64,000 nt of DNA, from assembly GCA_037441285.1 (NCBI GenBank), contig JBBISL010000005.1, forward strand, positions 28,869 to 92,868, in the 5' to 3' direction. The notes under the pieces are model-generated. The model was not told where the DNA came from. It worked only from the letters and a program-made list of their open reading frames with translations, and made no database searches. The position numbers and the translations under genes were made by a program. Below are positions 1 through 64,000 of the stretch, piece after piece (within the stretch, counting starts at the first letter, position 1; each line of letters opens with the position of its first letter). The DNA comes from a candidate division WOR-3 bacterium (GTDB lineage Bacteria > Hydrothermota > Tepidihabitantia > Tepidihabitantales > Tepidihabitantaceae).

Positions 1-1112
1 TTGCGCCTGAGGCACAGGTGGAACGGGTGGTTGGTGATTCTATCAATCCAGCGCTGGTTTGTTCAACCACGGTGGTGGTGCCGTTTAAGGTGACAAGCGA
101 TGTTTACGAGTTAAGGTTCCTGGGTCCGAGCTGGACCGGTTCGAGTGCCAAAGCCCTTTACTCCTATTATGTGGTCAATACGAGCCGGGGTGATTCGCTA
201 ATTGGCGACACCAGTTCGTTCACCTATACAATCGCCACTTCACCAACAACCGCATCAATTCAGGTGCCGGTGTTGAATGGCCAGGCGTTGCAGATGAAGA
301 TGAGGATGAAAATCCCGACCGCACCGTTTGATGGGGTGAGCGTGGTGAGCGGTAGCTATCCGGCAGAGTCGTTGAAGGTTGGAGGAGCACCTTCTCAGGC
401 GTACTGGGCGTTCCGCGGTTCGGACTATCGGATTGAATGGATGAACAATGGCGGTTATTTGACCGCGAAGGTTTACGATGTGACCAACGGTGATATTGAG
501 GTGCCTTTTGCGAAGTTCACAACTACCGGCACCGGTCCGCAGAATGCCAATGGCTGGTGTTTTGTTGACCGGGCGTTCCGCAATCCGACCGACACGCTCA
601 AAGGAACGGTGGCGAGCATCTATATCTGCGGTGGTTATCTCGGGCTCAAGCCGTCCGGAGACTCGTTGCGCGGGCTTTTGAGTTCAATCAATGATGGTGA
701 TGTGTGGAGTGTTGTTGGACATCGCGCCGAAGGTGCGGCGCCCTACTTCAATGTGTTCCGAATCAGCGCGACACCGGGTTATACCGATACGACCACCAAG
801 CAGAAGTTGATGGTGAAGGTTGTACCGAACCCGTACATCGTGTTCAATGTCTGGGAAAAGACATCAGAGCAGCGGGTGATTAAGTTTACCCATCTGCCCG
901 GCACCTGCACGATAAGAATCTTCACAACCGCGGGTGACCTGTTGAAGGTGATTGAGCACAAGGACACGAAGAATCAGCCGCTGGATGAGGGTGGAACCGC
1001 AACCTGGGATTTGATTAACGACTACGGACAGTTGATTGCTCCGGGTGTTTACATCTTTCATGTGGAATCGCCGGTGGGTGAGTTTACCGGTAAGTTCATG
1101 GTCATCCATTAA
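1..1112 (+). CDS. 5'-truncated secreted protein ending in a T9SS (Por) C-terminal sorting domain
   Basis: The frame is open to the window edge: the track start at 18 is a GTG and there is no in-frame stop upstream. The last ~90 aa (KVVPNPYIVFNV...GVYIFHVESPVGEFTGKFMVIH) follow the T9SS CTD pattern that recurs on many proteins here. Confidence 0.55.
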   Translation, partial: APEAQVERVVGDSINPALVCSTTVVVPFKVTSDVYELRFLGPSWTGSSAKALYSYYVVNTSRGDSLIGDTSSFTYTIATSPTTASIQVPVLNGQALQMKMRMKIPTAPFDGVSVVSGSYPAESLKVGGAPSQAYWAFRGSDYRIEWMNNGGYLTAKVYDVTNGDIEVPFAKFTTTGTGPQNANGWCFVDRAFRNPTDTLKGTVASIYICGGYLGLKPSGDSLRGLLSSINDGDVWSVVGHRAEGAAPYFNVFRISATPGYTDTTTKQKLMVKVVPNPYIVFNVWEKTSEQRVIKFTHLPGTCTIRIFTTAGDLLKVIEHKDTKNQPLDEGGTATWDLINDYGQLIAPGVYIFHVESPVGEFTGKFMVIH

Positions 1113-1126
1113 GAGGGAGGTGAAGG

Positions 1127-2194
1127 ATGAGACCAGTTGATTACAGAGGTGATAAAGTCGGAAAATGGGGCAGGGCGATTTTAATCGCCCTTGTGCTATT
1201 TTCAATGGGCTGGGCGGCTTTTTCCAAGGTAGCGACGACCGGTGCCCAGTTTTTGAAAATCAGTGTTGGTCGGGCATCGGGCATGGGCGACGCCTTTACC
1301 GCCCTAGCCGACGACGCTTCAGCGAGTTATTTTAACCCGGCGGGAATCGCTTACATCAAACGGCAGGCGCAGTTTAATCACGCCAACTGGTTTGCCGATA
1401 TCAACCACGACTATCTGACGGTGGTGCTGCCGGTGACGAACTTCGGAACCGTGGCAATCTCGGCAACCGCCTTGACGATGGGTTCGATTGAGCAGACAAC
1501 AGTGGATAACCCGCAGACACCGCTGCGCGAGGATGAGGGCACCGGTTTGACAATCGGCGCCTCGGATTTGGCACTCGGTCTGTCTTATGCCCGAATCATC
1601 ACCGACAAACTGTCGTTTGGTTTGACGGTTAAGGGTATCAATCAGACGATATGGGACCTGTCGGCTTCGGCGCTGGGGGTTGATGTCGGGTTGTTCTACA
1701 ACACCGGGTTCAAGTCGTTGCGGCTCGGTGCGGCGGTTACCAATTACGGTAGCCAGTTGACCTATGCTGGTCCGCATCTTGACTACAACTTCTACTGGTC
1801 CGATTCCGGTCCCAGTCAGTTGCAGGGTTCTTACAAAACAACACCGGTGCCCCTGCCGACAACATTCCGGTTCGGGGTGGCGATGGATGTTTTGAAGAAC
1901 GATAACAACCGGCTGACCGCAGCCATTGACCTGGTGCACCCTTCTGATATCAACGAGACGGTCAATTTCGGACTGGAGTACGGACTCGCGGATATGCTGT
2001 TTCTGCGTGCCGGCTACATCTTCAACACCGACCAGCAGTATATGAAGAAGCTGGGTGATTTCACCGGATTGTGTGCTGGTGCCGGTGTGAAGGGCAAGGT
2101 GGTTGAAGGGCTGGAACTGGGGCTTGACTACTCGTTCCGGTACTACAGTTATCTGAAGCCGACCCATCGTTTGATGTTGACGGTTGGCTTCTGA
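1127..2194 (+). CDS. PorV/PorQ-family-like outer membrane beta-barrel (T9SS-associated)
   Basis: RBS AGGGAGG lies upstream of the ATG. N-terminal conserved block GAQFLKISVGRASGMGDAFTALADDASASYFNPAGI matches the PorV/PorQ N-terminal signature. The rest has alternating beta-strand character. It lies between two T9SS cargo genes. Confidence 0.5.
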   Translation: MRPVDYRGDKVGKWGRAILIALVLFSMGWAAFSKVATTGAQFLKISVGRASGMGDAFTALADDASASYFNPAGIAYIKRQAQFNHANWFADINHDYLTVVLPVTNFGTVAISATALTMGSIEQTTVDNPQTPLREDEGTGLTIGASDLALGLSYARIITDKLSFGLTVKGINQTIWDLSASALGVDVGLFYNTGFKSLRLGAAVTNYGSQLTYAGPHLDYNFYWSDSGPSQLQGSYKTTPVPLPTTFRFGVAMDVLKNDNNRLTAAIDLVHPSDINETVNFGLEYGLADMLFLRAGYIFNTDQQYMKKLGDFTGLCAGAGVKGKVVEGLELGLDYSFRYYSYLKPTHRLMLTVGF

Positions 2195-2203
2195 CCACAG
2201 GGA

Positions 2204-4336
2204 ATGCAGGTTAAACCAGTGGGGGGATGGTTAAATGCCATCCCCCTGCTGATTTGTTTTTCGGTGTTGTCCGCGGCACAATGGACCTTGGGGGTTTATA
2301 TGGCGGCGGACAACGGAATGAGCGAGCAAGCCGCGGTTGATATCGGCGAGATGTTGCGGATTGGTTCGACCGAAGAGGTTAACATCGTTGTTCAGGTGGA
2401 CAACGCGGCTCGGGATACCAATCCCAGCTGCCGGCGCTATCTGGTCCGTAAGGACACCCTAATGCTGCTTGGTGACCTCGGGGAGCGAGATATGGCAGAC
2501 ACCGCAACCCTTGCCGAGTTTATCGGATTTCTGGGTCAGCGGTATCCGGCGCGAAACTACTTTTTAATTATCTGGGACCACGGTGATGGCTGGCGCAAGG
2601 GTTATGGTCCGCAGCGGGCGGTGGTGATTGATGAGTCGGATGGGCATATGATGGGCGTTGCCGGTGGTGAGTTAAAACGGGCAATCCGTTCTGGTAAGAG
2701 GAAACTGGGGAAGGATATTACCGTTATCGGATTTGATGCCTGTCTGATGGGTACGGTTGAGGTGGCAACAGAGCTTTTGGGTTCGTGCGACTATCTTTTG
2801 GCATCAGAGGCGGTTGTTCCCTGGGAGGGGTTTCCTTACGATGCGTTTTTGAGTCGGTTGGTGGCATATCCGACCGCAACCCCAGGGGAGTTTTTGCCCG
2901 AGATGTGTGCCGATTATGTTGCTTCGTACCCGGGGGAGGATGTGTGTCTGTCCGCGGTTGATATGAAGCAGCTGGCGCGGGTTCTGGCGAGCGCCAAACG
3001 AGCGGTGGGTGATAGCCTTGCGCCCAATAGTTTAGGGTTTGAACTGGCACGCCAGGGGGTGCAGACATTTTCCGGAAATGCGATAAGTCCACCCTGTTAT
3101 CAGGATGAGCAGGTTGATTTTATCCATCTCTGGCAACTGGCACCCGGAACCGGTTTGAGCGGTTTGCGCGCGGCGCTGAACCCGCTAATTGTTGCCAATG
3201 CGGTGAGCGGAAATTATAGCAATGCCCGGGGAATTTCGGTATGGTTCCCGGCTGGTTATCTGAGATTTAAGCAAAAAATCGATGAGTATCGGGCACTGGA
3301 CTTTGCCGATTCGGTGCCCTGGCTTCATTTCCTTAACAATTACTATTGCCGGGACGATGTCAAGCCGACGCGCCCGGGAATCGTCCATCATCAAACGGGT
3401 AAGCGGGGTGATGTGCGGCTCTGGTGGAAGCCGGCGTTTGACCTGAGTCCGGTGGTATATGAACTTTATCAGGCGGCAGAGCCCGAAAATGTTTTTTTGG
3501 ATAGGGCGGACAGTCTTGGTAACTGGGAAAGTTCGGGCTGGACCGTTTCCAGCCGGTACTTCCGCTCACCGGGAACCGCATTCTTTTCCGGCTCAGCGTC
3601 TAACCTTGACAACAGGCTTACACTACAACAACCGCTTAGCCTTGAGGCGGGCGGGTTGCTTTCTTTTTATGCGTTTTACTGGACCGAAGAGGCCGAGGAC
3701 AGCATGGGTGATATCAGCCGCGATGTGTGTTATGTTGAGTGGTCCAGGGATAAAAATAACTGGTATTCACTGGATTCGCTCTATGGCCAGGCGGACACCT
3801 GGCAGGAGTACCGTTATCTTCTGCCCGCGGGCGAGGTTTACCTGCGGTTTTATTACCAAACCGATGAGGGGGAGAATCGGTTAGGGGTGTTTATTGATGA
3901 CATCAGAGTTGAACGGTTTGACCTTTTGCGCCGGGTGACAGTAACACCGGATACTACCGCCTATCTGTTTAACCTCGCCCGGGACACAGCCGGTTACAAC
4001 TTCTTTGTTGTTGCGGTTGACTCTTTCAAGAACCGTTCAATGGTAAGCCAGCGCTACCCGGTGCAAATTTCGGACTGGGCAGAACCGTACACAATGCCGG
4101 CGCCGTTTTCTGGTGACTGTAAACTGGTGCTGGACTTTCCCGAGGAGGAAACGCCCGATGTTTTAATCTACACCCTGTCGGGAACAGTGGTGAAAAAATT
4201 TGCCCGGGTTTCAAGTAGGATAATCGAATGGGATGGCAAAAATGAGGAGCGCCAGGACCTGGCGGCCGGCGTTTATCTTGTTGTTGTTCAGGGTAAAAGG
4301 TTTAAGAAAATAGGGAAAATTGCCCGGGTAGAGTGA
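2204..4336 (+). CDS. Clostripain-like cysteine peptidase (family C11) with T9SS C-terminal sorting domain
   Basis: IIWDHGDGW (catalytic His-Gly) and IGFDACLMG (catalytic Cys) occur in C11 order and spacing. There is an N-terminal signal peptide. The C-terminus ...GVYLVVVQGKRFKKIGKIARVE is a T9SS CTD. Confidence 0.7.
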   Translation: MQVKPVGGWLNAIPLLICFSVLSAAQWTLGVYMAADNGMSEQAAVDIGEMLRIGSTEEVNIVVQVDNAARDTNPSCRRYLVRKDTLMLLGDLGERDMADTATLAEFIGFLGQRYPARNYFLIIWDHGDGWRKGYGPQRAVVIDESDGHMMGVAGGELKRAIRSGKRKLGKDITVIGFDACLMGTVEVATELLGSCDYLLASEAVVPWEGFPYDAFLSRLVAYPTATPGEFLPEMCADYVASYPGEDVCLSAVDMKQLARVLASAKRAVGDSLAPNSLGFELARQGVQTFSGNAISPPCYQDEQVDFIHLWQLAPGTGLSGLRAALNPLIVANAVSGNYSNARGISVWFPAGYLRFKQKIDEYRALDFADSVPWLHFLNNYYCRDDVKPTRPGIVHHQTGKRGDVRLWWKPAFDLSPVVYELYQAAEPENVFLDRADSLGNWESSGWTVSSRYFRSPGTAFFSGSASNLDNRLTLQQPLSLEAGGLLSFYAFYWTEEAEDSMGDISRDVCYVEWSRDKNNWYSLDSLYGQADTWQEYRYLLPAGEVYLRFYYQTDEGENRLGVFIDDIRVERFDLLRRVTVTPDTTAYLFNLARDTAGYNFFVVAVDSFKNRSMVSQRYPVQISDWAEPYTMPAPFSGDCKLVLDFPEEETPDVLIYTLSGTVVKKFARVSSRIIEWDGKNEERQDLAAGVYLVVVQGKRFKKIGKIARVE

Positions 4337-4338
4337 TT

Positions 4339-7095
4339 TTACTCCATAACCACAACCTTTTTTCGCACCGTCCCGGAGGCGGATTTCACCTCAATAAAGT
4401 AAACACCGTTCCCGAGTCCGTTCGTTGTAAACGTAATAGAGTGAACACCAGCCATTACCCTTTTTCTGGTGAGCAGGTTTTTGACCAATCGACCATCAAT
4501 TGAGTAAATGTCGGCGGTGATTTCGTCTTCTATTGGGGTTGCAAAATGTAATACACCCTGGGTTTTCAGGGGGTTGGGTTTAATGGCAATTTCCCGGGGC
4601 AAAGTGGCACCGGCTTTTTCCTGGGCACCAATGGGTTCAAGATAAAAGGCACCAAGCGCCTTGTCGGTTGCGAGCGGAGGGTAGTAGCCCCAAAAAGTCA
4701 AAAGAAACTGGGTTTCTGTTTCCCCTTGTGGCCCGCGACAGATATTAGAGTTAATCCGCCACTGTTCGTTAGAGATTAAGCGCAAACCCTGAGTGTCAAT
4801 GACCACGCCGGCGGTTGTTACCCGCGCACCGTAGATGGCACTGACACCTGATTCCCGATAGTCTTCCCAAACCACCAGATATTTACCAGCGCCATAGGCA
4901 AGGCGCGGATAGGTTTTACTGTCATTGGTGAGCGAAATCGGTCGAGGCAAGGGGTCAAGTACCATGCCATCCTCTCTTACCATTTTGCCGTAGATATCAA
5001 ATATTCCGTTCGCATCGGCACGCTGGTAAACAACAAAGTAGTTGGTACCATCAAAGGCAACATCGGGAAACATTTTTTCATATCCACTTGCAGTGTCAAT
5101 CGGTATTCCATCGGGGTCGATTAGTTCGCCGGCGCGCGTTACCCTTGCTCCATAGATGTGGTCATAACTCCCGTCGTACTGCATGCGCGTAATAAAGTAA
5201 TGGTCGGTTCCTGCGACAACTCTCGGGTAACCCACTCCCAACTCAGTTCGGGCAATTTCAATGTTGTCCAGGACGCGGCCTTCCGGAGTGACGCGCGCCG
5301 CATAAACTGAATACTGTGCGTTACTATTGTCGTAAGCCATCCAGGAAATAAGATAGTACGGGTCGTTAAATGTCACCGCCGGGTAGAAGTCGTCAATGCC
5401 GCTGTTCTGTGAAACCTGGATTCCGGTTGAATCTAAGAGTACCCCCTGGCGCGTGACCCGGGCAGCAAAGATGTCAGCTTCCCCATTGCGAAAGTCGGTC
5501 CACACGACAAGGAAGTTCTCGCCGTCAAAGTCCGCCACCGGTTTTTCAGATGTATTGCCGCCCGAGGAGATGAAAATGGCGCCTGAGTCAAGAATCTGAC
5601 CCGTGGGTGTCAATCTCGTCCCGTAAATGGCGCCCTCCGGTTCCCGAAAGTCCTCCCACACCACGAGGTAGTTTGACCCGTCAAAGGCGGCTTGCGGATA
5701 GGTCTGAGGGATGCTTCTTAGTCCCCGGGATGTCAATATGCCGTCCGGGTCTAAGATTGTGCCATCGGTGGCGACGCGGGTGGTCAGGATATCGGAGTCC
5801 ATTTCACCATAAATTGAGTAAGATACGAAATAGCGGTTTTGGCCGAAGGTCGTTGCGGGAGGCGAAAATGAGAAGTTGGAGTTAACCATAAAACCGCCCG
5901 TGTCAATCACCACACCTTCCCGGGTAATGCGCATTCCATAAACGCCATCAGCCCAGAGATAGGTGATAAAATGGTTTGTTCCGTCCGATGTAATGTCAGG
6001 AAAGGAGATGTCCATTTCGCCCAGCGGGATACCACTGGAGTCGAGCGGGTTTGCGGAGGTTGATATCCGGGAACCAAAAAGACGGTATGATTCAAGGGCT
6101 TCGCGGTCATCCATCCATACAGCAAAGTAGTTGGCACCATCAAATATCAATCGGGGGAGGAGCTGACTGTTGACTTCCCGAATGATTGGTTTGCCATTGG
6201 TGTCGATTACCACACCGCCGGGCCGGACGCGAGACCCATAAATATTAAAGTACTCATTACCTTCGTCTCGACCATCAGACCAGAGAATAAGGTAATTATT
6301 ACCATCGTAGGCGATACTGCGAAAGACAAACTGGTCATAGGAGGTGGTGCAGATGGGAATGCCGGATGGTTCTAACACAACACCGGCGGGAGTAACCCGG
6401 GCACCATAGACATCGTAGGAAGAATCGCCGTCCCGTTCATCGCTCCATGCGATAAAGTAGTTGGTACCGTCAAAGGCGATTGATGGGTAAAGATGGTCAC
6501 CACCCGAAGAAATCGGTATACCTTCGGGGTCAAGAACCACGCCGGTTGAGGAAACCCGGGCACCGTAAATGTCAAACAGCGCATCGTTGTCGCGGTCATC
6601 CATCCATACGACAAGGTAGTTATTGCCATCAAAGGCGATTGATGGCAATACCCGGTTTCCTTCGCCGGTGGCGATGGTTATCGGGAATGTATCAAGGAGT
6701 GTACCTTCTGCCGTGATGCGGGCGCCGCAAATTTGGGCATATTGATTGCGCCAATCGGTCCAGACGACAAAAAACTGCGTGCCATTGAAGGCAATTGCGG
6801 GGGAATCCTGGTCGCCTGGTGCCGCTCCAAGAAAAGAGGTAGTATCAAAGGCGAACTCTTCAAGAAATGAAGTGTTCAACCCGGTAATGCCGATTTGGGA
6901 GCGGCGGTCTCTAAAATCAAAGAGGTTTCTACGAGCATTTTTATTGTTTTGTTTTAGGTTGCTAAACATGAAGAATTGCTGTTCGTGCCGGCGATTTTGC
7001 GGTCGCGGCATTTGTCGCTTTACCATGAAAAAATTTGTTTGGGGTAAGGTAAATTGACTCAGGCAAATCAGGAGATTTGTGATTAAAAAATGCAT
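4339..7095 (-). CDS. 918-aa secreted protein made of ~13 tandem ~50-aa repeats, with T9SS C-terminal sorting domain
   Basis: AGGAGG sits 5 nt upstream of the ATG at 7095. Repeat consensus is P-x-IAFDG-x-NY-LVVW-x-D-x-R-(5-7)-DIYGARVT-x-x-G-x-VLD-x-x-GIPI. C-terminus is GVYFIEVKSASGTVRKKVVVME. Confidence 0.7.
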   Translation of the reverse strand: MHFLITNLLICLSQFTLPQTNFFMVKRQMPRPQNRRHEQQFFMFSNLKQNNKNARRNLFDFRDRRSQIGITGLNTSFLEEFAFDTTSFLGAAPGDQDSPAIAFNGTQFFVVWTDWRNQYAQICGARITAEGTLLDTFPITIATGEGNRVLPSIAFDGNNYLVVWMDDRDNDALFDIYGARVSSTGVVLDPEGIPISSGGDHLYPSIAFDGTNYFIAWSDERDGDSSYDVYGARVTPAGVVLEPSGIPICTTSYDQFVFRSIAYDGNNYLILWSDGRDEGNEYFNIYGSRVRPGGVVIDTNGKPIIREVNSQLLPRLIFDGANYFAVWMDDREALESYRLFGSRISTSANPLDSSGIPLGEMDISFPDITSDGTNHFITYLWADGVYGMRITREGVVIDTGGFMVNSNFSFSPPATTFGQNRYFVSYSIYGEMDSDILTTRVATDGTILDPDGILTSRGLRSIPQTYPQAAFDGSNYLVVWEDFREPEGAIYGTRLTPTGQILDSGAIFISSGGNTSEKPVADFDGENFLVVWTDFRNGEADIFAARVTRQGVLLDSTGIQVSQNSGIDDFYPAVTFNDPYYLISWMAYDNSNAQYSVYAARVTPEGRVLDNIEIARTELGVGYPRVVAGTDHYFITRMQYDGSYDHIYGARVTRAGELIDPDGIPIDTASGYEKMFPDVAFDGTNYFVVYQRADANGIFDIYGKMVREDGMVLDPLPRPISLTNDSKTYPRLAYGAGKYLVVWEDYRESGVSAIYGARVTTAGVVIDTQGLRLISNEQWRINSNICRGPQGETETQFLLTFWGYYPPLATDKALGAFYLEPIGAQEKAGATLPREIAIKPNPLKTQGVLHFATPIEDEITADIYSIDGRLVKNLLTRKRVMAGVHSITFTTNGLGNGVYFIEVKSASGTVRKKVVVME

Positions 7096-7334
7096 TTTAC
7101 CTCCTTCTTGTAGGATATTTTAGCAAAAGCGTTTTATCTGTCAATAAAGTTGCCAACAGGTTCTGGTTTCAGGTTTAGAAAGGGCGTCTTGAAAAGAGGC
7201 AGGGCATTTTGTCGGGCGGCATGCGGCGCAATTTTAGGGATTAGAAAAACTTGACAAAAGCGGGAAATCTGGCAAAATAAATAAAGGAGGGAATCGGGGT
7301 TTTTATGGTATTAGAATTAAGAAAGGAGGTTAGG

Positions 7335-8711
7335 ATGCGTTGTTTGTTTGTATTAGCCGGGGTAAGCATACTTTTGTTTGCCGGTACCCAAACATCCCAG
7401 CCTTCGGCTGAGGTTGTAACCAAAGACGGTGTGCCGATGTACATCAATTATCAGGGTTACCTTACCGATGCCAATGGTACTCCCATCAACAACACGAGTC
7501 CGGGTCTGGCGATGGCGTTTGAGATTTACGATGCCGAAAGCGGTGGTCTGCGGCTTTTTGGTCCCCAGTTGCAAACCGTGCCGGTGCGTCAGGGTGTGTT
7601 CAATGTTAAATTACTGCTGAGCGAAGGCGACACGACCATTTTCCGAGCCGGGGAGCGGCGCTGGTTGCAGTTGACAATCAGCGGACAGGTTATGACGCCC
7701 CGCACTGAGATTACTTCTATGGCATATGGGATTCATTCGGCAAAGGCGGACAACGCCGATATGCTTGACAATAAACACCACACCGATTTTATCTGGAATG
7801 GTACCACGATGCAGGCGCCTGCTAATTTTTACATCAGCGGTGCCGGTATAAGCAACGGGATTTTTGCTGCGTACGGAGTGGGAGTTAGCGGCAATCATAC
7901 GCCGACGATTTATGGCAGGAGTGAAAAGGACAGCAGTTTCGGCGTTTATGGAACTAACATTAGCACTCGAGGCACCGGCGTTGCTGGTTGCGGCAATTAC
8001 GACACCCTGTTTTATTTGACCGCGGGTTCGGGCGGTACATTTTCCGCCCGGCGGTTTGGTCTTTTTGCCTATGCGCACGACACCAATGGTACCGGTATTG
8101 CAACTATGGGTAACAGAATCAGTGATACCGTTTATACTCTTGCCCAGGGCTGTGGTGGTGCGTTCAACGGTACCACGGTCGGTGTTTACGGTCTGGCACG
8201 GAATTTGAACGGTAATCGCGCCGGCGGATATTTCCGGACATTTGGTACGACCGATTCGACCTATGCCTATGTTGCCTATCGCTACAACGGGCAGAACTAC
8301 AAAATCCTGGGTGATGGCCAGGTCTCAACGATAATGGCAACCCGGGAAGGGAAGAGGATTCTGTTTGCACCCGAGGCACCTCAGCCCTTCTTTGAGGATT
8401 TTGGCGAAGCCCGGCTTGTCAATGGTCATTGCCGGGTGAACCTGGACCCGCTGTTTTTGGACTGTGTTGCCGTGGATGCAAGTGCACCGTTGCGGGTTTT
8501 TGTGACCCTAACCGACGACTGCAATGGTGTATATGTCAAAACTGACCAGACCGGATTTGATGTGTACGAGTTAAAAGGCGGGCGTTCCAATGCCGGGTTT
8601 TACTGGCGGGTGATTGCGACAAGGAAGGACGGTAAGGATGTCCGGTTACCGGTAGCCCCACCGCCGGCTTCCGAGATTGGTATTCCAATAAGAATGCAGC
8701 CCAGCCGGTAA
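7335..8711 (+). CDS. Secreted Gly/Thr-rich hypothetical protein
   Basis: AAGGAGG lies 5 nt upstream of the ATG at 7335, followed by signal peptide MRCLFVLAGVSILLFAG. The track start at 7305 is in frame but has a poor RBS. Short degenerate xVYGxxxxxxGTGV motifs recur. No family recognised. Confidence 0.5.
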   Translation: MRCLFVLAGVSILLFAGTQTSQPSAEVVTKDGVPMYINYQGYLTDANGTPINNTSPGLAMAFEIYDAESGGLRLFGPQLQTVPVRQGVFNVKLLLSEGDTTIFRAGERRWLQLTISGQVMTPRTEITSMAYGIHSAKADNADMLDNKHHTDFIWNGTTMQAPANFYISGAGISNGIFAAYGVGVSGNHTPTIYGRSEKDSSFGVYGTNISTRGTGVAGCGNYDTLFYLTAGSGGTFSARRFGLFAYAHDTNGTGIATMGNRISDTVYTLAQGCGGAFNGTTVGVYGLARNLNGNRAGGYFRTFGTTDSTYAYVAYRYNGQNYKILGDGQVSTIMATREGKRILFAPEAPQPFFEDFGEARLVNGHCRVNLDPLFLDCVAVDASAPLRVFVTLTDDCNGVYVKTDQTGFDVYELKGGRSNAGFYWRVIATRKDGKDVRLPVAPPPASEIGIPIRMQPSR

Positions 8712-8737
8712 AATTCCGGCCGGAAACGGAGGCGAAT

Positions 8738-10552
8738 ATGAGGCGGCTTTTTTTAGCGGGCGCGTTTGGACTATCAATTTTGCTCGGCACCGTCGTGATG
8801 GCGCAGAGTTATCGGCTACCGGAATGGGTGATTGATGAAGGCGGGGTGGAGGCAAGAAGTAGCGGTTATATACTTAACGGCAGTTTTCATCAGACGACAA
8901 TCGGATATGCGACCGGCGGTAACTTTATCGCCTGGATTGGTTTCTGGCATCCCAGACCACAATGGGTCGGCGAACACGATGTTGCGGCGGTGCGGATTGT
9001 GGCACCGGTGGGCAGGGTTGATACGATGAACGATGTTACCCCGAAGGCGGAACTGGCGAACTACGGCACCGAGGCGGAAAATTTTACCGCGATATTTAAG
9101 ATTTACATCGCCGGGGGTGTGATTCCGGTCTATCAGAATTTTAAACTGGTTCATCTTGAGCCCGGTGAGTCGCGAATCGAACAGTTTGTTTCCACACGGT
9201 TGCATGGCCTTGGTCCCAACATCGCCCGCTGTTCGGTGGCACTGGCAAACGATGCCCATCGGGAAAACGACACCGTTTCGTCTGTATTTAAGGTTCTGGG
9301 CCGACCCGCATTACCCGAAGGTTGGTCTGAAGTGGAACAGATTCCGGCACCGCCGAGCGGGCGAGGTGTTAAAGATGGCGGATGGATTGCCGCGGATGAG
9401 GAAACGGGTGTGATGTATGTTTCAAAAGGGAACAAGGTGGCGGATTTTTATCTTTACGACCCGAACGCTTCTCCGGTATGGCGCGAACTTGACCCCTGGC
9501 CCAAGGGCAGTGAGGGCAAGAATCCCGGAAGGGGTTCGGTGGGTTATGTCGCGAGCGATGGTTGTGTTTATGCGACAAAAGGCAACAATACGCTTGGATT
9601 CTGGCGTTACAGTGCTTTGCTCGGCTGGGAGGCTTTGCCCAATGTGCCTTATGGTCCGAGCCATCGAAAGGTCAAAGATGGCTGTGATATGGTGTTTGTC
9701 GAAAGGGATGGACTTCCTTACATTTATCTCCTGAAAGGGACCCGTAACGAGTTTTATCGATACAACATTATCAGCGGTGTCTGGGAGGAGCTGGCACCGG
9801 CGCCCGGAACATCGAAATGGTACCGCGGTTCCTGGCTGGTTTACGACGGGGAAAATACGATTTACGCCCACAAGGCAAAGTATCATGAGTTTTATGCGTA
9901 TGATATCGCGGCGGGCGAGTGGCGGCAAACACCATTGGTGCCAATGCCAATCGCAAGCGAGCGGATGTTGACCCGGAAACGGGCAAAGGATGGCAGTTGC
10001 GGCACCTGGGCGTTTGGTTCAATCTTTGCCTTGAAAGGCGGCAACACCTGTGAGTTCTGGCGGTATATTCCGGATGGCGATTCCTGGGTGGAGATGGACA
10101 CAATCCCTTCGGTAGGTTCTTCTGGTTCTAAGAAGCGAGTGCGCAATGGTGGTGACATTGCGTTTTCCAGTGGGGAGGTTCTCTATGCGCTTAAAGGTAA
10201 CAAGACGCTGGAGTTGTGGCGGTTTGTACCCGGTGCAGAGATTGTCAATCCCGCACCACCGCAGCGGTCAGCCGTGATGGCGGAAGGAGTCAATTTATCG
10301 TCGGTGCCGGGTCTTCAGGTAATCAATTCGGTGGGGCGAGAGCAGGTCCAGGTGCGATACCAGCTGGGTGGCGCGGGGCAGGGTAGTTTGGAACTGATGG
10401 ACATTACCGGCCGGGTGATTGCGACGCAGAAAATTGTGGGTCAGGAAGGCAGTATCGTGCTGGGTGGGCACGGGATGAAGTCGGGAGTGTACTTTGTCCG
10501 GCTTCAGACCGAGACCCGCACCCTTGTACAGAAGGTGGTTTTCGCCCCTTAG
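8738..10552 (+). CDS. Kelch-like beta-propeller protein with T9SS C-terminal sorting domain
   Basis: Signal peptide present. Repeated GGWIAADEETGVMYVSKGNK / YATKGNNTLGFWRY / FALKGGNTCEFWRY blades. C-terminus GVYFVRLQTETRTLVQKVVFAP. It is paralogous to the C-terminal half of 30697-33891. Confidence 0.6.
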   Translation: MRRLFLAGAFGLSILLGTVVMAQSYRLPEWVIDEGGVEARSSGYILNGSFHQTTIGYATGGNFIAWIGFWHPRPQWVGEHDVAAVRIVAPVGRVDTMNDVTPKAELANYGTEAENFTAIFKIYIAGGVIPVYQNFKLVHLEPGESRIEQFVSTRLHGLGPNIARCSVALANDAHRENDTVSSVFKVLGRPALPEGWSEVEQIPAPPSGRGVKDGGWIAADEETGVMYVSKGNKVADFYLYDPNASPVWRELDPWPKGSEGKNPGRGSVGYVASDGCVYATKGNNTLGFWRYSALLGWEALPNVPYGPSHRKVKDGCDMVFVERDGLPYIYLLKGTRNEFYRYNIISGVWEELAPAPGTSKWYRGSWLVYDGENTIYAHKAKYHEFYAYDIAAGEWRQTPLVPMPIASERMLTRKRAKDGSCGTWAFGSIFALKGGNTCEFWRYIPDGDSWVEMDTIPSVGSSGSKKRVRNGGDIAFSSGEVLYALKGNKTLELWRFVPGAEIVNPAPPQRSAVMAEGVNLSSVPGLQVINSVGREQVQVRYQLGGAGQGSLELMDITGRVIATQKIVGQEGSIVLGGHGMKSGVYFVRLQTETRTLVQKVVFAP

Positions 10553-12210
10553 TCGAGAATCGCCTTCAGGTCTTCTTCGGGTGTTGCGATCGGCGTTAGA
10601 TTAAATTTGTCCACAAGTATCTGAACAATCCCGGGCGTGAGAAATGCGGGTAGCGACGGTCCGAGACGGATGTTTTTGATGCCGAGATAGAGCAGGGTCA
10701 AAAGCACCGCTACCGCCTTTTGTTCATACCAGGAAAGGATTAGCGAGAGCGGAAGTTCGTTTGGGTTGACTCCGAGCGACTTGCTTAAGGCGATGATAAA
10801 CTGGATTGCCGAGTAACTGTCGTTGCATTGGCCCACATCCCAGAGCCGGGGCAGACCTTCAATCGTCCCGAACTCCAGTTTGTTGAACCGGTACTTACCG
10901 CAGGCAAGGGTTAAGATAAGACATTCGTTCGGGACGAGCTGGGCGAACTGGGTGAAGTAGTTCCTGCCCGGTTTTGCACCGTCACAGCCACCAATCAGAA
11001 AGATGTGACGCAGGCGCTGCGATTGAATCAGTTCGGTTATTTCGTCCACTTTGCTTAACAGGGTGTTGCGGCCAAAGCCCACGGTAATGTAATGCTCGGC
11101 ACCCTCAGTGCCAAATCCGGGTTGGGCAAGTGCCGCTTCAATCACCGGGGAAAAGTCATCGCGGTGCACATGACGCACCCCGGGCCAGGCAACGAGTCCG
11201 GATGTAAAGATGCGGTCTTTGTAACTCTCCTGAGGCCGCTGGATACAGTTGGTGGTCATCAGAATCGCACCGGGGAAGAGCGGGAACTCCTTTTGCTGGT
11301 TCTGCCAGGCAGAGCCGTAGTTGGCCACGAGGTGTTTGTAGGCTTTAAGTTTGGGATAGCCATGAGCCGGCAGCATTTCCCCATGGGTGTAGATGTTGAT
11401 ATTTTTGTCTTTGGTCTGCTCAAGGAGGGCGGCGAGGTCACGCAGGTCATGACCGGAGACACAGATTGCTTTGCCCCGCACCGGGGTAATCCGAACCCGG
11501 GTTGGAACTGGCTCGCTATAGTTTAAGGTGTTTGCCAAATCAAGCAGTTCGGTTACGCTCAGATTGAGTGCGCCGACCGCTAAGGCGTTATTTAACAGTT
11601 CCTGGGTGTCAAACTGGTCCCGCGTCAGGTAGTCAAGTAGTTCGTGAAACCGGGCGTAGAGCCGGTCGTCTTCTTTGCCCAGAATCGCAGCATGGTCGGT
11701 ATAGGCGGCAGCGCCTTTAAGACCGAAGAGGATGAGGTCCATCAGGTCGGCTTGTTCGTCGCCAAAGCGCGCGTGCCGGCTGAGGATGCCGGCCTTTTTG
11801 CCCTGTGCGATGAGGCCATCAATATCAGGCGCCGGAGTCCAGCTGGCAGGTCCAGAAAGGGTTTCCGGTTGAACCCCTTTAGTTCGGCAGGCGTCAAGGT
11901 AAAGTTTTTGTGCCCGAGCCTTTAAATCAGCGGCACGGAACAGAAGCCCTTTCAATCTTTCCGGGTCAAAGTCCACATTGGTGATGGTGGAAAACAGCGC
12001 CTCAACCGTAAACAGGTTGATTTCGCAGTCGGTGGCACCCAAACGCCGGGCACGGTGCGCAAACTGGGCGATGCCTTCGGTCGCGTAGATTAACAGGTCC
12101 TGCAAGGTTGCGGTCGTCGGGTCTTTGCCACAGACTCCCTGAGTTGTGCAACCGGTACCGCCTTTGGTCTGTTCACATTGATAACAGAACATCTTTACTT
12201 CTTCATTCAT
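10549..12210 (-). CDS. hcp: Hybrid cluster protein (hydroxylamine reductase)
   Basis: N-terminus MFCYQCEQTKGGTGCTTQGVCGK is the canonical Hcp cysteine motif. Full length is 553 aa with the conserved C-terminal Cys/His/Glu ligands region. Confidence 0.9.
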   Translation of the reverse strand: MNEEVKMFCYQCEQTKGGTGCTTQGVCGKDPTTATLQDLLIYATEGIAQFAHRARRLGATDCEINLFTVEALFSTITNVDFDPERLKGLLFRAADLKARAQKLYLDACRTKGVQPETLSGPASWTPAPDIDGLIAQGKKAGILSRHARFGDEQADLMDLILFGLKGAAAYTDHAAILGKEDDRLYARFHELLDYLTRDQFDTQELLNNALAVGALNLSVTELLDLANTLNYSEPVPTRVRITPVRGKAICVSGHDLRDLAALLEQTKDKNINIYTHGEMLPAHGYPKLKAYKHLVANYGSAWQNQQKEFPLFPGAILMTTNCIQRPQESYKDRIFTSGLVAWPGVRHVHRDDFSPVIEAALAQPGFGTEGAEHYITVGFGRNTLLSKVDEITELIQSQRLRHIFLIGGCDGAKPGRNYFTQFAQLVPNECLILTLACGKYRFNKLEFGTIEGLPRLWDVGQCNDSYSAIQFIIALSKSLGVNPNELPLSLILSWYEQKAVAVLLTLLYLGIKNIRLGPSLPAFLTPGIVQILVDKFNLTPIATPEEDLKAILD

Positions 12211-13028
12211 TTCTCCTCCTTGATATTACCATCGATACCAAGGGTGATTTCCTTAAATGGGATGTTTTTCCCGCTGGTAGCAAGCGCGTGACGGGCAATT
12301 TGCACCAGGCCATAACAGCAGGGCACCTCCATATGTAAACAGGTTACCGAAAGGATGCTATTCTCCTGGAAGATGCTTGTCAACTTCTCTAAGTAGAACT
12401 GGGCATCGTCCAGTTTGGGACAGGCGATGAGCAGGACCTTACCGGCAAGGAATTCGGGATGAAATGCGGTGCTGGTAAAACCGGTGCAGTCAGCAGCGAG
12501 CAGGAGGTGGGCGTTGTTAAAGTATGGAGCATGGACTGGGACAAGGGTTAACTGAATGGGCCAGGTGGTGAGCTGTGATTCCGGGCGAGTGGTATCAGGT
12601 GCCGGTTTTTCTTTTGGTGTCAGACGGCGTACCTGAGTGCCCGGGCAACCACAGGCAAGCGCCGGTTTTTCGTCTGGTATCGGGATGTCGTGTTCTTTCA
12701 GGTAGGCGATTGCTTCCTCATAAAATTTCTGGGCACCGTGCTCTTTTAAGTGCTTAAGATGGGCGCGGATGGTATTGGCACCGGCGCGCACGATATTCCC
12801 CATCACCTTTCGTTCATCATAGGGTTCGGCAGGTCGTTCTTCAATGGTGAGCGCGCCCTCTGGACAGGTGCCAACACAGGCACCCAAACCATCACAAAAC
12901 AGGTCAGAAATCAGCCGTGCCTTGCCGTCAATTACCTGCAGCGCACCTTCCGGGCAGTTGGGGATACAAAAACCACAGCCCGTGCACTTTTCTTCATCAA
13001 TACGGATTATTTTTCTTGTCTTCTTCAT
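12207..13028 (-). CDS. 4Fe-4S dicluster ferredoxin-domain protein (Hcp-associated redox partner)
   Basis: Two CxxCxxCxxxCP motifs (CTGCGFCIPNCP, CDGLGACVGTCP). Its stop overlaps the hcp start by 4 nt (ATGA), indicating translational coupling. Confidence 0.7.
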   Translation of the reverse strand: MKKTRKIIRIDEEKCTGCGFCIPNCPEGALQVIDGKARLISDLFCDGLGACVGTCPEGALTIEERPAEPYDERKVMGNIVRAGANTIRAHLKHLKEHGAQKFYEEAIAYLKEHDIPIPDEKPALACGCPGTQVRRLTPKEKPAPDTTRPESQLTTWPIQLTLVPVHAPYFNNAHLLLAADCTGFTSTAFHPEFLAGKVLLIACPKLDDAQFYLEKLTSIFQENSILSVTCLHMEVPCCYGLVQIARHALATSGKNIPFKEITLGIDGNIKEEK

Positions 13029-13441
13029 TTTTCCTCCAGATTTAATTTAACTGCGGCTAAACTGGTCGTCTTCAAGTACCGGACCAGTTGGCGATTGGTT
13101 TTTAAAAGGAAATTTCCCACCGGGCAGCCACCGTGGCATATCGGGATGGCAAAAGGACAGTGGTTGACTTCGACTGTGCCAACGACCGCCTGATAGACCG
13201 CAAGCAGGCTTATTTCCTTTGCCGGTCGCGTCAGAAGATAACCGCCCATTGGTCCGGTTTTTCCCTTGACCAAACCGGCTTTTTCCAGTTGCACCAGTAC
13301 TTTTGCCAGATGGGCAGCAGAGACACCAAGGATTCGGGCAAGGCGGTTGATTGTCCAGCGTTCAGCGGGATGATGGGCAAGGATTAATGCGGCATGGAGC
13401 CCGAGGCGGGCTGCTTCCGGGGTGTTAACCAATTCTGCCAT
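13025..13441 (-). CDS. Rrf2-family transcriptional regulator (NsrR/IscR-like)
   Basis: N-terminal wHTH typical of Rrf2 (LGLHAALILAHHP...WTINRLARILGVSAAHLAKVLVQLEKAGLV). Cysteines present in the C-terminal half. It is the first gene of the Fd-hcp operon, with a 4-nt overlap to the next gene. Confidence 0.8.
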   Translation of the reverse strand: MAELVNTPEAARLGLHAALILAHHPAERWTINRLARILGVSAAHLAKVLVQLEKAGLVKGKTGPMGGYLLTRPAKEISLLAVYQAVVGTVEVNHCPFAIPICHGGCPVGNFLLKTNRQLVRYLKTTSLAAVKLNLEEK

Positions 13442-13442
13442 T

Positions 13443-13478
13443 ATGGTATAATAATACCATATTTATTGGTTTTGTCAA
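13443..13478 (-). promoter_or_regulatory. Sigma70-type promoter with overlapping 7-4-7 palindrome (candidate Rrf2 operator); near-leaderless transcript
   Basis: Minus strand reads TTGACA-16nt-TATTAT, with the ATG about 10 nt after the -10. Perfect inverted repeat ATGGTAT-AATA-ATACCAT (plus 13443-13460) overlaps the -10 and TSS. No SD is possible. Confidence 0.45.
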
Positions 13479-14042
13479 GAAAATTCTTCATTGAACTTGA
13501 TGGTGGGGCGTACGGGTAATGAGAAGCGGAAAATGTTTGCCCGATTGCCTTAACTATATTTATATTATGGGGTTCTCCCGGCGGGTTGCAAAAAATCGCC
13601 CGATTTGGGCTTATGGGGTGTTGGAAGTTGTAAATTTTAATGGAATTTTTCGGGTAAAAATTAAGAGAGTCTGCCCGGAGGTAGTAGGAATCTTACAGGA
13701 TAGTAAAGAGTTTATTTTGCCGGATTGGTTATTGAGGGGAATTTAAGGTATAACATTACAGATTTTCAATAAGATAGACTTGGGGAGGGAGTTGGAAATT
13801 GGTTGCAGGGTGAAAAGAGGAATGGTTAAATGGACGGGGCGTAAATGGGTGGTGAAGACTATCCCGGTGATTGCCCCCGGGCAGGGGAGGGTACGAAAAC
13901 CTTGCGGTTTGACAGGCGGTAACGATTGGCTACACTTGATTGATAAAGGAGAAAAGGTTGATAGACGCATCAGGTTTGCCTTCCTGGTTTAGATACCGGC
14001 GCTACGGGATTGGGGTGATGTCAGGATTTTGGTGGTAGACCG

Positions 14043-14735
14043 GTGCGGTTGATATTGATTATCAGTTTTGTGGCGCTTGTTGAAGCTATGCCGGTAGTGC
14101 CCGATATCGGGCTGGGGTATCGAATTGAGCCCGGAGTTGAGAAAAAAGTGGTTATTGGGGGTGGGGTACTGGTGACATTCAGAAGCAGGATAGCGCTTGA
14201 TGCCGGGGTTTACGGAAATTTCGGGGAAAATTCCGGGCTGGGCGGCTATGCGTTCAAGGGTGAATTCGGTTTGCCGGTAATTTCCCAATGGCGTTGGGTA
14301 TTGGGGTTTCAGCATCAGGAGTGGCGGGACTGGCGGTGCGGTGAGAATCGGACTTTTTTCTTGCTTAATTGCACAGGTTTCGGGCGGTTGGCGGCAGGAG
14401 TTGGGGTTGCCCGGCGTCAAGGGGTATTTGATACCACAAAGTTTAGCGAGCCCTGGGTGTTTACCGGTGCGGCGGGCGAATGGAACCTTTTGTATCGGCT
14501 CGAGTGGACGGTTTGGGAGACGGCTCGAGCGGAGTTAGGGTTGTTTTTGTCCAATATCAGTCGGTACCAGATTCATAACCCGCAGATGTTTCCTTTTGGT
14601 GTTAGCGTTGGCTATCAGGTGGCACCGCACTGGCGGATGTCATTTGTCGGGCGAAGCACGGTAAAGGGTTTTTCCGCCTTGCTCTTTTCACCCGGGGAGT
14701 TTGAGGCGTGCCTTGGGGTCAGGTATGAGAACTAG
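14043..14735 (+). CDS. Hypothetical secreted/outer-membrane protein
   Basis: GTG start with hydrophobic N-terminus. Aromatic/Gly-rich alternating pattern. No family recognised. Confidence 0.3.
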   Translation: MRLILIISFVALVEAMPVVPDIGLGYRIEPGVEKKVVIGGGVLVTFRSRIALDAGVYGNFGENSGLGGYAFKGEFGLPVISQWRWVLGFQHQEWRDWRCGENRTFFLLNCTGFGRLAAGVGVARRQGVFDTTKFSEPWVFTGAAGEWNLLYRLEWTVWETARAELGLFLSNISRYQIHNPQMFPFGVSVGYQVAPHWRMSFVGRSTVKGFSALLFSPGEFEACLGVRYEN

Positions 14736-15552
14736 GATAAGTCTATTTTTCGGGGTTCTTTTACTGGTTATTTTCGGGTGTGAGGCGGACCTGAAAGAGG
14801 CGTTTTTCCATCCCGATGGGGAAAAGAGGGTAAAGGAAAGTTTTGCTCTTACCGCGCCGGCACCGGTTCCGGTAGGTGACACATTTGAGTTTGCGGTGTT
14901 TGGTGATGTGCACATCGGGAAAGCGGCGGGGTGTTATCTGGAACGGTTTCGGCGCGATGTGGATTCGCTGGGAATTGATTTCTTTTGTGTTTTAGGCGAC
15001 ATTACTGACCACGGCGCAGGAGTGGAGTATGACTCCGCCCGACAGGTGCTGGCAGCAATCGCCCCGTTTTATGCGACGACTGGGAATCACGACCTTTACT
15101 CTACATCAGGTTGGGAAGATTTTAAGCAGACCTTCGGACCGGCGACTTATGAGGTGCGGATGGGTACAAAGCTGAAACTAATTTTCTTCGACACAGCAGA
15201 GGGTGAGGTGGGCGAAACCCAGTTTGACTGGCTGGAGAAGGTTCTTGCCGATACAAACACAGTAAAACTGGTTTTTACCCACTTTCCGCTCTACGACGGC
15301 ACTCTACCCGGCCCATTTCGACTTGCCTCCAATTCCGAGCGGGCGAAGTTGATGAGTTTACTTGTTAAAAATCGGGTTTATGCCTATTGCTGCGGCCATA
15401 TCCACGGCTGGCGGCAAAGCACAATCAACGGTGTTCATCACCTGATTGTGGGCACGATGTCCCAAGCCCTGGACTTTGGTCCCCCAGGCTACCTTCTGTT
15501 TGTTGTAAAAGGCGATTCAATCTCCTGGCGGTTTGTATCGTTTACCAGATAA
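14725..15552 (+). CDS. Calcineurin-like metallophosphoesterase lipoprotein
   Basis: Signal/lipobox MRTRISLFFGVLLLVIFGC. Motifs GDVHIG, GDITDHG, GNHD and GHIHGW occur in order. The internal Met at 14725 is preferred over the track start at 14701. Confidence 0.75.
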   Translation: MRTRISLFFGVLLLVIFGCEADLKEAFFHPDGEKRVKESFALTAPAPVPVGDTFEFAVFGDVHIGKAAGCYLERFRRDVDSLGIDFFCVLGDITDHGAGVEYDSARQVLAAIAPFYATTGNHDLYSTSGWEDFKQTFGPATYEVRMGTKLKLIFFDTAEGEVGETQFDWLEKVLADTNTVKLVFTHFPLYDGTLPGPFRLASNSERAKLMSLLVKNRVYAYCCGHIHGWRQSTINGVHHLIVGTMSQALDFGPPGYLLFVVKGDSISWRFVSFTR

Positions 15553-15687
15553 GGGGTATTTAGCTGAAAGTAACAGCAAAATTTAGAAGAAGATTGCTTA
15601 TAATTTAATGCCATGGGGGCGGTAATTGACTTTCTCGAGTTAATATCAATAATTAAACTGAAGGCAAATAACTTGAAAGGAGTGTTT

Positions 15688-16281
15688 ATGACAACCGCAG
15701 GGAATATCATATACCGCACCAGTGTTGGTGTGGTTTTTGTTGCATTGCTTGCCGGGTGCGTCGCTACCCCAGCGATGAGGAAGGCGATGCAGCCTTATTC
15801 GATTTCGGCACAGTTTGACCTTTCTAAGCCGTGGCGGATTGCAGTGTTGCCGGTTCAACTGACCGGTGATTCCGATAATGAGATGAGTACCGATTTGGTG
15901 GAACGGGCTCAGATGCAGTTGATGAAGGTTTTAAACTTTTCGGTTGTTGACCGGAGTGCGGTGGAGGCGGTTTTGAAGGAGCAGGAGTTTTCTTACTCCG
16001 GGTTAGTTGACCCCGAGACCGCCGCCCGTTTGGGAAAGTTGATGGGTGCTTCAGCGGTGCTGTTGATTAAGGTGGGACAGGTAAAGCACGACCCGTTTTT
16101 CTCCGACTCACCAAACCAAAGGGATGCACAGTTGAATGTACGCATCATCGGGGTTGAGACCGGTGAGGTTTTGTATTCGGCGCAGGGGCAGGGTTCCAGT
16201 TTTGAAGGACCGGAAGAAGCACTGGCGAGCGCGCTGGATGTTGCGCTACTGCCTTTGCTGGAAAAAGGAGGTGTTAAATGA
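15688..16281 (+). CDS. Lipoprotein with LpoB / TolB-N / CsgG-like fold
   Basis: RBS GAAAGGAG precedes the ATG at 15688. Lipobox LLAGC. Core RIAVLPVQLTGDSDNEMSTDLVERAQMQLMKVLNFSVVDRSAVEAVLKEQEFSYSGLVDPETAARLGKLMGASAVLLIKVGQV fits the LpoB/TolB-N pattern. Confidence 0.5.
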   Translation: MTTAGNIIYRTSVGVVFVALLAGCVATPAMRKAMQPYSISAQFDLSKPWRIAVLPVQLTGDSDNEMSTDLVERAQMQLMKVLNFSVVDRSAVEAVLKEQEFSYSGLVDPETAARLGKLMGASAVLLIKVGQVKHDPFFSDSPNQRDAQLNVRIIGVETGEVLYSAQGQGSSFEGPEEALASALDVALLPLLEKGGVK

Positions 16282-17261
16282 AAACGGTCGGTTTTTTGCT
16301 CTTGACGATTGTCCTTTTTGTCTCCTGTGTAAGTTCTGGTGTCGGTGTACGGAATGCAGGTACCGCCCAAATGCCAACCGAGGCGCCGGCAAGTGGACCA
16401 GTACAGATGCCCCCGATGCCGCGCGAGACAAGCGAGGTTGTGCCCCTGCCCGTGGAGGAGATTGTTTCTCCGGGTGAGGTGGTGGAGCCGGTGCCAGGTG
16501 GAGTTATTGATTGGGGTGCTAAGGTGGTGCGAGCGCGCGGTTCGGGCGTTGTTGACCCCGGAGACCCAAATCCGGCGCGTGCCCGGTTGATGGCAGAGCG
16601 CGCCGCGGTGGTTGTTGCCCAGCGCAACCTCCTCGAGATTATCAAAGGGGTGCGGGTTGATTCTGACACCAAGGTGGAGAACTTCGTTACGAAATTTGAT
16701 GTGATTTACACCCATCTTGAAGGGATAGTTAAAGGGGCGCGCCAGGTAGGGCCGGCGCGGTTCGATTCGGCGAGTGGTGTGGTTGAGGTGGAACTTGAGG
16801 TCAACCTTACCGGTCCCCAGAGTGTAAGCGATGCGCTGGAGCCAGCGATTTTGCAACCCGGAGGGGCGGTGCCGGAAGTTCAAGCATCAGCAAGCGTCCG
16901 GGAGTTTTTGCAGAAGTATTCGGCGCTGGTTTTTGACGCCGGGAACAGCGGCTTAAAGCCGGCGCTTTTCCCGAAGATTTACGACGAAGCGGGCAACCTG
17001 CTTCTTGATACAAAAGAACTGTATCAGTACACCGGAACAACGGGCCAGAAGGTGGTTCATTATATCGGGAAACTGGATGAGATTCTTTCCCGTCCCGAGT
17101 TTGCCAACCAGCCCTTAGTTTTGAAGATTAAACAGGTCCGGGGTAAGATGGGTGCGGATATTGTCCTGAGTAAAGAGGATGCGGATAAACTTAAGTGGCT
17201 TAAAGATGGTGCTCGTTTCCTGTTTGATGCCGGCCGGTTTCTCATAAAACTTCTTCTGTAA
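16278..17261 (+). CDS. LPP20/FlgP-family-like lipoprotein
   Basis: Lipobox LFVSC, followed by a Pro-rich linker. Segment ARARLMAERAAVVVAQRNLLEIIKGVRVDSDTKVEN matches the LPP20 core. It overlaps its neighbour by 4 nt. Confidence 0.5.
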   Translation: MKTVGFLLLTIVLFVSCVSSGVGVRNAGTAQMPTEAPASGPVQMPPMPRETSEVVPLPVEEIVSPGEVVEPVPGGVIDWGAKVVRARGSGVVDPGDPNPARARLMAERAAVVVAQRNLLEIIKGVRVDSDTKVENFVTKFDVIYTHLEGIVKGARQVGPARFDSASGVVEVELEVNLTGPQSVSDALEPAILQPGGAVPEVQASASVREFLQKYSALVFDAGNSGLKPALFPKIYDEAGNLLLDTKELYQYTGTTGQKVVHYIGKLDEILSRPEFANQPLVLKIKQVRGKMGADIVLSKEDADKLKWLKDGARFLFDAGRFLIKLLL

Positions 17262-17262
17262 G

Positions 17263-18477
17263 GTGGCGGAAATGGCGAATGGGAAAAGACTAATACTGTT
17301 TTTCGGGCTTTTTTGTTTGTCCTGTTACTACCCCGGATACAGTCCGACACCGGTTCAAACCCAGACGACTGAGGTTGTGCTGAGCGGTGGTGAAGGAACT
17401 GAAATTCTCGCCGAAGGCGTGGCAGCAATTACCGGCGATGTAGCGATGGCGCGGGACCAGGCATTGAAGGATGCCCTGCGTAAGGCGGTAGAGCAAGGGG
17501 TGGGTACTTTTATCAACTCCGAGACCCGGGTTGAGAACTTTCAGTTGCTCTCGGACCGGATATACTCCCAGGTGCAGGGTTATGTTTCTTCTTATCGGTT
17601 GATTAGTGAATCAAGGGAGGCTGGTCTTTATCGGGTCGTGGTGCGGGCAAAGGTGAAACTGGAGCGGATTGAGGACGACCTGAGGGCGATTGGGATTTTG
17701 ATTGCCGAACAGGGGAGGCCCAGGGTGATGGTGGTGGTGCGAAAGGTGGCAAATCCGGTTGCAGTTACAATCAGTGCAGAGACGATGGCACCGGAATTGG
17801 TGGAAACGATGTTGACCGCAGCGTTTCAGGAAAAAGGTTTTCCGGTAGTTGACCGGGCAACCGTGGAGAAAAATCTGGACCGGGAGCGGTTGCGCAAGAT
17901 TCTCGAAGGAGATACGCAAGCAGCAATGCTTTTAGGGACTGCCACGGGCGCGGAAATCGGGGTGGTGGGAACTTTGCAGGAGACGATGGCGCGAAAAAAG
18001 GTTCCTTATACTCAGGAGGAACGAGATTATCACCGCATTGAGTTAAGTGCGCGAGCAATTAACCTGAGCAGCGGTGAGGTCCTTGGTGCCGGCGTGGTAA
18101 ATGCCGAGGCGCCGTTCAGTGCCGAAGCGGCAAGGCGGGTGGCGGCAGACTCAATTAGCCGAATTTTGATTTCCCGCATCCTTTCCGGCTGGAAGCGGCG
18201 GGAGAATGTTACTTTGATTTACGCCCGTAATGCGGATTTCCAGAAAGTAGAGATTTTTAAGTCCGAGGTGCGAGCAAAAGTGCGAGGGGTGAGTGCGGTA
18301 CTTACCAGGGAGTTGAGCGGCAGTGATGCGGTGATTGAGATTGTGTCCGAGACGGCAACACCCGAGGTCATCGAGCAGATTAGTAGCCGGGAAATGGCGG
18401 TTCGGTTTCAGATTGAGGGCATTGCGGGGAACCGGATTGACATCAGGTTTTTGGAAGAAACCGAGCGGCAGAATTAG
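17263..18477 (+). CDS. Multidomain envelope protein: LPP20-like N-domain + LpoB/TolB-N-like middle domain + C-domain (FlgT-like size)
   Basis: Signal peptide present. AMARDQALKDALRKAVEQGVGTFINSETRVENF is LPP20-like. PRVMVVVRKV...ELVETMLTAAFQEKGFPVVDRATVEKNLDRERL...GAEIGVVGTL is LpoB/TolB-N-like. Confidence 0.5.
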   Translation: MAEMANGKRLILFFGLFCLSCYYPGYSPTPVQTQTTEVVLSGGEGTEILAEGVAAITGDVAMARDQALKDALRKAVEQGVGTFINSETRVENFQLLSDRIYSQVQGYVSSYRLISESREAGLYRVVVRAKVKLERIEDDLRAIGILIAEQGRPRVMVVVRKVANPVAVTISAETMAPELVETMLTAAFQEKGFPVVDRATVEKNLDRERLRKILEGDTQAAMLLGTATGAEIGVVGTLQETMARKKVPYTQEERDYHRIELSARAINLSSGEVLGAGVVNAEAPFSAEAARRVAADSISRILISRILSGWKRRENVTLIYARNADFQKVEIFKSEVRAKVRGVSAVLTRELSGSDAVIEIVSETATPEVIEQISSREMAVRFQIEGIAGNRIDIRFLEETERQN

Positions 18478-18582
18478 CAGGTATCAACGGTAATTAATCT
18501 GCTTTTTTGAAATCGGCAGCGGGCGCTTTACTTTGACAGGGTGCAATTGAAAGGTAAAATTCCGTTAAGAAAGGAGATGAAG

Positions 18583-19128
18583 ATGCGGATAAAAACAGGT
18601 ATTTTCGCAGTTATAATACTTTGTTTTGGGTTGAGTATCGCCAGTGAGACTGATACACTTAAACCGTCTGCGGTATTTATTCATCCTGACGCCCGGGGTA
18701 AACTGCCGATAATTGGGAATGTGGCGGTGGCACTCAGCGGGGTTGACGAGCAGAGCACCCGATTGCTGGAAGATGCGCTGGCGCTACTTTTGCTTGCTGA
18801 GAGCGTCAAGGTGGTTTATCCTTCGGACAAGGATGTCGGTAAAATGCGCGCCCAACTGCCCGAACCGATTGAATGGGCGAAGAAACAGGGTGTGAATTGC
18901 CTTTTGACCGGAACCGTGGTGGCACGATGCACCCATTGTGCTCACGGTAAGTCGCGCTGCTCAAATGAAGGGATAAGGGCGGTTTCGTTTACCCTGGTGG
19001 ATGTGCCTGAGGACAAGATGCTCCTCTGGGCGCTTTATGAACCAACAAATACCGTGACCCCGACCGATTTTGCCCGGTCGTTTATCGGTTTAATAAAAGA
19101 AAACCTTAAAGAGGAGGAGAAAAAATGA
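18583..19128 (+). CDS. LpoB/TolB-N-like secreted protein
   Basis: Own promoter TTGACA-16-TAAAAT (18533-18560). AAGGAG lies 7 nt before the ATG at 18583. Signal peptide present. GNVAVALSGVDEQSTRLLEDALALLLLAESVKVV...QGVNCLLTGTVV fits the LpoB pattern. Confidence 0.5.
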   Translation: MRIKTGIFAVIILCFGLSIASETDTLKPSAVFIHPDARGKLPIIGNVAVALSGVDEQSTRLLEDALALLLLAESVKVVYPSDKDVGKMRAQLPEPIEWAKKQGVNCLLTGTVVARCTHCAHGKSRCSNEGIRAVSFTLVDVPEDKMLLWALYEPTNTVTPTDFARSFIGLIKENLKEEEKK

Positions 19129-19697
19129 AACGGCTGGCTTTTCTGGCGCCGGTGCTTTTATTCTTTGCCTGCGCCACATCTCATTATGTCCGTCCCGATG
19201 AGGTAACCGAATGGGACTACACTTATAGCGATACCGATATGAAGCTTCTTGCCGAAAAGATGGTGCAGTCACTGGCAGAGTTAAACCTGCCAGCACGGTC
19301 CGACACCGGCAAACCGGTACTGGCTTTTCTTGCCATTGGCAACCGGACCTCCCAGCACATCGACACCGAAGGGATTGCGGAGAAGATTATGGTGGCGCTG
19401 GTAAAACTGGGGAAGTTCCGGATTGTGGACCGAGAACTGTTGAAACAGCAGGCAAAGGAGATTGCGCTCCAGGAGACGCAACGGATTGATGTTGAGGGGG
19501 CGGTAAAACTGGGAAACCTCATCGGTGCCGACTACTTCCTTACCGGGGATGTGATGAGCATTGAGAAGACCAAGGGCGCGACAACGCTCGCCTATTACAA
19601 ACTGACGATGCGGCTGGTTAATGTCCGGACTTCAGAAATCGTCTGGGCGGATGAACAGGAACTGAAGAAGAAGAGCACCAAGTCCTGGTACGAGTAA
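19125..19697 (+). CDS. Penicillin-binding-protein activator LpoB homolog (lipoprotein)
   Basis: PVLAFLAIGNRTSQHIDTEGIAEKIMVALVKLGKFRIVDRELL...GAVKLGNLIGADYFLTGDV...YKLTMRLVNVRTSEIVW aligns motif-for-motif with the E. coli LpoB globular domain (VDSVNNRT...GKF.LVS...GAHYVLYSS...LQMQLMLVQTGEIIW). Confidence 0.6.
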   Translation: MKRLAFLAPVLLFFACATSHYVRPDEVTEWDYTYSDTDMKLLAEKMVQSLAELNLPARSDTGKPVLAFLAIGNRTSQHIDTEGIAEKIMVALVKLGKFRIVDRELLKQQAKEIALQETQRIDVEGAVKLGNLIGADYFLTGDVMSIEKTKGATTLAYYKLTMRLVNVRTSEIVWADEQELKKKSTKSWYE

Positions 19698-19704
19698 ACG
19701 GCTA

Positions 19705-20853
19705 ATGAGCCGAGCGGGCGTCCTTTTACTCCTGGGCGCGCTGTTTTTTATAACCTGCGTGCCGGTTGCGCCCACCGTACCATCAGCACCCACGCCCCGC
19801 TACTTCTCAAACCTCTCCTATGAAAATGCGATTGAACGGTATCGAAAAGTTGTTGAAGAGAAGTTTCAAAAGCAGGACCTTTCCTACATCCTTTCCCTTT
19901 TGAGTTACGGGATTACCAACTTTTACGGCGGAAAGCAGGCGGATGCCAAACGGGCGTTTCTCGCGGCGTACAAAGTTGATGCCGGTGAGCGTCCTGAGGC
20001 GGCAAAGCTTTATGACTGGTTGGTGGTGGATTCGAGAACAGTTTACAAATTGAAGAAGCGCGAGCGGGAACTGGTCCACTTATATCTCGGGCTGTGTTAT
20101 CTTTTTGAAAATAACCTTGAGGAGGCGCTGGTGGAGTTTAAAAAACTGCGCCAGTTTGACCAGGATGCTTCCACCCTCCCGATTGTCAACTTTTATACCG
20201 GACTGTTGTACGAGAAGATGGAGAAGTTTGATGATGCGCTGATTGAGTTCCGACAACTCGAAACACTCGGTATCAAAGGCTTGGTACGAAATGTTGAACT
20301 GATGCGGGACAGCGGTTATATCCTTGCCGGCGATTCAATTGAACTGGTGGTCCAGGTGGAGCATCAAACGGTTGGTTCAATCGGAAGAACAGAGGTATAT
20401 GCGGACAGTTCCCTTTTAGTGACGGTTCTACCTGAGGTGAGCGACAGTTTTGCGGTACGGTTAAGCCGAGCCGAGGCGAATCGTAAAGCAGCACAGGAGG
20501 CGGGTGCCAAAGCAGCGCGTATCGGGCTGCGGGTTTTATCGGCGGTGCTTCTGGAAAAGGCGTTGCCCGGTATCGGGGAAGAACTGGCGGACAATATCGC
20601 TGATATCACATTGGGCAAGGAGGAAGAGAATCGGGACATCCGTGCCTGGGGTTATGCACCATTAAACTTCGCCTTTGCCCGGATGCGGATTCCCAAGTCA
20701 ACCAGCAAGGCGCGGCTGGTGTTTTACAACCGGGCAGGCAGTATGCTGGGCTACTGTGACTATCCGCTCCGGGGCGAAAATAGCCGGGCGGCTTATGCGG
20801 CGGGGATGTTTTTCATCGTCGCCGGTCTGGCTGAGGAGTTTTATGTGTATTAA
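19705..20853 (+). CDS. Lipoprotein with helical/TPR-like repeats
   Basis: Lipobox FFITC. Helical repeat character (LYLGLCYLFENNLEEALVEFKKL..., YTGLLYEKMEKFDDALIEFRQL). No specific family recognised. Confidence 0.4.
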   Translation: MSRAGVLLLLGALFFITCVPVAPTVPSAPTPRYFSNLSYENAIERYRKVVEEKFQKQDLSYILSLLSYGITNFYGGKQADAKRAFLAAYKVDAGERPEAAKLYDWLVVDSRTVYKLKKRERELVHLYLGLCYLFENNLEEALVEFKKLRQFDQDASTLPIVNFYTGLLYEKMEKFDDALIEFRQLETLGIKGLVRNVELMRDSGYILAGDSIELVVQVEHQTVGSIGRTEVYADSSLLVTVLPEVSDSFAVRLSRAEANRKAAQEAGAKAARIGLRVLSAVLLEKALPGIGEELADNIADITLGKEEENRDIRAWGYAPLNFAFARMRIPKSTSKARLVFYNRAGSMLGYCDYPLRGENSRAAYAAGMFFIVAGLAEEFYVY

Positions 20854-20866
20854 AAAGGAGGTTAGA

Positions 20867-21280
20867 ATGAAGAGATTCTGGGCAGCAGCAGGCGGTCTGA
20901 TGCTAATCCTTGCCTGTTCAACCACGATTAACTCCCTCTGGATTAACCGGGAGACCGAAAGCCGGCGCTGGGTAATCAACAACCCGGTTCTGGCATCAGA
21001 CATCCGGGTGCTGGATGTAAAAGAAGAGGAGAGTGGCGGCGCGTTGATTGTCAATGTCCTGTTGAAGAATGGCTGGCATATGCCAATTGGTGGTAAGGTC
21101 AAGATGCTTTTTTACGACCAGAATGGCGTGCAACTTGATGACCCCTGGGGCTGGCATCAAATCAACCTCGAATCCAATCAGGAGCAGTGGGTGAAGTTCG
21201 TGGCACCAAAGCCCGCGGACCAGATTTCCAAGATGAAACTGATGATTCGGGGAATCAACCGCTACTCCTCTTCAGGCTAA
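20867..21280 (+). CDS. Small (138 aa) lipoprotein, possibly YcfL/DUF1425-like
   Basis: AAGGAGG lies 6 nt before the ATG at 20867. Lipobox MLILAC. The size and the position next to LpoB-like genes recall the E. coli ycfL-lpoB pairing. This is the weakest assignment in the block. Confidence 0.4.
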   Translation: MKRFWAAAGGLMLILACSTTINSLWINRETESRRWVINNPVLASDIRVLDVKEEESGGALIVNVLLKNGWHMPIGGKVKMLFYDQNGVQLDDPWGWHQINLESNQEQWVKFVAPKPADQISKMKLMIRGINRYSSSG

Positions 21281-21363
21281 GCGAGAACTTTCTTTGACCG
21301 GGATGTAATACAAACGCGAGAGCGTTAAAATTTCTGAATATTAGAGGATGTTAGTTAGGCATT

Positions 21364-22365
21364 TTGATGCTCTTATTTATTGCGCTTATCAGCGGTATTA
21401 TTGAGTTCCACGGCCAGGCAATTGGGCAAATCGGCATCAGTGATTCGTTAAGCCATTGCTCCGTAAATATGGAGGGGGAATACCGACCCAGAGTTGAGTA
21501 TGAATCTGTAACACCAACACGCAGACTTGACTTTGTGGCATCGGTGCGGGCGGCCATCGGCAGCGTAATTCATTCCAAGAACACCAGTTGCCGTGCGGAG
21601 ATAGACCTCTATCGGCTGTTTTTAAGTTATGGCAGTGAGCGTTATGAGGTACGCCTTGGTCTGCAGCAGATTAACTTCGGCTCGGCGATGATTTTACGAC
21701 CCTTGCGCTGGTTTGACCGAATTGACCCGCGCGACCCGCTTCAGACTACGGCGGGTGTTTACGGTGTGCTTTACCGGTGCTATTCGGGCAACGACAATGC
21801 CTGGTTCTGGGGGCTTATTGGTAATTCAAAACCCAAAGGGCTGGAGACAACCCCAACCCCGAAATGGTTTCCTGAGGCGGGTGCCCGGCTGGAAAAGGCT
21901 TTGTCGGGCGGTGAGATGGCAGGCAGTTTCCATCATCGCTGGACGGTTGTTGAGGGTGATACGGTACTGGAAGACAAGTTTGGTCTTGATGGTCGCTGGG
22001 ACATAGGTCCTGGTGTCTGGTTTGAAGGGACGCTGGTGCATACGGGTAAGCGGTGGCAAGGGCAAATAATGGGGGGTGTGGACCATACCTTTGGAATCGG
22101 CAACGGGTTGACCGTCCTTCTGGAACATATGATAACCAGTAATCATACAAACGGGCAAAATCTCTCAGCGCTGTCTTTAACCTATCCACTCGGGCTCAAC
22201 GACAACCTGAGTCAGTTGACATTCTTTGACTGGCAGGAGCACAAGCCCTATATTTATCTGGCTTGGCAGCATACGCTGGATAACTGGCAGTTCCTTATCG
22301 CCGGTTATTTCAATGCGGCGGGAAAGACGAGCGGGATAGTCAGTCGGGTATTTTTTAACCATTGA
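21364..22365 (+). CDS. Hypothetical outer-membrane beta-barrel-like protein upstream of the ABC/LolA-like module
   Basis: Aromatic-rich alternating pattern with a C-terminal aromatic residue. No family recognised. Confidence 0.3.
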   Translation: MMLLFIALISGIIEFHGQAIGQIGISDSLSHCSVNMEGEYRPRVEYESVTPTRRLDFVASVRAAIGSVIHSKNTSCRAEIDLYRLFLSYGSERYEVRLGLQQINFGSAMILRPLRWFDRIDPRDPLQTTAGVYGVLYRCYSGNDNAWFWGLIGNSKPKGLETTPTPKWFPEAGARLEKALSGGEMAGSFHHRWTVVEGDTVLEDKFGLDGRWDIGPGVWFEGTLVHTGKRWQGQIMGGVDHTFGIGNGLTVLLEHMITSNHTNGQNLSALSLTYPLGLNDNLSQLTFFDWQEHKPYIYLAWQHTLDNWQFLIAGYFNAAGKTSGIVSRVFFNH

Positions 22366-22371
22366 CAGGAG

Positions 22372-23079
22372 TTGAAGATGAATGACCGCCAGGTTATTAT
22401 CGAGACGATTAATCTAATAAAGCGTTATCCGATGGGACGGCAGGAACTGGTGGCACTCAAAGGGGTAAGTTTGAAGTTTTACCGCGGGGAGTTCAGTGGT
22501 GTTATCGGTCCTTCAGGTTCGGGCAAGACCACCCTGCTTAATATCATTGGAACCCTGGATGCGCCCAGTGCCGGTTCGGTCCTGGTGCTGAATGAGCGGG
22601 GGGAATCGCTTTCCCCGCAGCGGGCAGCGGAACTGCGCAGCCGGCATATTGGCTTTATCTTTCAGACCTTTAATCTTCTGCCGGTTTATACCGTTTACGA
22701 AAATGTTGAGTTCCCGCTTTTGCTCTTAAAAATACCGGCAAAAGAGCGAAGCAAAAAGGTGATGGCGGCGCTGGAATGGGTTGGGCTGGCAGACCGCGCA
22801 AACTCAAAACCTTCCCAGCTGTCGGGCGGTGAATGTCAAAGGGTGGCGATTGCCCGGGCGGTGGTAAAAGAGCCAGCGCTCATCCTTGCCGATGAGCCAA
22901 CCGCCAACCTTGATGCCGAGAACTCATATCATATTCTCACAACAATGGTAAAACTCAACCGAGAACTGGGTACGACATTTATCTTTTCCACCCACGACGA
23001 AAAGGTAATTAAGTTTTTGCGGCGTCGCATTAAACTGGTTGATGGTGCGGTGGTGGCAGATGAGGAGGTAAAAGGGTGA
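22372..23079 (+). CDS. ABC transporter ATP-binding protein (LolD/MacB/FtsE type)
   Basis: Walker A GPSGSGKTT, signature LSGGECQRVAIARA and Walker B ILADEPT. Size and order match LolD-like proteins. Confidence 0.85.
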   Translation: MKMNDRQVIIETINLIKRYPMGRQELVALKGVSLKFYRGEFSGVIGPSGSGKTTLLNIIGTLDAPSAGSVLVLNERGESLSPQRAAELRSRHIGFIFQTFNLLPVYTVYENVEFPLLLLKIPAKERSKKVMAALEWVGLADRANSKPSQLSGGECQRVAIARAVVKEPALILADEPTANLDAENSYHILTTMVKLNRELGTTFIFSTHDEKVIKFLRRRIKLVDGAVVADEEVKG

Positions 23080-24245
23080 GTGCGATTAAACTGGCGTTGC
23101 GCAACCTGCGCGGAGCAGGGATTAGAACCTGGCTCAATGGTTTTGCCCTGTCCCTGGCGTTTGTTGCGATTATCTTTGGTCAGGGGCTATTAGCAGGGGT
23201 AAACCGTCAGGCAGAAAGGTCATCAATAGATTTTGAGTTCGGGGGCGGACAGTTTTGGTGTGAAGGTTTTGACCCCTATGACCCGTTGACATTGGAGCAG
23301 TCACACCGGGTGCTACCAGATACGCTTGCGCAACTGGTAGAATCCGGTCAGGCGGTAGCGATTCTGGTTGTTCCCGGGACGGTTTTTGTTCAGGGAAGGA
23401 TGGTACCGGTACTGCTCAAGGGGATTTCAACGCCGCAGACCGTTTTGAAGATTCCGACACAAGTACTGATTGACTCAACCGGTGATTTACCGGTTTTGTT
23501 AGGGGCGCAAATGGCAAAGAAGTTGAATGTCAAGGTGGATGATTACCCGACACTGCAGTGGCGGGACAAAGAGGGCGCATTTGACGCCCGGGAGGTTCGG
23601 GTCGCAGGAATAATGCAGACAAGTGTCGGGACAATTGACCAGGGTCAGGTGTGGCTGCCCTTAAACCAGCTTGAGAATTTGACCGGGTTGGAAAGGCAGG
23701 CAACAGTCGTGGTTCTGAAACCCGGTGTGAAAGCGCCGCCCGTTGTTGAAGGCTGGGAGTTTCGCACTGCCGAATTTCTTCTTTCTGATTTGCGGCAGAT
23801 GATAAAGACAAAGACCGTGGGTCAGTCGATTATGTTTGTCGTGCTATTTCTTCTGGCACTCTTAGCGATATTTGACACCCAGGTGTTTTCTATTTTCCGC
23901 CGGCGCCGGGAGATTGGCACGCTCATCGCGCTGGGAATGACGCGCGGTGCGGTGATTGCGATGTTCACCTTTGAGGGTGCGATGTACGGGGTGCTGGCAG
24001 CGCTGTTGGGTGCGATTTACGGTACGCCGCTGTTCCTTTATCTAAGTGCCTATGGGCTGGCAATGCCGGGTGGAAATCAGTGGGGGTTTGCGCTTGAAGA
24101 GCGAATGTATCCGGCATGGACTGCAGGGTTGATTGTCGGCACAACGATACTGGTTCTGATTACCGCAACCGTTGTGTCGTATCTGCCAACCCGGCGCATC
24201 TTGAAACTGAAGCCAACCGACGCTCTCCGGGGAAAATGGGTATGA
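23076..24245 (+). CDS. FtsX/MacB-LolC-type ABC permease
   Basis: N-terminal TM, a large periplasmic domain and three C-terminal TMs. 4-nt overlap with the ATPase gene. Confidence 0.7.
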   Translation: MSAIKLALRNLRGAGIRTWLNGFALSLAFVAIIFGQGLLAGVNRQAERSSIDFEFGGGQFWCEGFDPYDPLTLEQSHRVLPDTLAQLVESGQAVAILVVPGTVFVQGRMVPVLLKGISTPQTVLKIPTQVLIDSTGDLPVLLGAQMAKKLNVKVDDYPTLQWRDKEGAFDAREVRVAGIMQTSVGTIDQGQVWLPLNQLENLTGLERQATVVVLKPGVKAPPVVEGWEFRTAEFLLSDLRQMIKTKTVGQSIMFVVLFLLALLAIFDTQVFSIFRRRREIGTLIALGMTRGAVIAMFTFEGAMYGVLAALLGAIYGTPLFLYLSAYGLAMPGGNQWGFALEERMYPAWTAGLIVGTTILVLITATVVSYLPTRRILKLKPTDALRGKWV

Positions 24246-25513
24246 CCGGTTTCATTATCAAAGGGCTGGTGCGGGATCGCAGTCGCAGCCTTTTCCCATT
24301 TCTGACGGTTGCGATTGGTGTTGCGCTGGTGGTATTTCTGGACGCCTATTTGCGCGGGACAGAGGACAGCGTTTTTGATACCACCGCCCGACTGGTGACG
24401 GGTCATTTGATGGTAACGACCCGGGCACAGGCGCAGGAAGGTGAAGCCGGTTCTCTGGAGACGGCGCTGTTCGGAGTCAAGGGTTTAAAGGCGGAGTTGA
24501 AAAGCAGGCATCCGGATATCATCTGGACCGAGCGCATCCGGTTCAGCGGCATACTTGATGTGCCCGATTCGCTGGGCGTGACCCGGGCACAGGTACCAAT
24601 TACCGGTTTGGCGGTTGACCTGACACCGGGCTCGGTTGAGCATCAACTTCTCCAGTTGGAGAAGGCGCTGGTGCGGGGCAGGATTCCGGAAGAGAGCCGC
24701 GAGATTTTGCTCAGCGAGGAGTTGTGTCAGCGGCTGGGAATTTCGCCGGGTGCGCGCCTTACCCTGATATCAATGACCGCAGAAGGCGGTATGGCAATTG
24801 CCGACTTCACGCTTGCGGGCACGGTGCGGTTTGGTGTTACCGCTTTAGACCGCAGTATGGTTATTGGCAAATTAGAAGGGGTGCAGGAGGCGCTCGGGCT
24901 GGAAGACGGTGCGAGTGAAATTGTGGGATTTTTTACGGACGGGGTTTATGACGACCGGCGCGCGGGGCAAATCGCCCGGGAGTACAACGCCGGTTTAAGC
25001 AGGATTGAAGACGAGTTTGCACCGATGATGCGGTCTTTACGGGAGGCAAGCGATTTGGGTTCACTTATTGACATCGTTTCGGGCGCTACCGGCTTAATAA
25101 CCCTGATATTCATTGTCGCGATGGCGGTGGTACTCTGGAATGCGGGATTGATGGGTTCACTCCGGCGTTACGGTGAGATTGGCATCCGGTTGGCGCTCGG
25201 TGAGTCCAAACCGGCGCTTTACCTTTCGCTTCTTGCCGAGGCGTTTTTTATCGGGCTGGTCGGTTCGGTTGCGGGCACGCTGGTCGGACTGGTGCCGGCG
25301 TATTATCTACAGAAGGTCGGGCTCAACATCGGCGGGATGATGAAAAATACCACGGTAGTAATAAGTGAGGTGCTGCGCGCCCGGATTGCACCGGCAAGTT
25401 TCTTTGTCGGATTCCTGCCCGGGTTGATGGCGACCTTTCTGGGCAGGGCGATTTCCGGGCTGGGAATTTTCCGGCGTTCAACCGCCCGGCTGGCAAAGGA
25501 GTTTTCCGAATGA
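24236..25513 (+). CDS. Second FtsX/MacB-LolE-type ABC permease
   Basis: Same topology as 23076-24245. The ATG at 24236 overlaps the preceding stop. Confidence 0.7.
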   Translation: MGMTGFIIKGLVRDRSRSLFPFLTVAIGVALVVFLDAYLRGTEDSVFDTTARLVTGHLMVTTRAQAQEGEAGSLETALFGVKGLKAELKSRHPDIIWTERIRFSGILDVPDSLGVTRAQVPITGLAVDLTPGSVEHQLLQLEKALVRGRIPEESREILLSEELCQRLGISPGARLTLISMTAEGGMAIADFTLAGTVRFGVTALDRSMVIGKLEGVQEALGLEDGASEIVGFFTDGVYDDRRAGQIAREYNAGLSRIEDEFAPMMRSLREASDLGSLIDIVSGATGLITLIFIVAMAVVLWNAGLMGSLRRYGEIGIRLALGESKPALYLSLLAEAFFIGLVGSVAGTLVGLVPAYYLQKVGLNIGGMMKNTTVVISEVLRARIAPASFFVGFLPGLMATFLGRAISGLGIFRRSTARLAKEFSE

Positions 25514-26229
25514 GCACAATTCTGGCTCTGCTACTGTTTTTTACCGGAGAACTGCCCAATGGTGATACGCTCCTTGTCCGAATTGATGAAAACATCTTTG
25601 TTAGGAGCCGGATGGTTGTTGCCAGTATGCGCATCACCGGCAGAAGGGGCATGCGGACCGTGCGCATCCGTTCTTATAGCCGGGGTGACAGCGCCTTTGT
25701 TGAGTATCTGGCACCGGAACGGGAAAGGGGCACCAAGATGCTGAAGTTAGGGCGTGACCTCTGGATTTACACACCAGAATCGGACCGGACAATCCGTATC
25801 TCCGGTCATATGTTGCGCCAGTCGGTAGCGGGTTCGGATTTGTCTTATGAAGATATGATGGAGGAGCCGCGTTTGAGTCAGATTTACAGCGCGGTTACAA
25901 CGGGCAGCGATTCAATCGATTCCAGACCGGTCTGGGTCTTAGAACTCAACGCCCGGAAACCGGATGTTGCCTATCCAAAACGAAGAATCTGGGTGGACCG
26001 CGAAAGGTTGATTGTGCTCAAAGAGGAACGGTTTTCCAAGAGTGGTAAGCCGTTAAAAAGAGCCGAGGTGCTTGAAACAAAATGGATTGACAGCCGCTGG
26101 CTCGCAACCCGGGTGGTTTTCCGCGACCTGTTGAAAACCGGAGCCGGCACCGAATTTGTCATTGAAGAGATGCATCAGGACATTTCAATTCCGCCCGCGC
26201 TTTTCACTAAGGCGTCATTGCGGCGGTAG
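25510..26229 (+). CDS. LolA-like outer-membrane lipoprotein-sorting protein
   Basis: Signal peptide present. KMLKLGRDLWIYTPESDRTIRISGHMLRQSVAGSDLSYEDM resembles the LolA-like family core. It overlaps the permease gene by 4 nt. Confidence 0.5.
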   Translation: MSTILALLLFFTGELPNGDTLLVRIDENIFVRSRMVVASMRITGRRGMRTVRIRSYSRGDSAFVEYLAPERERGTKMLKLGRDLWIYTPESDRTIRISGHMLRQSVAGSDLSYEDMMEEPRLSQIYSAVTTGSDSIDSRPVWVLELNARKPDVAYPKRRIWVDRERLIVLKEERFSKSGKPLKRAEVLETKWIDSRWLATRVVFRDLLKTGAGTEFVIEEMHQDISIPPALFTKASLRR

Positions 26230-26231
26230 GG

Positions 26232-26954
26232 TCAGACCGAACGCAGATACCCGGAAAATGATTTCGGATTTTCGACGGTTTTACCCGCTGTTCGGCTGAA
26301 TGCGCCCGGTCCGAACCCGATAACAGGCTTGTTGCCGGCTAAGGCGATAAGATGGTGGTTTTCTTTGCCGGGTAAGGCAAAGTGTCCGGGTAAAAACTGG
26401 TTATATTCACTGGTTAGTTTTTCGGTCAATTTGGGTTGGGCTGATTCTGGGTAAAATGTGATATGGTCGGGTTTGAGCGTAAGGATGCGGTTAAAGGCTG
26501 TTTCCGGAATTGCGACGGGCAGTTCAAATCCAACCGAGAAGAAGCCAGCATCTTGCAGGATGAGGAAGTCGTTTTCGGGCAGGGTTTGGGTATCAGGTTT
26601 GAGCCGTAATGTCATCTGGTCAAATCCAGATTCGCGCAGGACCTTTGCCCGTGCCAAATCCACGGTGTCGGGTAAAACGACGAATGTCTGTTCTTCAGGC
26701 TGGATTACAAGGTGGTCGTAAAGCGCCTGTAAAATCCGGTACAACTGGTCAAGGGTAAGGCAGGATGGTCCACAGCCACCAAAGTAGATGGTGGTAAAGG
26801 TGTGTTTGCGCTGGGTTTTGCTCCGGGAGCGAATTTCCCGAATAAGGGCGGTGACGAATTTTTCAGCGGTTTCCGGGTTATAAGGCAAGGGCTGGGTGCC
26901 AAATCGCCAGTCCGGTTCACTGCCAAACGGAACGGTGACGGTGATGCCGGACAA
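26232..26954 (-). CDS. HemW/HemN-like radical-SAM fold protein lacking the CxxxCxxC cluster cysteines (degenerate)
   Basis: TTG start 4 nt after the lepB stop. ITVTVPFGSEPDWRFGT-(~35 aa)-TIYFGGCGPSCL aligns to HemW LYIHIPFCxxxCxYCxF-(~35)-tIffGGGTPSlL with identical spacing, but with G, D and F at the three Cys positions. The track N-terminal 79 aa lie in another frame inside lepB and are discarded. Confidence 0.45.
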   Translation of the reverse strand: MSGITVTVPFGSEPDWRFGTQPLPYNPETAEKFVTALIREIRSRSKTQRKHTFTTIYFGGCGPSCLTLDQLYRILQALYDHLVIQPEEQTFVVLPDTVDLARAKVLRESGFDQMTLRLKPDTQTLPENDFLILQDAGFFSVGFELPVAIPETAFNRILTLKPDHITFYPESAQPKLTEKLTSEYNQFLPGHFALPGKENHHLIALAGNKPVIGFGPGAFSRTAGKTVENPKSFSGYLRSV

Positions 26955-26958
26955 GGGT

Positions 26959-27783
26959 TTAACGGACCAGTCTGCCAATCCGATTGAATCGGATTGCCCA
27001 GGGTGAGATGATGATGCGGGCGATGTTGGGTGCGGCACTGGAGGAGAAGTACAAAACGAGCGGTTTTCCCCGGAGATAACGCAGGGGAAGCGGTCCCCAG
27101 AAGCGGGAGTCTTCGGAGTTGTCCCGGTTGTCACCCATCGCAAAGATGTGTCCTTCGGGTACAACCACCGGACCAAAGTTGTCCCGAACATAGGGGGAAA
27201 GTTCCGAGCGGTAAAAACTACGGTTTTCCCAGAGGTGCTGGAAGTCGGGTTTCAACTCCTGTGGCAAAGGAGGCAGGGTGTAGTAGAACTTGTGGACCGC
27301 GTAGGGCGCAACCACTTTTTTACCGTTGATAAACAGTTCTTTGTTGCGTACTTCAACGGTGTCACCGGCAACCGCAACGCACCTTTTGACAAAGTTGCGC
27401 GGGGTGTACCAGGTGAAGAAGTTGGTCTGTTTATCCCAGAACAAAGGCAGTAGCGGTAACCAGGATGGGAAGATGCGAGCATAGCGGTTGGGGTGCAGGG
27501 AGTCAACCGGCATATCCGGGTCAACCGGAAACCGGAAGATGACGATGTCCCCGCGCTTCGGGCTGGAAATGGGGATAAGGGTGCGGTCGGTGAAAGGGAT
27601 TTTGACCCCATAGACGAATTTGTTGACGAGCATAAAGTCGCCGACCAAAATGGTGTCTTCCATTGAGCCGGTGGGTACCATAAACGCCTCAACAAGAAAG
27701 GAGCGAATGAGAAGGACGGCGATGATAACCGGGGTCCACTCGCGAAAGAACCGCTTTACACCGCTGCCAAATCCATCAGCCAT
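26959..27783 (-). CDS. lepB: Signal peptidase I
   Basis: N-terminal TM, then GSMEDTI (catalytic Ser box), KRGDIVIF and GDNRDNSEDSRFWG boxes. Confidence 0.85.
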   Translation of the reverse strand: MADGFGSGVKRFFREWTPVIIAVLLIRSFLVEAFMVPTGSMEDTILVGDFMLVNKFVYGVKIPFTDRTLIPISSPKRGDIVIFRFPVDPDMPVDSLHPNRYARIFPSWLPLLPLFWDKQTNFFTWYTPRNFVKRCVAVAGDTVEVRNKELFINGKKVVAPYAVHKFYYTLPPLPQELKPDFQHLWENRSFYRSELSPYVRDNFGPVVVPEGHIFAMGDNRDNSEDSRFWGPLPLRYLRGKPLVLYFSSSAAPNIARIIISPWAIRFNRIGRLVR

Positions 27784-27891
27784 AACAGGTTAGTTTAGAG
27801 AAGGGTAAGGTAAAGTCAAGCATCAGGGGAATAAGTAATGGTGTTCAACCATCACTGTTGACCCGGAGATGGATAAGGATAGAATAAATCT

Positions 27892-28875
27892 GTGAAGGTT
27901 AAAGCGGTCTCGTTACTATCAGGCGGGCTGGACTCCATCCTTGCCTGCCGGGTGATACTGGACCAAGGGGTTCAGGTTTTTGGCTTAAACTTTGTCAGTC
28001 CGTTTTGCACCTGTACGAAAAAGGGGTGTCGGCATGAGGCGCGCCGCGCTGCGGAGCAACTCGGGATTCCTTTGAAGGTGGTGGCAAAGGGTGAAGAGTA
28101 CATCCAGATGATAAAGAAGCCCCGGCACGGTTACGGCTCGGCAATGAACCCGTGCATCGACTGCCGGATTTTTACCTTTGCGCGGGCAAAGGAGTATATG
28201 GAGGAGATTGGCGCCCAGTTTGTGTTCACGGGTGAGGTTTTAGGCGAAAGGCCTATGTCCCAGCATCTGCAGGCGTTGAAGTTGATTGAACGGGAGTCCG
28301 GGCTGCAGGGCAGGGTTTTGCGGCCGCTCTCGGCAAAACTGCTGGAGCCCACAGTCCCGGAAATTGAAGGTTGGGTTGACCGGCAGAAACTGCTCGCGAT
28401 TCAGGGACGGTCGCGCAAGCCCCAGATTGCGCTTGCTGCCCATTACGGTATCAAAGATTATCCCTGTCCTGCGGGTGGTTGCCTTTTAACCGATAAAAAC
28501 TTTGCCCAGCGGCTGAAAGATGCGTTTGCCCATAATGAAGACAGTCTGCGTGATATGAATCTGTTAAAGGTGGGCAGGCACTTCCGGCTGCCTTCCCGCC
28601 GAAAGGTGGTTGTGGGCAGAAATGAGATGGAGAACAGGGTGCTCACCAATCTAATTGATGCCAATGATGTTGTGATTGAGCCGGTTGATGTTGCGGGACC
28701 GGTGGTGGTTGTCTGGCAGGGAGGTGATGATAAAGATGTTGAGGTTGCTGCCCGGCTTTGCGCCCGGTACTCGGACGGCAAAAGCCTGCCCCGCTTAAAG
28801 GTGCGGGCTGGTAGACGGGTTTTTGAGGTGGCACCGCTTGAAGAGGAAGCGACCCAGGCGTTGCGGGTCGGCTGA
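27892..28875 (+). CDS. PP-loop ATP pyrophosphatase, ThiI-like AANH domain (tRNA sulfurtransferase-like)
   Basis: SLLSGGLDS PP-loop. TGEVLGERPMSQHLQALKLIE...RVLRPL matches the ThiI catalytic-domain pattern. Cysteine pairs NPCIDC and YPCPAGGC. Confidence 0.5.
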   Translation: MKVKAVSLLSGGLDSILACRVILDQGVQVFGLNFVSPFCTCTKKGCRHEARRAAEQLGIPLKVVAKGEEYIQMIKKPRHGYGSAMNPCIDCRIFTFARAKEYMEEIGAQFVFTGEVLGERPMSQHLQALKLIERESGLQGRVLRPLSAKLLEPTVPEIEGWVDRQKLLAIQGRSRKPQIALAAHYGIKDYPCPAGGCLLTDKNFAQRLKDAFAHNEDSLRDMNLLKVGRHFRLPSRRKVVVGRNEMENRVLTNLIDANDVVIEPVDVAGPVVVVWQGGDDKDVEVAARLCARYSDGKSLPRLKVRAGRRVFEVAPLEEEATQALRVG

Positions 28876-28906
28876 TTCAGGCTGCCAATTAAGACATCTG
28901 CATATA

Positions 28907-28934
28907 TTGCAAGGGGTTAGAGATTTGGTATAAT
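28907..28934 (+). promoter_or_regulatory. Sigma70 promoter TTGCAA-16-TATAAT giving a leaderless transcript for 28942
   Basis: Perfect TATAAT at 28929-28934 lies 7 nt before the ATG at 28942. No SD is present. Confidence 0.45.
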
Positions 28935-28941
28935 TTATTAG

Positions 28942-29493
28942 ATGAGGGCGGTCCAGTTTAGTGTTGTCAGTTTCCCTAAATTACAACAGGATAAGGAACT
29001 TTTGCGATTGCGGGAGCGGTTTGCGCCCGGGATATTTCAACTGGAGCCGCACATTCCGGTGGTTTTGCCCTGGGTGCCGGTTGCGTTGGGTGATGTGGTT
29101 ACAATGGTAAACTGTTTGAGTGAGACCCGAAGGAAGTTACACCCCATTGCGATTGTGTGCGACAACTGGCACCGCCAGGGTGAACTCCTGCTTGGTGATG
29201 TAACCCAGGGACAGGAGGCGGTGCTGGAGTTGAGAAAAAGTATCACCGGTATCGAGCCGGTCCCTTTAATAAATGATGAAGCGTCCCGGGGTGTGTATCT
29301 TGTGGTTTGCCGGGTTCCAGAAGAGGAGAAATGGGATTCTCTACTTAAAGAGGTGCAAACTGTGGGCAGAAGTTTAGGGGTGGTTGATTCGGTGGTGCTG
29401 CTCCGCACCCTGCCGGACGGTTCGTGGCAGCGGGTGGCAAACTTTCCTTTTGGTGTCGGCAGGGTCGATTTTTACGAGCAACTGGTGGGATAA
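28942..29493 (+). CDS. Hypothetical protein (183 aa)
   Basis: Leaderless ATG. No family recognised. There is a weak resemblance to 2H-phosphoesterase-size proteins, but the motifs are not convincing. Confidence 0.35.
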   Translation: MRAVQFSVVSFPKLQQDKELLRLRERFAPGIFQLEPHIPVVLPWVPVALGDVVTMVNCLSETRRKLHPIAIVCDNWHRQGELLLGDVTQGQEAVLELRKSITGIEPVPLINDEASRGVYLVVCRVPEEEKWDSLLKEVQTVGRSLGVVDSVVLLRTLPDGSWQRVANFPFGVGRVDFYEQLVG

Positions 29494-29661
29494 AGACCAA
29501 ACTGTTTTGTTCCAGAAAAGCCAATTCTGAACACAAAAGTCCAGCGTCCGTAATTTCCTAACACAACAACTCGTTGACAATTAGTTACTTACAATCTTGG
29601 CACACCGGTTGTAATTATATCGGGTGATGGCAAGTAGAATTAAAAAAACAGGAGGTCAAAA

Positions 29662-30549
29662 ATGAAGAAACTGCTTGCGTTCGTTATAATCGGAACCCTG
29701 GTCGGCATTGGATTTGCCGGCACCGGCGGTATCGCGGGAAGGGTATTCAATGTCGCTACCGGTCAGCCTGTCGTCAATGCGATTGTTACCGCTTGCGGCG
29801 ACAGTACGCCCGCAGGCAGGGCGGTGACCAATGAACAGGGCGAGTACCTGATAGAAGGTTTAGATGCAGGGAGTTATCAGGTGATAGCCCGAGCAAGGGG
29901 TTTTGTTCCGGCTCACGCTCCGATTCTGGTGGTGGTGCGGGAGGGCAGTATCACCCGGGGTGTTGATTTGCGGTTAAGGCCCTTGCCCAGACGCACTGGA
30001 GCGATTAGCGGTAGAGTTGTAGACCGTGTCACCCGGGAGCCTTTGCGGGGTGCGGTGGTGATTGTGCGCAATCCGTTGGGCACCCGTCGGGCACGAACCG
30101 ACCGTAACGGTTACTACATCATTCGCGGATTGGTTCCGGGAAGGTATCAGGTGGCGGCAAAGGCACGGCGCTACTTTGGTGAGGCGTATCCCCAGCCGGT
30201 TGAGGTAATTCAGGGCGTGGTTACAGAATATATAAACTTTGCCCTGCAACCCAAGCCCCGGCGTGGTGGAATTTCCGGTCAGGTGGTTAATGCGAAGACG
30301 GGCAGGCCCATCGCTGGAGTTCTGATTACCGTTCAGGGTTTGCAGGGTAACGGTTTTGCCCGGACCGATGGCCATGGGTTTTACCGGATTGTGGGTCTTG
30401 AGCCCGGTCGGTATACGGTTTCGGCGACTAAGCCCGGTTATCAGGCGGCGACATATCCCGAGCCGGTTGAGGTCAATCCCGGTGAGTTAACCCGGGGCAT
30501 TGACTTCCGGCTGCGACCGTTGCGTGATAATCAGATTGACAGCGACTGA
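29662..30549 (+). CDS. Secreted protein with three tandem carboxypeptidase-regulatory-like (CarbopepD_reg/Cna-B-like) domains
   Basis: Signal peptide present. Three ~95-aa repeats of the form G-RV-D-x-TG-PL-GA-V-(..)-T-x-NG-Y-I-GL-PG-Y-V-A-x-GY-(..)-PV-V-x-G-x-T-x-x-F-LRPL. Confidence 0.6.
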   Translation: MKKLLAFVIIGTLVGIGFAGTGGIAGRVFNVATGQPVVNAIVTACGDSTPAGRAVTNEQGEYLIEGLDAGSYQVIARARGFVPAHAPILVVVREGSITRGVDLRLRPLPRRTGAISGRVVDRVTREPLRGAVVIVRNPLGTRRARTDRNGYYIIRGLVPGRYQVAAKARRYFGEAYPQPVEVIQGVVTEYINFALQPKPRRGGISGQVVNAKTGRPIAGVLITVQGLQGNGFARTDGHGFYRIVGLEPGRYTVSATKPGYQAATYPEPVEVNPGELTRGIDFRLRPLRDNQIDSD

Positions 30550-30569
30550 ACCCGTTCCGGATTTTAATC

Positions 30570-30612
30570 ATTACCCTCTGGTGCGATGCCACCAGAGGGT
30601 AATCTTTTTGTT
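30570..30612 (+). terminator. Rho-independent terminator
   Basis: Perfect 14-bp stem ATTACCCTCTGGTG / CACCAGAGGGTAAT with a 6-nt loop, followed by CTTTTTGTT. Confidence 0.6.
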
Positions 30613-30696
30613 GACAAAATCTCCTACGGTTTTATGCTTTAATGACAAATCGGGTTACATCCCAGGATAATTTTAATAAGTTGCCAAGGAGGTGTC

Positions 30697-33600
30697 GTGA
30701 AAAAAGTTCTGGTTTTACTCTTGCTGGGGTTTTTGCTCGCCGGGGCAGAAGAGGGCGCGCGCTATTTGATTGTTGCCCCGGATTCGTTCGTTTCTGCCGC
30801 TTTTCCCCTTGTCCACTGGAAGACCGCAAAAGGGATGCTCGCAAAGGTTGTGCCGACGAGCGAAACCGGAACCGACACCGCCTCAATTCGCAGTTACATT
30901 CGCTATGCCTGGAACAACTGGGACATTCCACCCGAATATATTTTGCTTCTGGGTGGTCCGACTCATATCCCGAGCCTCAACTACAACAACGACAACTACT
31001 ACGGCGATATGACCGGCAATTACTTGATGGAAATCCCGGTGGGAAGATTTCCGGCACAGACGGTGCGCGACTGCAGCACATTTGTTGCCAAGGTCCTGGC
31101 GTATGAAAATCCACCGGCGGACATTGATACGCTCTGGTTTTACAAAGGAACAACCGTGGTTCGGGAAGATGTACCCCCGGACTCTTTTTATCAAAAGGAT
31201 TCGCGGATTTTACGTCAGTACTGGGTGGCGCGGGGTTTTGCCCTGGCAGAGAGTTTGTGCGACCTTTATGGTGACTCGAGTCGGGAGGTGAATGCGGCAG
31301 CGCACGACGGCAGGCTTTTCATCACCTATCGGGGTTCTGGTGTCAGCACCTGGTACTCGCCTTTCAATGCGGTTGATGCCACTGGCTGGGGAAATGGTGC
31401 GAAAATGCCGGTGGTGGTGAGCGGTACCTGTGCGACGATAACTCTGGCACCGGGTGAGTCGATGTATGGTGACCGGTTTGTGCGTGCCGGTTCACCAGGG
31501 GCGCTGGGCGGTGCAATTGCGTTTTTTGGAACAACCCGTGCGGGAAACCACCTTTCCCGGTACCGGAGCGCCTGTTTTCGGGGGTTTTTCCATTCGCTTT
31601 ATGAAGAGGGTGAGTACCGATTGGGAAAGGCGGCGTTGCGCGGTAAGTTCTGGATTGATTCAATTTATGGAGATTCGGTGCGCTATCTTGAATGGAACCT
31701 GTTGGGCGACCCGGAACTCAATGTCTGGACCGGACCGGTAAAAACCTTACAGGTGGCGCACGATTCGGTTGTCCTGCGAAAGCCCCAGAACTTTGTCGTG
31801 ACAGTGCGGGCGGGTGGTGTACCGGTGCCGAATGCGGTGGTCTGTGTCTCAATGGATTCAACCGTTTATGAGTACACGAGCACAAACAGCCAGGGTCAGG
31901 CGATTTTTGAAATCAATCCGGTCAACACCGGCTCACTTCAGATTGTGGTTACGGGTAAAGACCTAAGACCCTATATCGGGAGTTGCGAGGTTATCGCAAA
32001 GGATGTTGCGTGCACAGCGATTCTGGCGCCGGCTGGAGTGGTAGATTCGGGGATGGGTGTGACACCGGTGGTGAAACTTTTCAACTACGGCAGCAGGATG
32101 GAGAGTTATCCGGTGCGGCTCAGAATCGGCACAAATTACTGTCAGGTGGAAACGGTCTATTTTCATCAGCCCACCACCGAAAACGAGTTGATTTTCCCGC
32201 GCTGGTATGCCCGGGAAAGGGGCAGTCTGGTGGTCAGTTGTTCAACCGAACTGATGAACGATGTTGTGCCGGAAAATGACCGGGATACCGGTGCGGTTTT
32301 TGTCCGGGTGCGCGATGTCGCAGTGTCAAGGATTGTGGTGCCGGTGGACCGGTATCCAGCAGGAAGTGTGATTACGCCGGTGGTCGCAGCCCAGAACCCG
32401 GGCAATGTGAATGCGACATATCAGATGTGGTTGACGATTACCAACGCTCAGGGGCAACCGGTTTACACCGCTCAACAGAATGTTGTGAACCAGCCCCCAG
32501 GCGATTCGGAACTGTTTGTTACATTTGCGCCCTGTTCCTTGAACACCGGTGGCAAATGGGCGGTGCGGTGCAGCGTCTATTATCCATTTGACCAGGTGCC
32601 GGCAAACAACATCAAAACCGGTGAGTTCTGGGTGACGCCGGTATGGCAGGCAGGCTGGCACGAGGTGGTGGCGATGCCGGCGGCACCTTCAGGCGCAGCG
32701 GTCAAAGATGGGGGCTGGATTGCGGCAGATGAGAATTCGGGTGTGATTTATGCGGGTAAAGGCAACAAAACAGGCGACTTTTATGCCTATGAGCCGTTTA
32801 CCGACACCTGGCGTATCCTATCGCCGATTTTGCCGGGAAGAGAGGAACGGTTGCCGAAAAAAGGTGCGCGGGGTGTTGCCGATGGTGCGGGAAGGGTGTA
32901 TTTAGTTAAAGGGAATAATAGCCGGGGTTTCTGGTGCTACCACGCAACCGAAGACCGGTGGGAACAGTTATCTGATATTCCGCTGGGTAATAGCGGCAAA
33001 GCGGTGAAGGGCGGGGGCGATATGTTGTATCTATTGAAAAACGACACCGGCTATCTGTACCTGTTAAAAGGTTATTACAGCGATTTCCTGTGTTACAACA
33101 CCGCAACCGGTGAGTGGCGTGTGCTCCCGGATGCGCCGACGGGAAAGTGGAAAGAGGGTTCCTGGCTGGTTTACGACGGCGCTAATAACATCTATGCCCA
33201 TCGGGCAAACAGCGAAGAGTTGTGGGTGTTTGAGATCGAGAGCAACCGCTGGAGCACAACACCCCTGCCGGGCATTCCGCGGCAGAGCACGCGGACCGGT
33301 AAGAGTAAAAAGTCCAAGGATGGAAGTGCGGCGGCGTATTACGACGGTTGTATTTATGCCCTGAAAGGTGGCAATACCGCGGAGTTCTGGTGCTATCGGA
33401 CCACGGAAGCCCGCTGGGAGGAACTTGACACCATTCCCCAGCAGGGTTCTACCGGTAAAAAGAAACGGGTGAAAGCCGGCGGTGATATCGCCCATTTTGG
33501 CGGCGGCGTGTTTTTTGCCCTGAAGGGCAACAAGACCCGGGAACTGTGGCGCTATGTACCAGCAATGGGTTTGGCTTCAGGACCCACAATGCCGCGCTCC

Positions 33601-33891
33601 GGAGTTAGGGGCGAAGCGAGTGACGAAAAGGGGGTTAAGTCAATGCCGACGGTGTCAAGTGTGGCGATGCTCGAGAGATATCGGACCGAACTGGCAAGCG
33701 AGAGCGGTGCAAAAGGCGTCCGGGTCTGGATAGTGGACATTACGGGTCGGGTGGTGGCAGAGATGCATTCAATAAATTCCGGTAAGGCAGAAAAGAGCCC
33801 GATTGGCAGTTTAGCACCCGGTGTTTACTTCTTGCAACTGGAAACCGATGCCGGTTATCGCGGGGTAAAGAAGATAACGGTGGTGCGGTGA
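30697..33891 (+). CDS. Gingipain-like (peptidase C25 family) N-domain + Ig-like linkers + Kelch-like beta-propeller + T9SS C-terminal sorting domain
   Basis: GTG start after an AAGGAGG RBS, then a signal peptide. The N-terminal ~350 aa have C25-like layout (YRGSGVSTW ... VVVSGTCATITL). The C-terminal half is paralogous to 8738-10552. It ends GVYFLQLETDAGYRGVKKITVVR. Confidence 0.55.
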   Translation: MKKVLVLLLLGFLLAGAEEGARYLIVAPDSFVSAAFPLVHWKTAKGMLAKVVPTSETGTDTASIRSYIRYAWNNWDIPPEYILLLGGPTHIPSLNYNNDNYYGDMTGNYLMEIPVGRFPAQTVRDCSTFVAKVLAYENPPADIDTLWFYKGTTVVREDVPPDSFYQKDSRILRQYWVARGFALAESLCDLYGDSSREVNAAAHDGRLFITYRGSGVSTWYSPFNAVDATGWGNGAKMPVVVSGTCATITLAPGESMYGDRFVRAGSPGALGGAIAFFGTTRAGNHLSRYRSACFRGFFHSLYEEGEYRLGKAALRGKFWIDSIYGDSVRYLEWNLLGDPELNVWTGPVKTLQVAHDSVVLRKPQNFVVTVRAGGVPVPNAVVCVSMDSTVYEYTSTNSQGQAIFEINPVNTGSLQIVVTGKDLRPYIGSCEVIAKDVACTAILAPAGVVDSGMGVTPVVKLFNYGSRMESYPVRLRIGTNYCQVETVYFHQPTTENELIFPRWYARERGSLVVSCSTELMNDVVPENDRDTGAVFVRVRDVAVSRIVVPVDRYPAGSVITPVVAAQNPGNVNATYQMWLTITNAQGQPVYTAQQNVVNQPPGDSELFVTFAPCSLNTGGKWAVRCSVYYPFDQVPANNIKTGEFWVTPVWQAGWHEVVAMPAAPSGAAVKDGGWIAADENSGVIYAGKGNKTGDFYAYEPFTDTWRILSPILPGREERLPKKGARGVADGAGRVYLVKGNNSRGFWCYHATEDRWEQLSDIPLGNSGKAVKGGGDMLYLLKNDTGYLYLLKGYYSDFLCYNTATGEWRVLPDAPTGKWKEGSWLVYDGANNIYAHRANSEELWVFEIESNRWSTTPLPGIPRQSTRTGKSKKSKDGSAAAYYDGCIYALKGGNTAEFWCYRTTEARWEELDTIPQQGSTGKKKRVKAGGDIAHFGGGVFFALKGNKTRELWRYVPAMGLASGPTMPRSGVRGEASDEKGVKSMPTVSSVAMLERYRTELASESGAKGVRVWIVDITGRVVAEMHSINSGKAEKSPIGSLAPGVYFLQLETDAGYRGVKKITVVR

Positions 33892-33922
33892 TAAAAGCGG
33901 TGCAGTAAAGGAAGTATTTCAG

Positions 33923-35191
33923 GTGCGGCGGTTCACCATTTATGCGCTGGTATTGACGGTGCTGGTGATTGCGGTTTTCAATGTCCACAGCTGGCTGGTG
34001 CTGTCGCGGAGTCGGGCGGCGCTCGAAGAGGAGTTAGGGAACCGGCTGGAAACGGTGGCAAAGACGATTGCCACGCAGTTGCGAACCCGGGAGTTGACAC
34101 CGGAGCAGGTGCGGGCGCTGAATGAGACGATGAACGAAGCGGACCTGTTCAACATCTTTCTGGTTGACGAGAGTCTGCGCTATGTGTTTAATGTGCGGGA
34201 GCCCGCAGTGGCGGGCAAAACCGACCCGATGCTGGAACTGGATGCAACCGAAATCTTATCCGCTTTCAGCGGGATGCCAAGCCGGACCCGGCTGTTCGCA
34301 GCCGGACCTTACTATCTAAAAACCGCCTATGCGCCGGTTTACCGTGCCGGCGGTACGATTGATGGCGTGCTCGGGGTTGAGGCGGATGCGCGGTTTTTCC
34401 GCAGTCTGACCCTTTACCGCAATTCGCTTTTGTTTGTCAACGGGTTGAGTCTGATAGCACTGGTGGCGCTGGTTCTGGCGCTGCTGAGCATTGCCCGGCA
34501 CGCCCTGAAACTGGAGCAGGCAGCGGCGCGCGCCAGCACATTCGCCCTGCTCGGTGAAATGGCGGCAGCGCTGGCGCACGAAATCCGGAACCCGCTTGCC
34601 ACCATCCTTGCCACAACCGAGCGGCTGAAGATTCGGTACGGAGCAGAAAACGACCCGACATTTGATTACATCCGGGAGGAGGTGGAACGGCTCAATCGGA
34701 CACTGACCAACTATTTGAGCATCGGCTCGGGCAAGCCCGGTGCGATGGAAGAGGTGGACCTGGGCGCACTGATTGGTCAGGTTCTCACCCGAATGGAGGA
34801 GGAGTTGAACCGCAACGGGATACGGATTGAAAATCGGCTGGAACAGTTGCCCAAAGTCCGGGGTTCGGAGTTGCAGTTGCGCCAGGTGTTTATGAACCTG
34901 TTTCTCAATGCGCTGCAGGCACAACCGCAGGGCGGGTTGTTGAGGATTGAGGCAAAAACCGCGGAGAAAGGCGGCAGGCGCTGGTTGGTGGTGCAGGTTA
35001 CCGACCATGGTTCGGGTATACCAAGAGAGTACCAGAGCCGCGTGTTTGAGCCGTTCTTCACGACCAAAGAGAAGGGGAGCGGACTCGGGCTGTTTGTGGT
35101 GCGGCGGATTGTTGAGTTGCATCAGGGTGAAGTGCGGCTGCGCAGTGCGCCGGACAGCGGTACAACGGTGGAGGTGTGGTTGCCGGTATGA
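33923..35191 (+). CDS. Membrane sensor histidine kinase
   Basis: Two TM segments flank a periplasmic domain. H-box AHEIRNPLATI, N/G boxes and GSGLGLFVVRRIV are present. Confidence 0.8.
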   Translation: MRRFTIYALVLTVLVIAVFNVHSWLVLSRSRAALEEELGNRLETVAKTIATQLRTRELTPEQVRALNETMNEADLFNIFLVDESLRYVFNVREPAVAGKTDPMLELDATEILSAFSGMPSRTRLFAAGPYYLKTAYAPVYRAGGTIDGVLGVEADARFFRSLTLYRNSLLFVNGLSLIALVALVLALLSIARHALKLEQAAARASTFALLGEMAAALAHEIRNPLATILATTERLKIRYGAENDPTFDYIREEVERLNRTLTNYLSIGSGKPGAMEEVDLGALIGQVLTRMEEELNRNGIRIENRLEQLPKVRGSELQLRQVFMNLFLNALQAQPQGGLLRIEAKTAEKGGRRWLVVQVTDHGSGIPREYQSRVFEPFFTTKEKGSGLGLFVVRRIVELHQGEVRLRSAPDSGTTVEVWLPV

Positions 35192-36522
35192 AGATTTTAC
35201 TGGTGGACGATGAGCGGCGGTTCTGCGAGATGACCGCGGCAAACCTGCGTGACCTCGGTTATGAGGTGAAGCCGGTTTTCAGTGGTGAAGAGGCGGTCCG
35301 GGTTCTGGAACAGGAGAAGTTTGATGTGGTGATTACCGATTTGAAGATGGTACCGGTGGATGGAATGGCGGTTCTGGCAAAGGCGAAGAGAATAAATCCC
35401 GAAGGCGATGTTGTGGTTATCACCGGTTATGGCACGATTGCGCTGGCGGTGGCGGCGATGAAGCAGGGGGCGTTTGACTTCATCACGAAACCGGTGGCGC
35501 TCGACCACCTCCAGGCGGTACTGGAAAAGATCAGGGAGCACCAGAAGACCAGAGTTGAGAACCGGCAGTTGAAAGAGGAGTTGAAACTGACCAGCCGGTT
35601 TGCCGAACTGGTGGGTGATAGTCCGGCAATAGCAAAGGTCAAGGGTTTGATTGCCAAGGTGGCACAGAGTGACGCCACGGTACTCATCACCGGTGAAAGC
35701 GGCACGGGCAAAGAACTGGTGGCGCGGATGATTCACCGTTTGAGCAACCGGGCGCAAAACCCGTTTGTCGTGATGCATGCCGCGGCGCTGCCTGAGACCC
35801 TGCTGGAGTCGGAGCTTTTTGGCTATGAAAAGGGTGCGTTTACCGGCGCGACGAGCCGAAAATCGGGCCGGCTGGAGCAGGCGCAGGGTGGAACACTATT
35901 TCTGGACGAGATTGGCGAAATCACCTCGTCGTTGCAGGTGAAACTTTTGCGTTTTCTCCAGGACAGAAGTTTTGTTCGGCTGGGCGGCAGAGAGACGATA
36001 ACGGTTGATGCCCGAATTGTTGCGGCAACCAACCGCAATTTGCCCGAAGCGGTGCGTGCGGGCAAATTTCGCGAGGACCTTTACTACCGGCTCGCGGTGT
36101 TTCCAATTCATCTGCCACCTTTGCGTGAGCACAAAGAGGACATTCCGGCGCTTGCCCGGCACATTTTGTCCCGGCTGGGCTATCAACAGGAACTTTCCGA
36201 GGATGTGGTGCAGACATTGCTAAGTTATGACTGGCCCGGTAATGTGCGGGAACTGGAGAATGTGCTGGAGCGGGCGCTGATTTTGTCCGAGAAGGGCGAG
36301 ATAAAACCCCAGTTTATTCAGTTTCCCGAGCCGGTGTTTGCCCGGAAATCGGATTCGGACTCACCCGGTTCCTTATGGGAGATGGAACGCAAGATGGTTG
36401 AAGAGGCGCTGGCGCGGGCAGGCGGCAACAAGTCCAAGGCGGCAAAACTGCTCGGGATTACACGCAGGATGCTCTACACAAAACTGGCAAAGTTCGGGAT
36501 TGAGGCACAGGAGAGCGAGTGA
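35188..36522 (+). CDS. Sigma54-dependent response regulator (NtrC family)
   Basis: REC domain (MKILLVDDE...D54). AAA+ sigma54 activator motifs GESGTGKELVARMIH and ESELFGYEKGAFTGA (GAFTGA). C-terminal Fis-type HTH. The ATG overlaps the kinase stop (ATGA). Confidence 0.9.
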   Translation: MKILLVDDERRFCEMTAANLRDLGYEVKPVFSGEEAVRVLEQEKFDVVITDLKMVPVDGMAVLAKAKRINPEGDVVVITGYGTIALAVAAMKQGAFDFITKPVALDHLQAVLEKIREHQKTRVENRQLKEELKLTSRFAELVGDSPAIAKVKGLIAKVAQSDATVLITGESGTGKELVARMIHRLSNRAQNPFVVMHAAALPETLLESELFGYEKGAFTGATSRKSGRLEQAQGGTLFLDEIGEITSSLQVKLLRFLQDRSFVRLGGRETITVDARIVAATNRNLPEAVRAGKFREDLYYRLAVFPIHLPPLREHKEDIPALARHILSRLGYQQELSEDVVQTLLSYDWPGNVRELENVLERALILSEKGEIKPQFIQFPEPVFARKSDSDSPGSLWEMERKMVEEALARAGGNKSKAAKLLGITRRMLYTKLAKFGIEAQESE

Positions 36523-36610
36523 ACATTTTGAGCCATAAAGGTTCGAAAATGTTCAGTTTGTTGAACCGTCCGAAATGGTTAAGTTACATATTTTCAATGT
36601 GTTTGGATTC

Positions 36611-36626
36611 TGGCACATGGGTTGCT
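36611..36626 (+). promoter_or_regulatory. Sigma54 (-24/-12) promoter TGGCAC-N5-TTGC
   Basis: cTGGCACatgggTTGCt matches the consensus exactly. It lies 23 nt upstream of the ATG at 36649 and directly downstream of the sigma54 activator gene. Confidence 0.6.
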
Positions 36627-36648
36627 TTTGATTAAGGCAGAGGTGGAT

Positions 36649-37665
36649 ATGAAAAGGTTTACGCTACTGATTCTGGTCCTACTGGGCACGGTTCTTGCCC
36701 AGAGTCCGGACAAGGTTCGTGCGGAACTGCAGCGGACCGACGAGGTTATTGAACGGGCACGAGTTGTGGTTGAGCCGTCCGGTAATGAGGAAGCCCGGAC
36801 CGTGCTGAGAAGCGCAGTTGAGATTCAGAACAGCGCCTGGGAGGGGTATCGAGGTCGGCGTTATCGCTGGGCGTTGAGCCGAACCCTGGCGGCAAGGCAG
36901 CGCGCGTGGCAGGCGCTTGATATGGTGGTGAACAACCCGGAGCGGGTCCGGCAGGAGATAGAGCGGACCGCACAGTTGATGCAGGAGGCAGAGCCGCTGG
37001 TCAATCGGATTGAGGACCAGCGGGCGCAGGATTTGTGGCAGATGGCACGTTCGGAGCAGGCAGCGGCGGAAGACAACTATCGTGCCCGGCGCTACCGGAT
37101 GGCGCTGCGGTTCACAATCACCGCGCGCGAGCACATCGGGGCGGCGCTCAAACTGCTCCGGCAGGTACTGGCACCGGAAAGGGTGGAACTGGAACTGGAG
37201 CGGACCGAACGGGTTCAGGAACGGGCAAAGGGCCCGATTCAGGCGGCAAAGAATGTTCGGGCACAGGAGATGTTCCAGCGCGCCCTGGAGTGGCAGGTTC
37301 AGGCACGCAATCGGTTTCGGGAGCGGTTTTTCGGCAGGGCGCTGCGGTTGACCCTGGCGAGCCGGGATTTGACTTTGCGTGCCTGGGTATTGGTCAACAA
37401 GGATGTCAGCCCGGAACTTCTTGAGACTACGCTCAGTGAGACCGAGCGGTTGTTTGATTTGTGGTCTGAACAACTGGAGAAGGAGAAAAGCGGTGAAGCC
37501 CGGAGGTTGCTCTCTGAGGCGCGCAACCACCAGCAGACCGCCCGTGAACTGCAAAAGGCAGGAAAGTTAGCCGCGGCATTGCAGGAGGCGACGCAGGCAC
37601 AGCGGTTGATGAACCGGGCGCTTGAGGTTTTGGAAAGCGGAACACCTGCGCCCGATTCGGAATGA
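36649..37665 (+). CDS. Secreted all-helical protein with four ~75-aa internal repeats
   Basis: Signal peptide MKRFTLLILVLLGTVLAQ. Four Arg/Ala/Gln-rich repeats with a conserved YR-x-RRYR-x-AL-R core. No family recognised. Confidence 0.5.
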   Translation: MKRFTLLILVLLGTVLAQSPDKVRAELQRTDEVIERARVVVEPSGNEEARTVLRSAVEIQNSAWEGYRGRRYRWALSRTLAARQRAWQALDMVVNNPERVRQEIERTAQLMQEAEPLVNRIEDQRAQDLWQMARSEQAAAEDNYRARRYRMALRFTITAREHIGAALKLLRQVLAPERVELELERTERVQERAKGPIQAAKNVRAQEMFQRALEWQVQARNRFRERFFGRALRLTLASRDLTLRAWVLVNKDVSPELLETTLSETERLFDLWSEQLEKEKSGEARRLLSEARNHQQTARELQKAGKLAAALQEATQAQRLMNRALEVLESGTPAPDSE

Positions 37666-38903
37666 TTTACCTCTGGCTTTTAGTCGGGAGCCTTAACCCC
37701 CGGAATGAAATCGGCGTGAGCGGCGACTACTTCGCCCAGCGCTATGTTGTCATTGACACCGTAACGCGGGACACCAGCGCCCTTGACACCGAACTGCGGC
37801 TTTTCTGGGACTTCGGGCTGGAACCAAAGAAAACTGAGAAAATGGAGCGGGGCGAATGGAGCGCCGGCAACGGCGTTGCCTTTTCCACCCGTTCAATTCG
37901 CGACCGGCTCAATTTAAGCGGTACCCTACCGGTCAACTCCTGGCTACAACTGCAGGGTAACTATGACGGTGAACTGCGCTACTACCACCCGGGTTTTTTA
38001 CTGAAGACCGATTCGGTCTCTTATGCCTCTTATCTAAACAACAACCTGAGTCTGGGGGTTGATTTCACCTTGGGGTCAGGCTGGAACTTCAGTCTCAGTG
38101 AAGGGCTGGAACTGCAGCGCTATCTACCCGAAGACAGTTATAACACCAGTTATCTTTTGAATCGGGTTCGGCTCGGTGCCGAGTTGAAGCCGGATGATGG
38201 ACTGTTCTTTATTCTGGTCTATGGTAACAATCGGTTGCTCGTGCCGAGCGCCGACACGAACAACTATGCCGAGCACACCGTTTACGGTGGGGCCGAGGTT
38301 TACACAATGGGCGGCAGCCGGTTCGGGATTGACAACTACTTCACGAGGCGGCGCTATTGGGACCGGTTCCGCTCTTACTGGGAGGAGCATCCGAATGTGA
38401 CCTTTACCCAGGATTTGGGCACCGATTGGGCGCTGACGATTGAGGAGGATTTTCGGTTGACGGAGTTTGATGAGACCACCGCGGTTTATCAAAATCAGGC
38501 GGAGAATCAACTCAGGCTGGAAGCGGAGTGGCGGCTGGGTTCGAGTTTTGCCTTACGGTTTGGACCGCAATGGGAGTTGAGCCGGAATGTCGAGCGTGCG
38601 GATGAGCAGGACTACAACGAATGGGCTCTTTCCCTCGGCGGCGAGGTGTTTACGCGGACCGGGCTTAGTCTGACGATTGAAGACCGGCTGGGCATGCGGC
38701 ACTACATTGCCGCTGATTCCGGATTTCAGTCCGATTACCGATTCAATGAGTTCAATCTGTATGGCAACTGGCAGTTTCTCACCACCCGGCGCGGTGGTCT
38801 GGTTCTCGAAGGGATGATAAACATCGCACCGGAGTGGCACCGCGAGGCGATTGACAACCTTGCGGCGTTCAGTTACTCTTTGGGACTGAAGTTCCAATTC
38901 TGA
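37662..38903 (+). CDS. Outer-membrane beta-barrel protein (hypothetical)
   Basis: 4-nt overlap with the upstream gene. Alternating aromatic pattern. The C-terminus SLGLKFQF ends with Phe, as OM barrels typically do. Confidence 0.45.
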   Translation: MIYLWLLVGSLNPRNEIGVSGDYFAQRYVVIDTVTRDTSALDTELRLFWDFGLEPKKTEKMERGEWSAGNGVAFSTRSIRDRLNLSGTLPVNSWLQLQGNYDGELRYYHPGFLLKTDSVSYASYLNNNLSLGVDFTLGSGWNFSLSEGLELQRYLPEDSYNTSYLLNRVRLGAELKPDDGLFFILVYGNNRLLVPSADTNNYAEHTVYGGAEVYTMGGSRFGIDNYFTRRRYWDRFRSYWEEHPNVTFTQDLGTDWALTIEEDFRLTEFDETTAVYQNQAENQLRLEAEWRLGSSFALRFGPQWELSRNVERADEQDYNEWALSLGGEVFTRTGLSLTIEDRLGMRHYIAADSGFQSDYRFNEFNLYGNWQFLTTRRGGLVLEGMINIAPEWHREAIDNLAAFSYSLGLKFQF

Positions 38904-38977
38904 ACAAGGCGGTTTAGCACCGGCAGCGGATTGGTGACTGTGTTGACAGGGGAGACCTTTCGGCTAAATTTTGAGTA

Positions 38978-39760
38978 ATGGCGCGCCGGATTGCCATCTG
39001 TAATCAAAAAGGCGGCGTGGGCAAAACCACGACCGCGGTTAATCTGGCGGCGGCGCTTGCCCTGCGGAAGCCGCACACCCTTTTGGTTGATATGGACCCG
39101 CAGGCACACGCCACAATTGGGCTGGGGGTGGACCGCAGCAAGGTTCAGGTATCGGTTTACGAAGCTCTGCTGGAAGCCCAGCGCGTTGACGATGCGATTG
39201 TCCATAACCCGTTTCCCGGGATGGATTTACTGCCGGCGACCATCAACCTTGCCGGTGCCGAGGTGGAACTGGTGGATGCGGAACAGCGCGAGTTTCGGTT
39301 GAGTCGGGCGCTCGGCTTAATTGAACCCAAGTACTCGTTTATCATCATTGACTGCCCGCCTTCCCTTTTGCTCTTGACCATCAACAGTTTGACCGCAGCG
39401 CGCGGGGTGATTATCCCGGTCCAGGCGGAGTACTACGCCCTCGAAGGGATGTCAAGACTTTTAGAGACGCTCAATTTGGTGCGCACCAGTCTCAACCCCC
39501 TACTCGAGATTGAGGGGGTGCTCTTGACGATGTTTTCCAGCCGGCTCAACCTCTGTCAGCAGGTGGAGAAGGAGGTGCGGGAGTTTTTCAAGGAGCAGGT
39601 GTTTGACACGGTGATACCGCGCAGTGTCCGACTTGCCGAAGCGCCCAGTTTTGGCAAGCCCATCTTCGCCTACGACGGGCAGTCGGCTGGTGCCCAGTCC
39701 TATCTGGCGCTGGCGGATGAACTGCTTGCCCGCTACGAGAAGAAAGAGGAGGAAAAATGA
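38978..39760 (+). CDS. parA: ParA/Soj chromosome-partitioning ATPase
   Basis: Deviant Walker A KGGVGKTTTAVNLAAALA, with full-length ParA motifs. Confidence 0.9.
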   Translation: MARRIAICNQKGGVGKTTTAVNLAAALALRKPHTLLVDMDPQAHATIGLGVDRSKVQVSVYEALLEAQRVDDAIVHNPFPGMDLLPATINLAGAEVELVDAEQREFRLSRALGLIEPKYSFIIIDCPPSLLLLTINSLTAARGVIIPVQAEYYALEGMSRLLETLNLVRTSLNPLLEIEGVLLTMFSSRLNLCQQVEKEVREFFKEQVFDTVIPRSVRLAEAPSFGKPIFAYDGQSAGAQSYLALADELLARYEKKEEEK

Positions 39761-40635
39761 GCGACAGCGCCCAGGAAAAGCGTCGGGCATTGGGTAAGGG
39801 AATTCGCGCCATCATTCCCGAGCGGACCCAGGCATCGCTGGCAGCGGAGTTCCGGCCCATTCCGGTTGAGGAGATTCGGCCCAACCCGTTTCAGCCCCGG
39901 ACAATGAAGGAGCCAGAAAACGACCCGAAATTTCAGGAACTGGTGGCGTCAATCAAGGAGAAAGGGGTTTTGCAACCGGTGGTGGTGCGCCGGCGCCGGG
40001 ACGGATATGAACTGGTGGCGGGTGAGCGGCGCTGGCGCGCGGCAAAGGCGGCAGGATTGACAACCGTGCCCGCGGTGGTGCGGGCGGTTGAGGACCGGGA
40101 GATGCTGGAGCAGGCGCTGGTGGAAAACCTGCAGCGCGAAGACCTGAACCCGATTGAAGAGGCGCTTGCCTACAAAAAACTGGTCGATGAGTTTCACTTG
40201 ACCCATGAGGAGGTTGCGCGGCGGGTCGGCAAGGACCGCTCCACGGTAACCAATGTGATGCGGCTCTTGACGCTGCCCTTCCGGGTGCGGGATGCGCTTG
40301 CCGCCGGTTTAATCACGCCGGGGCATGCCCGGGCGCTCTTGAGCATCAACAGCCGGCGCGAACAGGTGGAGTTGTGCGAGCGGGTGATAAATGAAGGGCT
40401 GTCGGTGCGGGCACTTGAAGGGTTGTGTGGCGGGGGGAAACGGCGCGTCCGGGTGCAGGAAAAGGAAAAGGATGTCCACATCAAAGAACTGGAAGAGGCG
40501 CTGCAAGCGCTGTTTCAGACCCGGGTCACAATCTTCCCCGCCGCCGGTGAGAAAAAACCGGGCAGGGTGGTGATTGAGTTCTTTTCCGAAGACGACCTGA
40601 ACCGCATTGTCAAAATTCTGAAAAGACAACCGTAA
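39757..40635 (+). CDS. parB: ParB/Spo0J partition protein
   Basis: ParB box GERRWRAA with an HTH, and a C-terminal dimerisation region. 4-nt overlap with parA. Confidence 0.9.
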   Translation: MSDSAQEKRRALGKGIRAIIPERTQASLAAEFRPIPVEEIRPNPFQPRTMKEPENDPKFQELVASIKEKGVLQPVVVRRRRDGYELVAGERRWRAAKAAGLTTVPAVVRAVEDREMLEQALVENLQREDLNPIEEALAYKKLVDEFHLTHEEVARRVGKDRSTVTNVMRLLTLPFRVRDALAAGLITPGHARALLSINSRREQVELCERVINEGLSVRALEGLCGGGKRRVRVQEKEKDVHIKELEEALQALFQTRVTIFPAAGEKKPGRVVIEFFSEDDLNRIVKILKRQP

Positions 40636-41388
40636 GTGGCACGCAAAGAGATTACCGTTTTCATCTTTGGCAACTACACACCCAACTCGCTACGCTTCAG
40701 CCTCTCGCTCGGACTGGCGCGCTTTCTGTTTGTCGTGCTCGTGTTTATGACGGTGATGCTGTTCGTTGCGTTCGGACTCGTGGCGTCCGGGGCGTACCGA
40801 TTCAGCCGGATGGTGTATCTGGCGCGGCGCAACCGGCAACTGGAACAGGAGTTCAAAAAGGTGACGGCGCTCCAAGAGCGGCTCGAGTTTCTTGAAAAGG
40901 AGCGGGAGAAACTGGCAAAGATGCTCGGGGTTGACCTGACACCACCACCGGTGAACTGGCAGACCGGAATGGTTGACTCAGCCGGCGTGCCCGACTGGGT
41001 CAAAAATCAACCCTGGGGCAGTCAACCGCTGCCGGTACTGGTGCCGGTGAGCGGCTATGTGGTCTCACGCGGGGCGAGTGTTGAGCATATGGCGATTGAC
41101 TTTGCCTGCCAGAAAGGCAGTTTAGTGCGGGCAACGGCCGATGGGATTGTTCTGGAAAAGGGGGTTGACAAACAGTTCGGCAGATACCTCCTTTTACGCC
41201 ACGAAAAGGGCTACGACAGTTACTATGGACATCTCGAAAACTGGCTGGTCCAGCGCGGGGACACGGTCAAGGTGGGTGCGATTATCGGTAAGGTCGGGAT
41301 GACCGGACAGGCAAGTGCGCCCCATCTCCACTTTGAAATCAGAAAAAATGGCAAACCGATTGACCCGGCAACGCTCCTGAAACTGTAA
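40636..41388 (+). CDS. M23/LytM-family peptidase with N-terminal TM and coiled coil (EnvC-like)
   Basis: HMAIDFA...GYDSYYGHL...APHLHFEI matches the HxxxD / HxH zinc ligand pattern of M23. GTG start. Confidence 0.8.
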   Translation: MARKEITVFIFGNYTPNSLRFSLSLGLARFLFVVLVFMTVMLFVAFGLVASGAYRFSRMVYLARRNRQLEQEFKKVTALQERLEFLEKEREKLAKMLGVDLTPPPVNWQTGMVDSAGVPDWVKNQPWGSQPLPVLVPVSGYVVSRGASVEHMAIDFACQKGSLVRATADGIVLEKGVDKQFGRYLLLRHEKGYDSYYGHLENWLVQRGDTVKVGAIIGKVGMTGQASAPHLHFEIRKNGKPIDPATLLKL

Positions 41389-41632
41389 AATCGGGCTTAA
41401 GCACAGAAACAGCGGTTTATTTTACGGCGATGGGTGCCTTATCTTTTAGACCCCAATTTCCCGCCCTTTTAACGCTCTGTTAACTCATTGAAATCCTGTT
41501 GATTACCGCAGGGGGTACGGTATAGGTAACGACCCTCTGGGTCGTTCCGGGGGTAGTATTCAGGGCTCTCTTTTGTCTGGCTAATAAGGTGGAATCGGTG
41601 GCGACTTTTTCGGCTGATGCCGTTTTTATGGT

Positions 41633-42076
41633 TTGGAACCTGCCCGATTTTTACTCCGGCGCGGGCGGTGTTTATCGAGTGGTATAAAAAAAGCGGCTTA
41701 TCAGAAGATTGGCGAAAGGTTGCGGTGGTATGCAAGTAAACGGGGGTTTGAGTATCGAGCGCTGCGCATTACCAATGCGACGAAACGCTGGGGGTCTTGT
41801 TCACAGAACAAAACTCTTAACTTCACCTGGCGACTGGTGATGGCACCGTTACCGGTGCTCGACTATGTTGTAGTGCATGAACTGGTTCATCTGGAAGAGA
41901 GGAGACATAATAAAAATTTCTGGAGTATTGTGAAGATGCTGATACCGGATAGTGAAAGATGTGAAGAATGGTTAAAGACGAACGGGTATTTGTTGAATTT
42001 GTCGGGATTTTTGCAAAGGCTTATAGCCGCACGGTGGGCAGTGCGTTTTATAGAGGAAGAAAAGGGTGCGAGTTGA
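41633..42076 (+). CDS. YgjP-like metal-dependent hydrolase (DUF45/M48-like, HExxH)
   Basis: WGSCSQNKTLNFTWRLVMAPLPVLDYVVVHELVHLEE matches the YgjP family core. TTG start, with an in-frame stop at 41615 upstream. Confidence 0.6.
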   Translation: MEPARFLLRRGRCLSSGIKKAAYQKIGERLRWYASKRGFEYRALRITNATKRWGSCSQNKTLNFTWRLVMAPLPVLDYVVVHELVHLEERRHNKNFWSIVKMLIPDSERCEEWLKTNGYLLNLSGFLQRLIAARWAVRFIEEEKGAS

Positions 42077-42121
42077 CAGGGGCGAAGTTGCGGGTAGAAT
42101 GGAAGGAGAACCAAAAAGGAG

Positions 42122-42912
42122 GTGCGTTTGTTGAAGTTCGTTAAGGTTGGTGCAATGGCGCTTTTGCTGTTGGCACCGGCTTTGGTAATGGCTTGGCCCC
42201 AACCCGGCGACCCCGCTCCGGATGTTTCAGTTCCGGACACCGCCTGGGTTACACATCTTGTGCCTTCGGAGTACCGGGGGCATGTTGTCCAGCTCTTTTT
42301 CTGGCAGTCCACCTGACCAGGTTGTCTCGCGAGTTGCCGCGAATCCAGGCAATGTATGATGAGTATGGCGCTCAGGGTTATCTGCCTTTGGGAATAAATC
42401 TGTTTCAGGATATGAATTCGGTGGTGAAGGTTTATGCCCGGCAGTACACCTATCCGTTTTTCCGTGACGGCGGTCCTGCCTGGAGCGCCTATCGGATGAA
42501 TGGTTATATCCCGCTGAACTATGTGATTGATACCGCGGGCATCGTGGTCGGGTCAATGGAAGGTTTTGATGAGGCGACGGTGCGGAGCTGGATTGAGCCG
42601 TATCTGACCGGTGTGAAGGAGGAGAAGAGGTCAGCGGTGCCGGAGCTGGTGCGCGTTTTCCCGAACCCGGCAGGGATGAGTCAAAGGCTGAGTTTCAGTT
42701 TGCCCGCCGCAAGTCCGGTTACGGTGCGGGTCTATGCCGCTTCCGGGGAACTGGTGCGCACGGTGTTTTCCGGTACGCTGACAGCGGGCAATCAGTCGGT
42801 GGTCTGGAATCTAACCGATGATGGGGGTAAGTCGGTGCCGAATGGTCTTTACTTTTACGAGGTTGCCGCTGGTGCCAGTAGCGTACGGATGAAGGCGTCA
42901 GTTTTGCGATAG
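42122..42912 (+). pseudogene. TlpA/ResA-like thioredoxin-fold oxidoreductase with T9SS CTD; in-frame TGA at the first CxxC cysteine plus a 1-nt frameshift 10-15 nt later (candidate selenoprotein with an indel, or a pseudogene)
   Basis: Frame A gives a signal peptide then ...APDVSVPD...YRGHVVQLFFWQST-TGA-PGCL. Frame B continues (A/R)ELPRIQAMYDEYGAQGYLPLGIN...YIPLNYVIDTAGIVV. Restoring one G in GCGAG (42329-42333) gives FWQST-U-PGCLAELP, which matches FWASWCxPCRAEMP. The C-terminus NGLYFYEVAAGASSVRMKASVLR is a T9SS CTD. Confidence 0.5.
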
Positions 42913-42929
42913 CGCAAACGGGTTTTAAA

Positions 42930-42958
42930 GGGCGTCCGATTTTCGGGCGCCCTTTTTT
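42930..42958 (+). terminator. Rho-independent terminator
   Basis: GGGCGTCCG / CGGGCGCCC 9-bp stem (one G-U pair) with a 5-nt loop, followed by TTTTTT. Confidence 0.55.
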
Positions 42959-42993
42959 GTTGACCGGTTTTGAGAGGTTTTTAGAATAGTGGT

Positions 42994-44241
42994 GTGAAAA
43001 GGTTGCTGATTTTTAGCCTGATTTTTCTTGCGGTTGTAACCGGGTGCCGGACCAAGTCGAAGCGGGTCACGGTGCGGTTCTGGCATGCGATGGGTGGTGA
43101 GGCGCAGAAGACCTTGAAGGCGATGGTTGAGCGGTTTGAGAAGGAGAATCCGGACATTCGTATTGAACTAGTGGGGATGGGGAATTACGATGCGCTGGCG
43201 CAGAAGTTGCTGGGCGCGGTGGCGGTGCAGAGTCCACCAACAATTGCCCAGATGTATGAGAACTGGACAACGCAGTTGTTTGCCGCGGGCGAACTGGAGT
43301 TTTTAGAGGATTATATGAACGGTCCTGAGGGGTTGAGTGCAGAGGAGCGGGCTGATATTTATCCTCGGTTGCTGGAGAACAATCGCTGGGAGGGGAAGAT
43401 TTTAACCCTGCCGTTTAATAAGAGTGTGCCGGTTTACTATTACAATGTGAATATGTTGAAGGCGGCGGGTTATGATTCGTTTCCGGGTACCTGGGAGGAG
43501 TTTCGCAGGATGTGTCGTCAGGTGGTGCGGCGGAATGAGCGGGGCGAGGTTGAGGTGTGGGCAACGGCAAACGGGACCGATATCTGGATTTTTGGCTCGA
43601 TGCTGTTTCAGCGGGGCGGCAGGTTTTTAGACCAGGAGGATGGCAAACCTGAGTTTAACGGTCCGGTCGGGGTTGAGGTTTTGCGGTTTCAGGTGGATTT
43701 GATTTACCGGGACAGTGTGCAGACAACAGTGACGGGCCGGAATCCGATGGACGACTTTCTGGTGGGAAGGATAGCAACCCTGACCGGCAGTTCAACCTGG
43801 CGGGCACCAGTGGTTGATAAGGAGAGTTTTCCGGTGGGGATGGCACCGGTGCCAGTTTGGGGTAAGGAGCGGGCGGCGATTATCTACGGGACGAACATCG
43901 GGATGTTTAAGCGGGCAAAGCCGGAGGAGAAGAGGGCGGCGTGGCGGTTTATTAAGTGGTTTATTGCGCCCGAGCAGCAGGTGGAGTGGTCTTTGGGTAC
44001 CTGGTATGTGCCGATTCACCGCCGATGTCTTGACGACCCGCGGCTTAAGGAGCGGCTGGAAAAGACACCGGGTTTGCGCGCGGCGTATGAGCAGATGGAG
44101 TTCGGGGTATTTGAGCCGCGCGGGCTAAAGTGGCTTGCCGGCAGGAAGGCGCTGGTTGAGGAGCTGGAGGCGGCAACGCTTGGCATCAAAACGCCCGAGC
44201 AGGCGCTGAACGATGCTGCCCGGCGTTATCAGGCTCAGTAG
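42994..44241 (+). CDS. ABC transporter extracellular solute-binding lipoprotein (family 1, sugar type), orphan
   Basis: Lipobox VVTGC. Family-1 SBP length and motifs. No permease or ATPase genes adjacent. Confidence 0.75.
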   Translation: MKRLLIFSLIFLAVVTGCRTKSKRVTVRFWHAMGGEAQKTLKAMVERFEKENPDIRIELVGMGNYDALAQKLLGAVAVQSPPTIAQMYENWTTQLFAAGELEFLEDYMNGPEGLSAEERADIYPRLLENNRWEGKILTLPFNKSVPVYYYNVNMLKAAGYDSFPGTWEEFRRMCRQVVRRNERGEVEVWATANGTDIWIFGSMLFQRGGRFLDQEDGKPEFNGPVGVEVLRFQVDLIYRDSVQTTVTGRNPMDDFLVGRIATLTGSSTWRAPVVDKESFPVGMAPVPVWGKERAAIIYGTNIGMFKRAKPEEKRAAWRFIKWFIAPEQQVEWSLGTWYVPIHRRCLDDPRLKERLEKTPGLRAAYEQMEFGVFEPRGLKWLAGRKALVEELEAATLGIKTPEQALNDAARRYQAQ

Positions 44242-44972
44242 CGCACCGATTCGAGGATGAGCCCGTTGGCAGGTGCGGTCGGGAAGGAACGATGCGCCCT
44301 ACCGGCAAGGGCAGCACGGATTTGTTGCTTTGTGAGGCGGCACGCCGCATAAGCGACCATTGCCCCCACAATTCGGCGCACCATTTTGTAGAGGAAGCGG
44401 TCACCCTGGATAAAAATGGTTATCTGGTCGTGAGCGGTTTTTATCCGGATTGAGAAAATCTGGCAGACGCCGTTCGGTTCCCGGGTGTGGCAGAAGGGGT
44501 TGTAGTCGCGTTTGCCGAGAAAGAGGTGGGCGGCAGATTTGAGTCGGTCAAGGTTTAAGGGGTAAGGGTATTCCCAGGCATAGCGGCGGCGGAGTGGTGA
44601 GCGGTTGAGGACAATGGCGTAGGAGTAGGTTTTGGCTCGAGCCGAGTAACGGGCGTGGAATTCAAGGGGAACGGGTTCGGCAGATTTCACGAAGATGTCA
44701 CGGGGTAGATAGAAGTTGAGCGCCGGCGCAATCTTTTTTACCGGGAGCGCAGAGTCGGTGAAGAAGTTGGCAATGTAGTTGCGCGCCGAGACCCCGGCAT
44801 CGGTGCGGCTGCAGCCGTAGATTTCGGTGGCGGTGCCGAACAGCTTTTGGAGGGCATTCTGGAGTTCGGCCTGAATGGTTGGTGTGTTGGGCTGAATCTG
44901 CCAGCCGTAGTAGTTTGTGCCGTCAAATTCAATTGTCAGCCGGATGTTGCGCAGGAGAGTGGTTTGGCTCAT
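44235..44972 (-). CDS. truA: tRNA pseudouridine(38-40) synthase
   Basis: IEFDGTNYYGWQIQP and catalytic RTDAGVSA motif. Length 245 aa. Confidence 0.85.
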   Translation of the reverse strand: MSQTTLLRNIRLTIEFDGTNYYGWQIQPNTPTIQAELQNALQKLFGTATEIYGCSRTDAGVSARNYIANFFTDSALPVKKIAPALNFYLPRDIFVKSAEPVPLEFHARYSARAKTYSYAIVLNRSPLRRRYAWEYPYPLNLDRLKSAAHLFLGKRDYNPFCHTREPNGVCQIFSIRIKTAHDQITIFIQGDRFLYKMVRRIVGAMVAYAACRLTKQQIRAALAGRAHRSFPTAPANGLILESVRY

Positions 44973-44975
44973 CGG

Positions 44976-45626
44976 TCAGAAGACAAAGGAGAAAATGGTG
45001 CACAGGGCAGCAGGGATGAGGAGAAAAAGGTCGGTAATAAAGAGTTTTAACCGGCGGTCGGAAGGGTTGAGAGAGATTGGGGTTTGGTTCAGGCACTGGT
45101 GCTGTGCCAGTTGGAGGCGTCGGGCGATGGCGTCGGGAAGCTGACGCAGTTCCGGGATGCGGATGTCGGCGAAGATGGGGACAAGTTGCAGGGTGGTGGT
45201 CAAGAGTGAGGCGAGTTGTTTGCCAAAGATGTTGTGGAAGAAGTCAAGGAGTTCGGGTTGCGGACAGGCGGTGACGAGGATAGCGGTTAGTAAAACACCC
45301 CAGATAAGACGGTAGGAGATGAGGATACCATTGAGGGCGCCCGGGGTACTGAAGAGATTAAGGAGTTTGGGTTTGGGTCCGAGCAGGGCGTTAGAGAGTA
45401 CGAGCGCGGGCGCCAGCCAGATGAAGGTACGCAGGGGGATAATGTTTTTGCGAGTTGGTTTAAGCATAATGTAGAGGTAGAGGATGAGCAGCGCCGAGAC
45501 GGCAATCTCGAGTTCGTGGTTGATGGTTAAGAGTCCGGGAAGGGAGAAGAGAAGCGTGCCGATTCGGCCCGAGACCGAGAAGCGTTGATGGTTTGTCAGA
45601 CTTCTTTTTTCGCTTTTTGCGCACAC
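44976..45626 (-). CDS. Hypothetical polytopic membrane protein
   Basis: Several hydrophobic segments. Its 5' end overlaps the dksA/traR-like gene by ~30 nt, so the true start may be internal. No family recognised. Confidence 0.3.
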   Translation of the reverse strand: MCAKSEKRSLTNHQRFSVSGRIGTLLFSLPGLLTINHELEIAVSALLILYLYIMLKPTRKNIIPLRTFIWLAPALVLSNALLGPKPKLLNLFSTPGALNGILISYRLIWGVLLTAILVTACPQPELLDFFHNIFGKQLASLLTTTLQLVPIFADIRIPELRQLPDAIARRLQLAQHQCLNQTPISLNPSDRRLKLFITDLFLLIPAALCTIFSFVF

Positions 45627-45994
45627 TTCATACAGAACCGGGCAGCGGGCACCGCCTCAAGCCGGGCAAGAGGTATTGGTTCGCCGCACAGTTCGCAGAT
45701 GCCGTAGGTGCCGGCAGCAATTTTGCTGAGGGCATCGTCAATGTCGCGCAGGGAGCGGGATTCAATCGAGCGTAACTGGGAGGCGAGTTCGCGCTGGAAG
45801 TTTTCGGTGCCCTGGTCGGCAATATGGGTGCGATGGCTGGAAAGGTCGCCGGTGTCGGCGGGAACATCCATTACCTGACGGGTGAAGTTACCCTGGCGCA
45901 GGATGCGTTGTTTTTCATTGAGGAGCGCCTGTTCCAGACGGCGCAGGTCTTTCGTTGAAATGGGGCGGACGGTTTTTTTCTTTGCTTTCGCCAT
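45596..45994 (-). CDS. DksA/TraR-family C4 zinc-finger protein
   Basis: C-terminal CELCGEPIPLARLEAVPAARFCMKC four-Cys finger, with coiled-coil N-terminal part. Confidence 0.75.
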   Translation of the reverse strand: MAKAKKKTVRPISTKDLRRLEQALLNEKQRILRQGNFTRQVMDVPADTGDLSSHRTHIADQGTENFQRELASQLRSIESRSLRDIDDALSKIAAGTYGICELCGEPIPLARLEAVPAARFCMKCAQKAKKEV

Positions 45995-48930
45995 TATGTT
46001 TTTACCCTCCTGATGGCGAGCCGTGCGGGCTCGCGGTTTACGGTAATTTCCGTTTCAATTTCCGCCTGGTCAAGGGGCACAAATTTCAGTTCTACCGCCA
46101 GGGTTTCCTGCTGGAGGTACTCTTTAAACTGCTGGACTGCTTGAGTAAGGCGGTCTGAACCCTGACAGGAAAGGGCGATGCGGTCGGCAACCTCAAATCC
46201 GGCGTTTTTGCGCAGGTTCTGAATCCGGCGGATGAGTTCACGCACCAAGCCTTCGGCTTCCAGTTCCGGGGTGAGCTGGATGTCAATCCCGATGGTAAAA
46301 TGGTCACTCTCTTCCATTGCCAATCCTTTGGGCAATGTTCCGGTGGTAAAGGTGATGTTGCGGATGTTCAGTTCGTCTTTGACAATCTCGATGTCGGGTT
46401 CAAGGCGGTGTTGGTCAACCGGTGGTTTTGGCATAACGAACATCCGGGATAGCGGCTGGCGCACTTTGATGCGCGACTTTTCCCGGGCGGCATGGCCCAG
46501 CGATACCAGTTCGCGGGCAAGTTGCATATCGGCTTCCAGTTCTGGGTCGATGAGCGTTTTGTCGGGTTCAGGGTAGAATGTAAGGTGGACGCTGTCGGGC
46601 GCCTGGGGGTCACAGGAGCGGACGAGGTTCTGGTAGATTTCTTCGGTAAGGAAGGGGATGAATGGCGCAAGGAGTTTGACGAGGGTTACGAGGCAGGTGT
46701 AGAGGGTGTGGTAGGCGGCGTTTTTGTCCTGGTCGGCAGCAGACTTCCAGAATCGGCGCCGGCTGCGGCGGACATACCAGGTGGACAAGTCGTCGATAAA
46801 CTGTTCCGCCGCCAGTGCCGCGGCGGCACAGTCGTAGTCTTCAAGCCGTTCGCGGGTGAACAAAACGAGGTTGTTGAGACGGGAGAGAATCCAGCGGTCA
46901 AGGCGGCTGAGGTGTTCTTTTTTCACATTCAGGGTTGTGGGGTTGACTTTGTCGATGAGGGCGTAGGTGACAAAGAAGCTGTAAACATTCCAGAGGGTGA
47001 GGAGTTTGCGCTTGACCTCTTCGCCGACCTTGAATCCGAAGAGGAGGTTCTGGGTCGGGTTGTGGCGGCAAAAGACCCAGCGCATCGTGTCGGCACCCAT
47101 TTTTGCCACCGCCTCTTCGACTTCAATGGCGTTGCCCCAGGATTTGTGCATCTCCCGGCCATCTTCAGCCTTCATCGTTGCATAACCGAGTACGGTGCGG
47201 AAGGGCGAGCATTTTTCGAGAACGGTGCTCATCGCGAGAATGGCGTAGAACCAGTTGCGGAATTGACCGGGGAAGGATTCGGTGATGAAGTCAAAGGGGA
47301 ACCATTCCTGCCAGTAGTTGCGGTTGGTAAGGTAATGGGTGGTAGAGAAGGGCACGATGCCGGCATCAAGCCAGGGGTTGCCAACATCTTTGATGCGGGA
47401 GACGAGGTTGCCGCATTTGGGGCAGCCGATTTTTACTTCATCAATCCAAGGGCGATGCGGTGTGTGGCCCGCAAACTTTTCCCAGCCGGTGTGCGCCCTT
47501 TCTCTTAACTCCTCGGGTGAACCGATGACATCAAACCAGCCGCAGGAGCATTTGTAGATGGGAAGGGCGAGTCCCCAGTAACGCTTTTTGGAGATGCACC
47601 AGTCACCCATGTTGCGCAGCCAGTCCAGTTCCCGTTCAAGACCAAATTCCGGAATCCAGCGCACCTGTCTTGCCGATGCCATAATCGCCTCCCGCAATGG
47701 GTCCATTGCGATGAACCACTCATCAACGAGGCGGAATACCAGTTCCTCACCACAGCGCCAGCAGACCGGATAGCGGTGGGTGTAATCTTCTACCCGATAG
47801 AGCAAACCTTTCTGTTTGAGGTTTTCAAAAATCTCGGGTGCAACCCGGGCGGCGTCTTTGCCCGTGAGCCAGTCAAAACCTTCTTTGAATGTGCCGTCTT
47901 CGTTCAGGGGGGCGATGACAGAGAGGTTTTCCTCTTTGCCAAGGAGGAAGTCCTCTTTGCCGCAGCCCGGGGCGATGTGCACGATGCCGGTACCTTCGGT
48001 GGCGCTGACCTCTTTCCAGAGCACGACGCGATGTTCAACCCCTTGCTGCGCCGGGAGTTCATCAAATGGACCCTGGTATTTCAAACTGGCAAGTCTGCTA
48101 CCCGGAAACTCTTCAATTACCTCTGCGCCGTTGCCGAGGACCCGGAGGAGTTCTTTAGCGAGGATCAACACCTCACCGTCCTTTTTTGCCCGGACATAAA
48201 TGAGGTCGGGATGAACCGCGGCAGCGGTGTTGGAAGAAAGTGTCCAGGGTGTGGTGGTCCAGACCAGGAGCGATTCGCTGGTACGGTTTAAGATGGGGAA
48301 GCGGACATAAACCGCCGGATGGGTTAATAGCCGGTAACCTTCAGTGGCGATTTCCATATCAGAAATGGCGGTGCCACAACGGGCACACCAGGGCATCACA
48401 TCGGTCCCTTCATAAATTAAGCCGAGTTCGTGGCACTTCTTAAGAAAATACCAGATAGAGTAGTTGTTTTCTTCCGACATCGTGTAGTAAGAGTTTTCCC
48501 AGTCCATCCACTGACCGATAAGGATTGACTGCTGGGTCTGAATGCGGGAGAACCTCATCACCCGTTCTTTGCACTTTTCCACAAACCGGGCGATGCCAAA
48601 CTTTTCGATGTCCTTTTTGGACTTGAAGCCCAGTTCTTTTTCCACCTCGACCTCAACCCAGAGCCCCTGGCAGTCAAAGCCGTTCTGGAACCGCTGGTCA
48701 AAGCCGAGCATCGCCTTATAGCGCTGGAACAGGTCTTTATAGGTTCTACCCCAGGCGTGGTGGACGCCCATCGGACCATTGGCGGTAATTGGTCCATCCA
48801 GAAAGCGGAATTTAGGGTTACCGCGGTTGCGTTCTTTCAGGCGGTGAAAATGGCGACCTTCTTCCCAGAAGCGGAGTATCCGCGTCTCAATTTCGCGATG
48901 GTCAAGTTGAGGGGGTACAGGATTAAACAT
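45994..48930 (-). CDS. ileS: Isoleucyl-tRNA synthetase
   Basis: Class I HIGH-region variant GPMGVHHAWGRTYKD. WCISKKRYWGLALPIY (IleRS W-ISRQR-WG-P box). KMSKS-like MHKSWGN. CP1 editing domain. C-terminal zinc cysteines. Confidence 0.9.
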   Translation of the reverse strand: MFNPVPPQLDHREIETRILRFWEEGRHFHRLKERNRGNPKFRFLDGPITANGPMGVHHAWGRTYKDLFQRYKAMLGFDQRFQNGFDCQGLWVEVEVEKELGFKSKKDIEKFGIARFVEKCKERVMRFSRIQTQQSILIGQWMDWENSYYTMSEENNYSIWYFLKKCHELGLIYEGTDVMPWCARCGTAISDMEIATEGYRLLTHPAVYVRFPILNRTSESLLVWTTTPWTLSSNTAAAVHPDLIYVRAKKDGEVLILAKELLRVLGNGAEVIEEFPGSRLASLKYQGPFDELPAQQGVEHRVVLWKEVSATEGTGIVHIAPGCGKEDFLLGKEENLSVIAPLNEDGTFKEGFDWLTGKDAARVAPEIFENLKQKGLLYRVEDYTHRYPVCWRCGEELVFRLVDEWFIAMDPLREAIMASARQVRWIPEFGLERELDWLRNMGDWCISKKRYWGLALPIYKCSCGWFDVIGSPEELRERAHTGWEKFAGHTPHRPWIDEVKIGCPKCGNLVSRIKDVGNPWLDAGIVPFSTTHYLTNRNYWQEWFPFDFITESFPGQFRNWFYAILAMSTVLEKCSPFRTVLGYATMKAEDGREMHKSWGNAIEVEEAVAKMGADTMRWVFCRHNPTQNLLFGFKVGEEVKRKLLTLWNVYSFFVTYALIDKVNPTTLNVKKEHLSRLDRWILSRLNNLVLFTRERLEDYDCAAAALAAEQFIDDLSTWYVRRSRRRFWKSAADQDKNAAYHTLYTCLVTLVKLLAPFIPFLTEEIYQNLVRSCDPQAPDSVHLTFYPEPDKTLIDPELEADMQLARELVSLGHAAREKSRIKVRQPLSRMFVMPKPPVDQHRLEPDIEIVKDELNIRNITFTTGTLPKGLAMEESDHFTIGIDIQLTPELEAEGLVRELIRRIQNLRKNAGFEVADRIALSCQGSDRLTQAVQQFKEYLQQETLAVELKFVPLDQAEIETEITVNREPARLAIRRVKT

Positions 48931-48936
48931 ATTGAT

Positions 48937-50415
48937 TTACTCTGCTCGACCGGTGTTTTTGATGTCACCACCAAACATGGGCCAGGAGGAGTCGGCCGGA
49001 CCACCGTAGCCAACAACACACCAGGCACGGGTGCCATCGCCGATGTAGATGTAGCCGGCATCGTCAATCTTCGGGGCGGAAATAAAATCGCCGGGTGTGC
49101 CAATGCCCAGTCCCGCAGCCCAGCGCCTTGAGCCGTCACTGTTGACCGCATAGAGTGAATCGCGGTCACCTTGCTGGTCAATCAGTCCAACACAAAGGAA
49201 GTAGACAACGCCAGTATTGCTAACCGCCGGAGTTGAGGCGTCACCAGTTAGCGGTGGAATGAACTGCCAGTTGATGTTGCCGTTCTGTGGGGAAACGGCG
49301 AGCAGTGTGCCACTCAGGGTGATGTAGATTGTGCCATCACCACCGATTACCGGAGCCGAAAGTTCGCCCACAAAGCGCACCGCCCAGTTTTCATTTCCAT
49401 CGGCAATGTTCACCGAGGCAAGCCAGCCATCCTCGTCGGTTACATAGAGAACAGAACTTCGGGTGTCGATTGCGGGCGGTGCCGCTATCGCCTGTCGCAT
49501 ACCGTAACGCCATTTTATCTGACCATCTGAAGGGCTAATGGCATAGAGGGTATCGTCCTGAGAAACAAACACCGTGCCGTCCGGACCGATTACCGGTGAA
49601 TGTTCTCCGCCACCGGCATAGAAAACCCATTTCCGGGCGCCATCGTTTGGGTCAATGGCAAAAACCGAGTCGTTTTCGGTCTGGATAAAGATTGTGCCAT
49701 CGGACCCAAGAGCGGGCAGGGCGGTTATGCCGGAGCGGAAGGTTACCTTCCATTTTTTCTGGCCGGAGGGAGTGACGGCGTAAAGGTTACCTTCTTCGGT
49801 GCCGAAGTAAATTGTGCCGTCCGGGCTGATTGTTGCACCGATGGAAAGTTCGTCTTCATCTTCCGGTATGAACTCCCAGCGCCGGTTGCCGTTGGCGTTA
49901 CGGCACATCAGTGCCGGAATGTCCGCGGCAGGAATGTAGACATTGCCTTCGGGTCCGATACTGAAGATGTGGTTGGAGAAGTCGGCAGAGTCTTCGGGTG
50001 CTTCCGGGTCAGTATAGGTAAATCGCCAGCGGACTTCGCCTTCACCCGGGCTGATTTCGATAATCAGCGGCTCAGACCAACCGGAAACCCGGCCTTTGGA
50101 GTTTTTTGCCCGGGCTTTAATTTCCATCGAGCCCGCGGTAGTATAGGTGTGGGTATCGGCATAGGCGATACCACCATCAACCCAGCCGGACCATTGAGAT
50201 TGCGAGCCATCGCCCCAATCGAACTGGTAGGCAACCTGACTACCTGATGGGTCGGTGGTGCGAGTGGAGCAGGTGAAGACAACATTTTTGTATCCGAGAA
50301 GCGGGCCACTGGGTTTTTCCGGAACAAGCGGTGGTTTCGGACAGCCCGAAAAGATGAGCGCCGCGAGGAACACAATCCCCGCGCCGAGCCATGTCGGCGT
50401 AATCTTAAACTTCAT
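48937..50415 (-). CDS. Lipoprotein with PKD-like domain and PQQ/BamB-like beta-propeller
   Basis: Lipobox IFSGC. AAGGAGG RBS. PKD-like FDWGDGSQS segment, then repeated GTIYFGT...LYAV / GTIFIQT...VFAI PQQ-type blades. Confidence 0.7.
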   Translation of the reverse strand: MKFKITPTWLGAGIVFLAALIFSGCPKPPLVPEKPSGPLLGYKNVVFTCSTRTTDPSGSQVAYQFDWGDGSQSQWSGWVDGGIAYADTHTYTTAGSMEIKARAKNSKGRVSGWSEPLIIEISPGEGEVRWRFTYTDPEAPEDSADFSNHIFSIGPEGNVYIPAADIPALMCRNANGNRRWEFIPEDEDELSIGATISPDGTIYFGTEEGNLYAVTPSGQKKWKVTFRSGITALPALGSDGTIFIQTENDSVFAIDPNDGARKWVFYAGGGEHSPVIGPDGTVFVSQDDTLYAISPSDGQIKWRYGMRQAIAAPPAIDTRSSVLYVTDEDGWLASVNIADGNENWAVRFVGELSAPVIGGDGTIYITLSGTLLAVSPQNGNINWQFIPPLTGDASTPAVSNTGVVYFLCVGLIDQQGDRDSLYAVNSDGSRRWAAGLGIGTPGDFISAPKIDDAGYIYIGDGTRAWCVVGYGGPADSSWPMFGGDIKNTGRAE

Positions 50416-50473
50416 ACATCCTCCTTGCGATTAAAAACATCAGACATATAGAATAACAGGAAAAAGACCCCTG

Positions 50474-51097
50474 TCAAGGGTTAGCGGCGGTAGATTGAAT
50501 AACGCGTCTATCCAAAAAGTCTAAGACGGTGGGTTCGATTTCATCCCAGATGTAGTCATGGTCTGGGATGTGCCACACCTCTTCGAGGCGGTGGTTTTTC
50601 CCTTTAACCCAGCCGATGAGAAGATTCCCGATGTCTTCAAGTAGGGAGGCAAGAACAGTTTCAACTTCACCGGTCGTGAGAGGGTCAGCGCCTTCGTTGT
50701 CGAGAATCAGGTTGTTTTCGCTGCGCAATAAACCATGCCAGAACGGTGGACCGAGTTCGATAGAGAAGGTCCGCGCCGCCAATTGGGGAGGGAGCAGCTC
50801 CATAACCTGATTTGAGAAAACCGCACCGTTTGAGATACTGATAAAGATAAATTTTAGTTGCCTATTTGCCTGAGCCAGAGATTCAATTTTGGATACGAAA
50901 TGACGCGCCTGACAGTGGTGGAGGTCTAACATCTCAGTTAATGTCTTCAACTGGGTAGAAAAGTTCGGGGTTGTGGCAGGGGGTTTGACTGGAGCCCGGT
51001 GATAAGGAATGACAGCCGAGGAAACCCCTTTGCGGACAAGGTAATCTTGAATGCCTTTTACAATCGGGAAAATGTCGGGCGATTTTTTTAGCGGCAC
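50474..51097 (-). CDS. Hypothetical protein
   Basis: ORF only. No motifs recognised. Confidence 0.25.
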   Translation of the reverse strand: MPLKKSPDIFPIVKGIQDYLVRKGVSSAVIPYHRAPVKPPATTPNFSTQLKTLTEMLDLHHCQARHFVSKIESLAQANRQLKFIFISISNGAVFSNQVMELLPPQLAARTFSIELGPPFWHGLLRSENNLILDNEGADPLTTGEVETVLASLLEDIGNLLIGWVKGKNHRLEEVWHIPDHDYIWDEIEPTVLDFLDRRVIQSTAANP

Positions 51098-51223
51098 ATT
51101 ACCCCAGCCGCCACGATGGGTGATGATGACAACATCAAAATGTTCTGGTTTCTCAGTAATGGTTGAAAAGGAGGATTGGGTGAGCAGTGGTAAAAGCAGA
51201 TGCAGGAGAAGGCTGGGCGTAGG

Positions 51224-51883
51224 CTATTTTTTGTTTGAGGTGCTGTCCTCGGGTACGGGTTCAGGTTTTGGAGCAAGGCTAAAAGTGTAACTGGACTTCC
51301 TGGCGTGTTTGGCTTTGAAAGATGGGCTTTTCGGGTTGCGGGCAAGGATAAGGCTGTAAGTCTGTCCCGGGGCCAATTCTGAAATCGCCGTACCTTTTAA
51401 CCCGGTCCATTTAAGCGGATAGGCGAACTCAATCACCATTTCGTCGGTCTCATCGTCGTAATCAATTTCCCAGTCTTCAAGGAGATTGGTATCGGTCACC
51501 GGTTTGTGGGACCAGCCGGCACCGATGTGGTTTTCGAGGTTTGTCGAGTCTTCGGTATAGTAGCCAATAAAGATGTTAGATTTGTCCATTTTGGGTGAGC
51601 CGAGACCCAGTGCAATCCAGCCGGTTCCTTTTGCCGAGAGCGCTACATAGAGCAGGCTATCGTCATAACCCCAGTAGATAGTAACACCAGTAACCGGGTC
51701 ATAAAAAGAACCGGGATACTCCTGGCCCTCAATATCAACGAATCCATCAGCACTAACCCTATCTTCTAGTTCCGGGTCATAAGGCACAACCGGTGTTTCG
51801 GGTTTGCCTTTTTCCTGAGCGAGGGCAAACGAAAAGGTGATTGTTGTCAAAAAAAGCACGGTCAATGCGATTTTTTTGCTCAT
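51224..51883 (-). CDS. Secreted hypothetical protein (DOMON/CBM9-like beta-sandwich suspected)
   Basis: Signal peptide MSKKIALTVLFLTTITFSFALAQ. Conserved Trp/Gly/aromatic spacing is compatible with DOMON-like heme/sugar-binding folds. Weak. Confidence 0.35.
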   Translation of the reverse strand: MSKKIALTVLFLTTITFSFALAQEKGKPETPVVPYDPELEDRVSADGFVDIEGQEYPGSFYDPVTGVTIYWGYDDSLLYVALSAKGTGWIALGLGSPKMDKSNIFIGYYTEDSTNLENHIGAGWSHKPVTDTNLLEDWEIDYDDETDEMVIEFAYPLKWTGLKGTAISELAPGQTYSLILARNPKSPSFKAKHARKSSYTFSLAPKPEPVPEDSTSNKK

Positions 51884-52221
51884 TTTATGCTCCTTTTGTT
51901 TTTATTAAATTTTAGTAGTTAAAACCTTAAAGTCAAGCATTAAAAGATTAGCGGCGTCCTAACTTTACAACAGAATACCGGCGAATCGAGATTATTTGAC
52001 AGCCGTGTTTTTATGCTGTATTCGCCGTTTTTTTCGGCAGTAATTAATTCGGTGTCGCATGCGGTATAAAGATTTGTTAAATAACTTATTCTATTATAAT
52101 GCGTTATTTATTTTAATTTTGTGCGACACATTTGGAACATAAATTGCATATAAGTATTATAAGAATTGATTGTGGGAGAGGCTTTTGAGGGGGTAGAGAT
52201 GCGTCGTAGCTCTGCGCCTGG

Positions 52222-52251
52222 CCGCCCGCTTTATTCCGGGCGGTCTTTTTT
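52222..52251 (+). terminator. Intrinsic terminator-like hairpin + U-tract in AT-rich leader region
   Basis: CCGCCCG / CGGGCGG 7-bp stem with an 8-nt loop, followed by TCTTTTTT. It lies inside a 25-codon ORF (52199-52276) that has a GAGGGGG RBS. Confidence 0.35.
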
Positions 52252-52317
52252 AATAACTGTTGATGTCGCATAGGGCTTATGTTATAATCAATCAAAAGAA
52301 AACAAAAACTTATATTT

Positions 52318-52824
52318 ATGGATAAGAGAATTTTGCCGATTTGTTTACGGCGTAGTGTTCGGGACTATCTTGATGTACCGGTGCAAGAGGCGGATGTGAT
52401 TGCTCTGCTCGAGGCGGGAATGGCGGCACCTTCAGCCAGAAATCTTAAACCCTGGCATTTTATTGTGATAAAAGCACGGGAGATGTTGCGCCGGATAGCC
52501 GAAATTCACCCTGCAGCGCAGATGCTTAATCAGGCACCGCTGGCGATTGCGGTCTGTGGTGATAAGGAGGTTTCGCCCCATTTCTGGGTGCAGGACTGCT
52601 CAGCGGCGACCGAAAATATTCTGATAGCCGCTGCAATGCTTGGCTTGGGTGCGGTCTGGCTTGGTGTTCATCCAAGGGCGGAACGGGAAAGGTCGTTAAA
52701 AGAGCTGCTTAAGATTCCTGATAAATTTGGGCTGTTGTGTGTGATTTCGGTGGGGGTGCCGAAGGTCAAACCTGAGCCCCGGACCCAGTTTGACCCGAGT
52801 CGGATTCATCAGGAGCGGTGGTGA
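52318..52824 (+). CDS. Nitroreductase-family protein
   Basis: RRSVRDY...APSARNLKPWHFIVI... pattern of the NfsB/NfnB-like FMN nitroreductase fold. Confidence 0.8.
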   Translation: MDKRILPICLRRSVRDYLDVPVQEADVIALLEAGMAAPSARNLKPWHFIVIKAREMLRRIAEIHPAAQMLNQAPLAIAVCGDKEVSPHFWVQDCSAATENILIAAAMLGLGAVWLGVHPRAERERSLKELLKIPDKFGLLCVISVGVPKVKPEPRTQFDPSRIHQERW

Positions 52825-54844
52825 ATCGGGTGCCGAGGATTGCGGCACCAATCTGGGAGAGGTGAAAGTTAGCCCGCTCCAGGTCTGCTATTATATCCAG
52901 ATGAATGGTTGAGGTGTCCAGCGACTCTTTTAAGCCGCGGGATAAACGGGTGAGGTGGCGGTTGTGGAGCTCCCGTTTGCGCTCTACCCCCCAGCTGCGT
53001 TTTTGCACAAGTTGCTGGGCGAGATTTTTGTCCCAGGTGGTAAGGCAGGCAAGGGTAAGGGTAAAGTTTTCCTGAACCTCGTGGTGGAACTGTTTGATTT
53101 CCTCCAAACCATCTTCTGAGAAGGCAAGGTTTTCGTTCAGTTTTTTGCGGGTGTAGTTGACGAGATTTTTGGAGACGATGTCGGCGATGTGCTCGAGCTC
53201 ATCGGTAATGTAGAAAAGGGCAAGGGTCTTTTTGGATATTTCCGGACCGAGCGATTCTTGAGAGATGCGGGCGAGGTAGCCGGTGAGCGCTTCTTCAAGC
53301 CGGTCAACCTGGTCGTCCTGGGCAACAAGTTGTCGGCAGTCGGTTTTGTCACCACGAAGAAATACGGTAATCGACCGCTGGAACATCTGTTGCACAAGTT
53401 CTGCCATCCGGAGAAGTTCACGATTAACCTGCGCCAGCGCCAGTTCCGGTGCATCGAGCGATGCCTGGTTAATGTATCTGGTGGCCAGGTACTTCTGTTC
53501 TCGGTCCGGTACGATAAGGCAGAGCAGTTTCTGATAAGCGGTCAAAAAGGGGAGAAAGAGCAGGGCAGAGCCGATGTTTAATAGGGTGTGGGCGTTGGCA
53601 ATCTGCCGGGCAACGGTGTTACCGGTGGCAGAGAAAAGATGGGTGAGCGGGTTGAGAAATGGCAGGCAGATGATAGCGACGGTAATTTTAAACAGAATCT
53701 GCGCGGCGGCGATACGCCGGGCTTCGGTGGTGGTGCGCCAGGATGCGACGATGGCGTTGAGGGCGCTGCCGATATTGGCGCCGATGATGAAAGGGATAGC
53801 GGCTTTAAGTTCGACCAGTCCGGCAAAGGAGAAGCCAACCACGATGCCAATCGTTGCCGCTGAGGAGCGAATGAGTGCGGTGAGCAGAAGGGCAAAGAGA
53901 AGGGCAAGAATGGGGTGGGAACTGGCGGCTTTGACCGTTTGCTGAATCGCCGGAACAAACGGCAGGGGTTCGGCAGCATTCAGCACAACCTTGAGGGAGT
54001 AAAACACCAGTCCGAAGCCAAATAGCGCCTGACCGATGTCTCGGACCCGGGGAATAGTGTTCATCAACACAAGACCGAGGAACACAACAATCAAAGAGTA
54101 TTCAAACAGCTGGAAGGAGAGGAGCTGGACGGTTATTGTGGTGCCGATGTCGGCACCGAGGATGACGCCGAGCGATTGGCTCAGGGTAAGCAGTCCGCTG
54201 GAAGCGAGCGAGATGAGCAGACTGATGACCGCGGTTGACGATTGAAAGATGACCGTTACGACAATGCCAACGAGCAGACTAAAGAACCGGTTTCGGGTCA
54301 GGGTGAAGAGCGCTTCACGCAAGCGGTTACCGGCAAGTCGGCGCAAACCCTTGGAGCCGTAGTACAGGCCAAACAGGAACAAAGCCAGACCGCCGACAAT
54401 TTCCACGATGGTGAGCCAAAGCCAGTGCCGTTTTAACCCGCGCAGGGAAAACATCAGTTCCTGACCATTGGCGACGGCGCGGATGCGGTAGTCACCGGCA
54501 CCGCTGCCCAGTTGCACGCGGGTCCGGGCAAAACCCAATCGGTCGGTGAAGACGAGGGTGTCGGTAATGCGTGCCGATTTGCCGGGATAAAACCGATTCT
54601 CATCCGGTTCGCTGAGGAGCGAGAATCGTACCGGCAGGCCGGCAATTGGTTTGCCGCCACTCAACACCTGCACCGTAAGCGGCTTTGGCAGTTCGGTTCC
54701 GGCTTCGGTTACCTGGTTGTTCCCGGAGATGTCTTCATCGCCCAGTCGGGCAAAGCGTAACTCCAGTTCGCGGCTGAAGCCCAACGAGGTGCCAAGGAGC
54801 GCCCCGATAATGAAAAAGATTTTAAGTTTGTGCCGCTGCCGCAT
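52766..54844 (-). CDS. Na+/phosphate cotransporter (NptA family) with PhoU-like C-terminal domains and an extra N-terminal periplasmic Ig-like domain
   Basis: Duplicated GANIGT-type Na/Pi cotransporter boxes (GADIGTTITV, GANIGSALNA). Two PhoU-like helical repeats at the C-terminus. The ~140-aa N-terminal extension has a signal peptide and beta-sandwich character. Confidence 0.8.
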   Translation of the reverse strand: MRQRHKLKIFFIIGALLGTSLGFSRELELRFARLGDEDISGNNQVTEAGTELPKPLTVQVLSGGKPIAGLPVRFSLLSEPDENRFYPGKSARITDTLVFTDRLGFARTRVQLGSGAGDYRIRAVANGQELMFSLRGLKRHWLWLTIVEIVGGLALFLFGLYYGSKGLRRLAGNRLREALFTLTRNRFFSLLVGIVVTVIFQSSTAVISLLISLASSGLLTLSQSLGVILGADIGTTITVQLLSFQLFEYSLIVVFLGLVLMNTIPRVRDIGQALFGFGLVFYSLKVVLNAAEPLPFVPAIQQTVKAASSHPILALLFALLLTALIRSSAATIGIVVGFSFAGLVELKAAIPFIIGANIGSALNAIVASWRTTTEARRIAAAQILFKITVAIICLPFLNPLTHLFSATGNTVARQIANAHTLLNIGSALLFLPFLTAYQKLLCLIVPDREQKYLATRYINQASLDAPELALAQVNRELLRMAELVQQMFQRSITVFLRGDKTDCRQLVAQDDQVDRLEEALTGYLARISQESLGPEISKKTLALFYITDELEHIADIVSKNLVNYTRKKLNENLAFSEDGLEEIKQFHHEVQENFTLTLACLTTWDKNLAQQLVQKRSWGVERKRELHNRHLTRLSRGLKESLDTSTIHLDIIADLERANFHLSQIGAAILGTRFTTAPDESDSGQTGSGAQV

Positions 54845-54852
54845 AGGAAAAC

Positions 54853-54888
54853 CTTAGAGGCAAAATTAGCATCTGTCAAGGATTGGTC
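54853..54888. repeat. 36-nt intergenic element (copy 1), contains TTGACA on the minus strand upstream of the Na/Pi gene
   Basis: AGAGGCAAAATTAGCATCTGTCAAGGATtGGTCGG matches 63089-63124 at 35/36. Confidence 0.6.
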
Positions 54889-55229
54889 GGGGAAGTTCTC
54901 TGTTAATCCACAGCGAAATGTCACAGAGGTTTTCTGATTCCGGGGTAGTTTTGGGATAGTAGATGGTTTCGTTCCTTGCCCAAGGCGGATAGTTCTAACA
55001 CCGATGATGGTGCGCATGTCAACTCCGATGACAATGTTGGGATTTATTGTATAATTATATAAGACAGGATATGAATGAGCATAGCGGTTTGGCCGTTATA
55101 TTAGTGCCGTACATCAGAGAATTGTTGCTCAGACAGACAGAAACTCCCGCTTTAGACAATTTATCCGGATTGAAAAATCGCAGGCGGTTTGTCTGCTTTA
55201 GCCTTTTTGCTCTTTGAAAATCAGGAGGG

Positions 55230-56606
55230 CTATTTCAGGACGAGAACCTTACGGATGATGCTCTGGTTGTCTTTTGTAATGCGGAGGAAATAGCTGCCGG
55301 GTGTCACGGTCGTGGTGTGCCAGGCATTTTCTTCAGGTCTGGCAATAACCCTGCCCGAGGCATCAACAACGCTCACCGCGATATCGCTCAACCCGGATAT
55401 TTTCACCGTCTCTCCCCGGCGCACAACTGAAGGGTAGATATTAACTCTTTGTAATTCAGCCGATTGGCTTTCGCCAAGACCAAGTGAAACATACTCACGG
55501 ATGACGGTCCACTGGGTTGAGTCTCGATACCGGTCGATGAGTTCTGCTTTTCCGTCGGAGTTGATGTCATACAGGGTCATTTCGCCCCCAACCCACTCAG
55601 TCTGCCAGAACTGCTCATACCGGTCGTTGCCGGTGCAGCGGAATAATCTCACACCCGCACCATCTGTAACCGCAAACTCGGGTCTGCCATCGCCATCCAC
55701 ATCGCCAACGCCGATTGAATTGCCGGGGTATGCCGGATAAAAATAGGTGACCCAGACGAGTTCAAAGGAGTCGTTGCAAGGGGACTCCAGGACACCGAGG
55801 ATGCCCCTGTCATCCGAATCTATCCCGAACACGATTGCCTCGTTTCTGCCATCTCTGTCCATATCCGGCGCTGCACCAAGAGCATGGGGGCGAGCACTGC
55901 TGGGGAGAAGAAATCTGTATTTTACAACCATTGAGTCGTCAGCCACAGCCTCATAAATGTATCCATAGATGTCTTCTAAAACCAGGAGTTCAGGAATGCC
56001 ATCCCGGTCAAGGTCAGGAGTCTGTATGAAGTCCGTTAACCAAGAATGAGATTTACGGCACACAAGGTTATATCTGTCCGGGCCGGTGCACTCATAGACC
56101 TTTATCTCACGAGTAATAATGGATTCTGTATAAAAGGTGACCTCGCGTGCTCCATCCGCATCTAAGTCAGTGATTCTCGCGGGATCAAGCCCACCACAAC
56201 AGGCATATGCTTGCCACACTATTACAGAGGGCAGGGACATTGAATCGGCGCTTTCAAGAACGCTAAGAAAGCCCGTTATTGAGGTTGTGTCTGCTTCTGT
56301 TAACAGGTCGGTCTTACCGTCCTGGTCAACATCCCCAATGTCCCAGACGGGTGTTTCGATATAGCCAAGTGGAAAGGTGTCAAACTGCGAGCCACCAGTG
56401 TATTCCAAGATGTAGTTTGTCCACCCACCTTCTTTGAGGAGCATCATATAGATTTCCTGTTTACCATCGTGGTCGGCATCACCGCACACATACCGGTCCC
56501 AGGCGAAACCTTGCACCCGGGCAATTTCCCGCATCTCAAAAGAGTCAGGGGGGGTGGCAAGCAAGGATAACAGGAACAGAAGCCCCATACGAAATAATAA
56601 TAACAT
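55230..56606 (-). CDS. FG-GAP/VCBS-repeat beta-propeller protein with T9SS C-terminal sorting domain
   Basis: Seven D-x-D-x-DG-xxE calcium-loop repeats (DADHDGKQE, DVDQDGKTD, DLDADGARE, DLDRDGIPE, DMDRDGRNE, DVDGDGRPE, DINSDGKAE). Start at the internal Met (MLLLFRMGLLFLLSLLA signal peptide, AGGGG RBS). C-terminus GSYFLRITKDNQSIIRKVLVLK. Confidence 0.7.
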   Translation of the reverse strand: MLLLFRMGLLFLLSLLATPPDSFEMREIARVQGFAWDRYVCGDADHDGKQEIYMMLLKEGGWTNYILEYTGGSQFDTFPLGYIETPVWDIGDVDQDGKTDLLTEADTTSITGFLSVLESADSMSLPSVIVWQAYACCGGLDPARITDLDADGAREVTFYTESIITREIKVYECTGPDRYNLVCRKSHSWLTDFIQTPDLDRDGIPELLVLEDIYGYIYEAVADDSMVVKYRFLLPSSARPHALGAAPDMDRDGRNEAIVFGIDSDDRGILGVLESPCNDSFELVWVTYFYPAYPGNSIGVGDVDGDGRPEFAVTDGAGVRLFRCTGNDRYEQFWQTEWVGGEMTLYDINSDGKAELIDRYRDSTQWTVIREYVSLGLGESQSAELQRVNIYPSVVRRGETVKISGLSDIAVSVVDASGRVIARPEENAWHTTTVTPGSYFLRITKDNQSIIRKVLVLK

Positions 56607-56739
56607 ATCCCCTACCGCTGTCAAGGTTTGAAGGAAGCCAGACCCGTCTGCGGGTGTCGCAGGCAAAGGAGGTGAAGAGAAGAACATAAAAGGCAGGAAA
56701 AGGTCTGAGGCTCGACAAAAACAATGAAAGGAGTAAAAA

Positions 56740-59700
56740 GTGAAAAGGTTTGTAGCAGTGTGCGCCGTCCTGGTTATCGCAACGACGGCATATGCGGGTG
56801 ATGCTTACCCGCTGTTTTACAGATGGGTGATAGGACCCGCGAGTTTGGTAGAGAGATGCCAAGATTCCTTGGAGTGCACCGCCAATAACGGCTGGGCGCT
56901 GTGCGAACAAACTGCCGACGGCAACATCGGTCGCATCCATATTGTATACACGAAATGGACAGGTAGGGTGAGCAAGGTGTACACCAGGTACACCACTGAC
57001 AGAGGGAAAAGTTGGTCCTCTATCAGAAATCTCTCCTATTCCGACAGCGCGCGGGATGCGGCGATAGCCTGTCTTGGCTGTACCCTTGCGGTGGCATTTT
57101 CGGATATATGGAGAGGTATGAGGCATATGATGTACGCCCAGGACACGGGCCGTAGCGGCACCAGGTGGTTAACATACGGGGAAAAGCCTCTCTCGGATGA
57201 TGATACGTCGCAGTTTGACAACCGGCATCCGTCGGTCGCGGTTACCTGGAGAGCGAAGTCTGATGAAGACAGTTCGGACGCTCGCTACGGGGCTTTGGCA
57301 CGGATAGCGTGGATAGATTCAGTGGACGCCACAAATCCAAGAGGTCGTGACGCTTGGATGACCGAGTTCACTGTTAATATGCACAAGTTGGGCACTACTT
57401 GGTGGGAGGAGTATGTGTCGGACAGCTGGGCAGAATACCCATCAGTCTGTTGGAATGGTGTTCGGGATAAAGTCAATGATGCCTGGTTTGCATTTGAAGG
57501 AATAGGTACCGCTGGGTCTGACCACGAGATATTCGTTTTACGTTCCATTCCTAACGCTGGGAAAATTCCGAAGCTACTCACAGACAACGCTTGTTATGAC
57601 GGCCGTCCCTGCATTCAGATTCTTGATACCATCCCACCCCAAGACCCAAATGGGAGTGAGCGAATGGACACGGTCATTACCGTTTACGAGAGTAAGCCTG
57701 GGAACCGTACCAGAATTTACCGGAAACGATGGCACTTTGATAGTAACGGCATTGTTAAGGTGGACACAAGTGGCGAGGCGTTTCCTAACTGGAATAGTAC
57801 CTGGAACATCGGGCGGCCCAACATCTGGCGCCGACATTATCCGCCCAATAACGCCAACGATACGGTGTTTATGGTGTTTGCCGGTGAGTATCCTACAGGA
57901 CTCGCCCAGTTCTGGAGTATCTCTATAAACCGAGGTGACAACTGGAAGACCCCGGAGCGTGTGGTGGGTCCGATAAGTCCGAACGCATCCATCATCGGCG
58001 GTTACCGGTATGCAAACATCCTGGCTTCGCTTCACTACAGAGGTTGGCATTACCTTGTTTTCTTTCCTGTTTCCTACGTCAATGTAGGTGAAATTGGGGA
58101 TGATGCGGTGGTGGCTCCAACAGGTCGTCTTCTTCAGCGAGACGCATCGTGCAGCCCCAGACTTTGGTGTGTAGGTAGTACCGGCGAGTATCCTCTCGTA
58201 TTGACCAGCACTGACAACGGACTTAACTGGGAAAACTACGGCAGTCCTGGCTGGGGCGATTCTCCTGCCCTATCACTTGACTCCGACACCATGCCCGTCG
58301 CGGCATTTATGGACAGTAATTCCCTTTACTGCAGCCAACCTACTATTGATAAAACCATCTGGTGTCCGATAAAAGTCTATGAGGCGGTTGCCGGTGAGGT
58401 AATCAGAACACCTTCGGTTGCGCTTTATCCGGGCAAGGTGAGCGGTGTGAAGGTGGCGGCGGTTACTTTTGCGGTCTATGACACGGTAGCGGGTACATCA
58501 AAGATTATGTTTGCGAAGGTTGACACAGGCACGGTCATCCTGGATACGATTGATACCAGAAATGACCTCACGGATAGTTTTCCCTGCATCAGCATCGCTA
58601 ACACCGACTCGGTTTATGTAACCTATCAGCGGGGAACCGAAGTGGTGGGCAGCGCCCTTTTTGACTACGCTGCCGCTTCTACAGAAAGACCGCCAGTCTG
58701 GAAAGCGCTTGGTGCAATCGGCGAGGGGTATCATCCGATGTCAGAGATTGAGGGCGGAATTCTCCACTGTGTCTGGACAAAACGGGTAGAGAATAATAAT
58801 GTGCCAGACACTATGGTTATCTCCCACTCAACCTTCGATGTTAGCGACTCTCCGCAGTTTTCCGGCTGGCAGGCGGGTGCAACCCTAAGTTGTCGAGACA
58901 CAACAGACAAGGCGAATCCGGTTTATGCCGGGATTGGGGTAACGGTCTGGAACGAGCTGGTGAATGGCAAATGGGCAATTAAAGCCAAAGTCAGGGATAG
59001 CATCCGAACGTTTGTAGCAAACAGCCATAACTGCCGCTATCCCCAAGCGCTGGCTGAATCCAGCGCCATATCTCCATCTATTGACCAGATCAGATTGGCG
59101 GTGTTATGGTACGAAGAAGTTGCGCCCGACACCACGGTGTTGGGTTTCAAAGTTGACTCTTTCAATATCTCTCATGCGCGCGCGAATGCCACAAGTATCA
59201 ACAATGGGACAAAGTTAATCCGCAAGGCTAACTCAGACTCACTCTTTGCGGTCTATACCGCCCTTGACGGTGCAGTGATGTTTGCCCGAAGTGCGAATGG
59301 TGACTCGTGGAAAAGAGATGTCCTTGCTGAAGGTTGTGAGTTCCCAGCGATTGCGGAGGACGGCACGGGTAGGAAATGGGCGGTGATGAACTATACGGGC
59401 AACACCCACGCCAACGGAGTTGAGGCACGCTATCTCAATACCAACGACACTTGGTCAAATGCTCAGACCGTTTATTCCTTCTCGAAGCAGGGTTCGGCAG
59501 GACCGGTTGCCATTGCCGCCACTTCTGATGGAAGTAACCCCTGCTGTTATGCCGCATTCCTTTATAACAACGGCGCAGGTAATAAGTTTCTTATTGTGGC
59601 GAAGTTTAACGGTGACAGCCTGAGAATAGATACGGTTGCTAATGGCAGTAATCTTGGTGACCCGGCGATTGCAGTTGAGCCTGATGCTCAAGGGGACTAC

Positions 59701-60582
59701 CTCCATCTGGTCTGGAGTGATAATGGCGAGGTGAAATACACGATGAGCGAGAGCCGGATTCAGGCAAACAACTGGAGCAGCGGTTTCCCTTCAGATTGGA
59801 AGGACGCGATCAATCTCTCCAACAGCCAAGTGCCGTCTGTTCATCCGGTGATTGGTGCGAATGAGAGCCGGGTTGTTGTCAGTTGGGCTGAGGGTGTAAT
59901 CCCGGATGTCTTTGCCCGCCAGCGCTTAACCTCTGATGATTACAACAACTGGCAGGAAGCGGTCAATCTGAGTAACACTCAGGACTACATTTCCGACTAT
60001 CCGACGATCGCTATAGGTGATACAGTGCTTATTTCCTATCAGGAGGAGGGCGAGAATGGGGACTATGACATAATGGTTGCGGTTGAGTTCAATGAGCCAC
60101 TCAACATCTGTGACAATCCTACCGCCTCAACCTATCCGCAGGTGCTATTCCAGAAGAAGCCATCGGGCGACACTACTATTCCCTACCTCCACTGCATCTG
60201 GAGTGAAGAGCCGTCTCAGAACTACTACGAGGTGCGCTACCACAAGTTGAATCTCAAACAGACCGGTGGAGGTGGCCAGCAAAGTGGCGCTGGGTTTGAA
60301 CTATTGGCACCCAGACTCTATCAGAGTGCGCCCAACCCGTTCTCAACAAGGATGCAAATCAGATACCAGATTGGTCAGGAGGGTGATGTCCGGCTTAAGG
60401 TTTATGATATTCAGGGTAGACTGGTCAAGAGTCTGGTAAGTGCCAAGCAGCGACCTGGCAGTTACAGTGTAATCTGGGATGGCAGCGATGAGCGCAATCA
60501 GCAGGTTCCCAATGGCATCTACTTCTATCGTATATACGCACCGGGGATTAATGATACGAAGAAAGCGGTGCTGATGAGATAA
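56740..60582 (+). CDS. 1280-aa BNR/Asp-box (sialidase-like beta-propeller) repeat protein with T9SS C-terminal sorting domain
   Basis: Signal peptide present. Asp-boxes TDRGKSWSS, INRGDNWKT, STDNGLNWEN and SANGDSWKR. C-terminus NGIYFYRIYAPGINDTKKAVLMR. Confidence 0.7.
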   Translation: MKRFVAVCAVLVIATTAYAGDAYPLFYRWVIGPASLVERCQDSLECTANNGWALCEQTADGNIGRIHIVYTKWTGRVSKVYTRYTTDRGKSWSSIRNLSYSDSARDAAIACLGCTLAVAFSDIWRGMRHMMYAQDTGRSGTRWLTYGEKPLSDDDTSQFDNRHPSVAVTWRAKSDEDSSDARYGALARIAWIDSVDATNPRGRDAWMTEFTVNMHKLGTTWWEEYVSDSWAEYPSVCWNGVRDKVNDAWFAFEGIGTAGSDHEIFVLRSIPNAGKIPKLLTDNACYDGRPCIQILDTIPPQDPNGSERMDTVITVYESKPGNRTRIYRKRWHFDSNGIVKVDTSGEAFPNWNSTWNIGRPNIWRRHYPPNNANDTVFMVFAGEYPTGLAQFWSISINRGDNWKTPERVVGPISPNASIIGGYRYANILASLHYRGWHYLVFFPVSYVNVGEIGDDAVVAPTGRLLQRDASCSPRLWCVGSTGEYPLVLTSTDNGLNWENYGSPGWGDSPALSLDSDTMPVAAFMDSNSLYCSQPTIDKTIWCPIKVYEAVAGEVIRTPSVALYPGKVSGVKVAAVTFAVYDTVAGTSKIMFAKVDTGTVILDTIDTRNDLTDSFPCISIANTDSVYVTYQRGTEVVGSALFDYAAASTERPPVWKALGAIGEGYHPMSEIEGGILHCVWTKRVENNNVPDTMVISHSTFDVSDSPQFSGWQAGATLSCRDTTDKANPVYAGIGVTVWNELVNGKWAIKAKVRDSIRTFVANSHNCRYPQALAESSAISPSIDQIRLAVLWYEEVAPDTTVLGFKVDSFNISHARANATSINNGTKLIRKANSDSLFAVYTALDGAVMFARSANGDSWKRDVLAEGCEFPAIAEDGTGRKWAVMNYTGNTHANGVEARYLNTNDTWSNAQTVYSFSKQGSAGPVAIAATSDGSNPCCYAAFLYNNGAGNKFLIVAKFNGDSLRIDTVANGSNLGDPAIAVEPDAQGDYLHLVWSDNGEVKYTMSESRIQANNWSSGFPSDWKDAINLSNSQVPSVHPVIGANESRVVVSWAEGVIPDVFARQRLTSDDYNNWQEAVNLSNTQDYISDYPTIAIGDTVLISYQEEGENGDYDIMVAVEFNEPLNICDNPTASTYPQVLFQKKPSGDTTIPYLHCIWSEEPSQNYYEVRYHKLNLKQTGGGGQQSGAGFELLAPRLYQSAPNPFSTRMQIRYQIGQEGDVRLKVYDIQGRLVKSLVSAKQRPGSYSVIWDGSDERNQQVPNGIYFYRIYAPGINDTKKAVLMR
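60405..60490 (+). repeat. Duplicated CTD-coding segment (copy 1)
   Basis: GACTGGTCAAGAGTCTGGTAAGTGCCAAGCAGCGACCTGGCAGTTACAGTGTAATCTGGGATGGCAG is ~95% identical to 62907-62992. Confidence 0.65.
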
Positions 60583-60675
60583 AAAGAAAGAGGCGGGTGG
60601 CTGATGCAGAGACCCCGCCTTGGGTGAGTTAATTGACAGGAAAAGGGGATGAGGTAAAATGAGATAAAGGTCTGC

Positions 60676-63099
60676 GTGCGGAATAAAATCCTATTCTTGG
60701 TGTGTCTTATGATAGTGGCTGGTTCAGCCCAGTTTCTGGAGACGACCGTGTTCCTTCCTGATTCGTTTGGCGGTTTAGTTCATCCTCGGTGTCTGGAGTT
60801 CAATCCTAACAGCAGGGTCGTTTATGTGGGCGGTGAGGCGGGTGAGTGTGTGATTGCCTTAGATGCGCGGACCGGTGAGAAGGTTGCCCGGATTCCGGCT
60901 GGCAAGTGGATTGGTTCTATGTGTTACACCAACGGCAGAAATAAATTGTATTGTGCCAATGAATCCAGTCGGACCGTAACTGTGATAGACTGTGGCACCA
61001 ACTCACCACTTACCACTTTAGGGACAAGGTCTGTACCACTTTCCCTTTGTTATAACCCGGTTCGCGGCAAGGTCTATTACACAAACTGGACTTGGCCCGA
61101 CTCAACGGTTGCGGTTCTGGATGAGAGGTCAGATAGCCTCTTGAGGTTAATTTCGGTATCTTACCTCCCAAAGGGGATTGCCTATGTCGAAGGTATTGAC
61201 CGGATATATGTTGGAAGCTTGGATTACTATAACAACTATATTTGTGCTATTGACGGTGCAGGAGATTCGGTCATCCATAGAATCCCGGTAGGCTGTTTCT
61301 ATACATTTGCTTACAATTCGGAAAATGATAAACTTTATGCTTCCAATCCATCTGAGGTTCTTATATTGAAACCCGGTCCGGATACAGTGCTCGCCAATAT
61401 TTCCGTGGGTGGGTATCTTGAGGCGCTAATTTACAACCGGTTTGTAAACAAGGTCTATTGTGCGAGAAGGGACGATAACGAAGTGTGGGTTATTGATGGT
61501 AAGGACGACACTGTCCTAAAGCGGTTGAGGGTAGGAGGAACGCCCGTTGCCCTGGGTTTTAATTCTTCTTTAAACAAGGTTTACTGCGCCAATTCTGCCA
61601 GTGGGTCGGTTAGTGTGATAGATGGTTTCAGAGACACCATCCGGGCAACGATTGCGGTTGGGGTCCAGCCCTGGGCTTTGCTTTACGACTCGGCTGACAA
61701 TCGTTTGTTCTGCGCGAACCGGGGTAGCCATACTGTAACGGTGGTTGACGGTTCTACTGAGAGCGTGCTTGGCAATGTTGTGCTCGGCGATAACCAGCGC
61801 GCAATATGCTTTGCTGCGGGGCACAACAAGGTTTACTGTGCGAACCTGCATAGCGGTCTGGTTACGGTGGTGGACTGCGCAAGGAATAAGGTCGTCGCCA
61901 ATCTCAAAGTCGGAAACTCTCCGGGGGCGTTGGGTTATAATCCGATAGCCAACAGGGTTTACTGTGCTAACGAAGCAGACCGGAGCTTGATTGTGATTGA
62001 TGTTCTTGGCGACTCGGTTGTTACCTCTATTCCGGTGGGTAGCGGACCTCGTGCCCTGTGCCAAAATCCGGTTGAGAATAAAATGTATTGTGCCAATTAT
62101 GGTTTCTGGCCCGAGCAGGACTCAACCGTAACTGTGATAGATGGCGAAGCGGACACGGTGATTAAGACAGCATTCGTTGGCAATCGTCCCATCGCCCTGT
62201 GTTATAATTCACAGGCAAACAAGGTCTATGTCGCGTGTTACGGTGCAGAGCGAGTGGCGGTGATTGACGGAACTGCGGATACGATGTTAAAGGCACTTAG
62301 GGTTGGACGGTTGCCATCGGCGCTGTGCTATAATCATCTGAGGAACAAGGTATATTGCGCATCATCCTGGTCGGATGAGGTGGCGGTGATTGACGGCGCT
62401 CAAGACTCGGTGATAAGAAGGGTGGGGGTAGGTGCATTTCCTTCGGCGCTGGTGTATAATCCGGCAAATGACCAGGTCTATTGTGCTAACTTGTTAGGCG
62501 GAACGGTAAGTGTGATTGACTGCGCTGTTGACTCGGTGATTGCGACAATCAATTTATATGGCAAGCCGGTCGCCCTGAGTGTGGATACAATAAGGAACCG
62601 GGTTTATTGCGCGGACTCTGCTTTAGACCGTGTGTGGGTAATTGATGGTCGTATAAATCAGAGAATTCGGGAAATCCTTACTGGCATTGACCCGGTGGCG
62701 ATGGTTTTTGTTCCGGCTTATGGACGGACATATATTGCCAACTATAACAGCTCAAGCCTTTCGGTAATTCGGGATACGACGACAGGAATCGCCGAAGGAT
62801 ATCAGGTAACACCTTCAATGTCCGGGATATTTATCCACCCGTTTGCTGGTTATTTAACGGTCCGCTATCAAATTCCTTTCGGAGGTAATGTGCGCTTGAG
62901 ACTCTATGACACTCAGGGCAGACTGGTCAAGAGTCTGGTAAGTGCCAAGCAGCGACCTGGCAGTTACACTATAATCTGGGATGGCAGAGATGAGCAAGGC
63001 CGGATAATGGCAAATGGTGTCTACTTCTACCGGCTTGATGCGCCCCATTTCAGCGACACTAAGAAGGCGGTTTTTTGCAATAGACAGAGGCAAAATTAG
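60676..63099 (+). CDS. YVTN-family beta-propeller repeat protein (~14 repeats) with T9SS C-terminal sorting domain
   Basis: Promoter TTGACA-16-TAAAAT lies upstream. Repeated ~40-aa units N-KVYCAN-x-x-SG-x-VSVIDG-x-x-D-x-V. The C-terminal ~60 aa are nearly identical to those of the preceding gene. Confidence 0.7.
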   Translation: MRNKILFLVCLMIVAGSAQFLETTVFLPDSFGGLVHPRCLEFNPNSRVVYVGGEAGECVIALDARTGEKVARIPAGKWIGSMCYTNGRNKLYCANESSRTVTVIDCGTNSPLTTLGTRSVPLSLCYNPVRGKVYYTNWTWPDSTVAVLDERSDSLLRLISVSYLPKGIAYVEGIDRIYVGSLDYYNNYICAIDGAGDSVIHRIPVGCFYTFAYNSENDKLYASNPSEVLILKPGPDTVLANISVGGYLEALIYNRFVNKVYCARRDDNEVWVIDGKDDTVLKRLRVGGTPVALGFNSSLNKVYCANSASGSVSVIDGFRDTIRATIAVGVQPWALLYDSADNRLFCANRGSHTVTVVDGSTESVLGNVVLGDNQRAICFAAGHNKVYCANLHSGLVTVVDCARNKVVANLKVGNSPGALGYNPIANRVYCANEADRSLIVIDVLGDSVVTSIPVGSGPRALCQNPVENKMYCANYGFWPEQDSTVTVIDGEADTVIKTAFVGNRPIALCYNSQANKVYVACYGAERVAVIDGTADTMLKALRVGRLPSALCYNHLRNKVYCASSWSDEVAVIDGAQDSVIRRVGVGAFPSALVYNPANDQVYCANLLGGTVSVIDCAVDSVIATINLYGKPVALSVDTIRNRVYCADSALDRVWVIDGRINQRIREILTGIDPVAMVFVPAYGRTYIANYNSSSLSVIRDTTTGIAEGYQVTPSMSGIFIHPFAGYLTVRYQIPFGGNVRLRLYDTQGRLVKSLVSAKQRPGSYTIIWDGRDEQGRIMANGVYFYRLDAPHFSDTKKAVFCNRQRQN
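62907..62992 (+). repeat. Duplicated CTD-coding segment (copy 2)
   Basis: See copy 1. The flanks diverge, so the identical core suggests gene conversion or recent duplication. Confidence 0.65.
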
Positions 63100-63124
63100 C
63101 ATCTGTCAAGGATGGGTCGGCAAT
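63089..63124. repeat. 36-nt element (copy 2) spanning the stop codon of the YVTN gene
   Basis: AGAGGCAAAATTAGCATCTGTCAAGGATgGGTCGG. It supplies the last codons (..RQN-stop) of the YVTN protein, which therefore has a C-terminal tail that its paralog lacks. Confidence 0.6.
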
Positions 63125-63180
63125 GATTTCTTGACCGGCAATCGGATTTGGATAGAATGGTAGAAACAAAAGGAGGTCTA

Positions 63181-64000
63181 ATGAGTTTAACTCGGTTTTT
63201 TGTTTATGCCCTCCTTTTCGTTACCATCGGAACGGCGGCACCGATTGAGCCGCTTTTGATGGAGCGGATGGGAAAGGCACAGGCCGATGAGTATCTGCCG
63301 GTGATGGTTGCGCTCAAGGAGCAGTTTGATGCGGTGTCGGTCATCAACACCGTGAAGAACAAGGAGGCGCGCTGGCAGATAACGGTCAACGGTTTGAAGG
63401 AACTGGCGACGCGGAGTCAGGCGGGTTTGTTAGCGGAACTTGCCGGATTTGAGCGTCAGGGTAAGGTGCGCAATGTGAACCCCCTGTGGATTGTCAATGC
63501 GGTTTACTTTGAGGCGACGAGCGATGTAATTTTGCAGTTAAGTGAAAGGCCGGATGTTTGGTTCATTCAGTGGGATTTGATTCCGACTGAGAATGCGTTA
63601 GGGGTTGATGTCAAGCGACCGGCGGCTGATGTTACCGGCGGTACCTTCGCCATTGAATGGCATGTGAAGAAGGTGAAGGCGGATAGCGTCTGGTTTGTTT
63701 ATGGCTATACCGGCGAAGGGGTGGTGATTGGCAACATCGACACCGGTTGCGACTACAACCATTCCGACCTTGCCGACCATATGTGGGAGGACCCGAACTA
63801 TCCGTATCACGGCTGGGATTTTGAAAACAATGACAACGACCCGATGGATGAGAATGGCCATGGCACGCACACCTGCGGTATTAATGCCGGTGATGGCACC
63901 GGCGGTGATACCACCGGAATGGCGCCCAATGCCCGGATTATGACGATTCGGACTAAGACCAGTCTGGAGCAGCCGTTTCCTGATACGATTGCGGAGAATA
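63181..64000 (+). CDS. Subtilisin-like serine peptidase (S8) with N-terminal propeptide, 3'-truncated by the window edge
   Basis: Promoter TTGACC-16-TAGAAT, then AAGGAGG 5 nt before the ATG. Signal peptide present. Catalytic Asp box VVIGNIDTGCDYNHSDL and His box HGTHTCG. The frame is open to the window end. This ORF is absent from the supplied track because it has no stop. Confidence 0.75.
   Translation, partial: MSLTRFFVYALLFVTIGTAAPIEPLLMERMGKAQADEYLPVMVALKEQFDAVSVINTVKNKEARWQITVNGLKELATRSQAGLLAELAGFERQGKVRNVNPLWIVNAVYFEATSDVILQLSERPDVWFIQWDLIPTENALGVDVKRPAADVTGGTFAIEWHVKKVKADSVWFVYGYTGEGVVIGNIDTGCDYNHSDLADHMWEDPNYPYHGWDFENNDNDPMDENGHGTHTCGINAGDGTGGDTTGMAPNARIMTIRTKTSLEQPFPDTIAEN

Follow-up and report, generated by a model that had tools for sequence, protein, structure and literature searches.

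What controls an hcp operon whose first cistron encodes an Rrf2-family regulator, and what function can be ascribed to the palindrome overlying its promoter? Such a locus is found in a 64-kb stretch of DNA (the window) from a candidate division WOR-3 bacterium, and the original prediction regarded the palindrome as an autoregulatory Rrf2 operator.

The operon and its products

The predicted minus-strand operon, in which genes for an Rrf2 regulator, a ferredoxin-type protein and Hcp follow one another with 4-nt overlaps, was confirmed by a check of open reading frames and coordinates, both junctions being an ATGA:

13441..13025, minus strand: Rrf2-family regulator gene, first gene of the operon (138 aa; PF02082)
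13028..12207, minus strand: FrdX-type gene (273 aa), overlapping rrf2 by ATGA, with its own GGAGG at 13037-13033
12210..10549, minus strand: hcp, hybrid cluster protein/hydroxylamine reductase (553 aa), overlapping the frdX-type gene by ATGA, with GGAGG at 12219-12215

The last gene product matches the Hcp profiles PF03063 (3e-149), NF003658 (2e-221, 736 bits for a cut-off of 367) and TIGR01703 (5e-213, 708 bits for a cut-off of 361), and its N-terminus (CYQCEQTKGGTGCTTQGVC) bears the Cys motif C-x2-C-x8-C-x5-C. At its N-terminus, the product of the middle gene bears a 2x[4Fe-4S] ferredoxin domain, which a helical linker connects to a C-terminal alpha/beta domain rich in Cys (Pfam AF_0155, PF27217). 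FrdX, in the sense of Rodionov et al. (2004/2005), designates a ferredoxin-like Fe-S protein whose gene adjoins hcp and is co-regulated with it, the named references being those of D. vulgaris and C. difficile (CDR20291_2075). The label is set here by architecture and context, namely a Fer4 domain associated with PF27217 and a gene located directly upstream of hcp in this operon as in all WOR-3 relatives.

While a ferredoxin-type partner of Hcp is present as predicted, it is not new, since frdX-hcp pairs have long been known in anaerobes under the control of the CRP/FNR protein HcpR (PMC545781, PMC1274295, PMC12915319). NO raises the expression of both genes 152- to 420-fold in two data sets, and C. 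difficile becomes more sensitive to NO upon knock-down of either frdX or hcp (PMC12915319). HcpR loci, as found in Desulfovibrio, Clostridium/Clostridioides, Thermotoga, Bacteroides and others, resemble the present operon by their cargo of Hcp and ferredoxin-like FrdX, which NO induces and which NO tolerance requires (PMC545781, PMC1274295, PMC12915319). In these loci the activator binds at the -35 or upstream of it; the operon considered here, by contrast, exhibits a repressor-type dyad on the -10 and a regulator whose gene is transcribed along with its targets, and the window contains no HcpR box. In the Phycisphaerae locus L149, a member of the same Rrf2 group adjoins an HcpR-type gene, and frdX-hcp lies behind a canonical TTTGACCCAGGTCAAA HcpR box, its FrdX having the PF27217 architecture of the WOR-3 operon.

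The regulator and its invariant residues

The regulator belongs to the Rrf2 superfamily (PF02082, 85.1 bits for a cut-off of 30, 6e-24; TIGR00738, 74.6 for a cut-off of 73.3), and its AF2 model (pLDDT 81) displays a winged helix-turn-helix followed by a long dimerisation helix. The top 38 Foldseek matches in the PDB are all Rrf2 proteins, i.e. RsrR, CymR, IscR, NsrR and uncharacterised structural-genomics entries. The closest solved relative is RsrR (sequence E 4e-16; fold E 2e-10, 32-34% identity), namely Sven6563, the [2Fe-2S] redox-sensing Rrf2 regulator of Streptomyces venezuelae (PDB 6HSD, 6Y42). Residues His16, Cys95, Cys102 and Cys106 are invariant in 17/17 diverse members, with the spacing C95-x6-C102-x3-C106 here and a second gap of x4 in most relatives, and C-x6-C-x3-5-C occurs in all of the best 121 family matches. 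These four residues align with His12, Cys90, Cys106 and Cys110 of RsrR, in which Cys90 and Cys110 of one subunit together with Glu8 and His12 of the other reportedly ligate the cluster, according to crystal-structure work. RsrR also binds its own promoter region, and its palindrome (11-3-11) is similar in size. By contrast with RsrR, the Glu8 position is not conserved in the subfamily and the 7-residue segment after the first Cys is missing here; besides, RsrR is actinobacterial, whereas the regulators of the present subfamily originate from uncultured anaerobe lineages. The protein belongs to a large uncharacterised Rrf2 subfamily that very probably carries an iron-sulfur cluster, the likely ligands of which would be Cys95, Cys102 and Cys106 along with His16 of the partner subunit.

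Regarding the other named members of the superfamily, the candidate NsrR orthologue was rejected on score (NF008240, 39.8 bits for a cut-off of 182) and Cys spacing, which is C-x5-C-x5-C (Cys93/99/105) in Streptomyces coelicolor NsrR. IscR orthology was rejected as well (TIGR02010, 40.9 for a cut-off of 207.6; NF008110, 34.4 for 275; no isc/suf linkage) and the regulator falls far below the RirA equivalog cut-off. The three cysteines expected for a cluster of the NsrR/IscR type are indeed invariant, but they are spaced C-x6-C-x3/4-C and the NsrR and IscR equivalog cut-offs are missed widely. The regulator has its fold in common with IscR/SufR-like proteins, together with a putative Cys3(+His) cluster site and a predicted autoregulation through a palindrome on its own promoter, but the operator differs and the operon contains no isc or suf genes, Fe-S biogenesis genes being absent from its flanks too. 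In L023, a true IscR-like relative lies beside a cysteine desulfurase gene and the palindrome differs.

NsrR, the [4Fe-4S] NO-sensing Rrf2 repressor of hmp, hcp-hcr and ytfE in proteobacteria, Bacillus and Streptomyces, is akin to the present regulator by its fold, its three C-terminal Cys, a repression of hcp that is predicted here too and an AT-rich palindrome with half-sites of similar shape (gATGyAT-N5-ATrCATc for NsrR, PMC1274295; cTGGTAT-N4-ATACCAg here). It differs by the Cys spacing and the invariant His16 found here, by the sequence and spacing of the operator, no match to the NsrR motif being present in the window, by the position of the regulator as first cistron of the hcp operon and by the Hcp partner, which is of FrdX type and not Hcr.

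The promoter, the dyad and its conservation

Upstream of and overlapping the rrf2 start codon, the following elements are discerned:

13769-13740, minus strand: promoter-like element TTGAAA-17-TTAAAT, about 290 nt upstream of rrf2
13612-13585: short hairpin then T run, GCCCAAATCGGGCGATTTTTT, between the upstream element and the proximal promoter
13478-13473, minus strand: -35 hexamer TTGACA, TTGAC being kept in almost every related operon at 16-17 nt from the -10
13459-13451, minus strand: extended -10 TGgTATTAT, lying inside the dyad, over its left half and centre
13443-13460: perfect 7-4-7 inverted repeat ATGGTAT-TATT-ATACCAT (minus-strand reading), candidate core operator of an Rrf2 dimer
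13440-13463: extended 24-bp dyad, halves AATATGGTATTA and TTATACCATAAT, symmetric at 20/24 positions

The proximal promoter TTGACA-16-TATTAT (TATTAT at 13456-13451, TG extension at 13459-13458) scores 11/12 and, as predicted, bears the perfect repeat on its -10. This repeat occurs once in the window and stops 1 nt short of the ATG, and the 24-bp dyad takes in the -10 as well as the predicted transcription start and reaches two bases into the ATG. Eight perfect 7-4-7 repeats are observed in the window for 4.5 +/- 2.5 expected from Markov resamples; the repeat being no rarer than chance, its significance can only come from position and conservation.

Conservation was assessed among related Rrf2 genes of 19 lineages, with protein identities of 31-96%, from WOR-3, Planctomycetota, Lentisphaerae and others. 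Far from being absent upstream of the relatives, the outcome set beforehand as counting against an autoregulatory Rrf2 operator, the dyad TGGTAT-N4-ATACCA (minimally GTA-N6-TAC) lies in the same register on the -10 in 18/19 lineages from at least four phyla, which supports the original prediction; it is absent from the Myxococcales relative L019. In bits/position, the information content amounts to 1.68 for the left arm and 1.51 for the right one, compared with 0.47 for the spacer, the sequence of which is not conserved, and 0.31 upstream. The family consensus of the 24-bp dyad consists of the halves ATTCTGGTATTA and TAATACCAGAAT, and perfect or near-perfect 24-bp dyads are present in L012, L015, L137 and L112. 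Among WOR-3-type relatives (Rrf2 46-96% identical), every operon reads Rrf2-FrdX-Hcp and bears the dyad on its -10. The Planctomycetota loci L020 and L021 (Rrf2-FrdX) and L022 (Rrf2-Hcp), with only 31-41% Rrf2 identity, retain GGTAT-N4-ATACC despite 35-45-nt leaders with GGAGG; the dyad follows the promoter and not the start codon. In L149 and L150, GTA-N6-TAC is retained in the same register. The order Rrf2-FrdX-cupin(-HD)-Hcp is encountered in L082 and L118, a layout shared by L147 from Lentisphaerae. Most Rrf2 genes with the dyad upstream head operons of frdX and/or hcp, sometimes with a NIR_SIR-type reductase; in L148, a family member lies beside Fur, rubrerythrin and ferritin-like genes, not hcp. 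The further operator copies sought after the original prediction are not found within the 64-kb window but upstream of related Rrf2 genes elsewhere and, over 210 kb (window plus related loci), sites with at most one mismatch occur only at Rrf2 operon promoters. Because of this conservation across several bacterial phyla, the dyad is predicted to be an Rrf2 binding site and, on comparative sequence grounds, it very probably serves autorepression by an uncharacterised Rrf2 branch.

The palindrome could nonetheless be a mere by-product of a mirrored extended -10 (TGnTATAAT) in an operon that is constitutive or controlled elsewhere. In keeping with this, such repeats are about as frequent in the window as expected, the left arm is a consensus extended -10 (TGnTAT), whereby part of the conservation is promoter conservation, and the same palindrome is met at many unrelated metagenome promoters, including phage-like ones, which means that the sequence alone is not diagnostic of an Rrf2 regulator. 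No promoter consensus, however, demands the right arm: both ATACCA and the AAT beside it are situated downstream of the -10, outside any sigma-70 consensus, and over the 19 lineages this arm is far better conserved than the -35/-10 spacer. Furthermore, both arms are changed symmetrically in L008 (TAGTAT...GTACTA), a DNA scan of metagenomes for the exact dyad retrieved six further Rrf2 loci, L082 and L118 among them, in five of which the regulator is only 36-41% identical, and the dyad always accompanies the Rrf2 subfamily, all of which makes a by-product very improbable. That the dyad would be the operator of another protein encoded elsewhere, e.g. of GntR/HutC or antitoxin type with GTAT...ATAC-like palindromes, is scarcely credible. 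Phd/YefM-type antitoxin genes on many metagenome contigs do carry TGGTATAATTATACCA on their own promoters, and unrelated autoregulators thus use nearly the same sequence. Against this, the Rrf2 gene directly downstream is the sole constant companion of the dyad in at least four phyla, neither the operon nor its flanks contain an antitoxin or GntR gene, and the length and AT-rich centre of the dyad are comparable to those of known Rrf2 repeats (11-3-11 for RsrR, ATGyAT-N5-ATrCAT for NsrR). An autorepressor acting on this dyad is thus the well-supported reading.

As for the 5' end of the transcript, only 9 nt separate the -10 from the ATG (13441), with no Shine-Dalgarno ahead of the rrf2 ATG and no room for one, when SD-like motifs precede 31/48 long ORFs in the window, frdX and hcp included. 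With a stop codon 8 codons upstream, no other start is available in frame, and the N-terminus MAELFN is conserved from Met1. Based on this promoter geometry and the missing SD, translation of the rrf2 cistron probably starts from a 5' end that is leaderless or nearly so, in this sub-clade only: the geometry is common to L001, L012, L018, L151 and L152 and absent in L005, L008, L014-L017, L020 and L022; in the relatives, the leader varies from about 12 to 45 nt, with no conserved length, and sometimes contains GGAGG. Alternatively, the operon may not be, or not only be, leaderless, should the element at 13769-13740 read some 290 nt into rrf2 with the proximal promoter being secondary. The four closest relatives retain that element as TTGAAA or TTGATA, followed after 17 nt by TTAAAT, TAAAAT or TTTAAT, and the 600-nt intergenic region contains further conserved non-coding blocks. 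Such a long leader is unlikely, though, given the hairpin and T run in between, the higher score of the proximal promoter (11/12 with TG vs. 9/12), the family-wide conservation of the latter, even in L009 and L012 with 71-79-nt intergenic regions, and the lack of an SD before the ATG regardless.

A proposed circuit and its signal

In the mechanism we favour, the resting dimer with its cluster would bind the 24-bp dyad (core TGGTAT-N4-ATACCA) and, the dyad being built around the -10 and the transcription start, would occlude RNA polymerase; repression as the direction of regulation is inferred from this operator position. Modification of the cluster, most likely nitrosylation by NO or alternatively a redox change as in RsrR, would abolish binding and allow transcription of the operon. 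The three genes would probably be translationally coupled via the ATGA overlaps, frdX and hcp being translated from strong Shine-Dalgarno sites, and would yield more regulator as a negative feedback, an FrdX-type iron-sulfur electron carrier that may serve as electron donor to Hcp, and Hcp to reduce NO or hydroxylamine. Autoregulation is known for Streptomyces NsrR (PMC5015018), and regulators that respond to NO, the Rrf2 protein NsrR among them, have Hcp as a core target (PMC1274295). Altogether, an operon autorepressed by an Fe-S Rrf2 protein on the 24-bp dyad, with NO as the most likely trigger, is the reading to which we give reasonably good credence.

The autorepressor and its operator could also stand with a signal other than NO, that is redox or oxidants via a [2Fe-2S] cluster as for RsrR, or Fe-S supply as for IscR, Hcp and FrdX then being expressed within a general redox or oxidative-stress response. 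RsrR is indeed the closest solved relative by sequence and fold, the invariant His16 and Cys align with its residues, and the gene neighbourhood in L148 points the same way. As the redox state of the RsrR cluster sets its DNA binding and the RsrR targets belong to NAD(P)H and glutamine metabolism, with no control of hcp or nitrosative-stress genes (PMC5015018), the signal here may not be NO. This appears somewhat unlikely, but still deserving of attention, considering that the subfamily cargo is mostly frdX and hcp with an occasional NIR_SIR-type reductase, that these two genes are specifically and strongly NO-induced where tested, that the L149 regulator neighbours an HcpR-type gene and an HcpR box before frdX-hcp, and that RsrR is only 32-34% identical with its Glu8 not conserved. 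The novelty of the locus does not reside in the ferredoxin partner: what sets it apart is an Rrf2 regulator in the place held by HcpR in the known frdX-hcp pairs.

The operon, its promoter and the region upstream

The operon consists of three ORFs on the minus strand, both junctions of which are ATGA overlaps. ORF calling and profile searches identified the same composition as the original prediction, namely an Rrf2-family regulator, a ferredoxin-domain protein and the hybrid cluster protein Hcp. The features considered hereafter are the following.

13441..13025, minus strand: Rrf2-family regulator, 138 aa (PF02082, 6e-24; TIGR00738 just over its cut-off)
13028..12207, minus strand: FrdX-type protein, 273 aa, with an N-terminal 2x[4Fe-4S] ferredoxin domain (profile search)
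12210..10549, minus strand: Hcp, 553 aa (NF003658, 2e-221)
13478-13473, minus strand: -35 element TTGACA (promoter scan)
13456-13451, minus strand: -10 element TATTAT, 16-nt spacer to the -35 (promoter scan)
13443-13460: perfect palindrome ATGGTAT-N4-ATACCAT, unique in the window
13440-13463: extended 24-bp dyad containing this 7-4-7 palindrome
13769-13740, minus strand: conserved promoter-like element TTGAAA-17-TTAAAT, about 290 nt upstream of rrf2
13612-13585: short hairpin with a T run, between the promoter-like element and rrf2

The rrf2 promoter scored 11/12 in the promoter scan, plus an extended -10 TG, and both the TTGACA-16-TATTAT promoter and the perfect 7-4-7 repeat had been described and placed accurately from the sequence alone. 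The rrf2 ATG follows the -10 after only nine nucleotides, no Shine-Dalgarno (SD) sequence precedes rrf2, and an in-frame stop eight codons upstream of this ATG leaves no alternative start. GGAGG precedes both downstream cistrons, and SD-like motifs are found ahead of 31 of the 48 long ORFs in the window. A putative leaderless start of rrf2 fits the geometry of the window and of its nearest relatives (L001, L012, L018, L151 and L152), while the promoter-like element further upstream could add a long-leader transcript into rrf2.

Regarding the palindrome itself, the window holds 8 perfect 7-4-7 repeats vs. 4.5 +/- 2.5 in resampled sequence; such a repeat is by itself not improbable and the case for an operator must consequently rest on comparison. 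In the proximal 150 nt upstream, the promoter-dyad block is the sole part kept intact among the four closest relatives. The whole intergenic region between rrf2 and a divergent 230-aa gene (13479-14042) is about 600 nt long in the window, L001, L151 and L152, whereas L009 and L012 have no more than 71-79 nt there. In the window, this region holds non-coding blocks of strong conservation (about 13800-13960), in which a 1-nt indel argues against coding. Neither the whole window nor the 600-nt intergenic region gave any Rfam match, and the stretch that might yield a small transcript has a weak consensus fold (9 pairs, without real covariation); no sRNA is claimed upstream of rrf2. At the other end of the operon, hcp overlaps a convergent 604-aa Por_Secre_tail-type gene (8738..10552, plus strand) by 4 nt (10549-10552), which are the stop codons themselves (TTAG) and leave no space for a terminator between the two genes; the same overlap is present in L001-L004, L012, L151 and L152.

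Conservation of the dyad across relatives

The close homologues of the regulator belong to candidate division WOR-3 metagenome bins, and all eight of those fetched (46-96% identity) head an Rrf2 - Fer4/PF27217 - Hcp operon. A scan of species-representative genomes added further WOR-3 relatives as well as distant ones, namely two Rrf2-FrdX loci and one Rrf2-Hcp locus in Planctomycetota and one Rrf2-FrdX locus in Myxococcales. Nearly all these relatives share an upstream TTGAC(A) followed at 16-17 nt by TATTAT/TATAAT, the -10 on which GGTAT-N4-ATACC is centred; the stretch from the -35 to the dyad is not conserved. The distance from dyad to start codon ranges from 14 to about 45 nt, and the Planctomycetota leaders carry a normal GGAGG, which indicates that the dyad tracks the promoter and not the start codon. 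The 24-bp palindrome is perfect (ATTCTGGTATTA followed by TAATACCAGAAT) in L012, L015 and L137, and in L008 both arms bear a symmetric change (TAGTAT...GTACTA).

In a reverse test, metagenome contigs were searched for the exact dyad, protein information not being used; this search returned at least 120 matches and is not usable for counting sites. Most of the matches listed are unrelated promoters, and six lie directly upstream of Rrf2 genes. For five of the six, identity of the product to the window protein is no higher than 36-41%, and L082 and L118, which belong to these five, head Rrf2-FrdX-cupin(-HD)-Hcp operons. A Lentisphaerae locus sampled by protein (L147) has a perfect dyad ahead of Rrf2-FrdX-cupin-HD-Hcp, and variant dyads with GTA-N6-TAC kept in register are found in L148, L149 (Phycisphaerae) and L150. 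Computed from 19 non-redundant lineages, information content amounts to 1.68 bits per position in the left arm, 1.51 in the right arm, 0.47 in the -35/-10 spacer and 0.31 further upstream. The left arm is also a consensus extended -10. The right arm and its flanking AAT are located on the downstream side of the -10, in a stretch for which there is no sigma-70 consensus, and it is their conservation that forms the real footprint. At a tolerance of one mismatch, the 210 kb of window and related loci contain no site other than those at these Rrf2 promoters; as for further operators in the window, the 4 matches at up to three mismatches, the real site included, vs. 1.3 expected are no excess over chance. 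The operator reading is thus supported by comparison, the dyad being kept on the -10 upstream of nearly all related Rrf2 operons.

In the expanded operons, a cupin and often also an HD-domain protein stand between frdX and hcp (L082, 2756-6468; L118, 1164-4353; L147, 4001-7704), and in L150 (4001-6917) a NIR_SIR-type reductase and an HD protein take the place of hcp. Besides, two subfamily entries (P0151 and P0202) and a TTG-started ORF of L118 (1125-1595) have their start called inside the dyad. Their N-termini (MWYINTRIP..., MWYSSTKIP... and MWYYYTK...) are translated operator (TGG TAT ... ACC ...), an artefact of annotation through which the conservation of the operator happens to show.

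Among the unrelated promoters, TGGTATAAT(T/A)ATACCA is found at those of small Phd/YefM-type antitoxin genes on many low-GC metagenome contigs (L040, L042, L056, L060, L067, L091, L092, L100, L120, L129, L131, L140 and L146), this assignment being read from the N-termini alone (MPQIIPIKDLKNT... and MPKIIPINELKNT...); an unrelated class of autoregulators apparently uses a near-identical dyad embedded in the -10. In L027 and L116 (two sites each) and L087, TGGTATTATTATACCAG (…CCAGAATG) is followed after 2 nt by the start of predicted genes (63-161 aa) that show no obvious family, a leaderless-type geometry as in L012. Their promoters have no TTGACA -35 and instead a conserved TGTGTAC/TGTACA-like stretch upstream, and are probably those of mobile elements. 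Low-GC contigs further carry repeats of a strong promoter, cTTGACAa-N-TGGTATAATAATACCATAAT-SD, ahead of predicted genes (L085, three copies; L101, L106, L124 and L142), possibly phage or plasmid early promoters.

The regulator and the FrdX-type partner of Hcp

The regulator falls under the cut-offs of the NsrR (39.8 vs. 182), IscR, RirA, CymR and HypR equivalogs and cannot be assigned to any of them. With the family profile, its best solved relative is RsrR, the redox-sensing Rrf2 protein of Streptomyces venezuelae (E 4e-16); IscR and NsrR rank behind it, an order that fold comparison with the AlphaFold model (pLDDT 81; 32-34% identity to RsrR) reproduces. His16, Cys95, Cys102 and Cys106 are among the residues invariant across 17 diverse members; in the top family-profile matches, C-x6-C-x3-5-C is present in 121/121 and the N-terminal His in 117. 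In a MAFFT alignment, these four residues face RsrR His12, Cys90, Cys106 and Cys110. The RsrR cluster ligands are Glu8, His12, Cys90 and Cys110, and the position of Glu8 is not conserved in the subfamily. An Fe-S cluster is likely from this residue pattern. The original prediction had suggested a check for the three Cys ligands typical of NsrR/IscR; three invariant cysteines are present, but the ligand pattern is not NsrR-like, being RsrR-like with an invariant His in addition, and the set of candidate ligands (H16, C95, C102 and C106) is intermediate between the NsrR and RsrR models.

The profile search returned 2,194 clusters (90% identity) at E <=1e-10, which is a maximum for the subfamily because Rrf2 proteins from outside it could also pass. 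Source names are nearly all generic ('Rrf2 family ...'), except for one JGI label 'nitric oxide-sensitive transcriptional repressor' and another naming IscR, and the taxon labels include WOR-3, Lentisphaerae, Schekmanbacteria, Phycisphaerae and a Pseudomonadota MAG.

The 273-aa partner belongs to a very large family (>8,000 matches) combining the N-terminal ferredoxin domain with Pfam PF27217 (AF_0155), for which the model is a confident alpha/beta fold with no close solved relative. Its invariant C-terminal cysteines (C126/C128, C181, C203 and C237/C238) suggest further metal sites. A ferredoxin-type partner of Hcp is thus present, but not as a novelty: the ferredoxin-like gene adjoining hcp was named frdX by Rodionov and colleagues, who placed hcp-frdX pairs of delta-proteobacteria and clostridia under the CRP/FNR regulator HcpR (PMC545781, PMC1274295). 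Two Clostridioides difficile data sets show 152- to 420-fold NO induction of frdX and hcp, and the cells become NO-sensitive when either gene is knocked down (PMC12915319). Whereas a CRP/FNR regulator controls frdX-hcp in HcpR systems, an Rrf2 protein, from a different family, would do the same job in the window, where neither HcpR nor NsrR boxes were found. In L149 (Phycisphaerae, 4001-7821), a perfect HcpR-type box TTTGACCCAGGTCAAA precedes the PF27217 gene and hcp, which indirectly supports the FrdX identity, and a CRP/FNR gene adjoins an Rrf2-subfamily member with its own dyad GGTATAGTGGTACC, bringing two types of NO-stress regulator together at one locus.

Proposed switch, signal and implications

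A dyad lying over the -10 and the predicted transcription start points to repression by occlusion, and the position of the regulator as first cistron to a negative autoregulatory loop. The inverted repeats of RsrR (11-3-11; PMC5015018) and NsrR (ATGyAT-N5-ATrCAT; PMC1274295) are of the same order as the dyad in size (24 bp) and AT-rich centre. In the proposed mechanism, a cluster-bearing Rrf2 dimer would repress the operon, damage to the cluster would free the promoter so that regulator, FrdX and Hcp would be made together, and repression would resume once intact regulator had accumulated. From the function of the cargo, FrdX and Hcp, the signal is most likely NO; the foremost rival, rather improbable, is that the regulator senses redox state as RsrR does. 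In anaerobes, the genes of Hcp and FrdX belong to those with the strongest induction by NO.

From about 45 nt with an SD to practically zero, the leaders made from this one promoter-operator module form a natural series, useful for studying the origin of leaderless genes. The putative leaderlessness is a derived feature local to the sub-clade of the window; it would presumably cause the regulator to be translated more weakly than the SD-led enzymes, a sensible ratio. The original interpretation is overall supported with three corrections: the ligand pattern of the regulator is not NsrR-like, the ferredoxin partner follows the known FrdX theme, and the putative leaderlessness is confined to this sub-clade.

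Hcp/FrdX regulators are NsrR, NorR and DNR in proteobacteria and HcpR in the anaerobes that carry it; none is known for the large uncultured phyla, and no earlier description of an Rrf2-frdX-hcp system was found in the literature searched. What is new here is the regulator subfamily and its operator, the former with a Cys3-His site of its own kind and the latter a dyad that is merged with the -10 and very strongly conserved. It is an evenly balanced proposition that this large subfamily, in WOR-3, Planctomycetota, Lentisphaerae, Schekmanbacteria and further uncultured anaerobes, is a dedicated NO- or redox-responsive frdX-hcp switch with an RsrR-like Cys3-His site and an unusually invariant -10-fused operator, replacing HcpR or standing beside it, maybe with a ligand set unseen in NsrR. 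The locus yields a regulator-operator pair that lends itself to testing, its 24-bp site being sharply delimited, as well as an annotation route for some two thousand 'Rrf2 family transcriptional regulator' entries. Current understanding is not overturned and a known regulatory theme is extended; if true, the proposed switch would be a further independent regulatory solution for Hcp.

Follow-up and report, generated by a model that had tools for sequence, protein, structure and literature searches.

Two adjacent gene cassettes for exported proteins, mostly lipoproteins, in a candidate division WOR-3 bacterium, one apparently related to builders of flagellar outer-membrane rings

A 5.6-kb block (15688-21280) of the 64-kb stretch of DNA analyzed here, the window, contains seven plus-strand genes, g1 to g7, whose products are all exported and in six cases carry a lipobox cysteine. 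We consider it very likely that these genes make up two independent cassettes, A (g1 to g3, 15688-18477) and B (g4 to g7, 18583-21280). Profile matches relate cassette A, which is probably non-flagellar, to the proteins that form the outer-membrane rings surrounding some flagellar motors. The fuller reading, in which cassette A makes an outer-membrane ring or lattice and cassette B is an LpoB/YcfL-type set, seems to us evenly poised between right and wrong.

Layout and synteny of the block

The ORFs lie where a sequence-only reading of this DNA had placed seven same-strand genes. Its description of the products as lipoproteins or signal-peptide proteins also held, with signal peptides in all seven and a lipobox cysteine in all except g4. 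The features are as follows.

15626-15653, + strand: promoter-like site TTGACT-16-AATAAT (consensus scan, 10/12 positions), 35 nt upstream of g1
15688-16281, + strand: g1, 197-aa lipoprotein ORF
16278-17261, + strand: g2, 327-aa lipoprotein ORF
17263-18477, + strand: g3, 404-aa lipoprotein ORF
18533-18560, + strand: promoter-like site TTGACA-16-TAAAAT (consensus scan, 11/12 positions), in the 105-nt g3/g4 gap
18583-19128, + strand: g4, 181-aa exported protein ORF, no lipobox Cys
19125-19697, + strand: g5, 190-aa LpoB-family lipoprotein ORF
19705-20853, + strand: g6, 382-aa probable lipoprotein ORF
20870-21280, + strand: g7, 136-aa YcfL/DUF1425-family lipoprotein ORF

A ribosome-binding site, GAAAGGAG, lies upstream of the g1 ATG (15688). 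The tight packing and the 4-nt overlap at 16278/16281 (g1/g2) reported earlier were confirmed; a second 4-nt overlap joins g4 and g5, and gaps of 1, 7, and 16 nt separate g2/g3, g5/g6, and g6/g7, respectively. The only sizeable intergenic gap is that between g3 and g4. The site within it, previously called an internal promoter before 18583, is indeed present, is the best promoter-like match in a 9-kb scan, and coincides with the synteny breakpoint described below. Both promoter-like sites are matches to the sigma-70 consensus only, which WOR-3 promoters may not follow. Cassettes A and B are probably transcribed separately.

Gene neighborhoods were compared across 78 species-representative loci from WOR-3, Aegiribacteria, Sabulitectum, and Fermentibacteraceae/Hyd24-12. 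The trio g1-g2-g3 was present in 57 of them, in WOR-3 and Fermentibacterota, and g1 likewise adjoined g2 in 57 of the 78. Of the seven genes, 44 loci had the trio only, 6 had g1 through g7, and 7 had variants. One locus (L008) carries the trio and then g4 only, and in other WOR-3 the fourth gene encodes an unrelated lipoprotein of ~260 aa. The quartet g4-g7 was found without the trio in at least nine metagenome loci, including L092, L094, L098 to L102, and L104; the upstream sequence screened for the trio was a full 8 kb in L092, L094, and L099 and less on shorter contigs. The order and translational coupling of the trio were kept over two phyla at 45 to 90% identity, and the trio stands alone, with flanks that vary in both WOR-3 and Fermentibacterota. 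All seven genes occur in the g1-g7 order at 6 GTDB species loci and on 8 metagenome contigs, whose flanks differ. Since the cassettes neighbor each other at no fewer than 14 loci, some functional link between them may exist.

The comparison of relatives thus bears on the sequence-only reading in two ways. The gene sets are conserved in dozens of genomes, so the seven genes are not a chance aggregation. Its treatment of them as one system, however, is not sustained, given the trio alone in 44 of 78 loci, the quartet alone in at least nine, and a boundary that falls at the g3/g4 gap and its promoter-like site.

As that reading had also stated, no flagellar, PBP, or curli family was found when 30 ORFs flanking the block were scanned, and T9SS signs are present in the window, in keeping with its description of a T9SS organism. 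We found no literature on these gene families. The folds that it had predicted were largely borne out by Pfam, NCBIfam, and profile searches, as detailed for each protein below.

Cassette B: an LpoB-family protein and its neighbors

The g4 product, earlier placed in the LpoB/TolB-N/CsgG type, is a soluble periplasmic protein of PelC/TolB-N-type fold. It has a signal-peptidase-I type signal and a Cys-containing insert with C116, C119, and C126, and the lipobox Cys is absent from g4 and every g4 homolog. PelC is a ring lipoprotein of Pel polysaccharide export. Unlike PelC, g4 has no lipid anchor but has the Cys-rich insert; identity is about 15%, and no pel genes were found near g4.

The g5 product matched Pfam LpoB (PF13036) at 2.6e-34 (118.7 bits against a cut-off of 22.3), NCBIfam TIGR02722 at 119 bits against a cut-off of 110.55, and the LpoB structure 4q6l in the PDB at 1.5e-4. 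It had been said to align motif-for-motif with E. coli LpoB. Membership in the LpoB family stands, but the phrase is generous because identity is only 23% over 120 residues (g5 65-183 aligned to LpoB 102-213). The tether of g5 is short, about 21 residues, with the Cys at residue 16 and the Pfam domain starting at 38. Its globular domain begins about 37 residues nearer the N terminus than that of E. coli LpoB, and a long, periplasm-spanning N-terminal linker of the LpoB type is not present. The periplasm-spanning linker of E. coli LpoB reportedly measures about 54 to 58 residues (Egan et al. in 2014). Because its tether is short, g5 is expected to act near the outer membrane and not to reach an inner-membrane PBP.

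The g6 product combines a TPR-like N-terminal half with a highly conserved C-terminal half of unassigned fold that ends in FYVY. Mean column identity is 74% among 7 orthologs, and the gene always lies between g5 and g7 in the loci compared. The earlier description of a TPR-like lipoprotein is fair as a weak likeness but fails at threshold, since all Pfam TPR matches are below it (TPR_2 25.5 bits against a cut-off of 27, others weak); TPR matches in the PDB are at E about 0.09. The g7 product, with lipobox ILAC, matched Pfam DUF1425 (PF07233) at 3.3e-11, scoring 43.4 bits where the cut-off is 28.3 and covering profile positions 3-95 of 96, which agrees with the small YcfL-like lipoprotein proposed before. 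The only PDB match of its profile was 3o0l_A (E 0.084).

Two known gene groups resemble cassette B. E. coli ycfL-lpoB also has a DUF1425 lipoprotein gene beside an LpoB-family lipoprotein gene. The order differs, however, and in the block a TPR lipoprotein gene lies between the two; the g5 tether is much shorter, the thiK/nagZ context is absent from the block, and BLASTP gave no match between g7 and E. coli YcfL itself. The C. jejuni cj0089-cj0090-cj0091 operon encodes a TPR lipoprotein of 453 aa, a small lipoprotein of 122 aa, and a COG3417-type lipoprotein of 207 aa (PMC3100323). Compared by descriptions only, its composition is that of g6, g7, and g5, but the order is TPR-small-LpoB-like rather than the LpoB-like-TPR-small of the block, and no PelC-fold partner occurs there. 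Cassette B would represent a set of LpoB/YcfL type to which a TPR lipoprotein and a soluble protein of PelC fold have been added.

These likenesses bring up the alternative that cassette B, and perhaps g1, encodes LpoB-type peptidoglycan synthase activators, as in E. coli LpoB-PBP1b. The scores of g5 above the NCBIfam LpoB equivalog cut-off, its match to solved LpoB structures, and its position two genes from a YcfL homolog, comparable to ycfL-lpoB, all speak for such a role. We nevertheless regard it as unlikely, given the short tether and the 37-residue alignment offset of g5 and given that no PBP gene was present among the ORFs scanned in the 64-kb window. Moreover, work on C. jejuni Cj0091 described it as an adhesin of the outer membrane and not as an activator of PBPs (PMC3100323).

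Cassette A: domains shared with FlgP and FlgT

The first gene of cassette A encodes a protein with lipobox LLAGC, whose C24 is conserved in the family alignment. Its Pfam matches were CsgG (5e-12, profile positions 45-153 of 210), LpoB (PF13036; 1.5e-7, 31.8 bits), and GNA1162-like only, consistent with the LpoB/TolB-N/CsgG type suggested earlier for the 15688 product. It fell below the NCBIfam TIGR02722 cut-off (32.7 bits against 110.55), the Pfam search returned no FlgO (PF17680) match, and a sequence-based search matched no solved structure. The g1 and g5 families aligned at 96.8% in hhalign. In the CsgG curli channel, two transmembrane hairpins form a 36-strand barrel. With the TM positions in CsgG taken as reportedly given by Goyal et al. 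in 2014, the TM1-equivalent loop is shorter in g1 (14 residues) than in E. coli CsgG and full-length CsgG relatives (about 27), and the TM2 region is absent, the protein ending before reaching it. The core of the g1 lipoprotein is of the CsgG/LpoB alpha/beta type, and the channel hairpins are missing. A CsgG curli channel (PF03783) was rejected as an identity for g1, both hairpin regions being missing and csgE, csgF, csgA, and csgB being absent from the window ORFs scanned.

The g2 product, with a signal-peptide cysteine (C17) conserved in the family alignment, consists of a linker, an SHS2 (FlgP/LPP20-type) domain (~76-176), a C-terminal domain of unassigned fold (~205-300), and a conserved, hydrophobic C-terminal helix. 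An LPP20/FlgP-like core had been proposed for it, and this finds support at the family level. No Pfam domain, including LPP20 (PF02169), was detected in g2 itself or in any of 757 g2 homologs; the g2 ortholog in the distant locus L110 matches PF02169 at 30.7 bits. The g2 family profile matched C. jejuni FlgP (9hmf_C) at 1.9e-9. This alignment runs over FlgP residues 83-162 and through the hairpin with one 1-residue gap and one 2-residue gap, giving an SHS2 domain with a beta-hairpin insert after the helix. Across the FlgP family, the hairpin insert correlates with ring formation (PMC12222027). The AlphaFold model of g2 is of low confidence (pLDDT 51) with the hairpin region unmodelled, and a Foldseek search with this model gave a FlgP chain as the only significant match. 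Vibrio FlgP (8z5n) matched the g2 profile weakly and not significantly (E 0.32). Domain D2 of T. pallidum Tp0624, whose fold was at the time without analogs, gave a marginal match to the C-terminal domain (E 0.022); unlike g2, Tp0624 also has an OmpA-like domain.

The 404-aa g3 product, also with a conserved signal-peptide cysteine (C21), had been described as combining LPP20-like and LpoB-like domains, and both were recovered. Its SHS2 FlgT_N domain (~50-131) matched Pfam FlgT_N at 1.9e-11 (44.8 bits against a cut-off of 28.8) and aligned with g2 at 97% in hhalign. Its TolB-N/CsgG-core-like middle domain (147-274) aligned with the g1 family at 95 to 97% probability and, via this match to a CsgG/LpoB-type family, is taken to be of the same fold class as FlgT_M. 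The C-terminal domain (~300-404) is of unassigned fold. The Pfam search gave no FlgT_M or FlgT_C match in g3 at E<=1. The g3 profile matched C. jejuni FlgP (9hmf_C) at 4.3e-7, with two short insertions ahead of the hairpin, and some g3 homologs carry precomputed FlgO (PF17680) matches. Residues 44-245 also matched NCBIfam LipL46 (NF033164) at 3.4e-18, named for a Leptospira lipoprotein of ~413 aa. We rejected g3 as a LipL46 equivalog because its score, 65.5 bits, is far below the cut-off of 400.

Distant g2-like, g3-like, and CsgG-family genes are clustered in at least three contigs of other lineages, one of them labelled Nitrospinota and one with a protein of a cluster that has a Zixibacteria-named member. 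Far relatives of g3, which number 8,331 clusters at E<=0.001 and 556 at E<=1e-30, include members from these contigs. The earlier view that the modules occur one at a time in described systems was therefore too strong, as E. coli ycfL-lpoB and cj0089-cj0091 also indicate. In the distant clusters, the g2-like and g3-like genes have as neighbors a CsgG-family gene of full length (E 2.5e-40, profile positions 7-207 of 210) and a gene with a FecR domain, an arrangement that would suit a role for cassette A as accessory to a CsgG-type pathway that secretes or assembles a putative surface polymer. Such a role is improbable for the trio studied here: both transmembrane hairpin regions of CsgG are missing from g1, the window ORFs scanned included neither csgA/B/E/F-like genes nor substrate genes, and the trio stands alone with varied flanks in WOR-3 and Fermentibacterota.

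A possible ring or lattice without a flagellum

The closest parallels to cassette A are flagellar. The Vibrio H-ring consists of 26 FlgT, 58 FlgP, and 58 FlgO, of which FlgO and FlgP are held to the outer membrane by lipid anchors (bioRxiv 10.64898/2025.12.02.691832). Each set includes a small alpha/beta lipoprotein, FlgO and g1 respectively, although g1 has no FlgO family match; FlgP is an SHS2 lipoprotein and resembles the N domain of g2; and FlgT combines an SHS2 N domain with a middle and a C domain, as does g3. In contrast to the H-ring, the lineage of the trio apparently has no flagellum, g1-g3 form one tight operon, g2 has an extra C-terminal domain of ~120 residues, and g3 lacks FlgT_M and FlgT_C matches and is a lipoprotein, whereas FlgT is not described as lipid-anchored (bioRxiv 10.64898/2025.12.02.691832). 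Among solved structures, g2 and g3 both match C. jejuni FlgP (9HMF) best, and both alignments extend through its ring-forming beta-hairpin. However, FlgP is a single 171-aa domain that polymerizes around the flagellar motor, while g2 and g3 are multidomain and probably non-flagellar. The genomes of Hyd24-12 (Fermentibacterota) encode no flagellar proteins (PMC5030696), and the trio is carried by Hyd24-12 relatives (L059 and others). We consider it likely that cassette A is non-flagellar.

A ring or scaffold by analogy with FlgO/FlgP/FlgT is a reasonable proposal for g1-g3. We base it on the SHS2 FlgP/FlgT_N-type domains of g2 and g3, including the stretch of the FlgP ring-building hairpin, and on the alpha/beta cores of g1 and g3. 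The three cassette A lipoproteins would be located at the outer membrane on its periplasmic side, where the SHS2 domains of g2 and g3 could pack edge against edge to form rings or arcs beneath the membrane. The alpha/beta-core parts (g1 and the g3 middle domain) might dock on these SHS2 rings as a second layer, with three lipid anchors fixing the assembly to the membrane. The resulting non-flagellar ring, disk, or lattice could stiffen the outer membrane or scaffold a predicted envelope partner. The analysis shows the gene structure, the domain homologies, the g4 fold, the synteny, and the independence of the cassettes. Outer-membrane location, oligomerization, ring shape, and function are what we infer from homology, and we put an outer-membrane-anchored, periplasmic ring or lattice, Vibrio H-ring-like without the flagellum, at somewhat short of an even chance. 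Not every SHS2/LPP20 protein, Lpp20 for example, is known to form rings. Nor does the alpha/beta fold common to LpoB and TolB imply rings, because both are monomers.

The strict order and coupling of the trio over two phyla argue for a stoichiometric g1-g3 complex. A single outer-membrane complex of all seven products, as the sequence-only reading had it, would be in line with their common strand, tight spacing, and the g1-g7 order kept among differing flanks, but it is quite improbable in view of the trio-only and quartet-only loci, the unrelated ~260-aa lipoprotein as fourth gene in other WOR-3, and the 105-nt gap with a strong promoter-like site at the boundary. We have equally little belief in singly acting outer-membrane or surface lipoproteins of the antigen or adhesin type (LipL46, Lpp20, Cj0091) with no higher-order assembly. 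For these one can cite the likeness of the g3 N and middle domains to Leptospira LipL46 and the adhesin activity of Cj0091 (PMC3100323), but the strict order and coupling of the trio count against them, as does the fact that the hosts are free-living environmental bacteria. A flagellar H-ring or basal-disk component encoded apart from the flagellar genes is extremely unlikely, despite domain content that parallels FlgO/FlgP/FlgT and the presence of MCP and CheW genes some 3 kb away from one distant cluster (L110), because Hyd24-12/Fermentibacterota keep the trio while encoding no flagellar proteins (PMC5030696) and the window ORFs scanned included no flagellar genes.

Returning to the ring or lattice proposed for cassette A, a broader and more speculative idea, to which we give a small chance, is that cassette A and its wider family, the g2-like, g3-like, and CsgG-family genes of other phyla, form a free-standing lipoprotein ring or lattice beneath the outer membrane of aflagellate FCB-group bacteria, the kind of system from which flagellar outer-membrane disks were co-opted. 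If so, the Vibrio H-ring proteins FlgO/P/T and the Campylobacter FlgP disk would derive from such envelope systems.

Two cassettes adjoin in the seven-gene block

The sequence-only reading described a same-strand, tightly packed block of seven genes for exported proteins at 15688-21280, and our follow-up confirmed that observation.

15688-16281, + strand: g1, 197 aa, CsgG/LpoB-type protein
16278-17261, + strand: g2, 327 aa, FlgP-like protein
17263-18477, + strand: g3, 404 aa, FlgT_N-domain protein
18583-19128, + strand: g4, 181 aa, PelC-fold protein
19125-19697, + strand: g5, 190 aa, LpoB-family protein
19705-20853, + strand: g6, 382 aa, TPR-like protein
20870-21280, + strand: g7, 136 aa, DUF1425/YcfL-family protein

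The g1/g2 and g4/g5 pairs overlap by 4 nt, the g3-g4 gap measures 105 nt, and the remaining junctions are 1 to 16 nt long. All seven products have a signal peptide at the N terminus, and a cysteine closes the hydrophobic stretch in g1, g2, g3, g5, g6, and g7. In the family alignments, this lipobox cysteine is invariant or nearly so in g1 (C24), g2 (C17), and g3 (C21). It is absent from every g4 homologue, and g4 is read as a soluble exported protein.

We retrieved 78 species-representative loci carrying a g2-family gene and identified the genes around it by profiles made from those of the window. The trio g1-g2-g3 stood by itself in 44 loci, and g2 stood alone in 18; the sources of the trio loci are WOR-3, Aegiribacteria, Sabulitectum, and Fermentibacteraceae/Hyd24-12. 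All seven genes were found in 6 loci and g1 to g4 in 1, while 2 loci had two g1 copies, 3 had broken variants of the trio, and 4 were cut by contig ends. A metagenome scan with g6 yielded eight other contigs with all seven genes, as well as contigs with g4-g5-g6-g7 and no upstream trio (L092, L094, L098-L102, and L104); the full 8 kb of upstream sequence was covered in L092, L094, and L099, and less in the other quartet-only contigs. The synteny breakpoint falls in the 105-nt gap. That gap also holds the best sigma-70-like site of the region, TTGACA-16-TAAAAT, which matches the consensus at 11 of 12 positions, as the proposal of an internal promoter before 18583 had it; a second such site lies upstream of g1. 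Given the separate synteny of trio and quartet and the position of the breakpoint, the block very likely consists of two independent cassettes, A (g1-g3) and B (g4-g7), joined only in one WOR-3 subclade. The gene block stands as an observation and the trio order is kept in relatives, but the proposal of a single system does not hold.

Folds of the encoded proteins

The fold assignments made from the sequence proved right for all seven genes, that of g6 being the weakest, and CsgG/LpoB/PelC-type folds were borne out for g1, g5, and g4 by HMM searches and profile or structure comparison. For g1, the Pfam matches are CsgG, at 5e-12 and over profile positions 45-153 of 210, and LpoB, at 1.5e-7; its family profile had no match among solved structures. 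The g5 protein matches Pfam LpoB at 2.6e-34 and solved LpoB structures, exceeds the NCBIfam LpoB equivalog cutoff (119 versus 110.55 bits), and shares 23% identity with E. coli LpoB across 120 residues. The g7 protein belongs to the DUF1425/YcfL family (43.4 bits; cutoff, 28.3), and BLASTP did not align it with E. coli YcfL. For g6, all TPR matches in Pfam were below threshold, and those from a profile search were marginal.

The g3 protein carries an FlgT_N domain (1.9e-11). In profile-profile comparison, its residues 147-274 resemble the g1 family (95 to 97% probability) and its N domain resembles that of g2 (97%). There was no Pfam match to g2, and a profile of 32 family members found C. jejuni FlgP (9hmf_C; 1.9e-9) in an alignment nearly free of gaps across the FlgP beta-hairpin region; the g3 profile found the same chain at 4.3e-7. 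An AlphaFold model of g2 from 32 sequences was poor (pLDDT, 51), and in Foldseek its sole significant match was the FlgP chain, with Tip-alpha next. No other part of the block matched the C-terminal domain of g2, g3, or g6 in profile comparison.

Sequence relatives of g4 number 14 among 5.8 billion proteins, all in a small WOR-3 clade. Profile-profile comparison gave no link to g1 or g5 (probability of about 1%), and it was structure search, not profiles, that tied g4 to their fold. It is a PelC-fold protein with three conserved cysteines (C116, C119, and C126), lacking the lipid anchor of PelC and with no pel genes found nearby. The cysteines lie within a low-confidence insert (residues 115-130) and could form a disulfide or metal site.

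By homology, the parts of the block belong to known superfamilies: SHS2/LPP20-FlgP-FlgT_N, TolB-N/CsgG/LpoB/PelC, DUF1425, and TPR. Their correspondence to named proteins is partial. The M and C domains of Vibrio FlgT are unmatched in g3, which also falls outside the LipL46 family, and g1 gave no match to the FlgO family. Literature searches found no study of DUF799/DUF4810/GNA1162/CsgG/LPP20, YcfL/LpoB/DUF1425, or DUF6175/FlgT_N clusters, and no paper on the g2 family, the g3 family, or DUF6175.

Distant relatives of cassette A

A g3-family profile search of 1.84 billion representatives returned 8,331 clusters at a threshold of E<=0.001 and 556 at the stricter E<=1e-30; full-length matches of ~390 aa are numerous among them. 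The named members, which retain FlgT_N, include Nitrospinota and Zixibacteria, and one is labeled DUF6175. In three distant loci (L108-L110), a g3-like gene clusters with genes for a CsgG-family protein, an FecR-domain protein, and a full two-domain g2 orthologue, which matches the g2 profile at E of 1e-49 to 1e-60. A TPR-SLH lipoprotein gene is also present in L108 and L110, with a CsgG+TPR fusion in its place in L109. Instead of lipoboxes, the g2-like and g3-like proteins there carry ordinary signal peptides. L109 and L110 each have a full-length CsgG gene (profile positions 5-207 of 210), which shows a weak FlgT_C match in L110 only. Aligned with these CsgG relatives and E. coli CsgG, g1 has 14 residues at the site of the ~27-residue TM1 hairpin and ends before TM2. 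As judged from this alignment, the WOR-3 protein is a cut-down form and cannot be a CsgG-type channel, because the TM1 region is short and TM2 is missing.

Fusions of CsgG or LpoB domains with NHL, laminin-G, or FGE-sulfatase domains also occur in the distant g3 clusters (L108 524-7958, L109 6121-11294, L110 4998-9856, and L112 2471-7200), which look like a variable, unstudied family of envelope gene clusters. In Deltaproteobacteria, a g2-like gene lies before a transglutaminase gene or between a GNA1162-like/beta-helix gene and lptE. The latter arrangement is an insertion of the g2 relative into a conserved leuS-lptE neighborhood, with the order leuS, a 930-aa GNA1162-like plus beta-helix protein, g2-like, and lptE (L075 7146-11604; also L076, L079, and L080).

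A candidate envelope assembly outside the flagellum

Flagellar outer-membrane rings and disks (FlgO, FlgP, and FlgT) are regarded as late additions to the motor. The Vibrio cholerae H-ring consists of 26 FlgT (N, M, and C domains) encircled by 58 FlgP and 58 FlgO, in which FlgP and FlgO have lipid anchors in the outer membrane and bind each other by sheet-to-sheet contact (bioRxiv 10.64898/2025.12.02.691832). In C. jejuni, a hairpin that follows the SHS2 helix as an insert supplies the continuous beta-sheet holding FlgP rings together, and within the family this insert is reported to go with ring formation (PMC12222027). Profile alignment places an equivalent stretch in both g2 and g3, where it would serve as the ring-building element. 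The alpha/beta-core partner would be g1 together with the middle domain of g3, and all three products are predicted lipoproteins that would anchor the assembly in the outer membrane. On these three features, the economical reading of cassette A is a periplasmic ring, disk, or lattice anchored to the outer membrane. Oligomerization, location, and function are all inferred from sequence, and we put forward a periplasmic, outer-membrane-anchored ring or lattice tentatively, at somewhat less than even confidence.

We are more confident that cassette A is nonflagellar. Hyd24-12 genomes encode no flagellar proteins (PMC5030696) and keep the trio (L059 and relatives), and none of the 30 flanking window ORFs scanned matched a flagellar, PBP, or curli family, in agreement with the context first proposed; together these make a nonflagellar role likely. 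Cassette A is best filed, on homology, as an H-ring-like lipoprotein set without a flagellum, beside an LpoB/YcfL/TPR cassette. The initial interpretation is upheld in its domain assignments and context and not in its single system. The trio has the same building blocks as flagellar rings, in phyla without a flagellum, and several other phyla contain relatives of it. Should the trio form a ring or lattice, this would give the poorly known FCB-group bacteria a new envelope structure and flagellar disks a plausible source, both of which reach beyond homology and synteny.

Cassette B

The sequence-only reading had these modules appear singly or in flagellar rings and disks in described systems, which is too strong a statement. 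In E. coli K-12, ycfL lies directly upstream of lpoB, so the g5/g7 pairing is an old association, not a novelty. In C. jejuni, an operon encodes a TPR lipoprotein (cj0089; 453 aa), cj0090 (122 aa), and a COG3417-type protein (cj0091; 207 aa), of which Cj0091 is in the outer membrane, aids adherence, and is 33.5% identical to HP1457 (PMC3100323). By published descriptions, the composition of this operon is that of g6, g7, and g5. HP1457 is part of the H. pylori lpp20 operon. What g4 adds to cassette B is a soluble PelC-fold protein.

The g5 protein passes the LpoB family cutoffs and differs in its linker. Its globular domain begins about 21 residues past the lipidated cysteine; in E. coli LpoB, the domain starts about 37 residues later. 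With so short a tether, the periplasm-spanning LpoB mechanism is unlikely in g5. LpoB-family and YcfL-family lipoproteins accompany a TPR lipoprotein far outside the Gammaproteobacteria, and, given the short tether, annotating the LpoB-like protein of such genomes automatically as "penicillin-binding protein activator" is questionable.

Genomic setting

The nearest relatives bear the name candidate division WOR-3. An exact-sequence look-up with g5 returned no entry, and g2 and g4 are each 100% identical to an NCBI protein, on a contig of 113 kb. An unrelated ~260-aa lipoprotein, beta-rich and without a Pfam match, comes after the trio or after a lone g2 in about 20 further WOR-3 loci (e.g., L003 11392-12183 and L006 9257-10045); in this other clade, it stands where the window has cassette B. 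A divergent WOR-3 variant of the trio (L066 8876-11807 and L067 8901-11791) has two tandem g1-like genes, with g2 shortened to 260 aa and g3 to about 345 aa.

Downstream of cassette B (21364-26229) are genes for a 333-aa protein without a Pfam match, an ABC ATPase, two FtsX/MacB-type permeases, and a LolA_like protein. Only about 11 of 26 loci have the ABC/FtsX/LolA-like set downstream of cassette B; the set was rejected as part of the feature and is treated as a loose neighborhood. Some of these loci contain the 333-aa gene, which is absent from a close relative (L001). The upstream metallophosphoesterase gene was likewise rejected, being kept in close relatives only. Also upstream (10549-13441, - strand) is a unit of genes for a hybrid-cluster protein (Prismane), a multi-ferredoxin-domain protein, and an Rrf2 regulator, and L001 has the unit conserved upstream.

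Peptidase_S26 signal peptidase (26959-27783, - strand) and ThiI/NFACT-R_2 (27892-28875, + strand) genes mark a neighborhood of g2-type genes that recurs across phyla: many WOR-3 loci have the former at a distance of a few kb from the trio or from a lone g2, and in Deltaproteobacteria (L072, L077, L078, and L083) the latter is one or two genes away from a g2-like gene. The window bears the signs of a T9SS organism, as had been recognized, with a PorV-like protein, several proteins with Por_Secre_tail sorting domains, a clostripain (C11), and a C25 gingipain-like protease with Kelch repeats at 1127-10552 and 29662-33891. GC skew is positive over 1-64000, the + strand holds most genes, and parA and parB lie at 38978-40635, which together suggest that the window is on the leading strand, not far from the origin.

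Follow-up and report, generated by a model that had tools for sequence, protein, structure and literature searches.

A 64,000-nucleotide stretch of DNA from a candidate division WOR-3 bacterium (hereafter the window) carries, at 21364-26229 (+), five co-directional, tightly packed genes for a barrel, an ABC ATPase, two FtsX/MacB-type permeases and a PF17131 protein, and these stand directly behind seven genes for putative lipoproteins. The locus raises the question whether this cassette, of which we found no description in the literature, serves the neighbouring lipoproteins, as the original prediction suggested, or exports something else. The genes and the spacer in front of them are:

21281..21363 (+): AT-rich spacer that follows the stop (21280) of the last lipoprotein gene (DUF1425/YcfL-like) and precedes the barrel gene
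21364..22365 (+): predicted outer-membrane 18-stranded beta-barrel of an unnamed family, putative remote DUF1302 relative; probable start ATG 21367
22372..23079 (+): ABC ATPase, LolD/MacB/FtsE clade (ABC_tran E 2.4e-34); probable start ATG 22378
23076..24245 (+): FtsX/MacB-type permease 1 (FtsX 59.8 bits), four TM segments, periplasmic domain of ~210 aa
24236..25513 (+): FtsX/MacB-type permease 2 (FtsX 45.4 bits), four TM segments, periplasmic domain of ~250 aa
25510..26229 (+): soluble periplasmic LolA-superfamily protein, PF17131 LolA_like (= TP_0789-like; E 1.3e-53), below called the carrier

Open reading frames and profile searches recovered all five predicted genes at their predicted positions on the plus strand, including the overlaps of 4, 10 and 4 nt at the junctions ATPase/permease 1, permease 1/permease 2 and permease 2/carrier; barrel and ATPase genes are separated by a gap of 6 nt. 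ATG 21367 is the probable start of the barrel gene, whose database copy is 332 aa long, and ATG 22378, preceded by AGGAG, is that of the ATPase gene. Permease 2 orthologues of ~424 aa are consistent with a start at 24236. Among the scanned window ORFs of at least 230 aa, we found no gene for a membrane-fusion protein (the MacA-like component already thought to be absent), a TolC-type protein, a PF03548 LolA or a TetR regulator.

By sequence inspection, Walker A, the LSGGE signature, LILADE and the H-loop of the ATPase are all intact. Its best NCBIfam model was LolD (TIGR02211) with 228.9 bits, below the cut-off of 307.75, followed by FtsE (203.8), DarD (193.8) and MacB (181.8 bits). Both permeases exceeded the Pfam FtsX cut-off of 25.5 bits, and the MacB_PCD matches (25.1 bits for permease 1 and 17 bits for permease 2) stayed below the cut-off of 27 bits, so that the fold assigned to the periplasmic domains is a putative one. 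According to hydropathy, each permease has four TM segments with a periplasmic domain of 210-250 aa between TM1 and TM2. In sequence searches of the PDB, permease 1 matched LolE best (E 2.6e-5) and permease 2 MacB (E 1.3e-3). Since the two permeases resemble each other by only ~16 bits (mutual phmmer E ~1e-4), they point to an old heterodimer pair. The FtsX domain scores, the four-TM topology by hydropathy and the clade of the ATPase place the set among the type VII ABC systems (FtsX/MacB superfamily), in agreement with the LolCDE/MacB architecture that had been proposed.

The same prediction held that the cassette is not canonical Lol, and the lolCE model (TIGR02212, cut-off 362.45 bits) agrees: permease 1 scored 61.4 and permease 2 20.2 bits, ~6- and ~18-fold below the cut-off. 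Together with the low LolD score of the ATPase, these values led us to reject canonical LolCDE. As to the suggested second lolCDE, a related cassette-bearing WOR-3 contig has a second FtsX permease of genuine Lol type, with 330.5 bits against lolCE even though ~25 of its N-terminal residues are missing, paired with a LolD-like ATPase of 264.7 bits.

The LolA-like identity of the 239-aa carrier was confirmed by profile search, with 181.9 bits against PF17131 at a cut-off of 30. A profile built from 31 homologues retrieved LolA-superfamily structures from the PDB (9tp6 at E 1.6e-55, 4z48 and 3bk5 at 5e-37, 3buu at 1e-30); up to E 1, its matches included no chain of a canonical LolA, LolB or RseB. 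The carrier gave no match to PF03548 LolA at E <= 0.01, and with no solved LolA chain found by the profile either, membership in the LolA family proper was rejected. DUF1329 was matched weakly (E 0.005). The orthologues have signal-peptidase-I type signal peptides, with a lipobox-like motif in just 5 of 65, which indicates a soluble protein devoid of a lipid anchor. A single-sequence structure model of the carrier had a pLDDT of 37.

The barrel is predicted with high confidence to form an 18-strand channel. Its fold resembles 18-stranded porins and substrate-specific uptake channels (OprD/Occ, chitoporin) and not TolC; by sequence it does not belong to the OprD/Occ family beyond the common 18-strand fold. 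The inward loop L3 is highly conserved. Neither Pfam nor NCBIfam has a model for the family, and the window barrel and three orthologues had no match to DUF1302 (PF06980) even at E <= 10. By hhalign, however, the family matched a Burkholderia barrel with 91% probability (E 9e-7), which in turn scored 21.2 bits with the DUF1302 model, at a cut-off of 23.2, in a shared motif; compared directly with a Prevotella DUF1302 protein, it gave 44% (E 2.4e-4). We thus take the barrel for a probable remote relative of DUF1302, linked to it via the Burkholderia intermediate.

In a species-level scan of 185,579 representatives, the cassette was present in at least hundreds of species with a patchy, accessory distribution. 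Among the matches listed, 67 species loci had 4.6 kb or more of sequence behind the barrel gene, and the order barrel-ATPase-FtsX1-FtsX2-LolA-like was intact in 65 of them, one of the two exceptions being a scaffold gap. The listed matches fall into Bacteroidota, Ignavibacteriota, Calditrichota, Zixibacteria, WOR-3, Gemmatimonadota and Acidobacteriota/Aminicenantes, with singletons in Desulfobacterales, Deferribacteres, Chrysiogenales, Phycisphaerae and Omnitrophica, and the same order spans at least ten phyla. An orthologous TetR gene lies directly upstream, often with a 4-nt overlap, in ~38 of 76 loci among the matches listed; this gene excepted, the genes outside the five differ between loci. 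Neither a membrane-fusion protein nor a TolC-type duct is encoded within the cassette in the 65 complete loci and, among the loci compared, no catabolic genes consistently adjoin it and an enzyme gene is conserved neither within nor beside it. The cassette is an autonomous five-gene unit. Its carrier and barrel also seem to travel together with interchangeable engines, judging from related gene sets: Burkholderia combines PF17131 and an ABC ATPase with a fused double-FtsX permease and a homologue of the window barrel, Haliovirga has TetR, MMPL and PF17131, and Prevotella has TetR, ABC, ABC, MMPL, PF17131 and DUF1302. As to the WOR-3 lineage analysed here, TetR is missing (none was found for the window copy) and the cassette sits behind an unrelated lipoprotein operon.

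This lipoprotein block (15613-21280) is indeed co-directional and immediately upstream, ending 83-86 nt before the barrel gene, and six of its seven products have a clear lipobox in translations judged by eye. In the spacer 21281..21363, a consensus scan placed neither a sigma-70-type promoter nor an intrinsic terminator. The gap is 42 nt in the related locus L085, and since it amounts to only 42-86 nt in close WOR-3 relatives, co-transcription of block and cassette is possible in these. The adjacency is kept, however, only in such close relatives (L085, L086). In the 80 other cassette loci among the matches listed, none of the seven lipoproteins has a homologue, the block occurs without the cassette in L092 and L093, and the two lie ~60 kb apart on one WOR-3 contig (L091 vs L011). 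Because the synteny of L085 and L086 extends to unrelated downstream housekeeping genes, e.g. those for an S26 signal peptidase and ThiI, the adjacency reflects inherited local gene order. The suggested co-conservation is thus limited to close WOR-3 relatives, and a trafficking or extrusion route dedicated to the neighbouring lipoproteins did not hold up, given that the cassette is intact in 65 of the 67 listed loci without lipoprotein homologues; such occurrence in many genomes beside unrelated neighbours is one half of what the original prediction named as refuting it.

An alternative Lol-like lipoprotein route could still operate if some lipoproteins, perhaps those of the upstream block, were extracted by the ABC transporter, ferried by the LolA-fold protein and either inserted into the outer membrane or flipped to the surface by the barrel. 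We regard this as unlikely. In its favour, LolD scored best for the ATPase and LolC/E or LolE for permease 1, the carrier is a member of the LolA superfamily, and the proximity to the lipoprotein block, shared with two WOR-3 relatives, would fit. The cassette is also concentrated in FCB-group phyla among the matches listed, and we know of no surface-lipoprotein exporter for these phyla. For the Borrelia cluster BBJ23-BBJ29, which comprises a MacB-like ABC, a LolA-like protein and an Omp85 barrel, lipoprotein cargo was proposed in silico in 2026 (PMC13078400). Against this stand the independence of block and cassette described above, the lolCE scores beside a much better Lol permease on a cassette-bearing contig, and a carrier that is not PF03548 LolA and whose family also partners MMPL/RND pumps. 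Regulation by TetR, as in half of the species, is moreover typical of small-molecule efflux.

With slightly more belief than doubt, we favour the reading that the cassette is an accessory trans-envelope export system for hydrophobic or amphiphilic cargo, i.e. a small lipophilic molecule or a lipid, which does without a membrane-fusion protein. Two ATPase copies would power the heterodimer of the two permeases, which would work as a type VII ABC "mechanotransmission" transporter at the periplasmic side of the inner membrane. The soluble LolA-fold protein would receive the expelled or extracted cargo, shield it on the way across the periplasm and pass it on to the 18-stranded barrel, with the conserved loop L3 providing a specific passage through the outer membrane. 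LolA-fold shuttle and barrel would thereby replace the membrane-fusion protein and TolC of MacAB-type pumps. In the species with an upstream TetR-family repressor, about half, the position of this gene directly upstream suggests induction by a small ligand; the window copy lacks it, so this argument does not directly apply there. The gene content, the families and folds, the conserved order and the independence from the lipoproteins are observed; which way the cargo moves, how it is handed over and what kind of molecule it is are inferred. To our knowledge, the characterised FtsX/MacB-type ABC systems all export, extract or transmit force outward, and none of them imports. Of the two functions originally considered, a MacAB-like system lacking the fusion protein comes closer, and its lack of a fusion protein agrees with our searches; a MacAB-TolC tripartite pump as such was rejected, as no HlyD-family fusion protein or TolC-type duct is encoded in the cassette of the window or of the 65 complete loci, or among the scanned window ORFs of at least 230 aa, and the barrel folds like a porin and not like TolC.

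Run in the opposite direction, the same parts would serve the uptake of hydrophobic nutrients (alkanes, fatty esters, terpenes), with the barrel admitting them, the LolA-fold protein carrying them and the ABC transporter delivering them to or across the inner membrane, which we consider quite unlikely. AupA/AupB of Marinobacter (DUF1302 plus DUF1329) are reportedly an alkane-uptake pair, and the resemblance of the barrel to OprD/Occ and chitoporin would suit such a role. Pseudomonas putida DUF1302/DUF1329 mutants were less fit on fatty esters and Tween 20, and pairs of this kind have also been proposed for uptake or as esterases (bioRxiv 10.1101/2020.07.04.188060), so that the direction of transport is unsettled even for the analogues. 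An ameB transposon mutant of Castellaniella grew poorly on monoterpenes, but the same paper presents the AmeD pump as an efflux transporter for apolar monoterpenes (PMC6394551). The cassette has no lipid-anchored or classical substrate-binding protein, and instead of consistently adjoining catabolic genes, it has neighbours that are unrelated between loci. Its engine, besides, is of the FtsX/MacB type, for which we know of no importer.

Nothing would be transported at all if the cassette were an FtsEX-like signalling device in which the ABC transporter reshapes the LolA-fold protein and thereby activates a periplasmic enzyme. FtsEX-type complexes act by such ATP-driven activation. The LolA-like lipoprotein GerS has been described as an allosteric amidase activator and not a carrier (bioRxiv 10.1101/2025.01.13.632879). 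We judge this reading very improbable, since the cassette and its immediate surroundings have no conserved enzyme gene, and both TetR and a channel-type barrel that is almost always linked (65 of 67 listed loci) fit transport better than signalling.

That the cassette is the housekeeping Lol of the organism in divergent form is hardly credible: the general architecture fits, as an ATPase and a pair of FtsX permeases go with a LolA-fold protein, but the spread is patchy and accessory, all three curated Lol models scored far below their cut-offs (lolCE 61/20 bits), a separate permease/ATPase pair (330 bits for the permease) is present on a cassette-bearing WOR-3 contig, and Bacteroidota, a cassette-bearing phylum, have their own Lol parts, as LolA/LolB proteins are known from F. 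johnsoniae and have recently been reported for P. gingivalis, which bears on the phylum and not on particular cassette carriers.

Compared with known systems, the cassette resembles MacAB-TolC in its permeases, which are of the FtsX/MacB fold type and have a large periplasmic domain, and in the clade of its ATPase. It differs in that the 65 complete listed loci have no membrane-fusion protein or TolC-type duct in the cassette and none was found among the scanned window ORFs of at least 230 aa, and in that its ATPase is a separate polypeptide and its permeases form a presumed heterodimer. With LolCDE-LolA-LolB, it has in common the type VII ABC architecture with two different FtsX-type permeases, a LolD-like ATPase and a soluble LolA-fold protein. 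Its permeases and ATPase, however, lie far below the curated Lol cut-offs, its carrier is of a different family of the LolA superfamily, and the outer-membrane partner is a predicted integral 18-stranded barrel here and the lipoprotein LolB there; furthermore, all genes of the cassette stand together, it is spread as an accessory unit, and one cassette-bearing contig has a better Lol homologue besides. The Borrelia cluster differs by its Omp85-family barrel, homodimeric permease and extra chaperone-like genes, and since tblastn of the window carrier against a plasmid collection matched no Borrelia plasmid at E <= 1e-5, we take it for an analogue rather than an orthologue.

The closest analogues appear to be sets in which an MMPL/RND-driven exporter is combined with a LolA-superfamily protein and a DUF1302 barrel, namely AmeABCD and P. 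gingivalis PG1178-81. In AmeABCD of Castellaniella defragrans, an RND pump is accompanied by a DUF1302 protein of the outer membrane, a LolA-superfamily protein of the DUF1329 type and AmeC (COG4447) (PMC6394551), and the DUF1302/DUF1329 genes of Pseudomonas show cofitness with BNR and RND genes (bioRxiv 10.1101/2020.07.04.188060). Like the cassette, these sets combine an inner-membrane exporter with a LolA-superfamily protein and a dedicated barrel and have no membrane-fusion protein or TolC; their cargo is hydrophobic, as that of the cassette would be. The weak DUF1329 match of the carrier and the remote DUF1302 link of the barrel add to the likeness. They are driven, however, by a proton-driven RND pump, whereas the cassette would use an ATP-driven heterodimeric FtsX/MacB-type ABC; the latter has no third BNR-like or AmeC-type component, its carrier is PF17131 and not PF07044, and its barrel of 333 aa, compared to ~600 there, fails the DUF1302 Pfam model. 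In oral Bacteroidota, the TetR-MMPL-PF17131-porin/DUF1302 operons (P. gingivalis PG1178-PG1181; Prevotella intermedia and nigrescens) differ in gene order and have an MMPL pump, in Prevotella together with two type-I ABC half-transporters, instead of the FtsX pair. PG1178-81, annotated as porin, "lipoprotein-sorting protein", MMPL and TetR, is induced 13-136-fold under iron or haem limitation (PMC10434189, PMC13096392). These operons have in common with the cassette the PF17131 family of the carrier, which is followed there by an outer-membrane barrel, and, as in half of the cassette orthologues, control by TetR.

The five genes, the gene junctions and the putative barrel of the original prediction were all confirmed at 21364-26229, where the cassette is made up as follows:

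21364-26229, + strand: cassette of five genes, of which the outer-membrane barrel is the first
22372-23079, + strand: ABC ATPase (ABC_tran, E 2e-34)
23076-24245, + strand: permease 1 (FtsX domain above threshold)
24236-25513, + strand: permease 2 (FtsX domain above threshold)
25510-26229, + strand: carrier (PF17131 LolA_like, 181.9 bits, cut-off 30)

Along the cassette, the first two genes lie 6 nt apart, and the next three junctions overlap by 4, 10 and 4 nt. In the ATPase, Walker A and the H-loop are intact, as are the LSGGE and LILADE motifs. According to hydropathy, the permeases have four transmembrane segments with a periplasmic domain of 210-250 residues after the first one, and the match to the MacB periplasmic core is sub-threshold in both. 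Since their mutual similarity is barely detectable (about 16 bits only), they can be regarded as an old heterodimer pair. The carrier family is labelled TP_0789-like in newer Pfam, and carrier orthologues have leaders of the signal peptidase I type, with a lipobox-like motif in just 5 of 65. A profile of 31 carrier sequences matched the LolA superfamily structures 9tp6, 4z48, 3bk5 and 3buu (E 1e-30 to 1e-55); canonical LolA, LolB and RseB were absent from the matches of this profile to solved structures. The predicted fold is assigned by homology to such structures, the single-sequence model having a pLDDT of 37. The expectation that this protein is LolA-like was thus borne out by profile search, with canonical LolA not matched, and the automatic PF17131 name 'outer membrane lipoprotein-sorting protein', along with the lipoprotein-transport GO terms, is probably a misleading transfer from LolA.

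The barrel, an 18-stranded outer-membrane protein, belongs to a family that numbers about 992 clusters (50% identity) at E <= 1e-3, 550 of them at E <= 1e-30, and that is without a Pfam or NCBIfam model, whereas the other cassette families are already annotated. Conservation in this family is highest in the segment INFGSA..LRPL.WFDRIDPRDPLQ, and the residues R112, P113, W116, F117, D121, P122, D124 and P125 are invariant. The conserved motif sits in the long loop joining strands 5 and 6, which by the usual porin topology is L3, folding into the lumen, and which is the sole low-confidence part of the barrel model. Two 'fused' barrels, P0271 and P0291, were rejected as linkage evidence, as their N-terminal domains are unrelated (PlsY-like and SPOR) and they look like gene-call mergers.

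The conservation of the cassette was surveyed by a pattern and tblastn scan with one genome per species, which gave at least 578 loci that encode a homologue of the barrel; the best 80 of these were fetched and their six-frame ORFs were surveyed by phmmer. The order barrel, ATPase, FtsX1, FtsX2 and LolA-like protein was exact in 65 of the 67 loci that extend 4.6 kb or more downstream. N-gaps account for one exception, L026, and the sole genuine exception among the 67 is a WOR-3 locus (L020, 9896-17940) in which the barrel gene stands without ABC and carrier genes. The ORFs downstream of the barrel gene in L020 lie on both strands and are not related to the cassette. Flanking genes are unrelated from locus to locus, except for an orthologous TetR-family gene that is found directly upstream of the cassette in about half of the loci and species (best 80 of at least 578), frequently sharing 4 nt with the barrel gene. 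The TetR-bearing loci are mostly from Bacteroidota, with some from Aminicenantes and others; no TetR gene was found in the window (scan of ORFs of 230 aa or more). Several Bacteroidota cassettes include an extra, third gene for an FtsX-type permease, which duplicates permease 1 and lies within the cassette or just past it:

L017, 11845-14243: third-permease cassette
L040, 15029-16186: third-permease cassette
L073, 12128-14560: third-permease cassette
L074, 4426-6775: third-permease cassette

Mobile-element or plasmid cargo was rejected as an explanation, as PF17131 relatives occur in just 21 plasmid records, mostly large non-mobilisable replicons. A cassette orthologue is present on a Persicobacter megaplasmid.

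We lean, if only slightly, towards reading the cassette as an exporter of hydrophobic or amphiphilic cargo via the FtsX pair, the carrier and the barrel. The ATPase dimer would power the FtsX1/FtsX2 heterodimer, which would push the cargo from the outer leaflet of the inner membrane, or from its periplasmic face, into the soluble carrier; the carrier would then hand it to the 18-stranded barrel, where the invariant L3 motif would be a likely specificity or gating element. We infer the outward direction because all characterised FtsX/MacB systems, to our knowledge, act that way.

The best of the alternatives, although an unlikely one, is a specialised lipoprotein or lipid-anchor route. The original prediction had pointed to such a route for the lipoproteins encoded upstream of the cassette and in the same direction:

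15613-21280: block of seven lipoprotein genes, in order CsgG/LpoB-like, unknown, FlgT_N, unknown, LpoB-family, TPR and DUF1425/YcfL-like

Two of these members were without a family match in the Pfam search. Between the block and the barrel gene lie 83-86 nt, and a scan limited to the sigma-70-type consensus gave neither promoter nor terminator in this 83-nt stretch; scanning the window for Rfam families and tRNAs gave no matches. None of the seven lipoproteins had a homologue in the surveyed barrel loci (phmmer, E < 1e-4; best 80 of at least 578). In two WOR-3 loci, L085 and L086, with barrels 63% and 51% identical to that of the window, the block does lie upstream of the cassette, from which two FG-GAP genes separate it in one of them. 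Since the S26 signal peptidase downstream is syntenic with the window in both loci, and ThiI, a CarboxypepD_reg protein and the C25 peptidase are so in L085, the closer relative, the adjacency of block and cassette is part of a generally conserved neighbourhood. An outward search from the block, using the FlgT_N protein as query, yielded the whole seven-gene block without an adjoining cassette in L092 and a four-gene sub-block, likewise not adjoined by a cassette, in L093. On contig CBFGKH010000006.1, the sub-block is located at ~18-21 kb (in L091) beside S26 and C25 peptidases, and the cassette at ~81.6-86.8 kb (L011). The L091 region (~9.7-30.9 kb), with the sub-block followed by an FG-GAP protein, the S26 signal peptidase and the C25 peptidase, corresponds to window positions 15613-33891 minus the cassette. 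As the cassette is ~60 kb away from this otherwise matching neighbourhood, it has moved in or out as a unit. Thus, the block and the cassette are separate units, which happen to adjoin in one WOR-3 sub-lineage: their co-conservation is confined to close WOR-3 relatives with broader synteny, and a dedicated route for the adjacent lipoproteins is unsupported, given that other loci have no block homologues and that the block also stands without the cassette. The block itself is a conserved unit in WOR-3 and related candidate taxa, e.g. Aegiribacteria and Sabulitectum, and its first four genes occur alone in some genomes (L091 and L093). Its mix of LpoB, YcfL and FlgT_N proteins suggests an envelope- or peptidoglycan-associated complex. 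Its positions in relatives are:

L085, 128-5610: block
L086, 2754-8326: block
L092, 2879-8456: block

Other features of the window are:

1127-2194: PorV-like barrel
4339-7095, - strand: another protein bearing a T9SS sorting tail
10549-13441, - strand: hybrid-cluster (prismane) protein, ferredoxin-like protein and Rrf2 regulator
14043-14735: 230-aa protein without family match, just upstream of the block
14701-15552: metallophosphoesterase with an N-terminal lipobox (VIFGC) by eye
26232-27191, - strand: ORF of 319 aa converging on the cassette and ending 2 nt past the carrier stop codon
30697-33891: C25 peptidase carrying Kelch repeats and, at the C-terminus, a T9SS sorting domain
38978-40635: ParA/ParB pair

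The ORFs 14043-14735 and 14701-15552 overlap by 35 nt, so that one start is probably miscalled. The ORF at 26232-27191 overlaps the S26 peptidase ORF (26959-27783), and as its L085 orthologue has 248 aa (and no family match), the real gene is probably shorter. The genes at 10549-13441 suggest an anaerobic lifestyle, and the ParA/ParB pair suggests that the window is chromosomal. With its T9SS sorting domains and PorV-like barrel, this organism possesses a type IX secretion system and so belongs in or near the FCB group; the best protein matches are to candidate division WOR-3. A narrower form of the lipid-anchor reading, which we regard as very doubtful, is a second, regulated pathway that takes lipidated cargo from the inner membrane via PF17131 and the barrel to the surface and has become wired to the block in this WOR-3 lineage. 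The cargo would be either some lipoproteins or a molecule linked to a lipid, threaded or flipped through the barrel, and such a pathway, if real, would make a candidate for the still unassigned step of surface export in the FCB group.

Uptake of hydrophobic nutrients, which would run against the direction of the characterised systems, is rather improbable. An FtsEX-like activation device is highly improbable. With regard to Lol, the cassette is alike in architecture and fold, since a type VII ABC transporter built from two unlike permeases is paired with a soluble partner of the LolA superfamily. But the ATPase, for which LolD is the top curated model and FtsE, DarD and MacB come close behind, scores under the LolD cut-off (229 bits vs 308), and the permeases reach only 61 and 20 bits with the lolCE equivalog, whose cut-off is 362. 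Judged by these profile scores, the cassette lies outside Lol by family membership. A better match is found on the contig CBFGKH010000006.1, which also bears the cassette:

L091, 1-1813: Lol-type permease (lolCE, 330.5 bits, from a slightly truncated fragment of 375 aa) and LolD-like ATPase (264.7 bits)

This pair with a single permease suggests a LolDF-type housekeeping system in WOR-3. Judging by this proxy contig rather than by the window's own genome, cassette-bearing WOR-3 bacteria seem to possess a distinct system that resembles Lol far more closely, and a divergent housekeeping Lol is hardly credible for the cassette.

Returning to the export model, more distant members of PF17131 are encoded within exporter operons of other kinds. 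In Burkholderia, PF17131 is encoded with an ABC ATPase, a double-FtsX fusion permease and a 'hypothetical' protein of 380 aa, which is a remote barrel homologue (hhalign 91%, E 9e-7, alignment over the L3 motif) and matches DUF1302 near threshold. The Haliovirga operon comprises TetR, MMPL and PF17131, and that of Prevotella nigrescens TetR, ABC, ABC, MMPL, PF17131 and DUF1302, the DUF1302 protein aligning weakly with the barrel family by direct hhalign (44%, E 2.4e-4). In the annotated RefSeq loci L088, L089 and L090, PF17131 genes lie in TetR/MMPL or FtsX exporter operons with DUF1302-type barrels.

If the export model is true, many diderm phyla can take greasy molecules through the entire envelope without a membrane-fusion protein or TolC, a soluble LolA-fold shuttle connecting a MacB-type ABC engine with its own porin-like barrel. 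Carrier and barrel would then be a portable outer half that fits ABC or MMPL/RND inner-membrane engines, and the barrel family could be given a name and a link to function. As culturable carriers of the cassette exist (Cyclobacterium qasimii, Lewinella cohaerens, Saccharicrinis aurantiacus, Cerina litoralis, Membranihabitans marinus and Persicobacter), the hypothesis is open to direct testing.

We did not find the ABC-driven five-gene cassette described in the literature. The AmeABCD system of Castellaniella defragrans brings together a DUF1302 protein of the outer membrane, a LolA-superfamily protein with DUF1329, AmeC (COG4447) and an RND pump; the pump is described as an efflux transporter of apolar monoterpenes, and an ameB transposon mutant grew poorly on monoterpenes (PMC6394551). 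In Pseudomonas, DUF1302/DUF1329 genes are cofit with BNR and RND genes (bioRxiv 10.1101/2020.07.04.188060). The P. gingivalis genes PG1178-PG1181, coding for a porin, a 'lipoprotein-sorting protein', MMPL and TetR, are induced 13-136-fold when iron or haem is limiting (PMC10434189, PMC13096392). For Borrelia, an in-silico study of 2026 described a plasmid cluster in which a MacB-like ABC transporter is encoded together with a LolA-like protein and a barrel of the Omp85 type (PMC13078400); tblastn with the window's carrier gave no match in Borrelia plasmids at E <= 1e-5. Across these systems, a LolA-fold carrier and a dedicated barrel recur as the putative outer half of an export route, with a varying inner-membrane engine. 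The combination of an exporter, a LolA-superfamily protein and a barrel is already published where RND/MMPL pumps are the engine and, as an in-silico description, in Borrelia, and the ABC-driven five-gene cassette is a variant of this known, poorly understood type of system.
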